This document shows, piece by piece, positions 1 through 64,000 of a stretch of DNA of 64,000 nucleotides (within the stretch, counting starts at the first letter, position 1; each line of letters starts with the position of its first letter). Made by a program: the position numbers and the translations under genes. The stretch is taken from contig OZ024742.1 in NCBI GenBank assembly GCA_964016885.1, positions 31,372,001 to 31,436,000 of the forward strand, read 5' to 3'. Origin of the DNA: Eledone cirrhosa. Lineage: Eukaryota. The notes beneath the pieces are model-generated. The model ran no database searches, had not been told where the DNA came from, and saw nothing but the letters and a program-made list of their open reading frames with translations.

Positions 1-1905
<1,905 letters not shown>

Positions 1906-2475
1906 ACACGTGTGGGCATTCAATTCAATTCCATGCTTGAGTTGTGATGTCCAGTCTTAATGTTGATACCCTAATTCAGAGGTCCCTAATCTAGGGCCTG
2001 AGGACCCTTGGGAGTCCGCAAAGATGATACTAGGGTGTCGCAAAAATAGTACTAATGTCTCGCAAAGATGGTATTTAGCGTCTGTGAGTTAAATTCCAAA
2101 TGTCAAGTTATTTGTTAAAAACATAATATATACGAGATACACACTATTATATCCCTTTTTATATATTTACTGAAACCGATAAAAAAATCAAGTGTCTTGT
2201 TGAAGGACTCAATATACCGTTAGGAATGAAGCTGACGACCTTACGGTCGAGAAACAAACACTCTCACCACTACACCAATCACTTTCACATGGAGTACAGC
2301 CACTGCAATGCTGATTCTAACTGCCACAATATTTTAAGCATCAACCAAGGCGATATAATTTATATCTTGTTCTCTCACTCTTGTATATTTTATCTCTGAT
2401 AATATTGTACTTATTCTAAGTGACAATGTAACCGTATTTTAACAAACATTAACAGAGAACTTCTTACTTAGAGCA

Positions 2476-2536
2476 ATGACATACATTGTACTTTCGCTTA
2501 TTGTGTTTTGTTGTCTTCGTCTTTTGTTTTTATCTG
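2476..2536 (+). CDS. Putative signal-peptide exon of the VWA-domain gene (MTYIVLSLIVFCCLRLLFLS)
   Basis: ATG, 20 mostly hydrophobic codons, phase-1 donor G|gtttga compatible with the downstream phase-1 exons. Confidence 0.45.
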
Positions 2537-2562
2537 GTTTGATTTGGTAAAATGCCATATCA

Positions 2563-3063
2563 TAATGATTCCTACTATAAGCGCAAGGCCAGCAATTTTG
2601 AGAGAGGGGAAAGTCGATTAAATAGACCCCAATGCATTATTGGTACTATATTTTATCGAATGCAGCTTGGATGAAAGACAAAACCAACTCTAACGACCCC
2701 CCAATGGTATTTAGTCCATCATTTTATTAGCACATCACAATGCAAAGTCTCAATATATTACTGGTAGTAAACACTGTTTAGTGGTTAGGACGTTGGCCCC
2801 ATAATCGAATCACTCCTTGTGTGTGAAATTTGGTAGATAGACTGTTTGGAAGCCCGTCGGATGAACTGTACCTGTAATTCAACGGGCCGACCTTGTCACA
2901 TACTGTGACACGCTGAACCTTCCTGAGAATTACGTTAAGGATACACGAAATTATGACAAGCAAAGTTGACCTCTGCGGAATTTGAACTCAGAGAGCAGAG
3001 AACTGGAACAAATAGCAGAAAGTATTCTATTCGAGCTTCTAACGACTCTGCTAATCACCTCCT
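2563..3063 (-). mobile_element. tRNA-derived SINE with Meta-type core, interrupted by an insert of about 270 bp
   Basis: Homologous to the 39650-39838 copy; B-box GAGTTCAAATTCC on the minus strand. Confidence 0.65.
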
Positions 3064-3242
3064 ACAATTCTATAGCCTTCACCTAACCTGACAATCCGTA
3101 TAAGAAATCAATATATTGTTCGTTTATTATAAGATTTCTTCTGAATTCATTCCAATAACTTAACATATTCTTATATAAACTGATTGTAATTGTATTTTCA
3201 AGAAACCCTTCTATTTTGCTTCACATGGCGTTGGATAATTGC

Positions 3243-3470
3243 TAGGTTGTTGTTGTTGTTGTTGTTGTTGTTGGTGATGATGACAGCAGCCGTGGTAATG
3301 GCCGGGGTGATGTTGTTATTGTTGAGATGTGGGGAGTAGGGGGTGTCGCTAGTGATGGTGGTTGTGTTGCTGTTGTTGGTGATTGTTGATGTTGGCGGTG
3401 GTGTTGTTGTAGATGGTGTTGGTGTTGGTGGTGGAGATGGTGGTGGCTGTGTTGTTGTTAGTGGCGAGTT
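3243..3470. repeat. (GTT)/(GGT) degenerate trinucleotide repeat
   Basis: Seen directly. Confidence 0.85.
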
Positions 3471-3549
3471 GTAGCAGTGCACAGCTGTAAAAATATACTC
3501 TTTTGCTCTCCCGTTACTCTCTGCTGTCAGCCACATATGTTTTTAATAG

Positions 3550-3564
3550 AAGTGACTTTCTCTG
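3550..3564 (+). CDS. Possible 15-nt microexon (EVTFS) of the VWA gene
   Basis: ttttaatag|AAGTGACTTTCTCTG|gtgagt, symmetric phase 1-1. Would complete a signal-peptide cleavage site. Speculative. Confidence 0.3.
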
Positions 3565-5249
3565 GTGAGTCAGTTGCAACAACAACAGCAACAACAACAG
3601 CAATAACAACGGCAGTAACACCAACTACAATTACAACAGAAAGAACCATTGCAACAAGACATGAGGTTTGCGTTAAAGAATTTATCGGTTAGCAACACTA
3701 TTATTACGCTCGCTGCACATTAACTGTAGTGGCGTGGTGTCCTTGAGAAAAGCATGATAGCAAGCATGAATTTAAGTAAAAGAAAAAAGACCTACTCTTA
3801 CATCTAGGACAAGGCCAGTCAAGTAGATTTCATAACTAGTACTAGGGTTTGAACTTAATAATATAAGGCGTATAATGTAAAGTGTAAGGCGGCGAATTGG
3901 CAGTCCTTCTCACTTTCATTCTCTTACTCTCTTTCCTTCTCTTGAAGAAATCTTCTGTATTCAGACCTGGAGAGGAGATGGGCTCCACCTAGTTTTAAAA
4001 TAATGCCCTAGAAATGCCATATGTCAATATGGCGCCCCTACCGCTCCCTTGGGAGTTGCAGGACGATACCATACGTTAAGTGTATGTCCATTGTTATAGT
4101 GTATGCTAAGTGTTGCTGATAGGTCCCTCATGCAGCCTATTTCGGCTAGAAGGACCACAGCCCATTGAGTAGTAGGAATACTGTTGAAGACTTTATCTTC
4201 ATGCAGTATATTTAGGGTAGATCAGCAGAATAGAACCTGTCTATCTCTTCGTCTTTATGTTTAGAGTAATTCAAACTGTTTAGGGTTAGTCAGCTCAGTG
4301 GGATCTGTTTCAAATGAAAATTGCAATTGAAAATTGCAGTGTTAGAGTAAACCTCTTTCTTTTTAATGGGATGCTATCATAGTGCTGTTTTGTACTTTTC
4401 AAGAATGCGTTGCTAATACGACTTCATGTGTCACAGGACTTTAAGAGTTAATAAACACTAGGATTGTGGATGTCAGCTTTTCAGTTGTATCTGATAGAGA
4501 CAAATGTGTAAAATGTAGAGTGAGAATTATTCTTTAGGACAAAACGTTAACTATTTCCCTTTCTTACGGGAGTTCAACCAACTAAAGTGTAGTGTTAAGT
4601 AGCCATACAACTTGCTAGAAATAACAGCCAGATATCCTAATACCGTACTTTACAGTTAGATACCCCCTAATATCATACCTTACTATCTATTCTACGTTTA
4701 TTAAAATGGGTCAACCGTCTCAAGCTTTCATTTCCTCGGGTTTAAAAAAGTCTAAAACAAATTCTTGGTAGTTTAAAACTAAGGTCAAAATTCTAGATTC
4801 CGTCTCGAAGAATTTCTCTTTCCATTTTCAAAAGGCTTGACTATCACAACTTCCATTTTTCCTCCTATGCTAGTTAACAAAATTAAAACTACCAGTAATA
4901 TACTGGGATTCAATGGATTTACGTTACACTTCCTATCCCCGAGACATACACACAACTGACGCGTGTACACACGCTCACATACATAATAGCATACACGTAT
5001 AAATTACACATACACACACGTTCACGTACATACAGTCACATACATATATAAAACACATACACACATGCTCACACGCACAGTCACATACACGTATGAACCA
5101 CACATACACACACGCTCACATACATATAGTCACATTCACATACACCATAAACACACACATCATATACACATACAGGTATGAACCATACATATACAACACA
5201 TATCATATACACATATAGTACTAAACAATGTTTATTTGTTCCATTTCAG

Positions 5250-5312
5250 GATCTTTCAAGAAAAGCCCAGTTTTCCCAAAAGCTCCTGAGGTTAGAGGAC
5301 CAGAATATTCTG
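5250..5312 (+). CDS. VWA gene exon (GSFKKSPVFPKAPEVRGPEYS)
   Basis: Acceptor ttgttccatttcag, donor gtaagt, 63 nt, phase 1-1, open frame. Confidence 0.7.
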
Positions 5313-6279
5313 GTAAGTTGACGAATTCTCTTGTAATATTTAGCGTACTTTCTAAACTGTATATACACTAAGATGTATGGAAACGTAGATTTGTCTGTCT
5401 GTGGTTGTAGTGTTAGTTTTACCTAGGCACACTCACGTTTGTATGGGTGGGTGTATGTATGAAGAGAGAGAGAGAGAGAGAGAGAGAGCATATGTGTGTG
5501 TGTAAGTGTGCGTATGTGTGTGTGTGACAGACTGTAAACAAACATCTAGATTATGACTGATAGAATAAATCTTCACATTTTAAAAAAGTTATGACTGTCA
5601 CAATGTTTTCCTTTAATCTTCCCTATAAATCTAGTTCGTTGCAAGCAGTGTATTCATGTTTATATATTGTAACTACACTACAGAAAATATCTCGATTTAT
5701 TTACATGGCGAATTGCTTGTTAAGGGGAGATCACTCTAAAACAAAAACTGACTAAGTTTGTGTTTTTGTATATCTAGCGATATACGATATGTCAACGAAT
5801 AAACATTTTGAAAGGCTTTAGTTATGAATTTGGAAACTGATAGCGTAGCGTCATCTAGCGGATTCCAGCAGAAGCTAAGGGTGGATAAACTAAGTTTATT
5901 TCACATCAATAGAATGTGTACAAACATGATTTATATTTTTTTGAATAAATACAAATAAAAATTAAAAAAATATATATAAAAGCAAAAGACACGAAAACTT
6001 AACCCCACACCACAACAAGCGGTGTTGGAGTTTCCCTCTAATAGTTTTTAAAGCAAACCAATACACTGGTGGCATTGGTGCGGTGATACTGGAATGACTA
6101 AGCATTTTTATGGGAATGAACTGATATGTCGGTAAGGCGAGCTGCCAACAATGCAACAATAACAAAAACATCTTTCCACGACTATCTGTCCACTAGGAAT
6201 GATACTATAAATATTTTAATTAACAAACCTCATGAAACCACATTAGCAAGATCTTCTTGAAAAGTACAAAATATTACTA

Positions 6280-6938
6280 TGTAGTGGATAAATGTATTCC
6301 TTTCAGGATGAATGATAAAAAGAATAATGCCAGAATTGTGATGTTGACAATGTTTATTTTACAATAACAATATTCACTTGTTAGTACATTGAATATCGAG
6401 TAATAAAATTGTGACAGCAGTTATCACTACATTATTTTCTGACTAGCTACTTCGAGCTAGCGTGTATGCAGGTATCAATAAAACGATACAATAGAAGTGA
6501 AATGACAGGAAGACGAAAGAGTAGGAAACAATATAAGTAAACCAACTGTGTGTGTGTGCGTGTGTTTATCCTGTAGTTGGTCAAATTGCCGAGCTGGTAT
6601 TAAATGTGAGAGCCTGAGGCCAGGAGAGAGAAAGAGTAAAATGTCTGCTACATCGTTAACCTTCACGGACTGCTGTTTCCTCGTTTCTCTGCTGGATTCC
6701 CTAAGTACTTGTATTTATAATAACCCTAGAGTGAGAAGGATGTGTATATGGGTTGATTCATGAGTAGCCATGTGTGTTTCATCTGGGGTCACAGGTCAAG
6801 TAGTATGTATGTTTATCATCGTTGTCTCTTGACAGGACAACGGTGGGAAACTCCCAACAATAGGTGGTCCCTGAGGCGAGAACTCTTAGATTCGGTTTCG
6901 AATCTTCGCCGGGTAATTTATAGGATAATTCCATTACA
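6280..6938. mobile_element. Probable solo LTR (659 bp) in a VWA-gene intron
   Basis: Ends TGTAGTGGA...TCCATTACA (TG...CA, imperfect inverted repeat) with 4-bp TSD ACTA at 6276-6279 and 6939-6942. The empty-site sequence is seen in the paralogous block near 14510-14545. Confidence 0.75.
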
Positions 6939-7103
6939 ACTATGACCACATCACATTAAATATTAAATCCTTCACTTTAATACTGCACATTTTCATAACA
7001 TTCAATCAACTAGTAAAGACACTATAAACATTTGAATTAACAAACTCATTTTTAAATTGATGTTAATAATTAATTTAATAAATCTTTTTTGCTTGTATTG
7101 CAG

Positions 7104-7373
7104 CTTGTCTAGGAGGGAAAGCAGCCGACGTGATTATATTACTAAACACTTCGTCATCTTTGACCAAAGAACAATTTGTTGTTCAAATCCAGCGGGCGGA
7201 ACAATTGGTCAGATTATTGCGTAACTTTAACGTAGAAGATAAACAATATAACCGAATATCAATTATAACTCTCAATAAAAATCGAATTCATGCTGTTGCA
7301 AAATTCAAGAGTCGTTCCCAAACCGGTCCCAGATACACTGAAGAACTAGCAAGCACTCTTCGTAAACTTAAAA
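7104..7373 (+). CDS. VWA gene exon: N-terminal half of a VWA domain (ACLGGKAADVIILLNTSSSLTKEQF...)
   Basis: Acceptor ttgtattgcag, donor gtaagt, 270 nt, phase 1-1. C....ADVIILLNTSSS resembles the VWA strand-A motif ADIVFLLDxSxS; RISIITL resembles RVGVVTF. Confidence 0.85.
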
Positions 7374-7994
7374 GTAAGTATATTATCAATATCAGACATG
7401 AATGGAAAGATAGAAATCGATTAAATCGACCTCAGTGTGTTACTGGTACTTTATTTTATCGACCCCGTAATTTTTATCGTGAATGAAGGGCAAAGCTAAC
7501 TTCGGCAGAATTTGAACTCAGAACGTAAACGGCCATAACTCTATGGCGCAAAGCATGTTGTCAGACGCTCTACCGATTCTACTGCCAATACAATATATAT
7601 ATATTGTGGACAGAAACATAACAAAAACACTTATAATAGATTAGAACTCATGACCTGGGCACTACTAGTTTAATGTCTAACCCACTTGGATACTTTTAAT
7701 AATATTACAAAATTGCAAAATACTTATTTTTAATTTCTAATATTTTCCAATTCTACCGAAGTAGAGTGCATGGCAACATGAGTAAAGGAGAACCGAAGTA
7801 GAGTGCATGGCAACATGAGTAAAGGAGAAGACAAATTGTGATGAAATATTTAGTTGTTTCATGATGTTCTAGGTTCAAATCCCACCGGAGCTTACTTTGT
7901 CTTCCAACCTTCTGGATCGGAGTTTCAGGTATCCAGAATTTCAAGACTGATAATAAACTGTCGACTGATTCTATTGATTGTACTTATTCTGTGA

Positions 7995-8340
7995 AGGTAC
8001 ATGGCTTAGAGGATAGAGCGTTGGGATTGCAATCGTGAGATTGTGAGTTGGATTCTCGGACCAGGTGATGCATTATGTCATTGAGCAAGACACTTTATTT
8101 CACGTTGCTCCAGTTTACTCAGCTGTAGAAATGAGTTGTGGCGTAACTGATGCCAAGTTTTATCGACCATTGTCTCTCCCTTGGACAACATCGGTGACGT
8201 GGAGAGAGGAGACTGGTATGCATGGGTGACTGTTGGTCTTCCACAAACAACCTTGCCCGGACTTGTGATTCGGAAGAGGAACTTTCTTGGTGTAAATCCC
8301 ATGGTCTTCATGACTGAAAGGGGGGGGGGGGTCTTTATTC
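7995..8340 (+). mobile_element. tRNA-derived SINE with CORE-like domain
   Basis: tRNA-like head (tggcttagaggatagagcg) and ttgagcaagacactttatttcac core shared with the copies at 25227, 26000, 29253 and 55955. Confidence 0.75.
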
Positions 8341-8936
8341 TGTCATAAATTAGTGACATTCTGTCAAAACAATAAAAAGCATATTTTCATATATTTTTCT
8401 TTTTTCTTTTTCAATCACCAGGAAAGCACGTACATAACAGAACAATTTCACACCACAATAAACATGAGATTCCGGCTCTAAAGCAGATTTTGAGAATGTC
8501 ACGCAACTTCCGTAAAAGTGTTGCTCAGGTGGCGTTTTACTTCTCAGCTGACTACTCAGTGAGTTCAATAGATAGGAAACGTGCATTCAGGATAAGAAAG
8601 AAAGGAATATATTTATACATCTTGCGACTCGCACCCAGTGGAATAACATATAATACGTACACAGAAATGGTACATTACCCAGTCACGGATTTTGTATTTG
8701 ATGTTAAACGACACAGTAGCATCGATAATTCAGTTAAAACATTATTGAGACAGGAACATTGCAATAGTAAGTCTTCAATTCTTTAACTCTTTCTTTATCT
8801 ACGAGATACTCTCATCGAATGACAAAATGATGTTTATTTTTCAACATTGTCCCTAGAAGGAAACAATGCAATTATTAATAAGACTAGTTGAAATTAATGC
8901 ATGCGAGATTTCACAGCGCTAGCATCCCCCCTTCAT

Positions 8937-9035
8937 CTATGTATATGTATATATGTATATATATGTATATATACATATATATATATACATATATGTATAT
9001 ATATGTATATATACATATATACATATACATATACA

Positions 9036-9089
<54 letters not shown>

Positions 9090-9374
9090 CATATACATAT
9101 ATATATATATATTTACATATATATATATATATTTACATATATATATATATATACATATATATTTACACACACATATATATATATATATATACATATATAT
9201 TTACACACACACACATATATATATATATATACATATATATTTACACACACATATATATATATATACATATATATTTACACATATATATATATATATATAT
9301 ACATATATATTTACACATATATATATATATATATATACATATATATTTACACATATATATATACATATATATTT

Positions 9375-9417
<43 letters not shown>

Positions 9418-9422
9418 TATTT

Positions 9423-9496
<74 letters not shown>

Positions 9497-9714
9497 ACAC
9501 ACACACACATATATATATATACATATATATTTACACACACATATATCTATATATACATATATATTTACACATATATATATATATATATACATATATATTT
9601 ACACACATATATATATATATATATATACATATATATTTACACATATATATATACATATATATTTACACACATATATATATATATATACATATATATTTAC
9701 ACACATATATATAT

Positions 9715-9751
<37 letters not shown>

Positions 9752-9826
9752 TATTTACACATATATATATATATATATATACATATATATTTACACACAT
9801 ATATATATATATATACATATATATTT

Positions 9827-9867
<41 letters not shown>

Positions 9868-9940
9868 TATTTACACACACACATATATATATATACATAT
9901 ATATTTACACACACATATATATATATATACATATATATTT

Positions 9941-10011
<71 letters not shown>

Positions 10012-10039
10012 CACATATATATATATATATATATGTGTG

Positions 10040-10078
<39 letters not shown>

Positions 10079-10080
10079 AG
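8937..10080. repeat. (TA)n/(CA)n compound microsatellite
   Basis: Seen directly. Confidence 0.98.
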
Positions 10081-11179
10081 TTGTATATATATGCCTCTTT
10101 AGCCTCAGTACCCCCACCCCAGTAACTTACAGATAGCATTCGCCGATTACGCTATACTAACTAATCATAGTAGCTGTGTTAGACACCAGAGATGTGGTAT
10201 TAATTTTTAATACCCAATTTTAAATTTTCAATAATTCTCATCTAGCAACCCAATCTATAGCATTGGCTGAAAAAGCAGCACCAACTAAATATAGCAGCTG
10301 TGTTAAACTCCTTAGTTTTTGTTTTATTTCACCTCTCACTTTCCAACTTTATATTCTGATATATCAGTCTCTCATTTTTTATATTCTTTTTTATTATATT
10401 TTTTGTTTGTCCCTTAATCTCATTTGATTTACTTTTTCTATAATGTCCCTCCTCCATTTTCTAAAGAAACCTTTTTTCGCCTACCTCCCCTGGCCTACTT
10501 TCATACACATTCCTTAGAGTTTACCTTGTAGATTTCAACGCTTGACCGGCTCTATCCACTCCCCTATTATTCTACAGGCAAGTTCAGCCACCCCACCCCG
10601 CACCTACTGCCATGATAGACTTTTCTGTGTCTGCTACAAATTTTAACCAATCCTCTTGACAACCACAATCTTCCCATATAAGGAAGTACCCCTTGAAAAG
10701 TTCGGCCATTTATAACAATATCAGATTTAACCCACCTTTCCAATATTATTCATACGTTTAGCTTTAAATCATCTAATTAATATATTAGAATATTATATAC
10801 AAGTAACCTTCCTCCCTATATTGGACTATGCGATGCTATTTTGAAAATGTCAAGTATCAAGTGTCTTAAATACCTATAGTCACTCAATGTTGTTTGCTGA
10901 ATGGAGGTGGACAGTATTGATTGTATTTATAGAATTCCTTTTAGTTATTCAAAAACTTACTAAGTTTTAAATTGTGTTGAGCATCTATAACTGTTTTGAG
11001 AATGAAGCTATTAAAATATTACATTAATACTGAAAAAGTGAGGAGCATATGGAGGTGAGAACGAGGGACGAGAGAGAATCAAATATGTAAGATCCAATGG
11101 GTTGTGATTTTGTCATGTTATGTATTTCTCAAGTAAACAAGTTTTAATGTAATTTTGTTGTAATTCTTTACTTTAACAG

Positions 11180-11215
11180 TGCAAGTCTCTCCTGGTGATG
11201 ATCAACCAAAACCAA
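11180..11215 (+). CDS. VWA gene linker exon (MQVSPGDDQPKP)
   Basis: Acceptor ctttactttaacag, donor gtaagt, 36 nt, phase 1-1. Confidence 0.65.
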
Positions 11216-11887
11216 GTAAGTATTATACATTTCTACCAATCCAATAATGGGTTTTGATTTAGGCATAAGGCCAACAATATGGGGAAGGGGAAAGTCGATT
11301 AAATCGACCCCAGTGCATTACTAGTACTTTATTTTATCAATCCGCAAGGATGAAAGGCAAAGCTAACCTCAACAGGATTTGAATTCAGAACGAAAAGGGT
11401 AAATAATAATGGGTTCCGATTTAAGTACAAGGCCAACAATATTTCGGTGGGGATTGGACAATCCAATAATAAATCTTGTTTCATATGTAAGGTGGCAAAT
11501 TGGCAGTCATTAGAACGTCAGATAGAATACTTTGTGGTATTTGTTCTGGCTCTCTGCTTTCTGAGTTCAAATCCTGCTGAGATCAACGTTGTCTTTCATT
11601 CTTTTGAGGTCAATAAAAAAGTACCAGTCTAGTACTGGGGTCGATTCTTCCTCTATATCTCTTTCAATATCCTATATAATGTTATAAAGAGAAAAATGTA
11701 CATAGTTTTATATAGATAATAGTGTATACAGTATTATATAGACAGTAACCTATATAGTGTTATATAGACAAAAATATATATAGTATTATGTATAAAATAA
11801 CCTACCTTGTGTTATATAGATAATGATGTGAACCACATTTAATGTAATTCACCAAATTATAAATAATTTTTGTTCTTTTTCTTTCAG

Positions 11888-12376
11888 TTTGTAAAGCAAA
11901 ACGACCAGTAAATTTCTACCTGGGTGTTGAACAAAACAGCCTTGAAAGCTCAGAAATTGAAGGCATTTTAAGTCTTTACAAAGAAATGAATAAAGAACTG
12001 CAGCCTGTCAATGGTAACACTGTTCAATCAAAATATATCTTGAGTGAACCTTCAAACAAAACAGAAGACATTAGCAATAGTTATATCAATATTTTAAGAA
12101 AAACAATGGAAGCCACAAATCACAATTTGAACAAAGACGCACAAAATACCTTACTGTTATTTTTCAAATCTAGCACAAAAGTAACAAAAAGAATTCGACA
12201 CGAAGCTAGAATTTTGAGAAATCACAAAATTGAGGTTTACGCTGTTATCAAAGGCAAAAGTCCCAAAGACTTTTCACCAATTGTTAATAGACCAGCTGAA
12301 GATCATCTCTTTAATGTACCAAGTTTCACCAAGCTGAGTGGCTACAAAGATACAATATTGAAGATAGTTTGTCAAG
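11888..12376 (+). CDS. VWA gene exon: degenerate Cys-bracketed VWA domain (ICKAKRPVNFYLGV...EARILRNHKIEVYAV...EDHLFNVPSFTKL...ILKIVCQ)
   Basis: Acceptor ttctttttctttcag, donor gtcagt, 489 nt, phase 1-1. The C-terminal part resembles matrilin/collagen VI-type VWA ends (A..L+..GIEVFAV; P...H.F.V..F..L; terminal C). Confidence 0.85.
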
Positions 12377-14514
12377 GTCAGTATCTTTGTTCTTTTCCAA
12401 GAAATTAGAATCAGTTGTTTTATGTGTGATATTTTTCCTTTTTATCTTATTGTATTAGATGTAAGAGAAAAAGGTATTACTGAGTACATTTCTCTTCCTC
12501 CTCTTAATTCTTCTTTTTATTCTCCTTTTTCTTTTCTTTCTTCTCCTCCTCTCACTTATATAACCATCTTCAATTGTGACCAGTCAAGCTCATGGAAGTT
12601 ATCCAACTGTCTTGCTCAGGGTCTGCCTACCCCTTGGTCTCCTGCCAGTTGGCTTTGCCTGTTTTCAGCATAATCCAGTGTGTGTGCTTGACTAGGCTGA
12701 CCTTTTGAATTACAGGCACAGTGCATCTGACAAGCTTCTAAAATAATTTCCATCTACCCAATTTCCATTTCAAGGCATGGGTTGACCCAAAGTATGGTAA
12801 ATGACACATTCTACTGATGTCACACTCTGGGATGAAACCCAGGATCTAATGATTGCATAGTGAATGGTATAAACATTTGTCCATGCTGTACTTATGGTCG
12901 TGTTCACCCAGGGTGGGTTGAGCCAGCATCATCGAAGGAATTCATGGTGTAAGTTCATTTCAATTGAGTTTCTTGAGGCGATTGGTTTCACAAGCGGTGC
13001 CCGCAGGTATATGCACTTTAGGGCAGTGCAAATCAAGCATCGCATTGGTTATAGCACCAAGCTCTCGCTTTCAAACCCAACCCAATTTGGTAGAGCCAGT
13101 GCTGCTACGGGGACACATGGAAGGGAGTTTGGCTGGCAGAGGTGATAAACACGACCTGTTTGAGCCATGTTGTAGGTCAGGAACTCACCCCAATGCCCAG
13201 TCCAGGCATCCTGACCCTCGTCCATTTTATCTAAGATTTCTCTTTAAAAACATCCTTGTTTCTTTTTTGTTCTTATGTCTGAAGTTTTCCTTATATTTGT
13301 TCCAGGATGGTGAAATGGTAACACTTCAGATTAGAATGAGGAAAAAACTGCAGAAACACTTAACATTAGTGTGATTTCAATTGTTTCATTTATGAGGGAT
13401 ATTTGGAGATTTCAAAATTAAGTAAAAAGAATAAAAGAAAGAAAATATATGGTGAATTACCAACCAGCCAACCAGCCAGCCAGTTGGACAGACAGATGAA
13501 GAAAGAAATAGAAAATATTTGGACACAATCTGAGAAATTTGAAACAGAAACACCAAAGAAGTCTTGGTTAATAGGAAAATGATTTTATCTGTACATGACT
13601 GGCAAAATACTTTCTTTTTTCTTTTTATACAATGGCAAAATATTTTCTTTCTTTTTTTTTTTTTGAGAAATTCTTACCTATTTCCTTATATTAATAATAA
13701 TAACAATAATATTAATGATATTTACACGGTTCAAGCTGCTTCCATAAACAAATGGTTGAAAATATTTCACCAAAATGTCTATTGGTTTCCTAATGAAAAG
13801 GAAATATGACACTAACACACATACATATACACACGTTCATACACATATATACACACATAACACCCTCCCCCATCGCTACACACACACACACACACATGAA
13901 ACAAAATGACAAACCTCAAACTTCCAGAAAAAGCTGAAATATAATATTTCTGAATTTCTGAAACCAAATCAGGAAATGAAGCTTTAAAGAAGTTTAAAGA
14001 TGGTGCAATGTAAAGATGGACACACAGACAAATGATGAAATAATGAAGTTTGTTTGTAATTCGCCGTGAAACTGGAAGCAAACGTTATAATGTTATAATA
14101 AAACACAAAAAACAAATGCATCTGTGATATAGGTTCTTTTTCTTCTTCCCTTCTTATAAAACATTTTAACCGTTAACTTGAACATGCTTCAGACATGTGA
14201 GAGCCAAATTTGTTTGTCCAGCTACTTTATTACTAAGTGGAGATGACTCCTTCCCACTCCTCATTATTATTTGTCATTCACCATTCCTCTGTATAAACCA
14301 TAGGAGACGAACAAGACCCAATACTATCAAAGATGCAATTACCACTTCAACTCACATTTTGAGCAGATCTTTTTTTTTTATTTTCTCACCCCTAACTGAA
14401 GAATGCCAACCTAGTCACAACTACTTTACTATAAATTCTATTAGTGAATGGATTATATTAACTATTAACATCCTGTAGCACATGAAACCGCATTAGTGAA
14501 ACATTTTTGAAAAG

Positions 14515-14845
14515 TACAAAACAACACTATGACTGCATCACATTAATTATTAAAGTTTTTACTCTAATACTGTAAAATTTCACTATAATCTGTCCTCTAG
14601 TAAAGACACTATAAAGATTTAGCTCAAAACAACACTACGACTGCATCACATTATCTATTAAAGTCTTTACTTTAATACTTTAAATCTTCACACCAATCTG
14701 TCCTCTAGTAAAGATACTATAAATATTTAGTACAAAACAACACTGTAACTGCATCACATTAAATATTAAAGTCATTACTTACATTATTACTGTCAATTTT
14801 TACAATAATCTGTCCTCCAGTAAAGATACTATAAACATTTGAATA
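14515..14845 (+). repeat. About 3 tandem copies of a unit of about 110 bp
   Basis: Recurring acaacacta..actgcatcacatt...ctgtcctctagtaaaga.actataaa; a homologue lies at 6939-7060. Confidence 0.8.
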
Positions 14846-14886
14846 ACTAAAGCCATTTTTAGATATTTTCTTCTAAATCATTACAG

Positions 14887-14894
14887 GATGTTAA
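14887..14894 (+). CDS. Candidate terminal coding exon of the VWA gene (GC*)
   Basis: ttcttctaaatcattacag|GATGTTAA gives ...VCQGC-stop, with ATTAAA at about 15002. An alternative acceptor at 13305 gives GW-stop. Confidence 0.45.
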
Positions 14895-15132
14895 GAGTTA
14901 ATATTCACTGACTGAAAAAAAACGACAAAAAAACAAACAAACAAGAAAGAAAACATTTACTAAACAATGTTTATGCTTCAGTGTCTTCAATTATATTTAC
15001 AATTAAAAGAAAAGGAAAAAAAAAGAGATCGGGCATGTGTATATTTATTTATTTATTTATTTTTGCTGAGTTGAAATCTGATTGGGCATTTTTTTTGTTT
15101 TTTTTCAAATGTGAACAATAACTTTGAAAACA

Positions 15133-15525
15133 CTCTCGGATCTCGAATAATCTTTCCATCACCCAACTTATTAACCCCCTCCCCCATGGTCTTATTCCAA
15201 ACCCCTACTCCATCCTTCCCACGTTTATTAGGTTTTGTTAATCTATCTCTGGTGAAATTTTATTTTAAGTGGTAGCATTCCTGTGACAATTGATTTTCTT
15301 TATTCATTGAAAGACATTATCGATGACAAAAAAGATCATTATTAGAAATTCCATACCATACGTTATAAAATAAATAGGATGGGTTGGGTCTCAATATGTC
15401 AACTAAGTGACAAATTTTGTTTTTTTTTATAAAAAAAATAAATCAAGGGAGACAACATAGAAAAATTATCAATTTTCCACCCCACTTATTCTCCCCCCCC
15501 CCCCCTACTATTTGGTATCCGAGAG
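15133..15525. mobile_element. MITE, probably Tc1/mariner-type
   Basis: Termini CTCTCGGATCTCGAATA and TATTTGGTATCCGAGAG, followed by TA on the right side. Confidence 0.6.
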
Positions 15526-15754
15526 TAAGTAGTATTGAAATAGTCTAGACAAACTGTTTACCGGTGCAAACATATTGGAGTCCTATTTACATAACTTATA
15601 TTTATTTAAACATTCTCTCTACATTTCACTCCCTGCATTCAGATCTTTTATTTTTACACAAAACTTTGAAACTTATTGTAAATATACTTCGAAATAAAAT
15701 TTAAAAAAATCTATTTATGCAATATTTATATCTGACTTGTTTTATTATTTCACT

Positions 15755-16240
15755 ACTTCTCTGAATTAAGAGATCACAGTTCCGATACTATGGGCAAGTG
15801 GTTAGAATGTCTCAGGAAAGAATCATTGGACAGATTTATTGCTTGGAGATCAGTCACTCCAGGTAGAGCCGCTACTTCTTCGAATTGAGAGATCACAACT
15901 CTGATACTATGGACATGTGGTTAGAATGTCTCTGGAAAGAATCACTGGACAGATTTGTAGCACGGAGATCAGAGAATCACTCCAAGTAGAGCTGTTACTT
16001 CTCCGAATTGAGAAATCACAGCTCCGATGCTCAGACATATGATTAGAATGTCTCAGGAAAGAATTGCTGGACAGATTTTATGGGCAAAACCAACTGGCAA
16101 GAAACCCAGGAGTAGACTGTGAACAAGATGGTTGGATAGCATCCATGAGCTTGGCTGGTCTTGCTACTGACAGGACTCACTGGAAGGATTGTTTGAGGAC
16201 TCTGACCTCCTGATTCTCTCAGGAATAAGTGAGGGAAGAA
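15755..16240 (+). mobile_element. RTE-clade LINE 3' fragment with an internal triplication of about 120 bp
   Basis: Encodes LQVEPLLLRIERSQL.YYGHVVRMS three times; homologous to 46440-46900 on the minus strand. Confidence 0.75.
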
Positions 16241-16645
16241 GACTTATTCTTTTATTATTTCACTCATTGGACAATAAATACACCCAGTCCGCTCTATACA
16301 GTGCTAGTGCTGGTGTCACCCAGTCCACTCTGTAAAGTGGTAGTGTTGGTGTTACAATAAATACACCCAGTCCACTCTGTAAAGTGGTAGTGTTGGAGCC
16401 ACAGTAATCATCTTACCATATTGATAATACTGATTACGTCAGCAAACAATAATTACTACAGAAATAAGTCTTAATATAACAAATTGTATCGTTATTAAGC
16501 TGGAATGTAAGTTTGGAATGTAACTTAACAAAGGTTTTTACATAAAATCATGATGGAAGATGTTTAGGGATCTAATAATATCCCTAAATGCTTCACTGTG
16601 GTCACAATGATGATATATATATATATGTATATATATATATATGTA

Positions 16646-16745
16646 GAGGGTGCCCCCAAAAATGTTTACACACTTTGATTATCTGTACAAGTAATATCTA
16701 TTAGAATGCACGGCCTTCGTGTATACATTTTGGGAGGACACCCTG
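16646..16745. mobile_element. 100-bp Tc1/mariner-type MITE
   Basis: TIRs (g)agggtgcccccaaaaatgtttacac / gtgtatacattttgggaggacaccctg, flanked by TA. Confidence 0.75.
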
Positions 16746-16915
16746 TATATATGAAATAAATTTAGAAATGAGGATGTGTAGTTACAAAGAAATATTATAA
16801 AGAAACAAGTATGATTCGAAACTACAATGATCCACAGAAGACAGCCGATGAGCGGGAATCCTCCTTGTGTTTGTGTCTTCCATGTTTTCTATTCCTCTTT
16901 TTCTCACGTGTTTCT

Positions 16916-16955
<40 letters not shown>

Positions 16956-16997
16956 TAGTTGGCCCGCCCGGCTACCATTGGCGTGTTCTACGGCATC

Positions 16998-17030
<33 letters not shown>

Positions 17031-17063
17031 GTATATATATATGTATATATATATATATATATA

Positions 17064-17424
17064 TACGATATTAAATAAATGGAAACTATATTTATAAAAC
17101 CATATTTATTTCATTATATATATTTCAGGGATATCATATTAACAATATGTTATGCCTTCTTCAGACAAAATACAATATAGACAGTTTAATAGATAAATAG
17201 ATTTGACATATATAAAACTGTCTATATTGTATTTTGTCTGAAGAAGGCATAACATATTGTTAATATGATATCCCTGAAATATATATAATGAAATAAATAT
17301 GGTTTTATAAATATAGTTTCCATTTATTTAATATCGTAAATATACTCCAAATACTTGTTGAGTGCTTTTATATCAGTTATAAATATTTACTAGTTGTAAC
17401 CCAACAATTTAAATATAACTTTCC
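17064..17424. mobile_element. Palindromic Penelope-like mini-element in (TA)n
   Basis: 124-bp inverted arms at 17064-17187 and 17215-17338, then a tail containing GAGTGCT. TA repeats on both sides. Each arm holds a hammerhead core. Confidence 0.8.
17230..17295 (+). ncRNA. Minimal type I hammerhead ribozyme (mirror copy on minus strand at 17107-17172)
   Basis: tattttgt-CTGAAGA-[aggcataacatatt gtt aatatgatatccct]-GAAA-tatata-TA-atgaaata: stems I and II plus a palindromic 6-nt stem III. Confidence 0.75.
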
Positions 17425-18710
17425 ATATATATATATATATATATATATATAGCTGACGTACCTAGCTTCGCTTGGATAAACAGATGGTGTAGGACAGAAC
17501 AAAGGAGAGACAAAATAAAAACCCACTCACTGAGGAAGTCAGGTGATAAAAACTGACCTTGCCCACCTACACCTCTCTAAGACAATGACACTGGGCCGTG
17601 ACCTTTGGCGCCATGCAGTTGTACAGAAGACCCGACTACCATTGCATACAAACCTACAGTCAGTAGGTACCTCTAAACTCAATGTACACCCCACCGCCAC
17701 ACCCTACCCCATCCTCCCTCTCCTGTTCCGTCCACTGTGTCGATGACACAACAGTCCACACTGTAAGGTGGTCGTGTAGGAGACACGGTGAAAAGGCTCC
17801 CAGTCCACACTGTAAATGTGGTTGGTGTTAGGAAGGGCATCCAGCTGTAAAAAAAAAAAAAAAAAAATGCCAGAGAAGCTTCCGTGCGAGCGAGACATGG
17901 TCTCCCGACCATTCCCGCATCAAATGGAACAAAACCGTTTAACCCATGCTAACGTTGAGATGGACGTTAAATGATGATAATGATATATACGTATATATAT
18001 TGGATGTTACTGTGTATATTCAAGGGAGATTACTCAGCAAGCATAACTGGCGTGGGCTTGGTTATTTTTCAACGCTTAAATTAATTCAGGGGAGGAAATT
18101 CAACAACGCACAAGTTTGTAGCTTTTTTCAACTAAAGTCTGTCTCAAACCAGAAGGCTCGTTAGTCTGGTGCTTATCTCGGCTTCATGGCGTGAAGCGAC
18201 TAAGAGTACAAGACACCACCCTGGACAGGACGCCAGTCCATCTCAGAGTTAAATCCCCAGCTATTGCTGGTACTGATTTTCAGCTGAGTATTCTGGAACA
18301 ACGTGAAATGTAGTGTTTTGCACATGAACACTACGCAACACAGCCCAGGAATCAAAGCCACGACATTATGATCATAAGTCCAATATCATTACCAATAGGC
18401 TTTTCAACTGGTTTAATGATAATCCTCTATGTAATTTTTTAAACATAACTATGATATATAATCAAATAAAGTTATGTAAGGTGTAAATCACCGAGAACTT
18501 TTATTTCATTGTTTATTCTGTTGTAAATCTGAATTTTAAACAGATAAAATGCCCGTGTATAAAGCACATGAAAGAAAAAATTGTCGACAAGGAAGGACGT
18601 TTGACCACGTCTTGACTAAACAAAATATAATATTTCCACCAAAAACTGCCCTTTAAACACATGCCAGGTGGATTACAATATTCATTATTACAAATACTTT
18701 GACTGTTCCC

Positions 18711-18876
18711 GGCACTACAACGCTATTAGCTGTCAGTCCAGTGGAAAACAGGCGAAGGTGACGTCAATCGTCAACATCGTTTATTTCCGTATTACTACCA
18801 CGCGTAAGTGGAGTTTTCACGCGCTTTTATTTTTTTGAGAGAGAGAGGGAAGAGGAGAGATAGGGAAGAGAGAGAG

Positions 18877-18910
<34 letters not shown>

Positions 18911-19159
18911 AGACTTAAAAGGGCCAAATTAGAAAACAAATAGAAAACAAGTTATGGTTATAAAGCATATCGATGTAAGGGGAGTTACTTAAATGAAAAT
19001 ATAGGTGGCCCTTAAAAGGGCCAAATTAGAAAACAAATTTAAGTTAATTAGAAAACAAGTCATGGTTATCAATGTAGAAAACAAGTCATTCATAAATTTA
19101 AGTTTTATAATCAAATTTTTTTCACCAACAAATATGACAGCTAATAGCGTTGTAGTGCC
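18711..19159. mobile_element. MITE-like element with perfect 25-bp inverted repeats
   Basis: GGCACTACAACGCTATTAGCTGTCA at 18711-18735 and its exact reverse complement at 19135-19159, with an internal GA tract. No clear TSD. Confidence 0.7.
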
Positions 19160-19196
19160 CGCAATTCTGTATCTTTACGTATATTGCGCATAGATA

Positions 19197-19430
19197 CGAG
19201 GGTTGACAAAAATACTCTCATGGAATGTGACCAAATGAGGTTTATTTTTCAACAAAATCACCCTTGCGTTCCACACACTTCTTCCATCGGTGTTGCAGTA
19301 CTGAGATCAATGTTTTCCTCGGTAGTGGCAGTTGTAGGACATCCAGACATTGGGTCATCTTCAAGAATCCCCTATCCTTTCCTAAATTCGGCTGCCCACT
19401 TTTGCACAAAGGAAAATTGTGGTACAATAT
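19197..19430 (-). mobile_element. Mariner transposon 3' remnant
   Basis: LQHRWKKCVERKGDFVEK* resembles the mariner transposase C-terminus RWxKCVxxxGDYVEK; terminus TA|CGAGGGT. Confidence 0.8.
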
Positions 19431-20249
19431 TGTAAGGTCTGCTTATAGCATTATCCATCTTTCAAAAATGAAGGTCCACATTTCGTCGACTTCAATACAT
19501 TTTATTACATTTTATTGTATTATAAACATTAACTTTTATGGAAATTTTATTACAAAATTTCAATTTAGTTCGATTTTTTGGAATTTATTTAACAAACATG
19601 GAAAAATAAGAAAAAGAATAAAATAAAAAATAATTTGATTGCCTTTAATAAAGAAGATAAATAGAGTGGAACTGATTTCCAGGTCATACTAATGAGACAA
19701 GGTTTTTTTCCATTACTGATATTATCTGTCTGCCGCAAGTCCTGGTAGAAGATGCTACACGAACTAAAGTATTTTACTGAAGGACGCAACATGCTGCAGG
19801 ATCGAAGAAACGAGCCCATGACTTTATAATGGTTAGTCCAGTACCGTAACCCCTAAGCCTGTGTCTTCACAGAGGAAAGGTCAATCATATTATAACAGAT
19901 TAGATGGGTACTATGTTAGATATTACTATGTGTCATATTATACCAAAGAGGAAGTGTGCTGTATAATAAACATTGATATCAGGTTGATTCAATAACTACC
20001 CGGTCCCAAATATGAACCCATGAACTTATGGTCGTCAGTCAAACACTTTAACCATTGTATGTATGTATGTATACACGTATGGATGGATGTATGTATGTGA
20101 AGTATGTATGGATGGATGTATGTATGGATGGATGTATGTATGTATACATGTATATATGTAAGTATGTATGCGTGTATGAGAACAACTGGAAGGAATTCAG
20201 GAGCTTGGTCCTATGAGGCTTCAGCAGAGGTCCTTGGCTTTGTCACAAG

Positions 20250-22660
20250 AAAACAAAGACTGGTTTGATGAGAATGACCAGGAGGTCAAGGCTCTGCTAG
20301 ACAGAAAACAAAAGGCACTTGATGCAGTTCTTAAAGGTGGTAGCTCTGTTGGTGACAATAATGAGCATTACAGACAGGTAAAGAAGGAAGTGCAGGTGAA
20401 ACTCAGAGCTATGCAAAATACCTGGTGGAGCAACAAAGCAGATGAAGTTCAAGTGGCATCTGACGGCAACAATGTGAAACTGCCGCACTTTCTACTCACA
20501 GAGGTGTATGGCCCTTTCAGCTCTCCAGTGGCCCCTTTGAGATCGAAAGATGGCAAGCAATTACTGCGTGACCCAAAAGACACTCGACAGATAGAGAGAT
20601 CACTTTGATGAGCTCTTAAACCAGGTTGATGATGATTTCATTTGTTCCATTCCTATTGAACCAGTGAAGCATATGAGATGGCTAATGTATCTTCTCTTGC
20701 AGAGGGGACTTCTGTTGTGCATAAGCTGAACTGTGGTAAGTCTCCTGGTATGGATGGTCTGAGTGGAGCGGTTTTGAAGTGTGGTGGTGAAAACTTCACG
20801 CAGCGCCTGACTGACCTCATGAAAATGGTGTGGGAAGATGAGAATGTCCCACAAGAAGGATGCGCTCATGGTGATTCTCCATAAAGGAAAGGACGGCAAG
20901 GACAAATGTGGCAATTATCATGTCATATCCCTTCTTTCAGTAGTTGGTAAAGTCGTGTCGAATATTGATGGATAGATTGATCCCAAGAGTTGCTCTGAAT
21001 GTGTTGCATGAGTCGCGGTGTGGGTTCAGAAACGAAAGAGGAACAGTGGATATGATCGTTTCTGCTCGGCAGCTGCAAGAAAAGTGTATCGAACAATGTA
21101 TGGACCTTTACCAGGTCTTTGTTGACTTGACAAAGGCCTTTGACACTGTCAATCGAACTGCGTTGTGGGAAAAAAATCCAAGGTAGGGTAGAAGATTCTG
21201 CATCTTTTCCATGATGACATGAAGGCTTTGGTCAGTATTGGTGGTAGCATCTCTGAACCAATATCAGTTGAAAATGGAGTGAAGCAGGGGGACATTCCGG
21301 CTCCAACTCTGTTTTCCTTATATTTTACGATAGTGTTTCTCATGGCATTCAAATATTGTTCTCATGGGGTTTACATCAGGTATCGCACTTCAGGAAGGTT
21401 GTTCAACACCAGGCGCTTTGGTACAAGCACAAAGGTATTAACATCTATAATCCGAGAGTTTTTGTATGCAGACGACTGCGATCTTTTTGCACACTCACAA
21501 AGTGACATGCAGCATATTATGAACTTTTTTTATGCAGCTTGCAGCACTTTGGGCATCACAATAAGCTTGGAAAAGACTGTTGTGATGTATCAGCCAGCAC
21601 CTGGAAACGAGTACACTGCACCAAGTGTGTACGTGTACGGAAAGAGGCTAAAAGTTGCCGACAAGTTTGTTTACCTTGGTAGTACGTTGAACACTTCATG
21701 CACACATGATAATGAAATATTTTTAAGAATCAAGAAAGCCAGTGATGCTTTTGGACGGCTGCATCAACGTTTATGGTCCAGACGAGGTATCACTATCGAA
21801 ACCAAGGTGAAAGTGTATCTGACTTGTGTCATCTCCTCTTTACTTTATGTTTGTGAAACGTGGGTCACATACAGAAAGCAGCTCAAGGATCTGGAGAGAT
21901 TTCACCAACAATCTCTTCATAAGTTACTTGGGGTGTGGTGGAAAATGTTCGCAGTGATTTTGAAGTTCTAGAACGGAGCAGGTGCTTGACGAAAGAGAGC
22001 ATAATCTTTCGGTATCGGTTGAGGTGGTGCAGTCACGTGGTCCGGATGTCTGATGATCGTATTCCAAAGCAACTTCTCTATGGAGAACTGTGTGAAGGAA
22101 GGCGACCACCACATAAACTAAAAAGGCGGTACCGGGACTGTATCAGGGGAACCTTGGCTTGTGCTAGAATTTCATCTGACGAATGGGAGAAAATGGCTGA
22201 CGAGCGTGTGAAGTGGAGACGTTTGATCAAGCCAGGTGGTGAACACTTTGAAACTTGTCGGAGAGAACACCTAACACTGAAAAGGAAGGTGAGGATTTAG
22301 ACTGTTCTGAACTGCCTGCTGTTGAACATCATCTGGTTTGCCAACACTGTGGTCGAGTCAGCCTGAGCAAAGCTGGTTTGATTAGACATGAACAAAGTCA
22401 TATCAGTAGACCTCATGTAGATTATCATCTGAAAAGGTGTAAGAAATGTACAAGCATGGGAGGTCTTAAAAGATACATGTGAACATACAGCCAGAACAAA
22501 GCAATGGAAGGTTTCGGAGGAGCCTAAAGTTGCCATGTGTGTGCCAGAGGATGCAAGTATTTGGCTGGTTTAAAGAGTCACATTTGTGCTTCACATTTTT
22601 GAACATTTTATCGGGCGATGGCAATACTTGAACACGAGTTTGCAGCCATCATGTAGTATG
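20250..22660 (+). mobile_element. 5'-truncated, frameshifted RTE (BovB-like) LINE
   Basis: KDWFDEND, KSPGMDG, FVDLTKAFDTV, GVKQG, LYADD, F.YLGS, C-terminal CxxC..H...H finger; (TATG)n tail. Confidence 0.92.
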
Positions 22661-22682
22661 TATGTATGTTATGTATGTATGT

Positions 22683-23310
22683 CGGGTCACTCTTGAGTGC
22701 TATTTGTAACCCAGTACAACCTGTCGCATGGTCGGGTCGTCGGTGACTAAACCGGCAACCCCACCAAGTTTACTTGGTGAGAAGGGTGATTTTGGACACC
22801 CTGCAGGACAAAAAACAAAACCTGACAAAGGGCGGAAGATCTCATAAGAGTCAACGGCCATTCAAAAGTGTGTAAATATGTATATACACATGTACATATG
22901 TATGTATATGTATATGTGTATATACATGGGTGCATGTGTATGTACATGCGCGGGGACATAGAAATAATCGGGCTGGACACCCAATCGCGCGGTTAAACCA
23001 CTGGGAGTGAAGGACCCCTAGCCTTTGTCAGGGCATTCTTCTAGGAGAAGGCAACTCAGGAAACTGGGATAACTCCGATATAAAACCTGCGGCTCAGTAG
23101 TTACCGATGATGTTGATATTTTCTTCTTTTCGGGTTATAGCTACTGTCGCTCAGAGAGTGGGATTGGCTCAGTGCACAGTCTTTCCTCATTTAAAAAAAT
23201 ATCTTCATGCACAGGCATTGCACGATAGAATTAATTAATAATTATTAATAATGGTATATCGTGCAATGGCCATACTCGATAACGAGGGGGTAGCCATCAT
23301 GTATGCATGC
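22683..23310 (+). mobile_element. Non-autonomous RTE-tailed element
   Basis: Its 3' end (tatcgtgcaatggccatactcga..gagggggtagccatcatgtatg) resembles the 3' end of the adjacent RTE at about 22610-22660. No RT is encoded. Confidence 0.55.
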
Positions 23311-23502
23311 ATGCGAGTATGTATGTGTGTATGTTTGAGTGTGTGTATGTGTATATATGTGTGTGTGCGTGCGTGTGTGTATATATATATGTGTGCATGT
23401 GGGTGTGTATATATATATCTCCATATACATATTTATTCAGCTGATATATATTCTGAAACTACATTGCCCAGGGTACTTGTATAAGTATATTTCATTTTAA
23501 TC

Positions 23503-24162
23503 AAAGGGTTCATCGGGGGCACAAAACCGCCGCTGAAACTTTACCTTCGATTTATATGAAATTTAAACCATAGGTAAATGATAAGATATGATGCCTATTC
23601 ACAAAATTTCAGCAAATTTCAATAAAATTAAAATACCCTAATGGGGGTTAAACCCCCTATTAGGGTTCACCGGTGGCACAAACCCCTGCTGAAAATGTTT
23701 TCCCTTCGATTTATATGCAATTTCAACCATAGATAAATGAAGAGATATGATGCCTATTCACAAAATTTCAATACTATAAGACACCTTAATGGTCGTTAAA
23801 CCCCCTATTAGGGTTCCCCAGGGGTACAAACCCCCGCTGAAAACTTTTCCCTTTCGATTTATATGAAACTTAAACCATAGGTAAATGACAAGATATGCCT
23901 ATTCACAAAAATTTTCAATCGATATTTACAAGAAACAAAATAAGAAACAAAACAAGAAACAAAATAAGAATAAGATTTAATAATGCAATTTTGATTTGAT
24001 ATATTACAAAAAATGATGTTTTCCAATTTTTCATGCATTATATTTTACATTGAGTAATATTGAGTTTTTCTCCATAAATTATATCACTGATTTAAAATCA
24101 ATCATCATTTTCTTACAAAAAAAAATGTGTGAAACGCAGCAAGGCGCTGGTAATTCGGCTAG
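23503..24162 (+). repeat. Three tandem units of about 150 bp ending in a CTAGT terminus (Helitron/Helentron-like)
   Basis: Repeated aggg..cacaaaccc.gctgaaa..ccttcgatttatatg..ccatag..atgcctattcacaaaattt; ends ggcgctggtaattcggCTAG|T. Confidence 0.55.
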
Positions 24163-24199
24163 TATATATATATATGTGAGTGTGTGTGTATATATGTGT

Positions 24200-25200
24200 G
24201 TGTGCTCATTATGTAGGAGAGGTGTAGGTAGAAACTCCATCCTCTGCCCCATATGCAAACTATGGGTACACAAGAGATGTAGTGGGATCTCAGGAAGTTT
24301 AGTTAAGAATGTAGGCTTTACATGTAGCAGTTGCATCAGGACAGTAAGCAGCAAACAATCACTGAAAACAAGTAACATCAAAGTCTTGGAGGACTTGGTA
24401 AAAACAATACCGAATTAGCAGTGGAGGGGGGTGTTCTGAAAGAACGGGATGGAAGAAGTTGAGGGAGCTACTGCCACAGCTGGATACAAAAGGCTTTTCC
24501 CTCAGAATAAAAGGTAGACTGTATGATGTGTGCATATGAACGGCAATGTTGCATGGTAGTGAGAGCTGGGCGCTGTGTGTAGAAGACTTGCGTAGATTAG
24601 AAAGGAATGAAGCTTGTCTGCTCCGATGGATGTGTAATAGTAATATACGCGAACAGCAAAGCATAAACAAACTGAAAGAGAAACTAGGCATAAGAGGAAT
24701 CAAATGCTGTGTGCAGGAGAGGAGATTATGTTGGTATGGACATGATTCATATGAAGGATGACAGCTACATAAAGTCCCAGAAAGACTTGAGATGAAGTGA
24801 TAAAAGCCGACCTTGCCCAATTGCACCTCTGAAAGGCAATGACACAGGACCAAGATCTCTGGCGTTATGAGGTAATACAGAAACCCCAACTTCCCACGGG
24901 CCCAGGCCAAGGCTGAAACATACATACAGTATGCACCACTCCATCCCACCCGCCAATATATCTTTCATGAGGACAGGCCGAAACACTGTAAAAGCAGTCG
25001 TGGTGACACGGTAAAAAACACCCAGTCCACACTGTAAAGTAGTCGTGGAGGAATCACAACAAAAAACACCCAGTCCACACTGTAAAGTAGTCGTGGAGGA
25101 ATCACAACAAAAAACACCCAGTACTCACTGTAAATGAGCTTGGCATTAGGAAGGGCATCCAGCTGTAGAAACCAAGCCAAAATCAGTTCTTTATGGTCAC
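24200..25200 (+). mobile_element. Decayed RTE-X-like LINE 3' part
   Basis: CSLCRRGVGRNSILC..CKLWVHKRCSG and MLHGSESWAL; same family as 48400-49790. Confidence 0.85.
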
Positions 25201-25226
25201 CTGACCTAACATGGCCAACAATAGAA

Positions 25227-25605
25227 GGCACATGGCTTAGTGGTTAGAGCATTGGGCTTGCAATTGAAAGATTGTGAGTTTAATTCTCGAACCGGGCGAT
25301 GTGTTGTTTCCTTGAGCAAGACACTTTATTTCACATTGCTCCAGTTTACTCAGCTGTAGAAATGAGATGATAGGACTGGGGTCCATATCATTCCACTGCA
25401 AAGTGGTCGTGGAGGTGCCACGGCAAAAAAAAAAACACCCAGCACTCACTGTAAATGAGGTTGGTGTTAGGAAGGGCATCCAGCTGTAGAAATCAAGACA
25501 GAATCAGTTCCCGTATGAGCAAGACAAGGTCAGCCGACCGGACACTGCCTACAACAGGACAACCCATGCTAGCGTAGAAGAACTGACATAAAATGATGAT
25601 GATGA
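25227..25605 (+). mobile_element. tRNA-derived SINE with LINE-derived (GAT)n tail
   Basis: A-box tggcttagtggttagagc, CORE-like middle, gttaggaagggcatccagctgtag tail shared with the RTE-X-like LINE. Confidence 0.8.
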
Positions 25606-25619
25606 AATATAACAGTTTT

Positions 25620-25998
25620 ATAGCTTGCTTGAAGCATTGATGAATAGGAAACACAAATTTTAATTTTGAAAACCAAGTTGAGGGCCTTTGAACCCCAGGC
25701 TATTGAAATAGCTGCTCCTGATTCTAGATGTGGAAGACGGGACCTTTGGTACCACACAGTGACGTCCTGTTCGAGAATTGGTCCAGCTCTCAATGCGAAA
25801 GTTTGGTCTTAATCCACCCAGGATTTTCCATATGTATATCATTGCATATCTCTCCTGTCTTCATTCCGAGGAGTAGAGTTTCAGTTCTTTTAGACTCTCC
25901 CAGTAGTTTATCTCCTTCATCGTGGCAACCTTCTTGGTGTAGCTTCATTGGATTGCTTCAAGCTCCATGGTTAGTTTGATACTATGGGGTGACCACAT
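25620..25998 (-). mobile_element. CR1/L2-group LINE 3' fragment
   Basis: Minus-strand MIYIWKILGGLRPN...RTGRHCVVP...SLGFKGPQL resembles CR1-group ORF2 ends. Confidence 0.6.
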
Positions 25999-25999
25999 T

Positions 26000-26353
26000 T
26001 CATTTTACGTCCACTTTTTCCCTGCTTGCAAGGGTGAGACGGGAACTGATTCTGGCTTGATTTCTACAGCTGGATGCCCTTCCTAACACCAACCTCATTT
26101 ACAGTAAGTGCTGGGTGCTTTTTTAACGTGACACCTCCACATCCACTTTTCAGTGTGGGCTGGGTGCTTTTTTGCCGTGGCACCTCCACGACCACTTTGC
26201 AGTGGAATGATAGGGACCCCAGTCCTATCATCTCATTTCTACAGCTGAGTAAACTGGAGCAAAGTGAAATAAAGTGTCTTGCTCAAGGAAACAACACATC
26301 ACCCGGTGTGAGAATTGAACTCACAACCTTTCGATTGCAAGGCCAATGCTCTC
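26000..26353 (-). mobile_element. tRNA-derived SINE (same family as 25227)
   Basis: Reverse-complement homology. Further copies at 29253-29587 and 55955-56287, both minus. Confidence 0.8.
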
Positions 26354-26404
26354 AATATGTATGTATGTATATATATATATATATACACACATATATATAA
26401 ACTA

Positions 26405-26494
<90 letters not shown>

Positions 26495-26497
26495 CCT

Positions 26498-26561
26498 TAA
26501 TTGATATATATTTATCCTTATCGAGCCCTCTTTGGATTTTAGTCTTCATATGTATTATTAT

Positions 26562-26646
<85 letters not shown>

Positions 26647-27218
26647 GTAATAATAATACATATGAAGACTAAAATCCAAAGAGGGCTCGATAAGGATAAA
26701 TATATATCAATTATATAAGAACCGTAGAGCAAATATTTATTAAAATAACAGATTAAAGTTTAAGCAAAGAATCGGCTGCTTTCACCCTTAATGGGATCTT
26801 CTGAAACTAAAAAAAAATCAATCTGTGAACGCAGAAGTAAATATTTCGAAAAACGTTGCAACCGAAGGAAGACAGGAAGACGATACTTTGGTTCGTGGAG
26901 ACGTAGTTTTAGGATTTCTTCCAGCTTGGTATGGGTATGTTTTTTGTAGAAATATTCAGATGTTGTTTCTGCATGATGAATATAAGTCAATAGAGTACTC
27001 AATCAAGGGAGCCAAATAGTAATAATAATAATTTTGAAGATTAACATCCAAAGAGGGCTCGATAAGGATAAATATATATCAAATATATAAGAACTGTAGA
27101 GCAAATATTTATTAAAATAACAGATTAAAGTTTAAGCAAAGAATCGGCTGCTTTCACCCTTAATGGGATCTTCTGAAACTAAAAAAAATCAATCTGTGAA
27201 CGCAGAAGTAAATATTTC
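26498..27218. mobile_element. Penelope-like pseudo-LTR remnant: partial tandem plus inverted 5' copy
   Basis: Direct repeats at 26645-26847 and 27017-27218 (period 371). Inverted copy at 26498-26566 across a (TA)n tract. GAGTACTC motif present. Confidence 0.65.
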
Positions 27219-27339
27219 TAAGCCGACCTTTCCCAATTGCACCTCTCAAGGGCAATGACACACGACCATGACCTCTGGCGTCACACAGTAATACAGAAGA
27301 CCCGACTTTCCACAGGAACATATAGACAATATTTGTTTT

Positions 27340-29990
27340 CCTTTGTTTTTTTATGTCCTATCAACTAATCCGACCTCCAAAATGCTTGCAATTGACTATT
27401 ATTTTTAGCATATTAACAACAAATATGATTTCCACTGCAATTAAAAATAACTAGCTTTGTGAATGGTTTTTCCACCCACTTTCTGCCTTCATTTTGCTAC
27501 AAAGCTAATCATTCACGATAGGTTTCAAAGTTATATTCATTCATAATATGTGAAAAAATAGTCAACTGCGAGCATTGGTGTGATGTAAATGGTAGGAGTA
27601 GGTGTTCTGTAATAAATTTACCATATAGTGAAGTATGGTTATGGTGAAGTATATGGTGTGGTTTAGGGTAGATTAATGTGCTGTGGTGTGCTTTGTTATA
27701 AGTGAGGATTTAAATTTCCACTTTGATTTATGTTAGAAAAAAAATTTTTCCTTCATTTTTGCATGTGCTATCGACTTCCAAGATGCTCGCAGTGGACTAT
27801 GCTTTTAGCATATTAACAAAAATATGACTTCCGCTGCAATAAAAAATGGCTAGCTTTGTAAATGGTATTTCCACCCACATCCTCCCTCTTTTTTCTACAA
27901 AGCTAGTCATTTTCATCAGGTTTCCATGTCATCACTATTGATATGTGCATAAAATAGTAATTTGCGAGCACCTTTTATGTCAAATTGGGTGGTAAGCACA
28001 AAAAAAAAAAAAAAAAGCCAGATGAAAATTTGTCACACCAAAATCAATATCTTGGTGTGATGTAGTATGGTGTGGTTTGGTGAAGTTTCTACAAAGATAG
28101 TCATTTTCGACAGGTTTCCATGTCATAATTATTGATAAGTGGAAAAAAAATAGTCAATTGGGAGCACCTTTAATGTCAGATTGGGTGGTAAGCACACACA
28201 CGAAAAAAAAAAAGGAAACGGGAAGAAAATTTTTCACACCAAGATCAATAGCTTGGTGTGATGTAGTATGGTGTAACTTGGTATGGTATGGTCTGGTTTG
28301 GTGAAGTTATGAATAGGAAACCAATTCTAAACGATAGATTCCCATGTCATATTCATTGATAATGTGGGAAAATAGTAATTTGCAAGCACCTTTGATGTTA
28401 GTTTGGGTGGTAACCACAAAAAAAAAGCAGGTAGCAAATTTGTCACATTGATGTCCATACCATGGTGTGATGTAAATGATAGAAGTATGTGTTCTGTAAT
28501 AAATTTACCATAATATGGTGCTGTTTGATATGGTGTGGTTTGGGGTAGATTAACGTGGTGTGGTGTGTTTTGTTATAAGTAAGGAATTAAATTTCCACTT
28601 TGATTTATGTAAGAAAAAAATTTTTCCTTCACTTTTGCATGTGCTATCAACTAATACAATTTCCAAGATGCTCGCAGTGGACTATGCTTTTAGCATATTA
28701 ACAAAAAATATGACTTCCGCTGCAATTAAAAATGACTAGCTTTGTAAATGGTATTTCCACCCACATCCTCCCTCTTTTTTCTACAAAACTAGTCATTTTC
28801 GACAGTTTTCCATGTCATAATTATTGGTAATATGTGCGTAAAATAGTCAATTGCAGCACCTTTGATGTCAGATTGGGTGGTAAGAACACACACAAAAAAA
28901 AAAGAAACAGGAAGAAAATTTTTCACACTGAGATCAAAAGCATGGTGTGATGTAGAATGGTGTAGTTTGTTATGGTGTGGTTTGGATTGTTGTAGTTATG
29001 ACATGGGAACCTATTGCAAATGATAGGTTTCCATGTTATATACATTGATAATGTGTAAAAAAATAGTAATTTGTGCACCTTTGATATCAGATTGGGTGGT
29101 AAGCAAACACACACACAGAAAAAAAAACAGGAAGAAAAATGTTCTCACTGAGATTAATAGCATGGTGTGATGTAGTATGGTGTAGTTTGATGTAGTTTAA
29201 TGTGGTATGGTTTTCCAACCTCCAACATGCTCACAACTGACTATGCTTTTACCATCATCATCATCATTTTACGTCCACTTTTCCCTGCTTGCAAGGGTGG
29301 GACGGGAACTGATTCTGGCTTGATTTCTACAGCTGGATGCCCTTCCTAACACCAACCTCATTTACAGTGAGTGCTGGGTGGTTTTTGCCGTGGAACCTAC
29401 ACGACCACTTTGCAGTGGAATGATAGGGACCCCAGTCCCTATCATCTCATTTCTACAGCTGAGTAAACTGGAGCAATGTGAAATAAAGTGTCTTGCTCAA
29501 GGAAACAACACACCACCTGGTCTGAGAATTGAACTCACAACCTTTCGATTGCAAGGCCAATGCTCTAACCACTAAGCCATGTGCCTCCATTACCATATTA
29601 ACAACAAATATTACTTTCACTGCAATCAAAAATGACAAGCTTTGTGAATGGTATTTCCACCCACTTTCTGCCCTCTTTTTTCTAAAAAGCTAGTCATTTT
29701 CAACAGGTTTCAAAGTCTTCATTGATAATATGTGCAAAAAATAGTTAATTGCGAACACTTTTAATGTCAGATTGGGTGGTAAGCACACACAAAAAAAGAC
29801 AAAAAAAGCAGGAAGAACATTTTTCACACTGAGTTCAATAGCATGGTGTGATGTAGTATGGTGTAGTTTATTATGGTGAGGTTTGGTTTGGTGTAGTTTG
29901 GTATGGTTTAGTTTGGTGTAGCTATAACATGGAAACGTATCATAAATTTACCAAGGTATGGTATAATCTGGTTTGGTGTAGTTTAGGTTA
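27340..29990. repeat. Degenerate complex tandem repeat (subunits of about 200 bp) with a SINE inserted
   Basis: Recurrent gtcagattgggtggtaagcac, catggtgtgatgtag and aatggtatttccacccac blocks. Confidence 0.75.
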
Positions 29991-30124
29991 GTGTGGTGTG
30001 GTGTGTTATTGTGTTGCATCGTATAGCGTGATTCTCTTTAAATTAAAATCATTAAAATGTAATGCCTATCTTCTATATCTTAAAGAGTGACCTTAAATGT
30101 GATTGCAAATGACATTTTTCTCTG

Positions 30125-33100
30125 GATTAATGTTAGATTTAGGGTTAGTGTCAGGGTAAGTTTTACTGTTAATGGTAAGTTTATTGTTAGTGACTGTGTT
30201 ACTGTTAGCATTACTGTCACTGTTAGTGTTACTGTAACTGTTACTTTTACAGTTACTGTTTGCGTTACTGTCTGCATCAGCGTTAGCATTTGCATAAGCG
30301 TCTATGTAAGCTTTTGTGTTAGTGTCTATGTAGACTGGTGTTAGCATCTGCGTTAGTGTTTGGATTAGCCTTAGTGTTTGCGTAAGTGTCAGCATCTATG
30401 TCAGCATTTGCGTCAGCGTCTGCATTGGTGATAGTGATTGTGTCAGCATTTCCCTTAGCGTCTGAGTCAACATTAGTGTTAGCATTAGTGTTTGTTTCAG
30501 TGCCTGCGTCTACGTCAGCTTCCGAGTCAGCATTATCATTAGCGTCCGTGTCAGCACTTGTGTCAGTGTCAGCATTTCCCTCAGTGTCAGCGTTTGCATC
30601 AGCGTGCACGTCAGCATTTGCATTAGTGTTTGAGTTAGTGTTAGCATCAGCGTTTGCATTTGTGTAGGGGTTAGCATTTGCGTCAGCATCTGCATCAGCA
30701 TTCACATTAGCATTAGCGTTTGCGACAGCGTTTCCTTTAACGTCTTTGTCAGCATTTCCGTTAGCGCATGTGTCAGTGTTTCCGTTAGCTTCTACGTCAG
30801 TGTTTACGTTAGCGTCTGTGTCAGTGTTTCCGTTAGCTTCTACGTCAGCATTTCCGTTAGCATCTATGTCAGTGTTTCCGTTAGCTTCTACGTCAGCGTT
30901 TCCGACCGCGTCTGTGTCAGCGTCAGTATTTACATCTACATCAGCGTCAGCGTTTCAGTTAACGTCAGTGTTTACGTTAGCGTCTGTGTCAGCATGTACG
31001 TTAGCGTCTGTGTCAGCGTTTACTTTAGCGTCTGTGTCAGCGTTTACGTTAGCTTCTTTGTCAGCGTTTCTGTAACGTCTACGTCAGCGTTTCCGTTAGC
31101 ATTGGCGTTTCCATTAACCTTTCCTGTGGCGTCCGCATCATTGCAGCGTCTGCATATCCCATGTAAGCGTTAACTTTAGCATTTGCGTCAGCGTTAGCGT
31201 TAGCCTTAGCCCTAGCGTCCGCATCAGCATTTGCGTTAGCGTCAGCATACACGTCAGCGCCGGCAAAACTGCCTCAACATTTGCGTCAGCGTTAGTTTGG
31301 CTTTGGCTTCTGCAATCCGCATCAGCAATTGCGTTTTGGAGATCAGTTTCGGCGGTAAGGGTAAACGCTAATTTCTACGCCTGCTTCTACGTTAACAACT
31401 ACGTCAGCGTTTTGTTAGCTTCTACGTCAGCGTTTACGTTAGTTTCTACGTCAGCATCTACGTTAGCTTCTACGTCAGCGTCTACGTTAACATCTACGTC
31501 ATCGTTTACGTTAGCTTCTACGTCAGCATCTACATTAGCTTCTACGTCAGCGTCTGTGTCAGTGTCTGTATTTACATCTACATCAGCGTCAGCGTTTACA
31601 TTTGCGTCTGTGTCAGCGTTTACGTTAGCTTCTACGTCATCGTTTACATTAGCGTCTGCGTCATCGTTTACGTTAGCGTCTGTGTCAACGTGTGTTAGCA
31701 TCTGTGTTAGCGTTTATGTTAGCGTCTGCATCAGTGTTTATATTAGCATCTGCGTCAGTGTTTATGTTAGCATCTGTGTTAACATGTGTTAGCGTCTGTG
31801 TCAGCGTCTGCACTTTCATTAGTGTATAGCAAAATACTAGTTAATATGAATATAACAAGAGACGTGGTTTGTGTGTATAATATTTAATTAACAATTTGTG
31901 GATATATAGAACAGTATAGTTGACATGTCAATGAATAGATGAAATAATGAAGCAAAGTTATTAGTTACCGTTTGGTTGCCAGGCGAATGTGCCCGGCCGA
32001 AGACGCCTGGCCGAAGGCCAGGAGCCGAAAAGGCAAATGAGAGATAGGGAGCTTAAAGTTATTCCCTTTATAGGGTTGGGACGGAAGTGACAGAAAGGGT
32101 TCTACTTCCTATCTAGAGAGCGTTAATCTATTGGTGATGTGAGTGTCACAACAAGGGAGGCAACTCCTGCTACATTATCTCCCGCTAGATTTTTAAAATA
32201 TAAAAATCGAATGAAATATGTATGTAGTAAGTTGGCGAGAATGTTGTAACAGGCATGAAAATTACGAAAAAACTAATGTTTGCAATAATAGGAAAACAGC
32301 AAAATATATACATGCAAAAATCAATGATAGATATCAAGGTAGCCAACCGCTCTTGGCCAGAGAACGACTGGACATCTATCTATCCATCACCCAAAAATAC
32401 AATGTAATCAAAGTAAGAGAAGAGCTCAAAGTTCAAATGTTCAAAATACAGTTCACAGGTGTGCAATCACATGACAGGAGGAAAGAAAGTGTGTTCCAGA
32501 GAATGAATGCAGGTGGTTTCTGTTATGTGGTATAACGTGAAATTTCCACCCTCCGAATGGATTTTCTCACAGGAAGAGTGCTGCAAAAATAAATTCTCTG
32601 GCTTGTTCTGCTGGTTTTGGTTGTTGATGAAGCTGTGTTGCTGTTGATGTTGTTGTCACGTGGAGTGAGCGTATTCGATGTTTAAATTCACAGTAAAAAA
32701 ATTTTCAAGAAAAAATGAGTTGCGCAAAGTGCTAGAAATAACAGCCGAAGTTGATGGTCGATGTTGAGAATGCGTTGACCTGGAAGGGTCAAGAGGCCAG
32801 CGACCAAAGAAATAAGCATTCTGAATAAATGCACAGTTTTCAACGGCAAATTTACGTGGTAAATTTTTAAACCGGCAAATAGGAGAATATATCTCTGGCG
32901 TGTGGTTATCTCCGTGAGTCGAGAATTGTGCTGCCTACACGTGCCAAAACAAGGTTAAGTTGAAAAAAAAAATTTCTAATGCGCGAGAAAATGGCGCGAA
33001 AATGATAGTGCAACAGGTCGTTGGCAGCCATTTTGAAAAATGTGTGTGTGAACGTGACAATATGATGAAAAAGAAAGAAAGGCTTCACTTAGTATAACAA

Positions 33101-36100
33101 ATATGGCGAGATCAATTTTTTTTTGTGAACGATGAAGAAAACGATGAAAAAAGGCAATAGTTGAGATTCATTGAAAATAAATGTTCATGTTGAAATGTGT
33201 AAAAAAAAAATCAAATTTCTTTTTTTGTTTTTGTTTTTAAAGTAAGAAGAAACGAAAAACATATATATATACAGTGAAATGCGACAGTTAGTTGATGCGT
33301 GAGAGAAAAAGAGTCTGTCTGAACGAGAATTTCACATGTGCGTGTGTTCGTTTCTGTCTCTGCGTATTTTCATAGTTTGTCAATAAAATTTGCTGCGTAT
33401 TCGCAATGTTACTCACACAACACCAGATTCTGCTATTTTTCTTTTTTTCAGGGTCACCACTTATAGCAAAATACTGGTGTGTATGAATATAACAAGAGAC
33501 GTTGTTTTGTGTGTATAATATTTAATTAACAATTTGTGGATATATAGAACAGTATAGTTGATATGTCAATGAATAGATAAAAGAATGAAGCAAAGTTATT
33601 AGTTACCGTTTGGTTGCCAGGCGAACGAGCCTGGCCGAAGGCCAGGAGCCGAAAAGGCAAATGAGAGATAGGGAGCTTAAAGTTATTCCCTTTATAGGGT
33701 TGGAATGGAAGTGACAGAAAGGGTTCTACTTCCTATCTAGAGAGCGTTAATCTATTGGTGATATGAGTGTCACAACAAGGGCGGCAACTCCTGCTACAAG
33801 TGTTTGCATCAGTATTTCCTTTAGCTTCTACGTCAATGTTTACGTCTGCGTTAAGGTTCACATTAGCATCGCTGTCATCGTTTGCGTCAGCATTTGCGTT
33901 TGCTTTAACATCTGCATCAACATTTGCGTCTGTGTTTGCATTAGTGTCTGCATTTGCTTTAGTGTTTGCATCAGCGTGAGCATTTGTGTCAGTGTCCACG
34001 TCAGCGTTAGAGTCTGTGTAGCATTTACATCAGCGTGTGCGTCAGAGTCTTTGTCAGCATTCGCCTTTGCACCTGCATCAGTATTCACGTTAGTGTTTGT
34101 GTCAGCGTAAGCGATTGTGTCAACATTTGCGCTAGCGTTTGTGCCAGCATAACCATCTTCATCAGTGTCAGCGTTGGCGTTAGTGTTAGTGTTTCCATTA
34201 GTGTTCGTGTTAGTGTTTGATTTTGTATTAGTGTTAGCATTTTTGTTAGTGTTAGTGTTCAGGTTTGTGTTAGTGTTTGTGTTAGTGTTCAGGTTAATGT
34301 TGACTTAGTTTTCTGGTTAGTGTTAGTTTTCAGGTTAGGGATCGTGTTACTTTTAGTGTTAGTGCTCAGGTTAGTGGTTTATGGTAGTGTTAGTTTTAGT
34401 GGTAGTGTTAGTATTCAGGTTAATGTTCGTGTTAATGTCAGTTTTAGTATTAGTGTTCAGGTTAGTGTTAGTGTTTACGGTAGTGTTAGTTTTAGTGTTA
34501 GTGTTATTTTTTCCATTAGTGTTAGTGTTTTATTTTGTATTAATGTTTGTGTTAGTGTTTCCATTAGTGTTAGTGCTAGTCTTTGTTTTTCTGTTAATGT
34601 TAGTGTTTGTTTTAGTGTTGAGGTTAATGTTAGCTTAGTTTTCTGGTTAGTATCAGTTTTCGTGTTAGTTTTAGTGTTAGTGTCCAGGTTAGTGTTAGTG
34701 TTTTTTTTAGTGTTAGTGTTTTTTTAGTGTTAGTTTTTATGGTAGTGTTAGTGTTACTGTTAGTGCTCAGATCAGTGTTAGTGTTTGTGTTACTGTTTAT
34801 GGTAGTGTTAGTTTTAGTGCTAGTGTTTAGGTTAATGTTAGTTTTAGTGTAAGTGTTCAGGTTAGTGTTAAAGTTATGTTAGTGTTAATGTTAGTTTTAG
34901 TGTTAAAGTTAGTGTTAAAGATTGTGTTAGTGTTTGTTTTTGTGTTAATATTTGTGTTAGTATCTCTGTTAGCATTAGTGATTGATGTTTTCATTAGTGT
35001 TAGTATCTCTGTTAGTGTTAGTTTTAGTGTAAGTGTTCAGGCTAGTGTTAGTGTTCAAGTTAATGTTAGTGTTAGTTTTAGTGTTAAGTTTAGTGTTAGA
35101 GATTGTGTTAGTGTTAGTATTTGTTTTTGTGTTAATATTTGTGTTAGTATCTCTGTTAGCATTAGTGTTTGATGTTTCCATTAGTGTTAGTGATTGTGTT
35201 AGCGTTAGTCTTTGTTTTTGTGTTAAGGTTAGCGTTAATGTTAGCATTAGTATTTCTGTTAGTGTTAGCATGAGTGTTTGTGTTAGTGTTCAGGTTAATG
35301 TTAGCTTAGTTTTCAGGTTAGTGTTAGTGTTCAAGTTAATGTTAGTTTTAGTGTTAGAGATTGTGTTAGTGTTTGTTTTTGTGTTAATATTTGTGTTAGT
35401 ATCTCTGTTAGCATTAGTGTTTGATGTTTCCATTAGTGTTAGTGATTGTGTTAGCGTTAGTCTTTGTTTTTGTGTTAAGGTTAGCGTTAATGTTAGCATT
35501 AGTATTTCTGTTAGTGTTAGCATTAGTGTTTATGTTAGTGTTCAGGTTAATGTTAGCTTAGTTTTCAGGTTAGAGTTAGTGTTCAAGTTAATGTTAGATT
35601 TAGGGTTAGTGTTGAGGTTAGTGTTAGAGATTGTGTTAGTGTTTGTTTTTGTGTTAATATTTGTGTTAGTATCTCTGTTAGCGTTAGTGTTTGTTTTAGT
35701 GTTGAAGTTAATGTTAGCTTAGTTTTCTGGTTAGCATCAGTTTTCAGATTAGTGTTTGTGTTAGTGTTACTTTTAGTGTTAGTGCTCAGGTCAGTGTTAG
35801 TGTTTATGGTAGTGTTAGTTTTAGTGCTAGTGTTCAGGCTAATGTCTGTGCTAATGTTAGTTTTAGTGTAAGTGTTCAGGTTAGTGTTAGTGTTTGTATT
35901 AGTGTTTGCGGTAGTGTTAGTTTTAGTGCTGGTGTTCAGGTTAGTGTTAGTGTCAGTTTTAGTGTTAGTGTTCAGGTTAGTGTTTGTGTTAGTTTTCTAT
36001 TTAATGTTAGTTTTCAGATTTTGTGTTTGTGTTAGTTTTCATGTTAGCGCTAAGTTCACTGTTAGAGCATGTGTGAGTGCAAGTGTTAGGGTAAGTTATT
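30125..36100. repeat. Degenerate hexamer satellite (GTTAGT / GTCAGC), about 4 kb excluding the LTR insert
   Basis: 6-bp periodicity throughout; the ORFs are short, low-complexity and occur in many frames. Confidence 0.85.
31825..33798 (-). mobile_element. Non-autonomous LTR retroelement (1974 bp)
   Basis: LTRs at 31825-32174 and 33462-33798; minus-strand ends TGTAGCA...TGCTATA. TSD AGTG at 31821-24 and 33799-802. PBS TGGTGACCCTGA at 33448-59 (tRNA-Trp-like). Purine tract AGCGGGAGATAA before the 3' LTR. No gag or pol. Confidence 0.9.
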
Positions 36101-36944
36101 TTTAAAGTTAGGTTTTCTACTTTCCAGGAAAAAGTTGATCCTCTCTAACTTGAGTGGTGTGATATAGTGTGGTAAAGTATAGTGTTTCATAGTCTTGTGT
36201 GGTGTTGTCTATTGTTGTATAGTGTAGTATGGTATATTGTTTCATAGCATGGTCTGATGTGAGGTCGTACAGTGTTTCGTAGTGTGGTGTTGGATAATGT
36301 GGTATGGTATAATGTTTGTCAGTGTGGTGTGGTATGGTATAGGTTGATGTAGTGTGGCTTAGTTTGATTATAATAATACAAATAATAATAACAATAATAA
36401 TAGTAATAATAATTGTTCTTCTTGTTCATTTTCTTTGTCTTCTTCTGTGCCTTTGTTTTCTTCTGTACCTTTGACTGCTTCTGTACCTTTGACTGCTTCT
36501 GTGCCTTTGACTTCTTCTGTGCCTTTATCTTCTCCTCTGTGAACAATAATAATTCTTAGGGGTTTAAAAACCCTAGGAAATGCTATTTACATCATTTCTA
36601 AAAATAGCAAAACAATTGATGCTTTGGATAGAGCCAAATAGAAGTCGTTAGACATGCTCAACCAACCATGACGCCTAAACCAATCAGCTTCAGTAATCCA
36701 GTGAAACTACACACCAATTGGTCGAAATACAGTTTGCAAAATTTAGCATTCTGTAAGCGCTTTTCACTGTATATAAGGCACACAATTTACCCATCTCGTT
36801 ACAGTTGAAAATTGCAAACTTGACTGTCACCACAGAATATGAACCTGAAGATTGCGAAAGCATGAAAGTACTTGTTCAATTAACATTTAACACTTAATAT
36901 TCTACCATACTATTCAGATTACATCTATAAAATTCAGATTACAT

Positions 36945-37048
36945 CTATATATATACACATACATATATATATATATATACATTCATATATATACATACGT
37001 ACACACATATACATATATACAAATACACATATATACATATATACAAAT

Positions 37049-37084
<36 letters not shown>

Positions 37085-37525
37085 TCATATATATACAGAC
37101 ATACACACATATACACATATGCATATATACAAATACACATATACATGCATATATATACACATATACATATATATACATGCATATATATATACATATACAA
37201 TATGTATAGGATTCCTTTCCCTTTGAGCACATAATTTACAGGGAATAACGCGACTCTATGGCTCCGTTAATTTATCTTCATATATATATATACATATATA
37301 CATACACACATATATATACATACACACACACATATATACATACACACACACACATATATATACATACACACACATATGCATACACACATATTTGCATACA
37401 CACACATATATGCATACACACAGATATATACATACACACATATATATACATACACACACACATATATATAGATATATATACATATATATAGATTCATACA
37501 TACACACACACACGTATATATGTAT
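36945..37525. repeat. (TA)/(CA) microsatellites
   Basis: Seen directly. Confidence 0.9.
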
Positions 37526-37809
37526 AAAGTACTTGACGATGTGCATTCTAGTTGTTGAAGAAACTGATTGAATAATACAAACGATGTTTTAATATACAGA
37601 TTCATTATTTGTGTATATATAATATATACAAAGCATATAAATAAATTTACAGTAGAAAAACATAGTAAATATGTTTTAAATATATACATAAATAACATTA
37701 CCAATGCTTAAATAACATTATAAATTGCTCGCGATTCTTTCAGAAGGATATATTCCTTTAATGTTGCAATATTAAAGAAAATATACGTATATATATATAT
37801 ACATACATA

Positions 37810-38291
37810 TATTTATTCAACTAAGGAAAGTTGGTTGATTGAAAATCTGCCGACTCTTTCATAAGAGATGACAAGCACTCAACAGTTTATGTTTATCCGG
37901 AGTTTTATTATAATAATTGTTTCTACTTTGGCACAAGGCCAGCAATTACCCAGTGTATTACTGGTACTTTATTTTATCGACCCCATAAGGATGAAAGGCA
38001 AAGTTAACCTCGGCGGGTTATAATAATAAACAAGAAAGACGGTATCATTTGCCCATGCCTATTTATTTTATTATGCGTATTTCATTTGTATAACACCTGC
38101 CCTACGTGTTCTCATATCAACGAATATCAACGAATATCTCATATCAACGGATATTTACATCTTGCATGGATTTTTGTCGGAAGAAAACACGTAGGGCAGA
38201 TATTATACAAATGACATATGTCTTCGAAATAAGTATAATAAAATAAATAGGGATGAACAAGTGATACCGTCTTTCTTCTTTATTATTATAC
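37810..38291. mobile_element. Decayed palindromic Penelope-like element with a SINE fragment inserted
   Basis: Imperfect inverted arms at about 38018-38110 and 38187-38290; AGCACTC (reverse of GAGTGCT) tail; hammerhead-like core CGGAAGA..GAAA taagta TA at 38170-38245. Confidence 0.6.
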
Positions 38292-38297
38292 ACACAC

Positions 38298-38347
<50 letters not shown>

Positions 38348-38589
38348 CATACATACATATATATATATACATACATAGTAATAATAATAATATTTATACT
38401 TATATATGATTATAAATATGGATGGTAGTACTAAGTACTAGCCAGTTACCGGTAGGAGAAAAGGCTCAATGTAAATTTTCAAATGTATTACAGAGCCGAG
38501 ATACAAAATATAAAATAAAATCTTAGTTTAATACATTTAATTGCTGATCATTTTTTTTTTACATACATACATATACATACATACATACA

Positions 38590-38625
<36 letters not shown>

Positions 38626-38665
38626 TACAATATATTAATAAATGGAAACTATATTTATAAAACCA

Positions 38666-38733
38666 TATTTATTTTATACATATTTCAAGGGCCACCAAGG
38701 CAAATTATGGTGCGCTTTCATCAGATAAAAAAT
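38666..38733 (-). ncRNA. Hammerhead core in a fragment of the 17064 family
   Basis: Minus strand tttttat-CTGATGA-aagcgcacca..tggtggccctt-GAAA-tatgta-TA. The flank is nearly identical to 17073-17110. Stem I is damaged. Confidence 0.5.
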
Positions 38734-39593
38734 ATATATATATATACATACATACACACATATATATATATGTATGTATGAAACTTAATTATTCGTGTAA
38801 TGCGACTCCTGTAACGTTTTTAATGTCAATACTTTTAAATAATTATTTGATATTACTTACCATTTTCTTATCTTTTGCTTTTACTGTTTCTTCATTTCTC
38901 TTGCGTTTGTTGACACTTGTAATATTTCCTGGAGAAAAATGGCGCCAAACTTTTCCTTTTGAAAGAATAATGTGATTTGTCACGTGATTGTGTTCACGTG
39001 ATATTACCTCTAAATATGTGAATGCGTCTATATGTATATACGTATTTTTTCCTTGTAAGTTCGGAAAAATGATAAACTGGAATAATTCTAAAATCGGGAA
39101 AATTTTTTATATCACTCAAATGATGCTATTGCATTGAGCATCCTTTTCACACTTCCAGTATCGATGGAAAATGGTTGAATGATGGAAAATGGTTGAATGA
39201 TGGAAAATGGCTGAAGCTTATAAAATTTTACATTCACTCTACAATGTTGTAAGAGAGTTTTGTTGACTTGCATTTTAAACGATAATAAAGCGATTATTAA
39301 TCATTGAAAGACTCAAAATAATAATTCTAATGGAATATTTTTACTTAGTCCGGATAAGAGTATACTATTTTCCATTCCCGAGGGTATACTCTTAAGCGGA
39401 CTCGACTGTACCTGCGGGGCTAGACCGGGAGGGGTGGTCCATCACAATATTTCCGTTCCATGATAGTAAGGCCCCTTCACCTGAGGGGCAAAGGTAAAAC
39501 CTGCAACGATACATTTTCTCAAACAAGAACCTAGTTAATTTCGTGCCAGACAACAGTCTGTCATCATAATTCAATACACATCAGCAACCAACA

Positions 39594-39649
<56 letters not shown>

Positions 39650-39653
<4 letters not shown>

Positions 39654-39838
39654 GTTTCTACTTTAGGCACAAGGCCAGAAATTACCCAGTGCATTACTGA
39701 TACTTTATTTTATCGACCCCGTAAGGATGAAAGGCAAAGTGAACCTCGGCGGGATTTGAACTCAGATCGTAAAGGGACGTAACTATGCTGGAAAGCATGG
39801 CGTCCGACCCTCTACCGATACTGCCAATCCACCGCCCT
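39650..39838 (-). mobile_element. Full-length tRNA-derived SINE with Meta-type core
   Basis: A-box tggcagtatcggtagag, B-box gagttcaaatcc, core gcctttcatccttacggggtcgataaaataaagta. Copies at about 7405, 11245, 11488, 37915, 49810 and 55280. Confidence 0.85.
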
Positions 39839-40539
39839 ATATATAATACCCTGTTGTATATCAATACTAGCTGCTTCCTACCTCTTTATCAGATAAATAT
39901 CATTTTTTTTTTTACAAGCTGTTTTTTAGTCTGTTTTTAGATTCTGCTTGGGGATTACGTTATTGTTGTTGTTTAGCCCTAGGTCAACGTTGACTAAACC
40001 ACAGAATTCCATTATGATCAACGGTATTCCAGCCACGACCATCCCGTCGTTTTAGGTCTATATAATAAGTACATTATCGGACATCGTGTTCTTTCTTAAT
40101 ATTTTTTTAAGGTGGGTGGAAAGAATTGGCTGTTATTTCTAGCAAACTGAGTGCCCACATAGTATGTGTATATGGGGGAGGGGTATTTTAAAGTAAGGGA
40201 GTACAAGTGTTTGTGAAACATTTAATCATTTACATTATAAATTCAAATGTGTGGGTAGTTCTTGGTGATCGAACGAAAGGAACCGATACGAGATCCATTA
40301 ATTCTGTATAAGCCTATCAGAGGTTCATCGATATACCAACCATTGGTAAATATTCCAAGCACACACATACATATATATACATACGTACACAGCATTCTCC
40401 TCACGAAGGGCGAGAGTGGCGATCGCAAACATATATACATATACACACAAACACATACACACCACATATATATATATACGCAGAAACACACACATACAAT
40501 AACGACGAGTACTACGTCCACAACCCTGACTCATCAGGC

Positions 40540-43500
40540 TGTCTTTTTCGGACCCCGCTGAGGCAATTTCATATCATCTGCCTCTGTTAAAGCTGGGCAT
40601 GAAAATCGGATTACCTTCCAAACACGCCCAGGCCTACCACCTGATGTACGTGCTGCAGCTTCTTTGAATCGGAACTCAGCACAACATGAAAGTTTTAGTC
40701 TGCGTGATGATGGGCAGATCTGGAGGTTTGTTAAGGCTGGTGAAACGTGGTAGAGAGATACCAGCTGGTCTGAGTGCGCTCTACCCACAATACCTGGCAA
40801 TGAAAAAACCGCAACAACTCTGGGAAACTAAACCAGAACAACCTGCCATCCTCTACACACCATCATAATCTGTAAACAGGGTACAAATTGTTATCCTTAA
40901 ATGCTCGCAGTTTATGCAACAAGATACATCTGTTTAACTCCTACGTCAAAAGCATCGACTCTGACTTCATCACAGTCACGGAAACATGGGCACATTCCTT
41001 ACTCCGTGATGGAGTTTTCAGCATTACTGGGTACAACCTGTTCTGCAAGCACCACATTAATCGCTGTGGTGGTGGTGTGATGGTCTACGTTTGTTCAAAC
41101 TTTTCAGTAATTCCTTGCATTGATTTGAACGAATCACAAGAAGTTTTTTTCTGTGACATACGTATGACCATGTCAACACTTCTGCTTGGTTTTGTTTATC
41201 ACCCCCCCCCCCCCCCCAAAAAAAAAACTACCATCAGGACACACAGCTTTGTGATATCCTCAGAGCTGCTGCCAGGAAAACAGTGTTTATTGCAGGTGAC
41301 TTCAATCATCCTGAGATCGATTGGGAAATCTTTCGTTGGCCACAAAAAGTGCAAATGATTTCCTTGAGCTGGACTCAAACTGGTCACAACTAGTCACCTC
41401 TCCAACAAGAGGTGACAACACTTTGGACCTGCTCTTCACCACTACTCCTGAAGTGGTTATCAGTTGTACTACTAAGGAACCTCTAGGTGACTCTGATCAT
41501 GCTATGATCATTGCCAATCTGGCTCTTGCAGGCAGCAACAAAAACCAGAACCATCTCCAATCTGCTTGCTTTGATTGGAACTTGTACTGCACCAAAACAG
41601 GCATGAGTTCTATAACTCTGGAGATGTGAACACTATACTCCAGAGCATCCTGGGCTCAATATGGATAGCGTGTGCAGCATCAGTGCCACGTAAGCAGAAA
41701 AAAAAACCACCCCAAAAGTGCAATTTGGGAAACTTCAACGGTCCGACTTGCCAGGAAAGAACGTCGGAACGCTGAACAGGAATATAAACTGCATAAATCA
41801 GATGCCAACAGAAGAAAGCGTAATAAATCTTCCAACCATCTCAAGCAAGTGACAAAAAAGGCAGTGCTTGAATTTGAACAGTGCATAGCAACCAATCCTG
41901 ACAGTAAGGTGTTCTGGAAATATGTACATTCAAAACAGAGACCTCACTCTCCAGTTGGTCCTCTTCGCAATCCCCACACAAGCCAGATCACTGACGATCC
42001 CAAAGAATGCGCAGAACTCATTGCTGAATGCTATGCAAGCATTTTTACTGTTGAAAACCAGAATGTACCATCTCCACCATCAAATTCCATAACAACTATG
42101 GAATTTACAACTGCAATGCTGCGACGTCACCTTAAGAATAAGCGCAACTATACCTCCCCTGGTCTTGGTGGTGTTACATACCTGCTTCTTAAACGTGGCG
42201 GGTACTTCCTTTTGCACCAGCTTTCTTTCTTCTTTCAATACTGACTCAATGGTGCTACTCCGGAGCAGTGGAAAACTGCCAGTGTCATTCCCCTGTTCAA
42301 AAAGGGCGATCGCACGTCACCTGTCAACTATCGTCCAGTCAGTCTTACTAGCTGTATTGCCAAACTGATAGGATCCTGTGTCAGAGAAACACTTTGGAAC
42401 TTCTGGAGCTCTCACAACCTCATCCGGCCCTCGCATTTTGGATTTATCCCTAACTCCAGCTGCTGTAATCAGCTTATCGAGTTCCTTGAAGACATTAACC
42501 GGATCACTGACAGCGGCTCATGGGTGGATGTTGTCTACCTTGACTTCGTTAAGGCTTTTAATTCTGTGCCACACAAAAGACTTATGGTGAAACTCTCTGC
42601 AATGGGTGTGTCTTCACCATATGAGATGTCATCTGGTGTATCACAGGGATCTGTTCTTGGTCCCCTTTTGTTTGTTGCATATATTAATGACATAGATGCC
42701 AACTTAAAGAATGCCACAGTACTGAAATATGCAGATGACATCAAGCTGTACCTTGAAGTCAAGAGGACAGATCCTGAAATCTATAACTCTTTCCTACAAT
42801 CAGACCTGGACACAATGCAGCAATGGACCACAGACTGGCAACTGAAGCTGGCTGTGGACAAGTGTATCACCATTCATTTTGGGAGGAAAAATCCCGCGTC
42901 CACATACTCCCTCCACAACACTGATATCAAGAAGTCCTCTTGTGAACGCGACCTGGGCATTACTGTCAGCAGCGATTTGCGTTGGACAAAGCACATCTCT
43001 AAAATTGTCAAGAAGGCCGAGGGTGTCTTGGCATCACTCAGCAAGGCCTTTGTTAGCCGCTCTCCAGCCACCTATTTAAAGCTGTATACAGCTATGGTAC
43101 GACCACACTTGGAATTCGCATCATCAGTCTGGACCCCTATCTTGCTCAGAACATTGACCTCCTAGAAACTGTTCAGAGACGTGCAACCAAGCGCATACCC
43201 TCCATCAGACACCTACCATACTCTGAACGCCTTGCTTCCCTGGGCATGGATTCATTGAAGCTCCGACGTCTGGCAATGGACTTGGTAAACACCCACAAAA
43301 TTATTAACCAACTCCCCAACAACAACCCTGAGCACCTTTTTGATCTCCATGTGTCTAACACACGTGGACATGCCTACAAAGTCAGAAAACAGCACAGCTC
43401 CCATGACTTTCGGAAACATTTTTTCACGCTTAGAGTTGCTGAAGCATGGAACAAACTGCCTGCGTTAGTTGTTAGCTGCCGAGACACTGCATCCTTTAAA

Positions 43501-43700
43501 ACCCTCATGCTTCCCGAAATACGCCAAAACTACACCTGATGTTCCCCTTCCATACACATGCACACGTGTATATCATGACTCATGCACTGTTCATTTTCCT
43601 GACGTTTGTACATTATCCTATGTACTATACATACACTTTTGATGAGTTGTAGTGCACCTGAGCACTGTACACAATATTTTCATTATTATTATTATTCATT
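40540..43700 (+). mobile_element. Near-complete ORF2 of a CR1-clade LINE, frameshifted
   Basis: APE motifs SLNARSL, VTETW, GDFN and SDH; RT motifs YLDFVKAF, GVSQGSVLGP and YADD; TRGHAYK...FFTLRV..WNKLP; (ATT)n tail. Confidence 0.93.
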
Positions 43701-43711
43701 ATTATTAAAAT

Positions 43712-44250
43712 ATTCAAATCCCGCCGAGGTTAACTTTGCCTTTCATCCTTACGGGGTCGATAAAATAAAGTACCAGTAATGCACTGGTAAATTGCTGGCC
43801 TTGTGCCAAAAAGTAGAAACAATTATAAAAATATTCATTACTATTAAAATAAAGTACCAGTAAAGAACTGGGGTAATTGCTGGCCTTGTGCCAAAAGTAG
43901 AAACAATTATTATTCATGGATTGGCAGTATCGGTAGAGGGTCGGACGCCATTTGCAGCAAAGAGTTACGGCCCTTTATGATCCGAGTTCAAATCCTGCCG
44001 AGGTTGACTTTGCCTTTCATCCTTACAGGGTCAATAAAATAAAGTACCAGTAATGCACTGGGTAATTGCTGGCCTTGTGCCTAAAGTAGAAACAATTATT
44101 ATTCCAGCATAGCTACGTCCCTTTACGGTCTGAGTTCAAATCCCGCCGAGGTTAACTTTGCTTTTCATCCTTACGGGGTCGATAAAATAAAGTACCAGTA
44201 ATGTACTGGATAATTGATGGCCTTGTGCCTAAAGTAGAAACAATTATTAT
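43712..44250 (+). mobile_element. Tandem cluster of about 4 partial Meta-type SINE copies
   Basis: Repeated ggccttgtgcc.aaagtagaaacaattat ends. Confidence 0.85.
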
Positions 44251-44356
44251 TATTATTCATTATTATATTTATTCCAGACCTACCAACCTCTAAAAACCTA
44301 AACGGGGAGTACCATGAAAAAAAGTGCCCCCAAACGGGGAGAAATGAGGTAAAATA

Positions 44357-44519
44357 CCGTATTTCCTGGCGTCAAAGACGCTACTTTTTCCCTAAATAAG
44401 TCTCAAAAATCAACCATGCAACCTGGAAGCCGAAGGTTTATGATTTTTTTCAAATTTTTGGTTGTCAAAATTAGGGTGTGTCCTTGAGGATGAAGCGTCT
44501 TCAGCACCAGGAAATATAG
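44357..44519. mobile_element. pogo/Tigger-like MITE
   Basis: TA|CCGTATTTCCTGGCG ... CACCAGGAAATATAG|TA. Confidence 0.7.
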
Positions 44520-45207
44520 TAATTAAAGCTATACCCATTTTCACAAGAGAAGACATCTCTCACCCACCCCAAAGTGGGTGGGAGATCTCCCCGGGGAGAT
44601 TTTCAGCTGAGTATATTGGAGCAACGTGAAATGAAGTGTTTTGCTCAAGAACAACAGGCAACCCAGCCCAGGAATTGAATCCACGGTATTACGATCCTAA
44701 GTCCAACACCCTTACCACAAGGTAAGGGTGTTGGACACCCTTACCTCCACATTAATATACTAGGTCAAAACAATTTAACCCTTTTGTGTATCTCTAATTA
44801 AATATTTCGTCTTTTAATTAATAAATGAAGAATATACTAAAATTTGAGTTTTATTAAAATGATATTTGTAATATAACAAAATGTTCTTATATAAAATTTT
44901 AGTAGGAACCTTTTAAAAATAAAAACAGGTAGTTTTGTGTTTTGGGCAGGTTGGTATTAATATGTTTGTAAGTGAATAATAATAATATTATTATTATTAT
45001 AATAATATTATAATATTATAATATTATTAATATTCGGTTTGTTTACAAATAAACAACCTCATAAATACCACATGGTAGATGATAATGTCATCCCTTTGTT
45101 CCAGTGGTAGCTGAGAGAAAACAATTGACTATTGTCTCGGAGTGTTTTGCTCTTTGTCATGATTGTGTATTCTGCTTGCTGCTACCCCCTGGAACTGTCA
45201 TCTAACA

Positions 45208-45692
45208 CAGTGGTCACCAACCTTTCGGACCTCATGGACCACTGAATTCATAATCTTAAATCCCGCAGACTACTAATATGAATTTTTTTACAAAGACAAA
45301 TACATTCAAATTTTCTCGGTGACCACTGGTTGGTGACCACTGGTTGGTGACCACTGGTTGGTGACCACTGGTTAGTGACCACTGGTTGGTGACCACTGAT
45401 TGGTGACCACTGATTGGTGACCACTGGTTGGTGACCACTGGTTGGTGACCACTGATTGGTGACCACTGGTTAGTGACCACTGGTTGGTGACCACTGATTG
45501 GTGACCACTGATTGGTGACCACTGGTTGGTGACCACTGATTGGTGACCACTGGTTGGTGACCACTGGTTGGTGACAACTGGTTGGTGACCACTGATTGGT
45601 GACCACTGGTTGGTGACCACTGATTGGTGACCACTGGTTGGTGACCACTGGTTGGTGACCACTGATTGGTGACCACTGATTGGTAACCACTG
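45208..45692. mobile_element. hAT MITE whose right TIR is amplified into a 14-bp tandem array (45318-45692, about 27 units)
   Basis: Left TIR CAGTGGTCACCAACC; array unit GGTGACCACTG(G/A)TT; 8-bp TSD ATCTAACA at 45200-07 and 45693-700. Confidence 0.9.
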
Positions 45693-45932
45693 ATCTAACA
45701 CAGAGTATTTATGAGACTGTTTACTTGAAACAAACCGAATATCAATAATATTATGATATTATAATATTAATATTCAGTTACGAATATATTTAGGTATAAA
45801 CCATGTTAAGAGCGAAAACAAATGATTGTATTAAAACCGTTGGTTACCAGATGGTTACCAGATGGGTTTTTTTTAAATTTAGTAAACTGAGGAGTTGCTG
45901 TTGATGTTGCCAATATTCTGTGAGAGATAATT

Positions 45933-46082
45933 CTATGGACATTCTGGTGGAATTTGGTTCTTCTTCTCATGACAGTCACGAACAATACACTCAGCTATAG
46001 CAGACATGTCTTTGGGGTTTTTTGCTGATGTAAACAGCAAAGATCTGTCCATACGAGTCATTATAACAGCCATTTTGAAATC
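45933..46082 (-). CDS. ureG: UreG-like terminal exon 6 (DFKMAVIMTRMDRSLLFTSAKNPKDMSAIAECIVRDCHEKKNQIPPECP*)
   Basis: Acceptor ttattacatgtag, 150 nt, phase 0, TAG stop. R..RSLLFTSAK resembles UreG R..RPFVFTNLK. Six exons total 675 nt = 224 aa plus stop. Confidence 0.85.
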   Translation of the reverse strand, partial: DFKMAVIMTRMDRSLLFTSAKNPKDMSAIAECIVRDCHEKKNQIPPECP

Positions 46083-46296
46083 CTACATGTAATAAATAAA
46101 GATGAGTATAAAGATGTTGTTGCCATGTTAACAAGATGAGAAATATTAGAAAGGGTTTGTCTGATGAAATACATAGGAACAATATTAGTGGAGAGATGCT
46201 GTACTGAGAAGGACCTTTCGAACCCATGCCAGCATGAAGAAATGGACATAAAATGATGATGATGAGGAGGATGATGGTTAATTCCAAAATACTTAC

Positions 46297-46400
46297 CTCC
46301 ATGTTAAATTCCAAAGCCTTTTCTAAATCTATTTTATTGACCACAAGTAATTCACAGTAATCATTACCAGCTATTCTTTTCTTGATAATGTTTTCACCAC
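46297..46400 (-). CDS. ureG: UreG-like exon 5 (GGENIIKKRIAGNDYCELLVVNKIDLEKALEFNME), NKxD motif
   Basis: Acceptor ctatttttgtag, donor gtaagt, 104 nt, phase 1 to 0. LLVVNKIDL corresponds to the UreG LLVINKTDL guanine-specificity motif. Confidence 0.93.
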
Positions 46401-46439
46401 CTACAAAAATAGTAAATTGTTATTAACATCATCTTCTTT

Positions 46440-46990
46440 TTCACCCACTTATTCTTGATGGGTCGAGGGGGCAGAGTCCTTAAACACTCCTTCCAGCGGG
46501 TCCAGTCAGAAGCAACCATCTTCAACTGATCCCCAAGCATGACCAACCAAACTCATGGATGTTATCCAACCATCTTGCTCGGGGTCTACCCCTGGGTCTC
46601 CTGCCAGTTGGTTTTGCCCATAAAATCTATCCAGTGATTCTTTCCTGAGACATTCTAACTACATGGCCATAGTATCGGAGCTGTGATCTCTCAATTTGTA
46701 GAATTAGCGGCTCTACCTGGAGTGACACTCCCTTCTCTGAGCTACACACTCTACCGACTAATGTTACTCCAAAGACCCTTTGGAGGAACCCCCATTTCGT
46801 ATTCTTTCGGTCATTATCCAAGATTCATGACCATAGGTAAGGCTTGGTATGAATACCGAATTGAAGATAGCAAGTTTGGCTTTTACACCAACCTCCCTTC
46901 TGATTACCGAATGCTGAAACTGGCACATTACTGCACCATCTCCTGCAATTATTGTACTTAATTCAGCCTTCTATCACTCCTGAATATGGC
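46440..46990 (-). mobile_element. RTE LINE 3' fragment in UreG-like intron 4
   Basis: LQVEPLILQIERSQLRYYGHVVRMSQERI. Confidence 0.75.
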
Positions 46991-47291
46991 CCCGAGATAC
47001 TTGAACTTCTCTATCTGCTTCAGTGGAACTCCATTTCACTTGGAAAGTAAGGTGAGGGTGGAGAGAGAAGTGTTGCCCCTCCCCCATCTCAACAGTATAT
47101 TTAATAAAGGTGAATGAATGGTGCAAGAATGGCTGCCTTTGACAATATTTAGCTGTTTTAACGGCTGTTCTAGCGATCAGTTTTCTCATGTTTATATGTA
47201 TTCAAATACACTCTCGCTTAATCTCAGAGACAACATCGTTTTTCATTTGAAAAAAAAACAACATTATTATGAAATTAGGTGAGGTTCAAAC

Positions 47292-47439
47292 CTGCGATAT
47301 CAATTATTAGAATGGTGTAATCAACCAAATCTCTGTTAAAATGGGCGGCATGACAATCTCCAGCAGATTCTAACAGAATTATTTCAGGTTGGAATTCTTC
47401 CGTCAATTCTTTGATTGCTTTCAGGTTTCCATCAATATT
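47292..47439 (-). CDS. ureG: UreG-like exon 4 (NIDGNLKAIKELTEEFQPEIILLESAGDCHAAHFNRDLVDYTILIIDIA)
   Basis: Acceptor ctatttttag, donor gtttga, 148 nt, phase 0 to 1. Aligns to UreG ...NL.A.EEL...D..L.ESGGDNLAA.FS.EL.DY.IY.IDV.GG. Confidence 0.93.
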
Positions 47440-47699
47440 CTAAAAATAGAGAAATAGAGAGAAATATACAGAAAGAGATAGAGAGAAATATATATAGAGG
47501 GAGATAGAGAAATATATATAGAGAGAAATATATAGAGGGAGATAGAGAAATATATATATAGAGAGAGATAGAGAGAAATATATATAGAGGGAGATAGAGA
47601 AATATATATAGAGAGAGATAGAGAAATATATAGAGGGAGATAGAGAAATATATATATAGAGAGAGATAGAGAGAAATATATATAGAAAAAGCCTTATAG

Positions 47700-48342
47700 T
47701 TGCAGTACAAGATTAAGCTCTTTCTACCAATTTGGTAAAATATAACATCTACAAAACTTCTGACACCCAGAAATGCAGACTCTCTGGAAAGAATGTGGAA
47801 AATGTGGCCAACTTAGTAAGTATGTGCAAGAGCATTACACAAAAAGAATACAAGTGCCACCATGATAAAGTCTGTCTACACCTGTGTTGGAAATACCAAT
47901 ATGGAGTCATAGAGAATTGGTATGAGCATATGCCTTGTAAAGTAATGCAGGAGGAGGAAAAAGGAATGATATTCTGGGATTAAGATTTTCAAACTGATAG
48001 AGTAATCGAGCACCACTGACCAGATATTGTCGTATTGAACAAGAAAGACAAATGCTGTCAGAGCCTAGATGTAGCCATACCAAATGACACGAATATTGCG
48101 AGTAAAGAGGTTGAAAAAGTCACCAAGAACTTCGGAATGAAAGTGGAGCTGACAAGACTGTTTGGAATGTAAGAGAGTAATGTGGAAGTGATACCAGTTG
48201 TGATTATGGGGGCATTAGGGTCAATCCCATTGAAATTTCAAGATTCTTAAAGTGACTGGGAATACCATAGAGGTTGGGTGTCATACAAAAGGTGGCTTTG
48301 TTAGGTACTGCAGATATTTTGAGGAAAGTATTATTTGTCTGA
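47700..48342 (+). mobile_element. R4/Dong-like (RLE-type) LINE 3' fragment
   Basis: Decayed CCHC knuckle (CRL.GKNVENVANLVSMC), HDKV, WYEH.P, IFWD, PDIVV, DVAIP, K..EK and GALG, with stops. Confidence 0.8.
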
Positions 48343-48404
48343 GGTCCTTATTGTGACTTGATAGATGACTAAATACCCTGGGACAATAATGGTTTCTGTT
48401 TAAT

Positions 48405-49789
48405 GACCAGCTGCCCATGAGAACTCCTATATGCAGATGATCTAACTCTCATAGCTGAATCTATGCCTGAACTAGAGAAGAAATTCCAAACATGGAAGCA
48501 TGGCCTAGAATCAAAAGACCTTAAAGTTAAGTTGTCTAAGACTAAAGTTCTAGTTTGTAGAAAGGAAAATAGGGCTCAGGTGCCCTCAGGGAAATGGCCA
48601 TGCTCAGTGTGTAGGAAAGGAGTAGGAAGAAATTCTATTTTATGTCCCAAATGCAAACTATGGGTACATAAAAGATGTAGTGGGATCACAGGTAAACTAT
48701 CTAAGAACGTAGATTTTATATGTGGCCGATGCTCAGGTGCAATAAGTAGCAAGTGCCCACAGGATACTAGCTCCTTCTATTGCCCAGATAGTTCTATAGA
48801 AATAGTGGACACTTTCCGTTACCTGGGTGATAAAATCAGCAGTGGTGGAGGGTGTACTTCTGAAAGTACAGTAGCCAGAGTCAGAATGGGATGGAAAAAG
48901 TTCAGAGAGCTTATACCGCTGTTGGCCACAAAAGGTTTCTCTCTAAAAATGAAAGGCAGATTGTATGATGCTTGTATACGAACAGCAATGCTACATGGCA
49001 GTGAGACATGGGCATTGTGTGCAGAGGATCTGCGCAGACTGGAAAGGAACGAAGCATGCATGCTCCGTTGGATGTGTAATAGTAATATACGTGAACGGCA
49101 AAGCATAAATGAACTAAGTGAGAAATTAAGAATAAGAGGGATCAGATGCTGTTTACTTGAGAGAAAATTACGTTGGTATGATCACGTGATGCGCATGAAA
49201 GACCGTATAAAAAAGTGCAGGGTGATCAAAATTGATGGAAGTTACGGAGTAGACCCAGAAAAACCTGGGACGATTTAATAAATTCCAACCTCACACACTT
49301 GCACCTCTCTAAGACAATGTCACTGGACCAAGATCTTTGGCGCTATGCAGTAATACAAAAGACCCGCCTTGCCTATGTATAAAGTGAAACCTACAGTCAG
49401 TAGGCACCTCTTAACCAAATATACACCCCAATCCACTACCCCTACCCTATCCTCCCACTCCCACCAACACCACCCTCTCTCTGTAAAGTTGGTACCACAA
49501 CATCCAGTCCAAATAAATGAGATAATGAGATCGAGATCGTGTAGGTGTCATGACAAAAAAAAACACACAGTCCACGCTGTAATGTGGCCGTGTAGGTAAC
49601 ACGATAAAAACCTCCCAGTCCACACTGTAAACGTGGTTGGTGTTAGGAAGGGCATCCAACCGTAGAAAACATGCCAGATAGTCCTATATGAGCAAGACAC
49701 GGTCACCCGACCAACCTTTCCTCAAGTGGGACAACTCCCGTCTAACCCATGCTAGCATGGAAGATGGACGTTAAACGATGATGATGATG
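48405..49789 (+). mobile_element. 5'-truncated RTE-X-like LINE
   Basis: ELLYADDL, Cys/His insert WPCSVC..C..C..WVH..C, FRYLG, LHGSETW; 3' UTR ending in (GAT)n. Confidence 0.9.
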
Positions 49790-49992
49790 CACAAGACCAA
49801 CAATTTGTTTAAGGCACAAGGCCAACCCCAGTGCATTACTGGTACTTTATTTTATCGCCCCCGAAGGATGAAAGGCAAAGCTAACCTCGGTGGGATTTGA
49901 ACTCAGACCATAAAGGGCTATAACTCTATGCTGCAAAGCATGTTGTTTGATGCTCTACAGACACTGCCAATCCAATAAAAACACAACATTAC

Positions 49993-50089
49993 TTTGTTCA
50001 TAGAATCCAGTGGACATCCCTCTGTTATGACAGATCGAATCTTCTCTTTTGGTATGGCACCTGATTCAACCAATTTGTCGGCATCAACA
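49993..50089 (-). CDS. ureG: UreG-like exon 3 (VDADKLVESGAIPKEKIRSVITEGCPLDSMNK)
   Basis: Acceptor tatatttcag, donor gtaatg, 97 nt, phase 2 to 0. Aligns to UreG EDAEFL...GALP.ERI..VETGGCPH, but reads CPL. Confidence 0.92.
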
Positions 50090-50107
50090 CTGAAATATAA
50101 ATATATA

Positions 50108-50605
50108 TTAAAAATTAGAATTGGAGCTCTGAAATAGCAATATATATATGGATGTATATATAATGTATTTTGCAATACACTTTATGCTTAATTAACAGCA
50201 TTTTGAAGACCGTAAGCTATTGTTTTAAAGTAGTGACAAATTCACTCACTTTGATCTCAGCAAACAGGGGAGATAAGCCGACAAGACTTGTTTCGCTTTG
50301 GTTTCAGAGCTCCAATTCTAATTTTTAATTTCTGCCTGACCAACAACCGCTCTGAATAATCAGCTCCTGATTATTTACTAGATTTCTATAAGAATATAAC
50401 ATCAATGATCTCAGCAAACAGGTGGGGTAGTTGGCCTTGATAAGCTTCAACCAAAGCGAAACAAGTCTTGTCGGCTTATCTCCCCTGTTTGCTGAGATCA
50501 AAGTGAGTGAATTTGTCACTACTTTAAAACAATAGCTTACGGTCTTCAAAATGCTGTTAATTAAGCATAAAGTGTATTGCAAAATACATTATATATACAT
50601 CCATA
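50108..50605. mobile_element. Nested-palindrome Penelope-like element with a hammerhead variant
   Basis: Arms at 50147-50303 and 50449-50605; second inverted repeat at 50108-50134 / 50302-50328; core TTGATAA-gctt..aagc-GAAA-caa-GTC at 50437-50467. Confidence 0.7.
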
Positions 50606-50654
50606 AATATATATATTTATTTATGTTAGTTTACCTCTACATGAAGCCACAAAC

Positions 50655-51378
50655 AGCCTATGTGGTCAACAGTCAGCCTACATGTTGTCAACAGACATTC
50701 TACATGTGGTCAAGAGACTGTCTACACGTGGTCAACAGACAGCCTACATGTGGTCAACAGACTGTCTACATGTGGTCAACAGACTGTCTACATGTGGTCA
50801 ACAGACTGTCTACATGTGGTCAACAGACTGTCTACATGTAGTCAACAGACAGCCTGCATGTAGTCAACAGACAGCCTGCATATGGTAAACAGACAGCCTA
50901 CATGTGGTCAACATACACTCCTACATGTGGTCAACAGAGCCTACATGTGGTCAACTGTCAGCCTACATGTAGTCAACAGACAGCCTGCATATGGTAAACA
51001 GACAGCCTACATGTGGTCAACTGTCAGCCTACATGTGGTCAACAGAGCCTACATGTGGTCAACTGTCAGCCTACATGTAGTCAACAGACAGCCTACATGT
51101 GGTCAACAGACAGCCTACATGTGGTCAACAGACATTCTACATGTGGTCAACAGACGTTCTACATGTGATCAACAGACTGTCTAGATGTGGTCAACAGACA
51201 TTCTACATGTGGTCAACAGACATTCTACATGTGGTCAACAGACAGCCTACATGTAATCAACAGACTGTCTAGATGTGGTCAACAGACAGCCTACATGTGA
51301 TCAACAGACTGTCTAGATGTGGTCAACAGACAGCCTACATGTGGTCAACAGACATTCTACATGTGGTCAACAGACATT
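50655..51378. repeat. 22-bp minisatellite (CTACATGTGGTCAACAGACAGC variants)
   Basis: About 33 tandem units. Confidence 0.95.
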
Positions 51379-51471
51379 AAACATTGATATCTACAAATGT
51401 CATTATATTCCTCTACATATGTCAACCAAATATCAACATTACAATTACAAGTGGTATCAGATAGTCTAGAT

Positions 51472-51606
51472 CAGCGGTCATCAACTGGTTGTCTGCAGAA
51501 AGATTTTAATTTATTTATCTTTTAAAAAATTCATATTAGTGGGCCTTGCGATTTAAAAAATTATGAATTTAGTGGTCTGTGTGGTTGAAAAGGTTGGTGG
51601 CCACTG
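51472..51606. mobile_element. 135-bp hAT MITE
   Basis: CAGCGGTCATCAAC / GTTGGTGGCCACTG termini with 8-bp TSD GTCTAGAT. Confidence 0.85.
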
Positions 51607-51684
51607 GTCTAGATCGAGAGGCATCAGAAATTGTTTTGTTGAGATGCTGAAAATTAGAAGTAATCTCTCTGAAATATCACTCAC

Positions 51685-51806
51685 GTGGTGTAGAAATCAT
51701 TTGTTACTACACAGATATTATGATCTTTCAGAACAGAACACACGGCAAGGATAATGGTGGTTTTCCCTGAACCAATTGGACCATGAATGCCAACTGTAAA
51801 AGCTCG
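51685..51806 (-). CDS. ureG: UreG-like exon 2 (RAFTVGIHGPIGSGKTTIILAVCSVLKDHNICVVTNDFYT), P-loop
   Basis: Acceptor tttcatttcag, donor gtgagt, 122 nt, phase 0 to 2. Matches UreG RAFTVGIGGPVGSGKT and VVTNDIFT. Confidence 0.93.
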
Positions 51807-51886
51807 CTGAAATGAAACAAAGTTTTACATTTTTTAGAAAACAAATATAAATGTTATTTCACACCATTCCATCTTTCTTAATTTAA

Positions 51887-52091
51887 CCCTTTAGCATTCA
51901 TATTACTCAATATTTACTATTGTATTTTCACAGAAAAGGCTTTATCACACAAAATATCAAATCTATGAGATTTTGATATTTATTTTGAGAACAATATGTT
52001 AATGTCAGTATGAGCGGCAAGTTATAACTGGTTTGAACAGAAAGAGGTGAGAGAATTCTGGCCAGATATGGCCGGTTTAAATGCTAAAGGG
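51887..52091. mobile_element. 205-bp piggyBac-type MITE
   Basis: TTAA|CCCTTTAGCATT...AATGCTAAAGGG|TTAA. Confidence 0.85.
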
Positions 52092-52109
52092 TTAAGAAAT
52101 AAATTAGTT

Positions 52110-54615
52110 ATGGTTGCTATGGTTCCAGTGTGGTAGTGGGAAGGACTGACTTGTGGTTGCTATGGTTTCAGTAAGGTAGTGGGAAGGACTGACTTGTGGT
52201 TACTATGGTTTCAGTGTGGTAGTGGAAAGGACTGACTTGTGGTTATTATGGTTTCAGTGTGGTAGTGGGAAGGACTGACTTGTGGTTACTATGGTTTCAG
52301 TGTGGTAGTGGGAAGGACTGACTTGTGGTTACTATGGTTTCAGTGTGGTAGTGGGAAGGACTGACTTGTGGTTACTATGGTTTCAGTGTGGTAGTGGGAA
52401 GGACTGACTTGTGGTTACTATGGTTTCAGTGTGGTAGTGGGAAGGACTGACTTGTGGTTGCTATGGTTTCAGTGTGGTAGTGGGAAGGACTGACTTGTGG
52501 TTACTATGGTTTCAGTGTGGTAGTGGGAAGGACTGACTTGTGGTTACTATGGTTTCAGTAAGGTAGTGGGAAGGACTGACTTGTGGTTACTATGGTTTCA
52601 GTGTGGTAGTGGGAAGGACTGACTTGTGGTTGCTATGGTTTCAGTGTGGTAGTGGGAAGGACTGACTTGTGGTTACTATGGTTTCAGTAAGGTAGTGGAA
52701 AGGACTGACTTGTGGTTACTATGGTTTCAGTGTGGTAGTGGGAAGGACTGACTTGTGGTTGCTATGGTTTCAGTATGGTAGTGGGAAGGACTGACTTGTG
52801 GTTGCTATGGTTTCAGTGTGGTATTGGGAAGGACTGACTTGTGGTTGCTATGGTTTCAGTATGGTAGTGGGAAGGACTGACTTGTGGTTGCTATGGTTTC
52901 AGTGTGGTAGTGGGAAGGACTGACTTGTGGTTGCTATGGTTTCATTATGGTAGTGGGAAGGACTGACTTGTGGTTGCTATGGTTTCATTATGGTAGTGGG
53001 AAGGACTGACTTGTGGTTGCTATGGTTTCAGTAAGGTAGTGGGAAGGACTGACTTGTGGTTACTATGGTTTCAGTGTGGTAGTGGGAAGGACTGACTTGT
53101 GGTTGCTATGGTTTCATTATGGTAGTGGGAAGGACTGACTTGTGGTTACTATGGTTTCAGTGTGGTAGTGGGAAGGAGTGACTTGTGGTTACTATGGTTT
53201 CAGTATGGTAGTGGGAAGGACTGACTTGTGGTTACTATGGTTTCATTATGGTAGTGGGAAGGACTGACTTGTGGTTGCTATGGTTTCAGCATGGTAGTGG
53301 GAAGGACTGACTTGTGGTTACTATGGTTTCATTATGGTAGTGGGAAGGACTGACTTGTGGTTACTATGGTTTCAGTGTGGTAGTGGGAAGGACTGACTTG
53401 TGGTTGCTATGGTTTCAGTGTGGTAGTGGAAAGGACTGACTTGTGGTTACTATGGTTTCAGTGTGGTAGTGGAAAGGACTGACTTGTGGTTACTATGGTT
53501 TCAGTGTGGTAGTGGGAAGGACTGACTTGTGGTTGCTATGGTTTCAGTGTGGTAGTGGGAAGGACTGACTTGTGGTTGCTATGGTTTCAGTGTGGTAGTG
53601 GGAAGGACTGACTTGTGGTTACTATGGTTCCAGTGTGGTAGTGGGAAGGACTGACTTGTGGTTACTATGGTTTCAGTAAGGTAGTGGAAAGGACTGACTT
53701 GTGGTTACTATGGTTTCAGTGTGGTAGTGGAAAGGACTTGTGGTTGCTATGGTTTCAGTGTGGTAGTGGGAAGGACTGACTTGTGGTTACTATGGTTTCA
53801 GTGTGGTAGTGGAAAGGACTGACTTGTGGTTGCTATGGTTTCAGTGTGGTAGTGGGAAAGACTGACTTGTGGTTACTATGGTTTCAGTATGGTAGTGGGA
53901 AGGACTGACTTGTGGTTACTATGGTTTCAGTGTGGTAGTGGAAAGGACTGACTTGTGGTTGCTATGGTTTCATTATGGTAGTGGGAAGGACTGACTTGTG
54001 GTTGCTATGGTTTCAGTATGGTAGTGGGAAAGACTGACTTGTGGTTGCTATGGTTTCAGTGTGGTAGTGGGAAGGACTGACTTGTGGTTGCTATGGTTTC
54101 AGTGTGGTAGTGGGAAGGACTGACTTGTGGTTGCTATGGTTTCATTATGGTAGTGGAAAGGACTGACTTGTGGTTGCTATGGTTTCAGTATGGTAGTGGG
54201 AAGGACTTGTGGTTGCTATGGTTTCAGTGTGGTAGTGGGAAAGACTGACTTGTGGTTGCTATGGTTTCAGTATGGTAGTGGGAAGGACTGACTTGTGGTT
54301 GATATGGTTTCAGTGTGGTAGTGGGAAGGACTGACTTGTGGTTGCTATGGTTTCAGTGTGGTAGTGGGAAGGACTGACTTGTGGTTGCTATGGTTTCAGT
54401 GTGGTAGTGGGAAGGACTGACTTGTGGTTGCTATGGTTTCAGTGTGGTAGTGGGAAGGACTGACTTGTGGTTGCTATGGTTTCAGTGTGGTAGTGGGAAG
54501 GACTGACTTGTGGTTGCTATGGTTTCATTATGGTAGTGGAAAGGACTGACTTGTGGTTGCTATGGTTTCAGTATGGTAGTGGGAAGGACTTGTGGTTGCT
54601 ATGGTTTCATTATGG
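52110..54615. repeat. 43-bp minisatellite, about 58 copies, in UreG-like intron 1
   Basis: Unit TGGTT(A/G)CTATGGTTTCAGTGTGGTAGTGGGAAGGACTGACTTG with no unique spacers. Confidence 0.97.
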
Positions 54616-54823
54616 CATTATGTTATGGTTTCATTATGTTAGGGTAATCAACAGTCTTATTTACATACATACATTCCAGCATTCTTTCTCTTTTTACTGA
54701 CCTCTGAATGTATTTTATCATAGGACCAGCACTAGAGAGGTTGTCATGTCCCTGACACACTTAAAGAGTGCAACCAACCATTTGTGTGATAACTTTTCAA
54801 ATGAAAGATATTAAAATACTTAC

Positions 54824-54877
54824 TTTATTCCAGTCGGTTCGGTAGAAATTCTGACCGGGAATTCTTCTACAAGTCAT
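54824..54877 (-). CDS. ureG: UreG-like GTPase, coding exon 1 (MTCRRIPGQNFYRTDWNK)
   Basis: ATG at 54877, donor AAA|gtaagt at 54823, phase 0. The RTDWNK|RAFTVG junction resembles eukaryotic UreG R(D/N)(W/F)NERAFTVG. Upstream acceptor ttaattacag at 54937; the frame is also open upstream of the ATG, so the start is not certain. Confidence 0.75.
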
Positions 54878-55636
54878 TTTTTGACGAAGAAAAACTAAAA
54901 TTAGAAATTTGAGAGATTGAGGTGTGGAGGTGTAATCTGTAATTAATAATATAAAATTTATACTGTTGGTATTTACTTTATATACTAGCTGCAAATAATA
55001 GAAATTACTATTATTTAATCACATGAATATTTCACATGAAAATATAGAATGAAATTGAGCAGACCTAATTAGAAACATTGCAGCCATAAACCTGGATTAT
55101 ATGCTCTGGGTGTGTTTAAAACGATTTTGTGTGGTACTTCGAGAGAGACATTGTGTACAACTTGTTACTAAATAGGTTCTCTTTCATTAGCTTGAAGTAA
55201 TCAGTGGTAATTATATATGGAGAGAACTTCTTGCACTAAATACAAATTCCAATGTTAGTTCAAAATAACCAATGTTAATAATTGTTTCTACTTTTGGCAC
55301 AAGGCCAGCAATTACCCAGTGCATTACTGGTACTTTATTTTATCGACCCTGTAACGATGAAAGGCAAAGTTAACCTCGGCGGGATTTAAACTCAGACGAT
55401 AGAGCGCCGTAACTCTATGTTGCAAAGCATGGCGTCCGACCCTCTACTGATACTGCCAATCCATCCTGGATGCAAATCTTCAGAAATAACTTAATTAAAT
55501 TTGTTATTATTATTAAAGAAAGAATTATTATTATTGGATTAGCAGTATGTGTGTATGAGTTATATTTTGATAGTTAAGGCATTTGTAATTGTAATTTCAA
55601 GTTATCTATATTGTCAGTGTATATATATATATATAT

Positions 55637-55947
55637 GAGTGGCGAAGGGTAACCTGGAAAGCAGAGCATGCAGTCAAATCGCCAATTCCCTCTAAATGAC
55701 CCTCCCGGTCAAAGCTGCATGTAGTGTTATCTAGTGTGTGTGTGTGTGTTATCTTTTTATGTGTCTTAAGCAGTCAAAATTCTGCTTGCCCCAAAGCTGT
55801 CGTGTGTTTGTGTGTATGTGTGTGTTATCTTTTTTTGTGTCTATACGATTTAGTAAGCAGCCAAAATTCTGCTTGCTTCAACCGACGCAATTGATCAATT
55901 GAAGATTCTATAACGCATGCACTGTATGCACGGACCCTTCGTCCCTG
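55637..55947. mobile_element. Probable hAT-like MITE in (TA)n
   Basis: Termini GAGTGGCGAAGGGT / ACCCTTCGTCCCTG with ATATATAT on both sides. Confidence 0.5.
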
Positions 55948-56286
55948 ATATATATCATCATCATCATCATCATCATTTTACGTCCGTTTTTCCCTGCTTG
56001 CAAGGGTGGGACGGGAACTGATTCTGGCTTGATTTCTACAGCTGGATGCCCTTCCTAACACCAACCTCATTTACAGTGTTTTTTTGTCGTGGCACCTCCA
56101 CGACCACTCTGCAGAAATGAGATGATAGGGACTGGGGTCCCTATCATCTCATTTCTACAGCTGAGTAAACTGGAGCAATGTGAAATAAAGTGTCTTGCTC
56201 AAGGAAACGACACATCACCCGGTCTGAGAATTGAACTCACAACCTTTCGATTGCAAGGCCAATGCTCTAACCACTAAGCCATATGC

Positions 56287-56825
<539 letters not shown>

Positions 56826-57299
56826 ATAATATATAAGATCAAAAGATGGTTAAAGGAGTTTCATGTATTTTATTATGCGCATTTCAAAAACAAACATCAT
56901 CATGCAATAATATTTGTGTTTTCATCAGATAAAACAGGAGAACATGATTTGAAAGCTAAAAAACACTTGTGGATAGTGCAGTTTTAAATCAACATATTGT
57001 TTTTAAAACGTTCAACACCGTCACCGCCACCATTGTCACCACTGATATGTTGATTTAAAACTGCACTATCCACAAGTGTTTTTTAGCCTTCATATCATGT
57101 TCTCCTGTTTTATCTGATGAAAACACAAATATTATTGCATGATGATGTTTGTTTTTGAAATGCGCATAATAAAATACATGGAACTCCTTTAACCATCTTT
57201 TGATCTTATATATTATGTATACTCCAGTCCTACAAACTGTAGAGTGCTTCTTATCCGATATCTGCATTACTTTATTGTACTACAATAAAACTCACCTCC

Positions 57300-57302
<3 letters not shown>
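56826..57302. mobile_element. Palindromic Penelope-like mini-element in (TA)n
   Basis: Near-identical inverted arms of about 172 bp at 56826-56997 and 57045-57216, GAGTGCT tail, TA flanks. Confidence 0.82.
57106..57176 (+). ncRNA. Minimal type I hammerhead ribozyme (mirror copy on minus strand at 56866-56936)
   Basis: tgttttat-CTGATGA-[aaacacaaatattat..atgatgatgtttgttttt]-GAAA-tgcgca-TA-ataaaata: intact core, 8-bp stem I, palindromic stem III. Confidence 0.82.
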
Positions 57303-57375
<73 letters not shown>

Positions 57376-57379
<4 letters not shown>

Positions 57380-58601
57380 TAGATAGATATGTTTCTTTTA
57401 TTTGCCACCAGGGCATCAAAAGTGGGACAAGTACAAAGGGGGGAGTTTACACAAAAAGGCGTCCTCAATAAGGAGGAGGCAATAACAAAATATAAAAATA
57501 AAATAAAATATAACAAAAAATAAAATTTATAACAAAATCCTCAATAGAGAGGAGGCACCTTGGGGGGTCGCACACACCCCCGGAAAAAGTGTGCAACCCT
57601 TTTCCTCAGGAGCACAGAGAGGGGGTGCTCCCTCGTTCCTTCCTCTTTTCCACCTACAGGCTTATGTAAAGAGAAGGCCCATTCACACGGGCCATTCTCG
57701 CCACTTTCACCCATCTTTCATAGAAACGGCTGGGGTGGAGCACCTCTCTCTCCATCCTGATCCTTCTTCCGAAATGATATCGGAAGAAACGGACCAGTTG
57801 TTGGCCAGAGAGAAAGGTGCCTGACCTCAGTCCTTTCAGACGCGTCCACCATACAACCTCTTTCGCCATGGCTATTACGCACAGAAACACCGCCTCTGCT
57901 TCATCTTTGAAGGGGGGAGGCGGCTTGATCATTACAATAGACTCGGTGGTCAACCGGATCGGTCCCACCCTTGACAGCAGTTGTTCGGCATAGCCCCACA
58001 GATCGGCTACGCCCGAGCAGTGTACCAATGCGTGTGCAACGGTTTCCTCGTCGCACACGCATCTGGGACAGATCTTTTTGGCGGGGTCCCTACCCGGGCG
58101 CCCGTGTCTGTAGAGCCTTTCTCGAACGGGTAAAGCCCCTCGGTAGCACTGCCAGGCCAGGGACTTCTGGAAGTTGTCCATAGGTCCCGGGCTAAATGTC
58201 CTACCGAACAGGCTGGCCAGTTCGTCCTCCTCCATGTCTAGGGCTTCTCCGAGGGCGTCGTCGCACCTGCTGCGTACCAGCCCTCTATAGAATGTTGCGG
58301 TGGAGTCTCCACTGATAACCGGATCCGCCTGCCAGAGGGCGGTGAGCGCCTGGGCACACTCAGTGTGCCAGGCACCCAGTTTTCTCGGTCTTTGCTTGAC
58401 CCAGGATTGCAGCGCGGTGAGTGAGACGAGTCTGGGAAAGGTTCGTCTCACAAACGAGGCCCACACCGGTTGACCGGTGAGGAATACGTAGAGGTGCCGT
58501 AGCCTTAATGCGTGTTTACGCATCATTAGCCACGGCATCCCCAGCCCTCCTTTCGAAGGGTGTTGACAGCAGATGGATCTCCTCACCATAGGAGCCCGCC
58601 T
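57376..58601 (-). mobile_element. 5'-truncated Tx1-like LINE copy
   Basis: 311-aa ORF2 C-terminus (KGGLGMP, CPRC...ETVAHALVHC) paralogous to the adjacent copy; (TATC)n tail. Confidence 0.9.
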
Positions 58602-58669
58602 CAGATAGATAGATAGATAGATATGTTTCTTTTATTTGCCACCAGGGCATCAAAAGTGGGACAAGTACA

Positions 58670-58670
58670 A

Positions 58671-58712
<42 letters not shown>

Positions 58713-61700
58713 TTCTATTTATTTGCCATGAGGGCACAAAAGAAGGGGACATTTACACAGTGGGGGAGTTTACATAAATCGAGTAAAGAAAAAAGGAATA
58801 ACAATAATAATATAACAATAAAAAGTCCTCAAAAGGGAGGGGGCGTGTTGGGGATTGCACATACCCCCGAAAAGTGTGCAACTCTTTTCGCGGGGGAAGC
58901 CCAGAGAGGAGGCGCTCCCCCTTTCCTCTTCACTTCTTCACCTACAGAACAATGTAGAGAGAAGGCCCATTTACACGGGCCATTCTCGCTTCTTTCACCC
59001 ACCTTTCATAAAACTGTCTGGGGCCAAGCACTTCTCTCTCCATCCTGATCCTTCTTCCGAAGTGGTATCGGAAGAAGTAAACCAGGTGATGGCCGGAGAG
59101 AAAGTCACCCGACCTCAGACCTTTCAGGCGCGTCCACCACACAACCTCTTTCATCATGGCTATTACGCACAGAAAGACCGCCTCTGCTTCACTTCTGAAG
59201 GGAGGAGGCGGCTTGATGTTCACCACAGACTCGGCGGTTAATCGAATCGGCGCCACACGCGACAGCAGTCGTTCGACGTAGCCCCACAGATCGGCAACGC
59301 CCGGGCAGTGTACCAGTGCATGCGCAACGGTTTCCTCGTCGCGCACGCATCTGGGACAGATCTTTTTCGCGGGATCCCTGCCCGGGCGCCCGTGTCTGTA
59401 GAGCTTTTCTCAAACGGGCAGAGCCCCCCGGTAACACTGCCAGGCTAGGGACCTCTGGAAGTTGTCCATGGGTCCCGGGCCGAAAGTTCTACCGAACAGG
59501 CTGGCCAGTTCGTCCTCCTCCATGCCTAGCGACTCTCCAAGGGTGTCGTCGCCCTTGCTAGCCACCAACCCTCTATAGGATGTCGAGGTGGATTCTCCAC
59601 TGATAGTCGGGTCCGCTTGCCAGATAGCCGTGAGCGCCTGGGCACACTCGGTGTGCCAGTTGCCCAGTTTTCTCGGTCTTTGCTTCACCCAGGATTGCAG
59701 TTCGGTGAGCGAGACGAGCTGTGGGAAGGCTCGCCTCACAAACGGGGCCCACACCGGCTGACCGTTGAGGAATACCTGTAGATGCCGTAGCCTCAATGCG
59801 TGCCTACGCATCAACAGCCACGGCATACCCAGCCCTCCTTTCGAAGGGTGCTGGCAGCAGATGGATCTCCTCACCATGGGAGGCCGCTTCTTCCAGAGGA
59901 ACTGGAAGAGCATGCGTTCCATGATGGTGAACTTTTCCTTGGGGCAAGGCACAACGGTCAGGCGGTAGTAGATGACGGACGCTATGTAAGCGTTCGTCAC
60001 CTCCACCCGACCTTTCAGTGATAGTTTGCACTTGGCCCACTTCTGGGTCAGCGCAAACACCCTGCTCGTAACCTTGTCCCAATTCTTCTCCACCTGGAGG
60101 TCCGGTCCGAACCAGACCCCGAGCAGCTTCACCGGGCCCTCCGTCCACCGCCCGACGACACCGTCTAACGGCATCGGTTTGCCCTCCGCGTTCCGAGTTG
60201 CAAACCGACTCACTTGTCCTGGTTCAGCCTAGCCCCCGTCAGCCTTTCGTATTCCTCCAGTAGGGTGGCGATCGCCCCGATTTCCGAGGCGTCCGCCACC
60301 ATTACTGTTACGTCGTCGGCATAGGCCGAGACCGCTTTGTGCAATCCCGGTTCCAGGGGTATGCCCCGCAGCAACTCCAACTTCCGCAGCAGTGGCTCGA
60401 GAGTCAATACGTACAGAAGGGAGGAGAGGGGGCACCCCTGTCTGATGGACCAGGTGATTTGAAACGGCTCCGAGAGGTAGCCGTTTACTTTAATCCTAGA
60501 GTAGATGTTGCCACTGTGCATGGCAGAAATCCAGCCCCTGAAAACGGGTCCGAAGCCCGCCGCCGTTAGCACCGCATCCAGGTAACCATGGTCGACTCTA
60601 TCGAACGCCTTAGATTGATCCAAGTTGATCAGGGTCCCACCAAAGCCGGGTTTGTTGCCAACCCTCTCTACGATGTATCGCATGAGGTGGAGGTTGTCGT
60701 GAATGGACCTGAACGGGATAGCGCATGTCTGCGCACCTCCCACCAAACCACCCACCACAAGCGCCAACCTCTTCGCCAACACCTTGGCCAAAATCTGTAA
60801 CTCTGCATTTAGCAGAGTTATGGGCCTAAAGTTACTTAAGTCGTCCCCTTTGCTCTCGTCCTTCCTCACTAGCGTGACCACGCCCTTGGTCACAGAACAG
60901 GGAATTCTCCCGTTCTGTTGCCAGTTGCAATAGACAGCCTCGAGGAGTTCGGAGAACAAGACCGGCATAGCTAAATAAAGTTCGTATGGTAGACCATCGA
61001 GACCCGGAGATTTGCGTCTGCTGCATTGGCTGAGCGCTTCACCGATTTCAGTGGCTGTGATTGGCCTTTCGCAGCACTCCGCTTCGCCTCTCGAAAGACG
61101 CGGTAGACCGTCGAGGTATGGACCGAAGTCCACATCCCCGTCCGGCCCCCCGCCCCCTCCGAACAGTCGAACAAAGTGCCTTTGAAAGGCCTCGCACATC
61201 CGCTCAGGTTCAAGGATCACCCGTCCATCCTGGTCTCGCAAAGACCGAATGGTGGATTTAATCCCACTCTTGGCTTCTGTCACGCGGGCCCAGCTAACAG
61301 CTTTGGTCCCCTCGTTTCCTAAAGCACGTATTTTACTTCGGACAACGCAGCCTTCGTGCTTGGCGTCAAAGAACTGGCTCAATGCCGTTCTCGACGCTAA
61401 CACTCTGGCCACGTCTCCGCTCCTAATCGCCTCTTCTAGTTTATCTGTTAACTCCCTTTCCTTCCTATTTCTATTTGCCGCTAGTTCCTTACTGTAACCT
61501 ATCGAACTTACTCTAATCTCTCTCTTTAGAGATACCCACCACCTGCTGTTGACGATCGTTCCCGTCAACCGCATCTTAACTAAGCTACTAATCCGGTTCC
61601 TGTAATCTTTCTTTGCCGGCAAGGACAAGTTCATCTTCCAGTAACCGGGACCCTGTCTATGCGTTCTATCAAGGTTGACCACGCAGGTCACTAATTTGTG

Positions 61701-64000
61701 ATCTGAATAGCCAACCATGATCAGTTCTGGACAACTAAATACGTCCCTATCCTTACTCCTAACCAAAAACCTATCTAGGTACGATCTAGATTGTCCACTG
61801 CGGTTTGCCCAGGTCCAGGTTGGCTCAGTTGGACAATCTAGTCGAAATCTATCGACCAGGTCGAATCGATCGAGTAACCCCTTGAGGCTGCTACACCCCC
61901 CTCTATCGGGACATGCCCCTGCATAGTCCCAACGCGCATCTAGGATTCCATTCCAGTCCCCCACTAAAAGCAGGGAACGCGACGTTCCTAGAAAAGTCTC
62001 CAGACGCTGGAAGAAGTCGGCTCTTTCCGCCCCGAAGGGGGCATAAAGACCGACCAGTCTGAAAGCCCCGCCTTCACCGCCTCCGACGTCCAGCACCAGT
62101 AATCGACCCCCCGGGTCCGAGTGAACAATCTGTACGTCGAGAGCCAGACGTTTATCCAGCAGTACGGCAACCCCCCCCCCCCCCCGCCTCCGGGTTGACA
62201 GAGAGATGCGTGCATCTCAAAGTCATCGAAGGCGGGCGCCAGCTGTCTCACGCTGCTGATCCGACTCTCGCAAACAACCATCACATCTATACTTTGTGAC
62301 CTGAGGTCACTTAGAAGCTTTGCTTGCTTCCAAGCTGAGCCCAGGCCACGCGCGTTCAAACAGCCAACTCTCAATTGATCTATTTTGGTGTTGAAAGTGA
62401 AGAAAGAAAAGCACCTACCTCTCCGGGTTGTGTAATTTCCATGGCATCAGGTGTGTTGGGTGGAGGGATGTTTTGTGGTGGTGTGGGGGTACACGTGTGT
62501 GGTGGGGTTGGGGTATTTGGAGTTGTGTCAGGGAGAGGGGCGGTTATGGGGAAATCTTTCAAGAGGACGCGATTTAACGGTTTTAAACAGGGGGGGGGCT
62601 CACGTCCTGTCTAAATTGTTCTTTTAAGGAACGATAAAGGTCCAGAGGGACCTTTATCATTTTTAAATGGGTGAAGTTCTCTGTTGAGATAAAGTTTGGC
62701 CCTTCGGTCTGCACCATAGGGTTATTGTTTATTAATTTAACCAGTTTTTTGTTTTCTTTATTTATATATGTGTATTGCAACGTCTTTTTTTGTGATGCTG
62801 TCAATGTTTCGGAGAGGGGAGGCGCAGATTTATTTTTGTTTGTTGAGGCTGAGGTGTTTTTGATTGGAGTTGGTGTTTGTGTGTGGGTTATTTGTGGTGT
62901 GCTGGGTGTGTGTTTTCTTTTTTTTCTTTTAACTTGTCTGAAGGCTTCGCCTCCTTCTTCTTCAGAAGTTGGGGGAAACTCTTCAGCGCTAGGTGGGAGG
63001 GACGTGTTGTGTGGTTGTTTTTTTTTTGCGGGAGGGGTAAATTTGTTACTGTTTTTTTAATTATTTGTTTGGAATGGGTTTTGTGGTGGTGGTGGTGGTG
63101 GTAATGTTTGTCGTGCTTGTGGTTGGTGATGGTGGTGGTGATGTTTGTGTTGTGGTGGTGATTTTTGTGTCGTGCTTGTGTTTGGTGCTGGTGGTGGTGA
63201 TGTTTGTGTTGTGTTTGTGGTTGGTGGTGTCTGTATTTTGTTTGCTGTGTGTGGTATTAGTGTATTTTTGGAGGTGGGTGGTGTTGGTGTACTGTTTGTG
63301 GTGGGTGTGGGCAATAGTCCTTTTTGGGGGATACGTTTCGGGCAGTTAGCCTTAACGTGTCCCCTTTCCGTGCATAAATAGCATGCTGGTCTTCTCCCCT
63401 CTACAATTATATCTATTGGGGTGAGGTCATCCAGCCAGATGTGATCCGGGATTTGTGCTATTCTTTCGGGCCTCATTTGGACTAGTATGTCGAGGCCCAT
63501 TCCCAGGAACGCATCTCCAGTTGCCTTCCCCATTGACAGCATTGTGTCTTCGCCCATGTCTATGAAGCCAGCAATAGACCACCAGAAGTCCATTGTGGGC
63601 AGCATTGTTTTTACTTTTACTCTCTGTGTTCTTCTACCCATGTAGGAGGGATAGAAGCTGTATGTTGTCAATGAGAGTGGGCTTAGGGAAAGCTTCTGTG
63701 CCGTTTCCTTGTCTTTTGTTAAGACCGAAATGCTGCCATAGAGTCGGTCCTTTCGTATGAAGAGAATATTCTTCATATAGTCTTTTAGGACCAACTCTAT
63801 ATCCATTTGGCTGGGCTGTGCTGGCTTTCTTGTTTGGTTCAATATAGTTCTGAAGAGAACTGTGCTCTCTGTTCTCGCTTTCTTGAATTCTGGGGGGGGG
63901 GGGGGAGTTAATGGAAAACATTCCGTTCTCCCCCAAGACTATTTGTTTTTTCGCTTCGGCCAGTTTTTCTCTGGCGGCAGTTAAGTCAATTGGTGTATAT
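58670..64000 (-). mobile_element. Near full-length Tx1/L1-clade LINE (ORF1 about 62380-63900, ORF2 58942-62374), disrupted
   Basis: ORF1 knuckle CYLCTERGHVKANC. ORF2 has APE (CLNARGL, GDWN, YLDRFL, SDH), RT (KSPGLDGL, DQSKAFD, RQGCPLS, YADD) and a C-terminal CCHC. ORF2 is broken near 62170, 60210 and 59410. Confidence 0.95.

Follow-up and report, generated by a model that had tools for sequence, protein, structure and literature searches.

Gene structure and coleoid orthologues

The minus strand of the window (the whole stretch of 64,000 nucleotides of Eledone cirrhosa DNA analysed here) carries a UreG-like gene of six exons, which together comprise 675 nt and give an open frame of 224 amino acids plus a stop codon, and which are separated by five introns that are all GT-AG (Table 1). 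When the exons proposed in the sequence-only reading were spliced again the phases proved consistent and no internal stop appeared, and all of the motifs quoted in that reading are indeed present in the spliced protein. Each of the five proposed junctions had the top score against the orthologues described below among the alternatives considered, these being GT/GC-AG pairs, up to 60 nt away, that stay in frame without a stop (10, 16, 14, 6 and 7 pairs for introns 1 to 5 respectively). The introns, which had been described as filled with transposable elements, contain a LINE RT/PHD fragment, tandem arrays and high-copy repeats.

Table 1 Exons and introns of the UreG-like gene, in order of transcription; positions are those of the window.
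Feature	Position	Strand	Length and phase	Content
Exon 1	54824..54877	-		Codons 1-18: ATG, short N-terminus with conserved Cys3, without His-rich extension
Intron 1	51807..54823	-	3017 nt, phase 0	Tandem array, 43-bp x 58, at 52111-54609
Exon 2	51685..51806	-		RAFTVG strand; P-loop G1 GPIGSGKT; Cys50; G2 TND (Asp55 = H. pylori Asp37)
Intron 2	50090..51684	-	1595 nt, phase 2	Tandem array, 22-bp x 33, at 50649-51376
Exon 3	49993..50089	-		Asp61 (= H. pylori Asp43); metal loop changed to EGCPL, with Cys84 retained and His86 -> Leu
Intron 3	47440..49992	-	2553 nt, phase 0	LINE RT/PHD fragment, 48421-49275 (+); high-copy repeats
Exon 4	47292..47439	-		G3/switch II, ESAGDCH (Gly -> Ala117, Asn -> Cys120)
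Intron 4	46401..47291	-	891 nt, phase 1	High-copy repeat DNA
Exon 5	46297..46400	-		Rebuilt loop KKRIAGN vs PRKGGPGI; Lys148 (= Lys131) kept; G4 NKID
Intron 5	46083..46296	-	214 nt, phase 0	
Exon 6	45933..46082	-		IMTRMDR segment, invariant in cephalopods; G5 region; C-terminal Cys223; stop

In a profile scan carried out exon by exon, the UreG profile TIGR00101 was the best match of exons 2 and 4 (E 1.3e-7 and 5.8e-9) and a weak match of exon 3 (E 0.12); exons 5 and 6 gave no match to it, and exon 1 was below scannable length. The gene is single copy in the genome, and no polyadenylation signal (AATAAA or ATTAAA) lies within 930 nt downstream of it. Three sequencing runs were examined, but these behave as DNA from one sample that is possibly the assembly's own source, so that they are not independent of the assembly; no RNA run was listed as containing the gene, which bears neither way on its expression.

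Full-length orthologues were found in Argonauta hians (69% identity over 224 columns; GAB1606155.1, automatically named 'uncharacterized protein LOC115218132'), in Sepia pharaonis (65%; CAE1298776.1, automatically named 'ureG') and in a further row, P0152 (63%). The cephalopod orthologues align with all six exons in order, with 3-5 gap columns in total, and their occurrence in both octopods and cuttlefish bears out the earlier claim that this is a resident, spliced animal gene and not contamination. Full intronless frames were also present on 6, 29, 10, 2 and 23 Logan contigs, whose maximum length is 1.0-1.7 kb and which are probably transcript-derived. Homologue searches with single exons gave no match, a profile spanning exons 2-4 recovered the orthologue, and the ESM Atlas yielded generic UreG/cobW clusters only.

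An animal UreG as such is already known, and is no surprise in itself: there are reports of urease from Aplysia, from sea urchin and from coral, while databases hold a bivalve UreG as well as the cuttlefish 'ureG'. No paper on a cephalopod UreG, or on one from an animal lacking urease, was found within a literature coverage outside which most subscription journals lie, and the orphaned, rewired coleoid form appears to be undescribed so far.

Signatures kept and lost

Judged by its sequence, the protein is by descent a UreG, the GTPase that ordinarily supplies urease with nickel, and belongs to the G3E (SIMIBI) family. This family is defined by a P-loop, a Walker B Glu (ExxG) and an intact NKxD motif (PMC2770081), which are found here as GPIGSGKT, ESAG and NKID, with the key residues invariant in all five cephalopod rows. 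The best profile, the best fold and the tree placement are all those of UreG, as had originally been proposed, and not of MeaB/MMAA or CobW/ZNG1. In a Foldseek search with a model of the Argonauta orthologue the best matches were the UreG structures 5XKT (K. pneumoniae, E 1.7e-17) and 4HI0 (H. pylori). As to profiles, the Argonauta orthologue (the Eledone protein having been scanned exon by exon) scores 137.9 bits against TIGR00101, which is below the curated cut-off of 204.2, as compared with 257.6 bits for a conventional eukaryote-like control, P0021.

Individual motifs were compared between 242 conventional UreG rows and five cephalopod rows, the Eledone protein included. There are 76 columns that are at least 95% conserved in conventional UreG; 40 of these, including all the residues of G1-G4, are kept in every cephalopod row, while 15 are lost in every one. 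The His of the nickel motif Cys-Pro-His is present in 242/242 conventional rows and in 0/5 from cephalopods, where the motif reads CPL in Eledone and CPA or CPM in the orthologues; Cys84-Pro85 is kept in all five, the remainder of the metal loop being changed. Switch II, described for H. pylori UreG as 'totally invariant' (PMC3792862), reads ESGGDNL in 241 of the 242 conventional rows, as against ESAGDCH in Eledone and ESAGDCL in the orthologues, and the resulting Cys120 occurs in 5/5 cephalopod and 0/242 conventional rows. In H. pylori the hydrogen-bond partner of the CPH His is Asn103 (PMC3792862), and it is exactly at this position that the new Cys120 sits. The GCPL and ESAGD segments that the sequence-only reading had quoted as UreG motifs are in fact broken UreG signatures, a point that it overlooked. 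The Argonauta and Sepia database records carry the same substitutions.

The inter-subunit salt bridges of H. pylori UreG run from Glu42/Asp43 to Arg130/Lys131. Both partners of the Asp43-Lys131 bridge (here Asp61 and Lys148) are kept in all five cephalopod rows, whereas the Glu42-Arg130 bridge is not conserved, the Glu site being Val in three of the five and the Arg site Lys or His in two. UreG of eukaryotes, and of the type that lacks UreE, has a His-rich extension at its N-terminus. The N-terminus before RAFTVG comprises in Eledone just 18 residues with no His; for comparison, 186 of the 191 RAFTVG-type UreG sequences having a long extension contain at least three His within it. The conserved cysteines of the cephalopod protein are 3, 41, 50, 84, 120 and 223.

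Probable loss of urease, possible function and ancestry

UreG is regarded as a chaperone with one client only, urease, in whose company it travels (PMC2770081). The sequence-only reading had seen no exons for urease, UreD or UreF in the window, and this holds well beyond it: in the one assembly searched, four genome searches for urease gave no match, while a search for UreF gave none and one for UreD none above cut-off (both of these being harder to detect). Ten UreD candidates (best E 0.013) were rejected, all of them containing stops and lying below cut-off, and the two loci that were read are tandem repeats. Nor was any second ureG found, the third TIGR00101 match in the genome (E 4.5) being a lone P-loop which we take to resemble that of an ABC ATPase. 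Spliced genes used as controls were recovered, with 12 MUT-like exons at a single locus as well as three ZNG1-like exons. It is probable that coleoids have lost urease and hence the use of nickel, and the automatic label 'ureG' is no evidence of urease in these animals.

Given that no urease was found in the genome and that the nickel site is altered here, in the argonaut and in the cuttlefish, the protein has likely been repurposed. The reading we favour, to which we would give about an even chance on this sequence evidence, is that an ancestral molluscan ureG was kept after urease was lost and may now serve as a GTP-switched, cysteine-ligated carrier, of Zn or Cu rather than Ni, for a non-urease client. 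In such a carrier the binding of GTP would shift G2 in the manner of UreG; the kept Asp61-Lys148 pair would bring two subunits together; and Cys84 and Cys120, contributed by each subunit, would form a thiol-only site that replaced the Cys2His2 nickel site and echoed the switch-II cysteine of HypB. When the GTP was hydrolysed, the metal would pass to a partner docking on the rebuilt surfaces. A more specific version, which is possible but offered quite tentatively, is that the paired His-to-hydrophobic and Asn-to-Cys changes, made after urease loss, may have turned the Cys2His2 nickel site into one of four cysteines where the subunits of the dimer meet, in what would be a lineage-specific coleoid, GTP-driven chaperone for Cu or Zn. 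For the Argonauta orthologue, a homodimer predicted together with GTP, Mg and Zn scored 0.56 and a control 0.39, which speaks neither for nor against such a dimer; in the Argonauta model both of the altered loops (residues 84-86 and 117-119) have pLDDT under 50, so that it does not fix the Cys-Cys geometry.

On the unlikely side, though a serious competitor, is a repurposed, urease-independent GTPase that carries no metal at all and whose role is to switch with its nucleotide or to serve as a scaffold, the six conserved cysteines having structural, redox or lipid-attachment roles. G1-G4 are retained while the His ligand and the His-rich N-terminus are gone, much as would then be expected; moreover, the H. 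pylori mutation H68A both loses nickel and abolishes Ni/GTP dimerisation (PMC3792862), and the terminal Cys3 and Cys223 are conserved just as the others are. Such a protein would nevertheless have to account for the persistence of Cys84-Pro85 in all five rows despite the changed loop around it, and for the appearance of a new Cys exactly where the partner of the lost His had been.

It seems improbable that the gene is a slowly decaying, functionless relic under relaxed selection. The coleoid stem is certainly long (1.81 changes per site), and the crown, at about 0.45-0.55 from there to the tips, has evolved faster than the bivalve branch (0.16). A test of constraint also failed to discriminate, in that 9/16 columns changed from the UreG consensus are invariant in cephalopods, as are 15/32 UreG-variable columns (p 0.76), so that special constraint on the changed columns is unsupported. 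However, the frame is open, the five introns are intact, every GTP motif is retained, 102 of 190 core columns are invariant across four cephalopod lineages, and orthologues exist on both sides of the octopod-cuttlefish split, some 270 million years old.

Equally improbable is horizontal transfer from a bacterium to the coleoid ancestor, with introns gained later, in place of descent from a molluscan ureG. RAFTVG-type UreG is common in bacteria; the sequence-only reading took RxDWNxRAFTVG for a eukaryotic-type N-terminus, but the RAFTVG pattern is found in at least 120 bacterial genome stretches (about 900 estimated) and is no eukaryote marker, although the Trp just upstream of it is rare, occurring in 3% of 197 rows and, among those that are named, in fungi and one bivalve. 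A first, quick tree of 79 rows, omitting three rows that lacked the motif used for trimming and not including the bivalve Mya, left the cephalopod clade unplaced with a long-branch warning, and in an AU test grouping with Arcobacter-type UreG was not rejected (p 0.27). Against this, the careful tree joins the cephalopods and Mya with support of 97/87, making bivalve UreG the nearest conventional relative in a comparison where animals outside the cephalopods are represented by this single partial sequence. Identity to Mya is equalled by 1/242 conventional rows in the case of the Eledone protein and by 0/242 for the other four cephalopod proteins, and the rare residues Trp16, Cys50, Glu99 and Thr104 are common to both groups. 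The Mya gene model, furthermore, stops at the codon of intron 4, from which we infer that the position of this intron is shared.

Least probable of all is that the protein still activates a urease whose gene, with those of UreD and UreF, is absent from the assembly or was missed, since, even though other invertebrates have urease, no completeness figure is stated for the assembly and the Sepia record bears the name ureG, the urease searches were empty where a comparably long spliced enzyme yielded its 12 exons, an amidohydrolase scan recovered other family members and no urease-like frame, CPH and ESGGDN are broken in every cephalopod row, and the Argonauta orthologue falls short of the UreG cut-off.

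Returning to a ureG retained after urease loss, its occurrence in octopods and cuttlefish with both 'invariant' motifs changed at contacting positions amounts to a natural experiment on the switch of a G3E GTPase to another metal and another client, and as the protein has only 224 residues and looks soluble, the question is directly testable. A chaperone for Cu or Zn, if true, would add to ZNG1 and MMAA a third G3E GTPase that handles metal in animals, and would do so in copper-rich ones.

Comparison with related GTPases

The closest known system is UreG itself, with which the cephalopod protein shares its fold, size, G1-G4, the equivalents of Asp37, Asp43 and Lys131, and the metal-loop Cys-Pro, and from which it differs in the lost CPH His, the change of ESGGDN to ESAGDC, the rebuilt PRKGGPGI loop and the missing His-rich extension. 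Identity to the Eledone protein is 54% over 109 columns for the UREG-like protein of Mya arenaria (WAR06465.1) and 40-45% for bacterial UreG of the RAFTVG type. MeaB/MMAA, a member of which would match its family over about 300 residues, was rejected as an identity, TIGR00750 giving no match for orthologue P0002; PF03308 (MeaB family) matched weakly in one of three orthologues, and MeaB/MMAA folds rank far below UreG and HypB in the Foldseek search.

HypB (TIGR00073; 2HF8, 4LPS), structures of which were the next-best fold matches after UreG, is a G3E GTPase whose metal site consists of a Cys between G2 and G3 together with a switch-II Cys (PMC11672702). The cephalopod protein has only 17-23% identity to it, lacks its Cys-His motif, has its own switch-II Cys two residues earlier, and scores 46.4 bits against a HypB cut-off of 121.2; the likeness is parallel and not one of descent. 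COG0523/ZNG1 (CBWD) belongs to the G3E GTPases as well, and its metal site, in the corresponding position, is also rich in thiols (PMC11672702). It differs from the 224-residue cephalopod protein in having a CxCC motif and a C-terminal domain, and a separate ZNG1-like gene lies at about 36.98-36.99 Mb (G000:C13).

The gene and its cephalopod orthologues

The six exons proposed in the sequence-only reading were all recovered as described, on the minus strand with every intron GT-AG, and splicing them gives 675 nt, made up of 224 codons plus the stop codon. Each of the five junctions was top-scoring against three orthologues, among 10, 16, 14, 6 and 7 open alternatives. In an exon-by-exon scan TIGR00101 is the best match for exons 2 and 4 each alone, exon 3 matches weakly, and exons 5 and 6 individually do not match it; the only PDB matches of exon 4 are the two UreG structures.

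The earlier view that this is a host gene rather than bacterial contamination holds good, contamination being excluded for practical purposes. The introns contain tandem arrays, a LINE fragment and repeats with very high summed read depth, and the exons have single-copy depth, on contigs continuing into intron DNA (both in one sample, which may be the one that the assembly came from). In the 3.0-Gb assembly the window is part of contig C3.

Features of the window
Feature	Positions	Strand	Remarks
ureG-like gene	45933-54877	-	six exons
Tandem array, 14-bp x 27	45318-45692		near-palindromic unit; ~240 nt past the stop codon
Exon-like frame between AG and GT	7105-7375	+	matches von Willebrand factor A weakly (PF00092, E 5e-4); probably belongs to a neighbouring gene on the strand opposite to the ureG-like gene
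GC-rich LINE	57657-62216	-	pieces of endonuclease, reverse transcriptase and zf-RVT, spread over several frames
LINE reverse transcriptase fragment	42245-43162	+	
LINE reverse transcriptase fragment	21192-21968	+	

When a profile over exons 2-4 was searched against 1.84 billion representatives, one of the 150 proteins listed (P0002, Argonauta hians GAB1606155.1) showed 69% identity across all 224 columns, the others reaching at most 52% over partial lengths. Used as query it gave 559 matches; in the best 120 of these, two more proteins at 63% precede conventional UreG at 39-51%. A Sepia pharaonis 'ureG' belongs to one of the two 63% clusters. All other members are Logan records, on up to 29 contigs, and since the longest contigs (1.0-1.7 kb) hold the whole frame of a gene spanning 8.9 kb in the window, we infer that these records are spliced transcripts of relatives. 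The orthologue P0289 has a different, Phe/Leu-rich N-terminus ending just before RAFTVG, as would be expected if intron 1, at the equivalent position, were retained. In a careful tree (41 rows) the window protein groups with Argonauta (95/84) and Sepia with a further cephalopod orthologue, P0152 (97/96), which makes the source octopod-like and the gene older than the octopod-decapod split.

Residues kept and lost, and a possible function

Five cephalopod rows were compared with 242 conventional UreG rows (117 listed matches and 125 complete frames from 202 pattern matches), a set from which short or incomplete frames were removed and which is weighted towards proteins of the RAFTVG and Arcobacter types. 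Conventional UreG has 76 columns with at least 95% conservation: all five cephalopod rows keep 40 of them, some but not all keep 21, and 15 are kept by none, the N-terminal register being doubtful for one of the 15. Those kept include the P-loop, TND, ExxGD and NKxD, the equivalents of H. pylori Asp43 and Lys131, and Cys84-Pro85 (window protein numbering). Lost in all cephalopod rows are the His of the nickel-binding CPH motif (242/242 conventional rows; here Leu, Ala or Met), the Glu and first Gly of ETGG, the Pro and Gly of the PRKGG loop, and the Gly and Asn of the switch II motif ESGGDN, replaced by Ala117 and by Cys120, at whose column Cys occurs in 0/242 conventional rows. The His-rich N-terminal extension is absent, and the Argonauta orthologue scores 137.9 against TIGR00101, below the 204.2 cut-off.

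The available part of PMC3792862 describes CPH as invariant and ESGGDNL as totally invariant, reports that C66A and H68A remain monomeric with much reduced nickel binding, and in a figure legend has the CPH His (printed 'His66') hydrogen-bonded to Asn103. Because both residues are lost here, both partners of one UreG contact are altered, the Asn103 replacement being a potential ligand. The protein is a G3E GTPase of UreG descent that fails UreG's defining functional features. A model of the Argonauta orthologue (pLDDT 80.7, pTM 0.82) matches 5XKT and 4HI0 first and HypB next; the two altered loops have pLDDT below 50, so that the geometry of the Cys site is putative.

The chances seem about even that this is a GTP-switched, thiol-only metal-binding protein for a new partner, a reading based on an intact, conserved gene with intact GTP motifs, a broken nickel motif, a new switch-II Cys and no urease found. 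GTP would drive switching as in UreG, the protein would form a dimer, Cys84 and Cys120 would make the metal site, and rebuilt surfaces would contact the partner; zinc or copper would be preferred, as general coordination chemistry suggests for a thiol site. As no hydrophobic stretch was seen at the N-terminus, direct delivery of metal to secreted haemocyanin appears less likely than a cytosolic client. A GTPase in some non-metal role is possible, if rather unlikely. Decay of the gene is improbable: extra constraint on the changed columns is not significant (9/16 invariant among cephalopods vs 15/32 comparison columns), but across four lineages 102 of the 190 core columns do not vary.

Descent, and the search for urease

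Animal ureG as such is already known, because urease is reported, in the accessible parts of these papers, from Aplysia and sea urchin (PMC2667541) and from coral (PMC3750612); a review states, in its accessible part, that animals make no urease (PMC6077230). Titles and abstract openings, with most subscription journals outside coverage, yielded no published account of a cephalopod or urease-less animal UreG, and the accessible parts of PMC2770081, PMC10121161, PMC8777255 and PMC10610157 do not treat the cephalopod gene.

RAFTVG, previously taken as a eukaryotic-type N-terminus, is not diagnostic, being present in at least 120 bacterial genome stretches; in 60 of the 120 listed, the flanking DNA retrieved contains a frame for urease alpha. 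One other animal sequence was found, a partial Mya arenaria UREG-like protein (P0082) in which CPH and ESGGDNL are present and the N-terminus is rich in His; its gene model, probably mis-joined, breaks off just past VIDVA and is missing ~19 residues following HNIC. Its identity to the cephalopod rows, over 109 columns, is 51-57%, a level equalled by 1/242 conventional rows in the case of the window protein and by 0/242 in the case of the other four, and it has rare residues in common with the cephalopod rows. The phylogeny suggested in the sequence-only reading gave a partial answer: the 41-row tree joins cephalopods and Mya (97/87; coleoid stem 1.81 changes per site, crown to tips ~0.45-0.55, Mya 0.16), but an AU test did not reject an Arcobacter-type sister (p 0.27). 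Vertical descent is likely on these alignments. A horizontal origin, a point of history rather than function, would fit the AU result and a tree without Mya, in which the cephalopod clade is unplaced, but the Mya grouping, identity and rare residues make it improbable. In the chytrid Synchytrium endobioticum, two UreG-like proteins (P0120, P0145) have diverged strongly and have long N-termini; they retain CPH but have an altered switch II, possibly an independent UreG divergence.

The absence of urease, UreD and UreF noted for the window extends largely to the genome: in this one assembly, of completeness not given, there was no match to urease alpha (TIGR01792, PF00449, bacterial protein query), urease gamma (PF00547) or the less conserved UreF, and candidates for UreD, also less conserved, were rejected as all sub-threshold, with stops. 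Nor was a second, conventional ureG seen, TIGR00101, decapod-type orthologue and bivalve UreG queries being significant at the window locus alone. An amidohydrolase search gave five matches, four with readable frames unlike urease (judged by eye). At one locus, L256 (G000:C24:26871112-26871417), an amidohydrolase-family frame is open over a long stretch (231 aa) without interruption; we take it to resemble a dihydroorotase/deacetylase-like protein. That a urease was missed is conceivable for a single assembly and with these less conserved partners, but very unlikely, the same search having recovered, as controls, a methylmalonyl-CoA-mutase-like gene (12 exons together at G000:C2:142176274-142199901) and a ZNG1/CBWD-like gene (three exons, L249, L251, L252; G000:C13, 36.98-36.99 Mb).

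Comparison with UreG and HypB

According to the available part of bioRxiv 10.64898/2025.12.08.692910, UreG has inter-subunit bridges Glu42/Asp43-Arg130/Lys131, of which the Asp-Lys half only is invariant in the cephalopod rows. The HypB site, as described in the available part of PMC11672702, consists of two Cys, one inside switch II; in the alignment the cephalopod Cys stands two residues earlier than that of HypB.

Follow-up and report, generated by a model that had tools for sequence, protein, structure and literature searches.

A UreG-derived gene of coleoid cephalopods, probably repurposed as a metallochaperone with a predicted four-cysteine metal site

The window analysed, a stretch of 64,000 nucleotides from Eledone cirrhosa (contig OZ024742.1, positions 31,372,001 to 31,436,000), carries a UreG-like gene whose product is, on balance, probably a G3E metallochaperone that was orphaned and repurposed and for which a Cys4 site is predicted. 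It is likely that the repurposing as a GTP-dependent metal chaperone took place in the ancestor of the coleoid cephalopods. According to the dimer model and the alignments, one metal ion is predicted to be held between two subunits by four cysteines, instead of the two cysteines and two histidines of UreG.

The gene lies on the minus strand (54877-45933) and comprises six GT-AG exons, the spliced ORF of which encodes 224 amino acids with zero internal stops and carries all motifs in one reading frame. Its features are as follows.

54824..54877, minus strand: exon 1, residues 1-18, with the ATG start and a GT donor; without histidine-rich tail, one cysteine (Cys3); aligns with the N-termini of the Argonauta and Sepia orthologues
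51685..51806, minus strand: exon 2, P-loop G1 GSGKT (51773-51759) and G2/switch I TND (51704-51696); TIGR00101 E 1.3e-7
49993..50089, minus strand: exon 3, Asp61 (H. pylori Asp43) and TEGCPL (50025-50008), with Cys84-Pro85 kept, His replaced by Leu86 and Gly by Glu82; TIGR00101 E 0.12
50014..50016, minus strand: Cys84 codon, ligand retained from the former CPH motif; the Sepia equivalent Cys83 contacts Cys83' and Cys119' in the dimer model
47292..47439, minus strand: exon 4, G3/switch II ESAGDCH (47370-47350), ExxG kept, Cys120 for an invariant Asn (H. pylori Asn103), His121 species-specific; TIGR00101 E 5.8e-9, alignment to 4HI0 and 5XKT
47353..47355, minus strand: Cys120 codon, new switch-II cysteine, coleoid-wide; the Sepia equivalent Cys119 contacts Cys119' and Cys83' in the dimer model
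46297..46400, minus strand: exon 5, remodelled PRKGGPG loop reading KKRIAG (46383-46366), Lys148 (H. pylori Lys131) kept, G4 NKID (46338-46327); from splice model and orthologue alignment
45933..46082, minus strand: exon 6, coleoid-specific segment around G5, C-terminal tail with conserved Cys223, stop codon; from splice model and orthologue alignment

Exons 2, 3, and 4, each scanned singly, match TIGR00101 in profile order, and the gene is therefore not a product of chance. Exons 5 and 6 give no family match alone, yet their identity to the Argonauta protein reaches 65% and 63%. Exon 4 aligns with residues 77-123 of H. pylori UreG, setting Cys120 on Asn103. The introns hold LINE fragments and tandem arrays. 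Most of what a sequence-only reading had described at this locus is borne out by the spliced ORF, namely a UreG derivative with intact GTPase motifs (GSGKT, TND, and NKID), with ESAGDCH in exon 4 in place of ESGGDNL and with CPL in place of CPH. The coordinates given there for TEGCPL, 50008-50016, fit CPL alone. The CPL codons are TGT CCA CTG, of which CTG is two positions away from CAT or CAC; as had been stated, this is neither a single-base error nor an A-to-I target, since editing cannot create the A that a histidine codon needs. Nor are the CPL and Cys120 changes assembly errors, because the orthologues share both. The absence of a histidine-rich N-terminus was likewise read correctly: there is zero histidine among the 18 amino acids of exon 1 and one ahead of the P-loop, compared with 5-15 in 32 of the 40 UreGs from named animals. 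The KKRIAG loop is present where RKGGPG was expected, but its first lysine, at the equivalent of Arg130 (position 147), is seen only in Eledone, with arginine in Argonauta and in cluster P0125 and arginine or histidine in the Sepia cluster; the fixed loop changes are Pro to Ile, Gly to Arg, and Gly to Ile.

The gene is the sole ureG-like locus found in the Eledone genome (3.0 Gb, 1796 contigs). A canonical ureG paralogue was not found there, the exon 4 search matching itself alone, and the two matches among four candidates of the TIGR00101 profile search are exons 2 and 4 of the same gene.

Orthologues were recovered by an exhaustive search with exon 4, in which one of 123 matches was close, P0001, the Argonauta hians protein GAB1606155.1 (70% identity). 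Used as query, P0001 led to two more clusters, P0124 and P0125. The former has seven members, including Sepia pharaonis CAE1298776.1, annotated as "ureG", and P0245 and P0246 are among the Sepia-cluster and related records; P0125 would be decapodiform, as its identity of about 80% to Sepia suggests. A profile of the coleoid sequences gave zero further derived forms among the best 120 of 992 matches, and an Octopus or Nautilus orthologue was not found among the 120 matches listed from 559 and from 992. In its name, the Argonauta record bears a gene number taken here for that of an Octopus RefSeq locus, and presumably Octopus has an orthologue as well. A word-index search with exon 4 alone gave nothing among 12 candidates, but the same search also missed P0001 and is thus insensitive, while the ESM Atlas returned ordinary UreG clusters only. 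Logan contigs of 1.0-1.7 kb, which would represent spliced transcripts in relatives, carry an uninterrupted ORF (23 contigs for P0125 and 29 for P0246). A search of sequencing runs listed no RNA holder, and the contigs from three runs compared with the locus, of at most one sample, are swamped by intronic repeats.

The orthologue alignment had been set beforehand as the refuting check, a kept CPH motif marking a private decaying copy; the CPH histidine proved to be missing from the orthologues too. In the four coleoid lineages, Cys-Pro is followed by Leu, Ala, Met, and Met, respectively (CPL, CPA, CPM, and CPM), and ESAGD is followed by Cys in all four. Both the CPH histidine and the switch-II asparagine are present in 225 of 225 non-coleoid UreGs, these being the full-length non-coleoid matches among those listed, which are the most similar to the coleoid proteins and include 40 from named animals. 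Among 383 proteins retrieved, CPH is found in 298 of the 307 with the motif and GDNL in 370 of 379; the nine exceptions in each case are coleoid records, all of which read GDCL. Judged by these alignments, loss of the CPH histidine and gain of Cys120 are coleoid-wide in the four lineages sampled. The motifs G1 (GxxGxGKT), G2 (TND), G3 (ExxG), and G4 (NKxD) are kept in all four sequences. At 65 core positions that are at least 98% invariant, 35 residues are kept in all four coleoids and 12 are lost in all four, six of the latter being fixed to one new residue (E82, A117, C120, I146, I150, and F177).

The four coleoid proteins form a clade (100/100), within which Eledone is sister to Argonauta (95/89), and this clade falls on the animal side as against fungi, oomycete, and bacteria (98/88) in a tree of 29 rows in which the coleoid branch is long and from which Arcobacter-type and other rows were left out. 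A horizontal origin from an Arcobacter-type UreG was considered and rejected; the join with three such rows in a quick tree was flagged as a meeting of long branches, and it is also countered by the animal-side position of the clade in the tree without those rows and by intron positions matching those of bivalves. Because of that meeting of long branches, the placement of the coleoid proteins rests partly on the introns. Intron positions common to the coleoid gene and bivalve UreG may be read from mis-spliced records: the sequence from Mercenaria leaves out precisely what corresponds to exons 2 and 3, that from Mya ends at intron 4, and in two records of the Sepia cluster the reading runs on into introns 1 and 4. 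From trees and intron positions together, the coleoid gene is descended from animal UreG. Depending on the set, the coleoid stem measures 3.0-4.2, while the end branches measure 0.14-0.44. Core identity is 44-48% between coleoid and mollusc UreG and 65-81% among coleoids, compared with 81-84% among other animals including the pair Aplysia-Pocillopora. The octopod-cuttlefish split lies more than 200 My back. At the level of sequence, these values indicate that the coleoid stem underwent change in a burst, after which the protein was conserved, though less tightly than canonical UreG. Coleoid conservation amounts to 41 of 65 at canonical-invariant sites versus 61 of 126 at the others, an excess that is not significant (Fisher p 0.066). 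Since coleoids diverge faster than the more deeply split canonical UreGs and the excess is not significant, constraint is relaxed.

The canonical client of UreG was sought in the Eledone genome by profile searches. Urease alpha (TIGR01792, PF00449) and urease beta gave 0 candidates, and urease gamma and UreF one candidate each with zero matches. Three weak UreD matches (E 0.013-0.095, with stops) were rejected after inspection of loci L004 and L005, the third, L006, overlapping L005; they lie inside a tandem repeat of a LINE-like 3' fragment. The check on urease proposed by the sequence-only reading thus ended without a find of urease, UreD, or UreF in this genome. Methylmalonyl-CoA mutase (TIGR00641), a conserved enzyme split by introns whose profile is about as large, served as positive control. 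It gave 11 matches, which lie at one locus, and because the control was recovered in 11 pieces, the urease blank is meaningful; the control matches the size of the urease profile, UreD and UreF are more divergent, and the absence of urease refers to one assembly. Uricase was likewise not found in the Eledone genome search. A description of cephalopod UreG or of urease loss was not found in the literature searched, in which subscription journals are thinly covered. One Octopus paper mentions urease in general terms only.

The site affected is well defined in H. pylori UreG, where Cys66 and His68 from both subunits bind one Ni; the substitutions C66A or H68A abolish the Ni/GTP dimer, and H68A also abolishes Ni binding, according to PMC3792862. 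In the legend to Fig S8 of the same work (Fong 2013), Asn103 is described as hydrogen-bonding the histidine of the metal motif, printed as "His66"; therefore, the joint changes in coleoids affect a pair of residues that adjoin each other at the metal site. GTP-induced salt bridges across the subunits connect Asp37, Glu42, and Asp43 to Arg130 and Lys131, as stated in a preprint (bioRxiv 10.64898/2025.12.08.692910). All four coleoids retain the equivalents Asp55, Asp61, and Lys148, and three of the four no longer have Glu42. An AlphaFold2 model of the Sepia protein P0245 has the UreG fold (pLDDT 83, pTM 0.84), and Foldseek places it closest to 5XKT (E 9.9e-17) and 4HI0. Modelled as a dimer with GTP and Zn, the same protein scored 0.50 versus 0.00 for the best control, a result that, like complexes of UreG having been solved, may reflect memory of 5XKT and 4HI0 in the model; of 30 solved pairs, 21 attain the mark for this score (7 of 16 among animals), and of 23 single chains, 0. 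The runs agree in at least 75% of contacts, with pLDDT of at least 82. Residues 116-122 lie within the modelled interface, and the contacts Cys83-Cys83', Cys83-Cys119', and Cys119-Cys119' are among the best defined, Zn having been supplied as input. The modelling check proposed by the sequence-only reading, whether the cysteine of CPL and the Cys/His of DCH cluster in a dimer, gives contacts between the cysteines in the Sepia model, in which the position of His121 is occupied by the canonical leucine. For Eledone, the corresponding prediction is that the subunits, with GTP bound, pair head to head and bring Cys84, Cys84', Cys120, and Cys120' together on the two-fold axis.

In terms of known systems, UreG (TIGR00101; 4HI0 of H. 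pylori, 5XKT of K. pneumoniae; Aplysia and Mizuhopecten among molluscs) is the ancestor and the best match in sequence and fold. The coleoid protein keeps G1-G4, ExxG, Cys-Pro, and the Asp43/Lys131 pair, and its predicted dimer would use the same loops; it differs in lacking the CPH histidine, in the exchange of Asn103 for Cys, in the remodelled PRKGGPG loop, in the loss of the histidine-rich tail, and in residing, in Eledone, in a genome without detected urease, UreD, or UreF. Full TIGR00101 scores of three coleoid orthologues are 137.9, 152.3, and 152.4 bits (the Eledone protein was scanned exon by exon), versus a curated cut-off of 204.2 and scores of 261.6 for Aplysia and 264.9 for Mizuhopecten. 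As far as sequence can decide, the coleoid protein fails UreG membership on CPH, Asn103, curated score, and, in the Eledone genome, co-occurrence with urease.

The predicted layout of two bridging cysteines per subunit is that of HypB (TIGR00073; 4LPS, 2HF8), which is also a SIMIBI GTPase of the G3E type. The HypB dimer is bridged by one cysteine between G2 and G3 and one in G3/switch II, hydrolysis being coupled to release, as outlined in PMC11672702; the four cysteines form a Cys4 site that binds Ni, according to PMC7055735. The coleoid proteins score 46.4-58.5 bits against the HypB cut-off of 121.2, have Cys-Pro rather than Cys-His at the first site, and bear the switch-II cysteine earlier in the loop. 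By these sequence measures, the resemblance is convergent and the coleoid protein is not descended from HypB. Animals are not known to have a NiFe-hydrogenase. CooC-1, the Ni-insertion ATPase of CO dehydrogenase, is a P-loop NTPase of the MinD type. Its interface Cys4 metal site resembles the one predicted for the coleoid protein; it differs in its adjacent Cys112/Cys114 and its deviant Walker A, and it is absent from nine PDB sequence matches of the coleoid protein. It binds one Zn or Ni through four cysteines across the dimer interface, as given in PMC6006190. ZNG1 is a eukaryotic G3E GTPase delivering Zn to its client METAP1, as described in PMC11672702. ZNG1/COG0523 (CBWD) shares Pfam PF02492 with the coleoid protein; both its CxCC motif and its C-terminal domain are absent from the latter. 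The Eledone genome contains a separate ZNG1-like gene with the motif NGCLCC at C13; as that gene has its CxCC motif, the idea that the UreG-like gene stands in for a missing ZNG1 was dismissed.

In the mechanism envisaged, GTP binding would close the dimer, aided by the cross-subunit pair Asp43-Lys131, which is kept, while Glu42 is lost in three of four lineages. The S4 site would then take up the metal, and hydrolysis would move switch II, now bearing a ligand as in HypB, with release of the metal. A new client would dock on the remodelled face, which would be formed by the fixed residues E82, A117, I146, R149, and I150 and the segment 177-201. As a matter of judgement only, Zn(II) is the foremost candidate for the metal, at slightly below an even chance; Cu(I) is considerably less probable, Ni(II) a little less probable again, and Fe-S improbable. 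Urease is the only eukaryotic Ni enzyme listed in a review (PMC7435645), and because urease was not found, Zn or Cu(I) are held likelier than Ni; by analogy with HypB and CooC, which bind Ni through Cys4, the predicted site would not exclude Ni. A more far-reaching version, which is put forward tentatively, is that coleoids lost urease and co-opted the nickel chaperone, with a HypB-like Cys4 site, for delivery of zinc or copper to a cephalopod-specific client or, alternatively, for an undiscovered animal nickel enzyme. Copper economy supporting haemocyanin and digestive-gland metal handling may be named as examples of clients.

The most serious rival, though an unlikely one, is a dimerising GTPase or scaffold without metal transfer, in which Cys120 would merely fill the space of the lost histidine or the four cysteines would constitute a redox or disulfide switch. 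Such a protein would agree with the joint loss of the histidine-rich tail and of the CPH histidine, the H. pylori H68A substitution being reported to abolish both Ni binding and Ni/GTP dimerisation; the change of Asn to Cys beside the lost histidine could be simple compensation, and the conserved terminal cysteines Cys3 and Cys223 could be sites of lipidation or redox chemistry. Against it, Cys84-Pro85 is kept in all four lineages while the neighbouring positions 86-90 vary freely, the residue fixed out of 19 possible replacements is the ligand that HypB uses in the same loop, and the dimer model clusters the four cysteines. A drifting relic under relaxed selection after urease loss, to which the rapid divergence, the 12 lost invariant residues, and a three-residue deletion after CP in the Argonauta orthologue would be congenial, is the least probable of all, given that the frames are open in all four lineages of octopods and cuttlefish, that all four agree at 102 of 191 core positions, with new residues fixed on the stem, and that transcript-like contigs exist in relatives.

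Two further proposals retain a metal site and are both quite improbable. One holds that urease is present and was missed, through an assembly gap or strong divergence, and is matured by the UreG-like protein via a HypB-like Cys4 nickel site. While a blank in one assembly does not prove absence and Cys4 can bind Ni in HypB and CooC, four urease profiles together with UreD and UreF remained blank where the mutase control gave 11 matches, the diverged ureG exons themselves were detected, the UreG scores are 138-152 bits in coleoids as against 262-265 in urease-type molluscs, and uricase, too, was not found. The other, marginally less probable still, is the view of the sequence-only reading that the metal site moved to a new Cys-His pair after switch II. 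His121 is real in the Eledone genome and adjoins Cys120 within the modelled interface, so it could serve as a species-specific extra ligand, and Cys-His is the motif of HypB. A ligand that defines function should be common to orthologues, but the position is leucine, the canonical residue, in nine of nine other coleoid records from three clusters, among them that of the sister taxon Argonauta, and 370 of 370 non-coleoid records read NL; His121 is private to the Eledone genome. What survives of the pair is Cys120 alone, replacing Asn103, and therefore the predicted Cys4 site, not a relocated Cys/His site, is indicated.

UreG is held to serve a single client, and its CPH motif is considered invariant. 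With its client apparently lost and the chaperone kept and rebuilt across octopods and cuttlefish, the coleoid gene would amount to a natural experiment in the change of metal and partner. Removal of the histidine and replacement of Asn103 by Cys would make a Cys4 site of the HypB type out of the Cys2His2 site of UreG, a conversion that a 25-kDa protein allows to be tested directly. Since the review lists urease as the only Ni enzyme of eukaryotes, either the metal would have changed or a new Ni client exists. A metal-dependent client in cephalopods is also suggested. If this holds true, a further eukaryotic G3E metallochaperone pathway would stand beside urease/UreG, METAP1/ZNG1, and MMUT/MMAA. 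The coleoid orthologues are labelled "uncharacterized" or "ureG" in the databases, and the latter annotation in cephalopod genomes would be misleading evidence for urease.

Among the matches listed, CPH-bearing canonical UreG is widespread among invertebrates, being found in molluscs, annelids, a brachiopod, chelicerates, tardigrades, echinoderms, amphioxus and a coral (P0254-P0343), and all 40 of the named animal records checked in this set carry the motif. The coleoid state is therefore exceptional. A further trait of the coleoid proteins is found at their termini, the coding segments of which are included in the following list.

Features of the window and the ZNG1-like gene of Eledone cirrhosa
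45936-45950 and 54869-54871, minus strand: Cys-bearing C-terminal and N-terminal coding segments of the UreG-derived gene (alignment of coleoid orthologues)
52111-54609: 43-bp tandem array, 58 copies with 94% matches, most of intron 1
50649-51376: 22-bp tandem array, 33 copies, intron 2
45318-45692: 14-bp tandem array, 3' of the stop codon
50107-50612: inverted repeats in intron 2, directly adjoining exon 3 (inverted-repeat search)
48421-49275, plus strand: LINE reverse-transcriptase (RT) fragment with embedded PHD-like finger, within intron 3 (domain scan)
21192-21968: RT fragment (domain scan)
42245-43162: RT fragment (domain scan)
60213-62216: RT fragment with endonuclease (domain scan)
11863-12405, plus strand: non-repetitive open stretch, 181 aa
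L011-L012, G000:C13:36,978,000-36,996,000, minus strand: ZNG1/CBWD-like gene elsewhere in the genome (exons with motifs)

According to the alignment, the coleoid orthologues have in common an N-terminal cysteine, which is Cys3 in the window protein and is represented by two cysteines in the others, as well as a C-terminal one at the last-but-one or last-but-two residue; at that terminal column, cysteine occurs in 0 of the 225 canonical UreG matches listed. The Cys-bearing termini are modelled with low confidence in the structure of an orthologue; possibly, these residues serve as extra ligands or lipidation sites.

The ureide pathway upstream of urease may also be reduced. A profile search of the whole genome yielded no uricase (TIGR03383) among six candidates and one exon-sized allantoicase match (L010:1459-1701, minus strand, near position 263,405,000 of contig C2; Pfam Allantoicase, E 1.4e-9), which is preceded by a short local duplication and is possibly a relic. 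Such a reduction would fit the loss of urease. The exons of the ZNG1/CBWD-like gene encode the motifs NGCLCC, ETTG and NKVD.

Intron 2 contains a 164-nt inverted repeat, whose arms at 50140-50303 and 50449-50612 are 99% complementary, as well as a shorter inverted repeat of 28 nt with perfectly complementary arms (50107-50134 and 50302-50329); the host being a cephalopod, the long dsRNA stem close to the exon could be a substrate for A-to-I editing. The 181-aa stretch, for which the domain scan gave a weak VWA-domain match under the cut-off (E 0.0044), is probably an exon of an adjacent gene.
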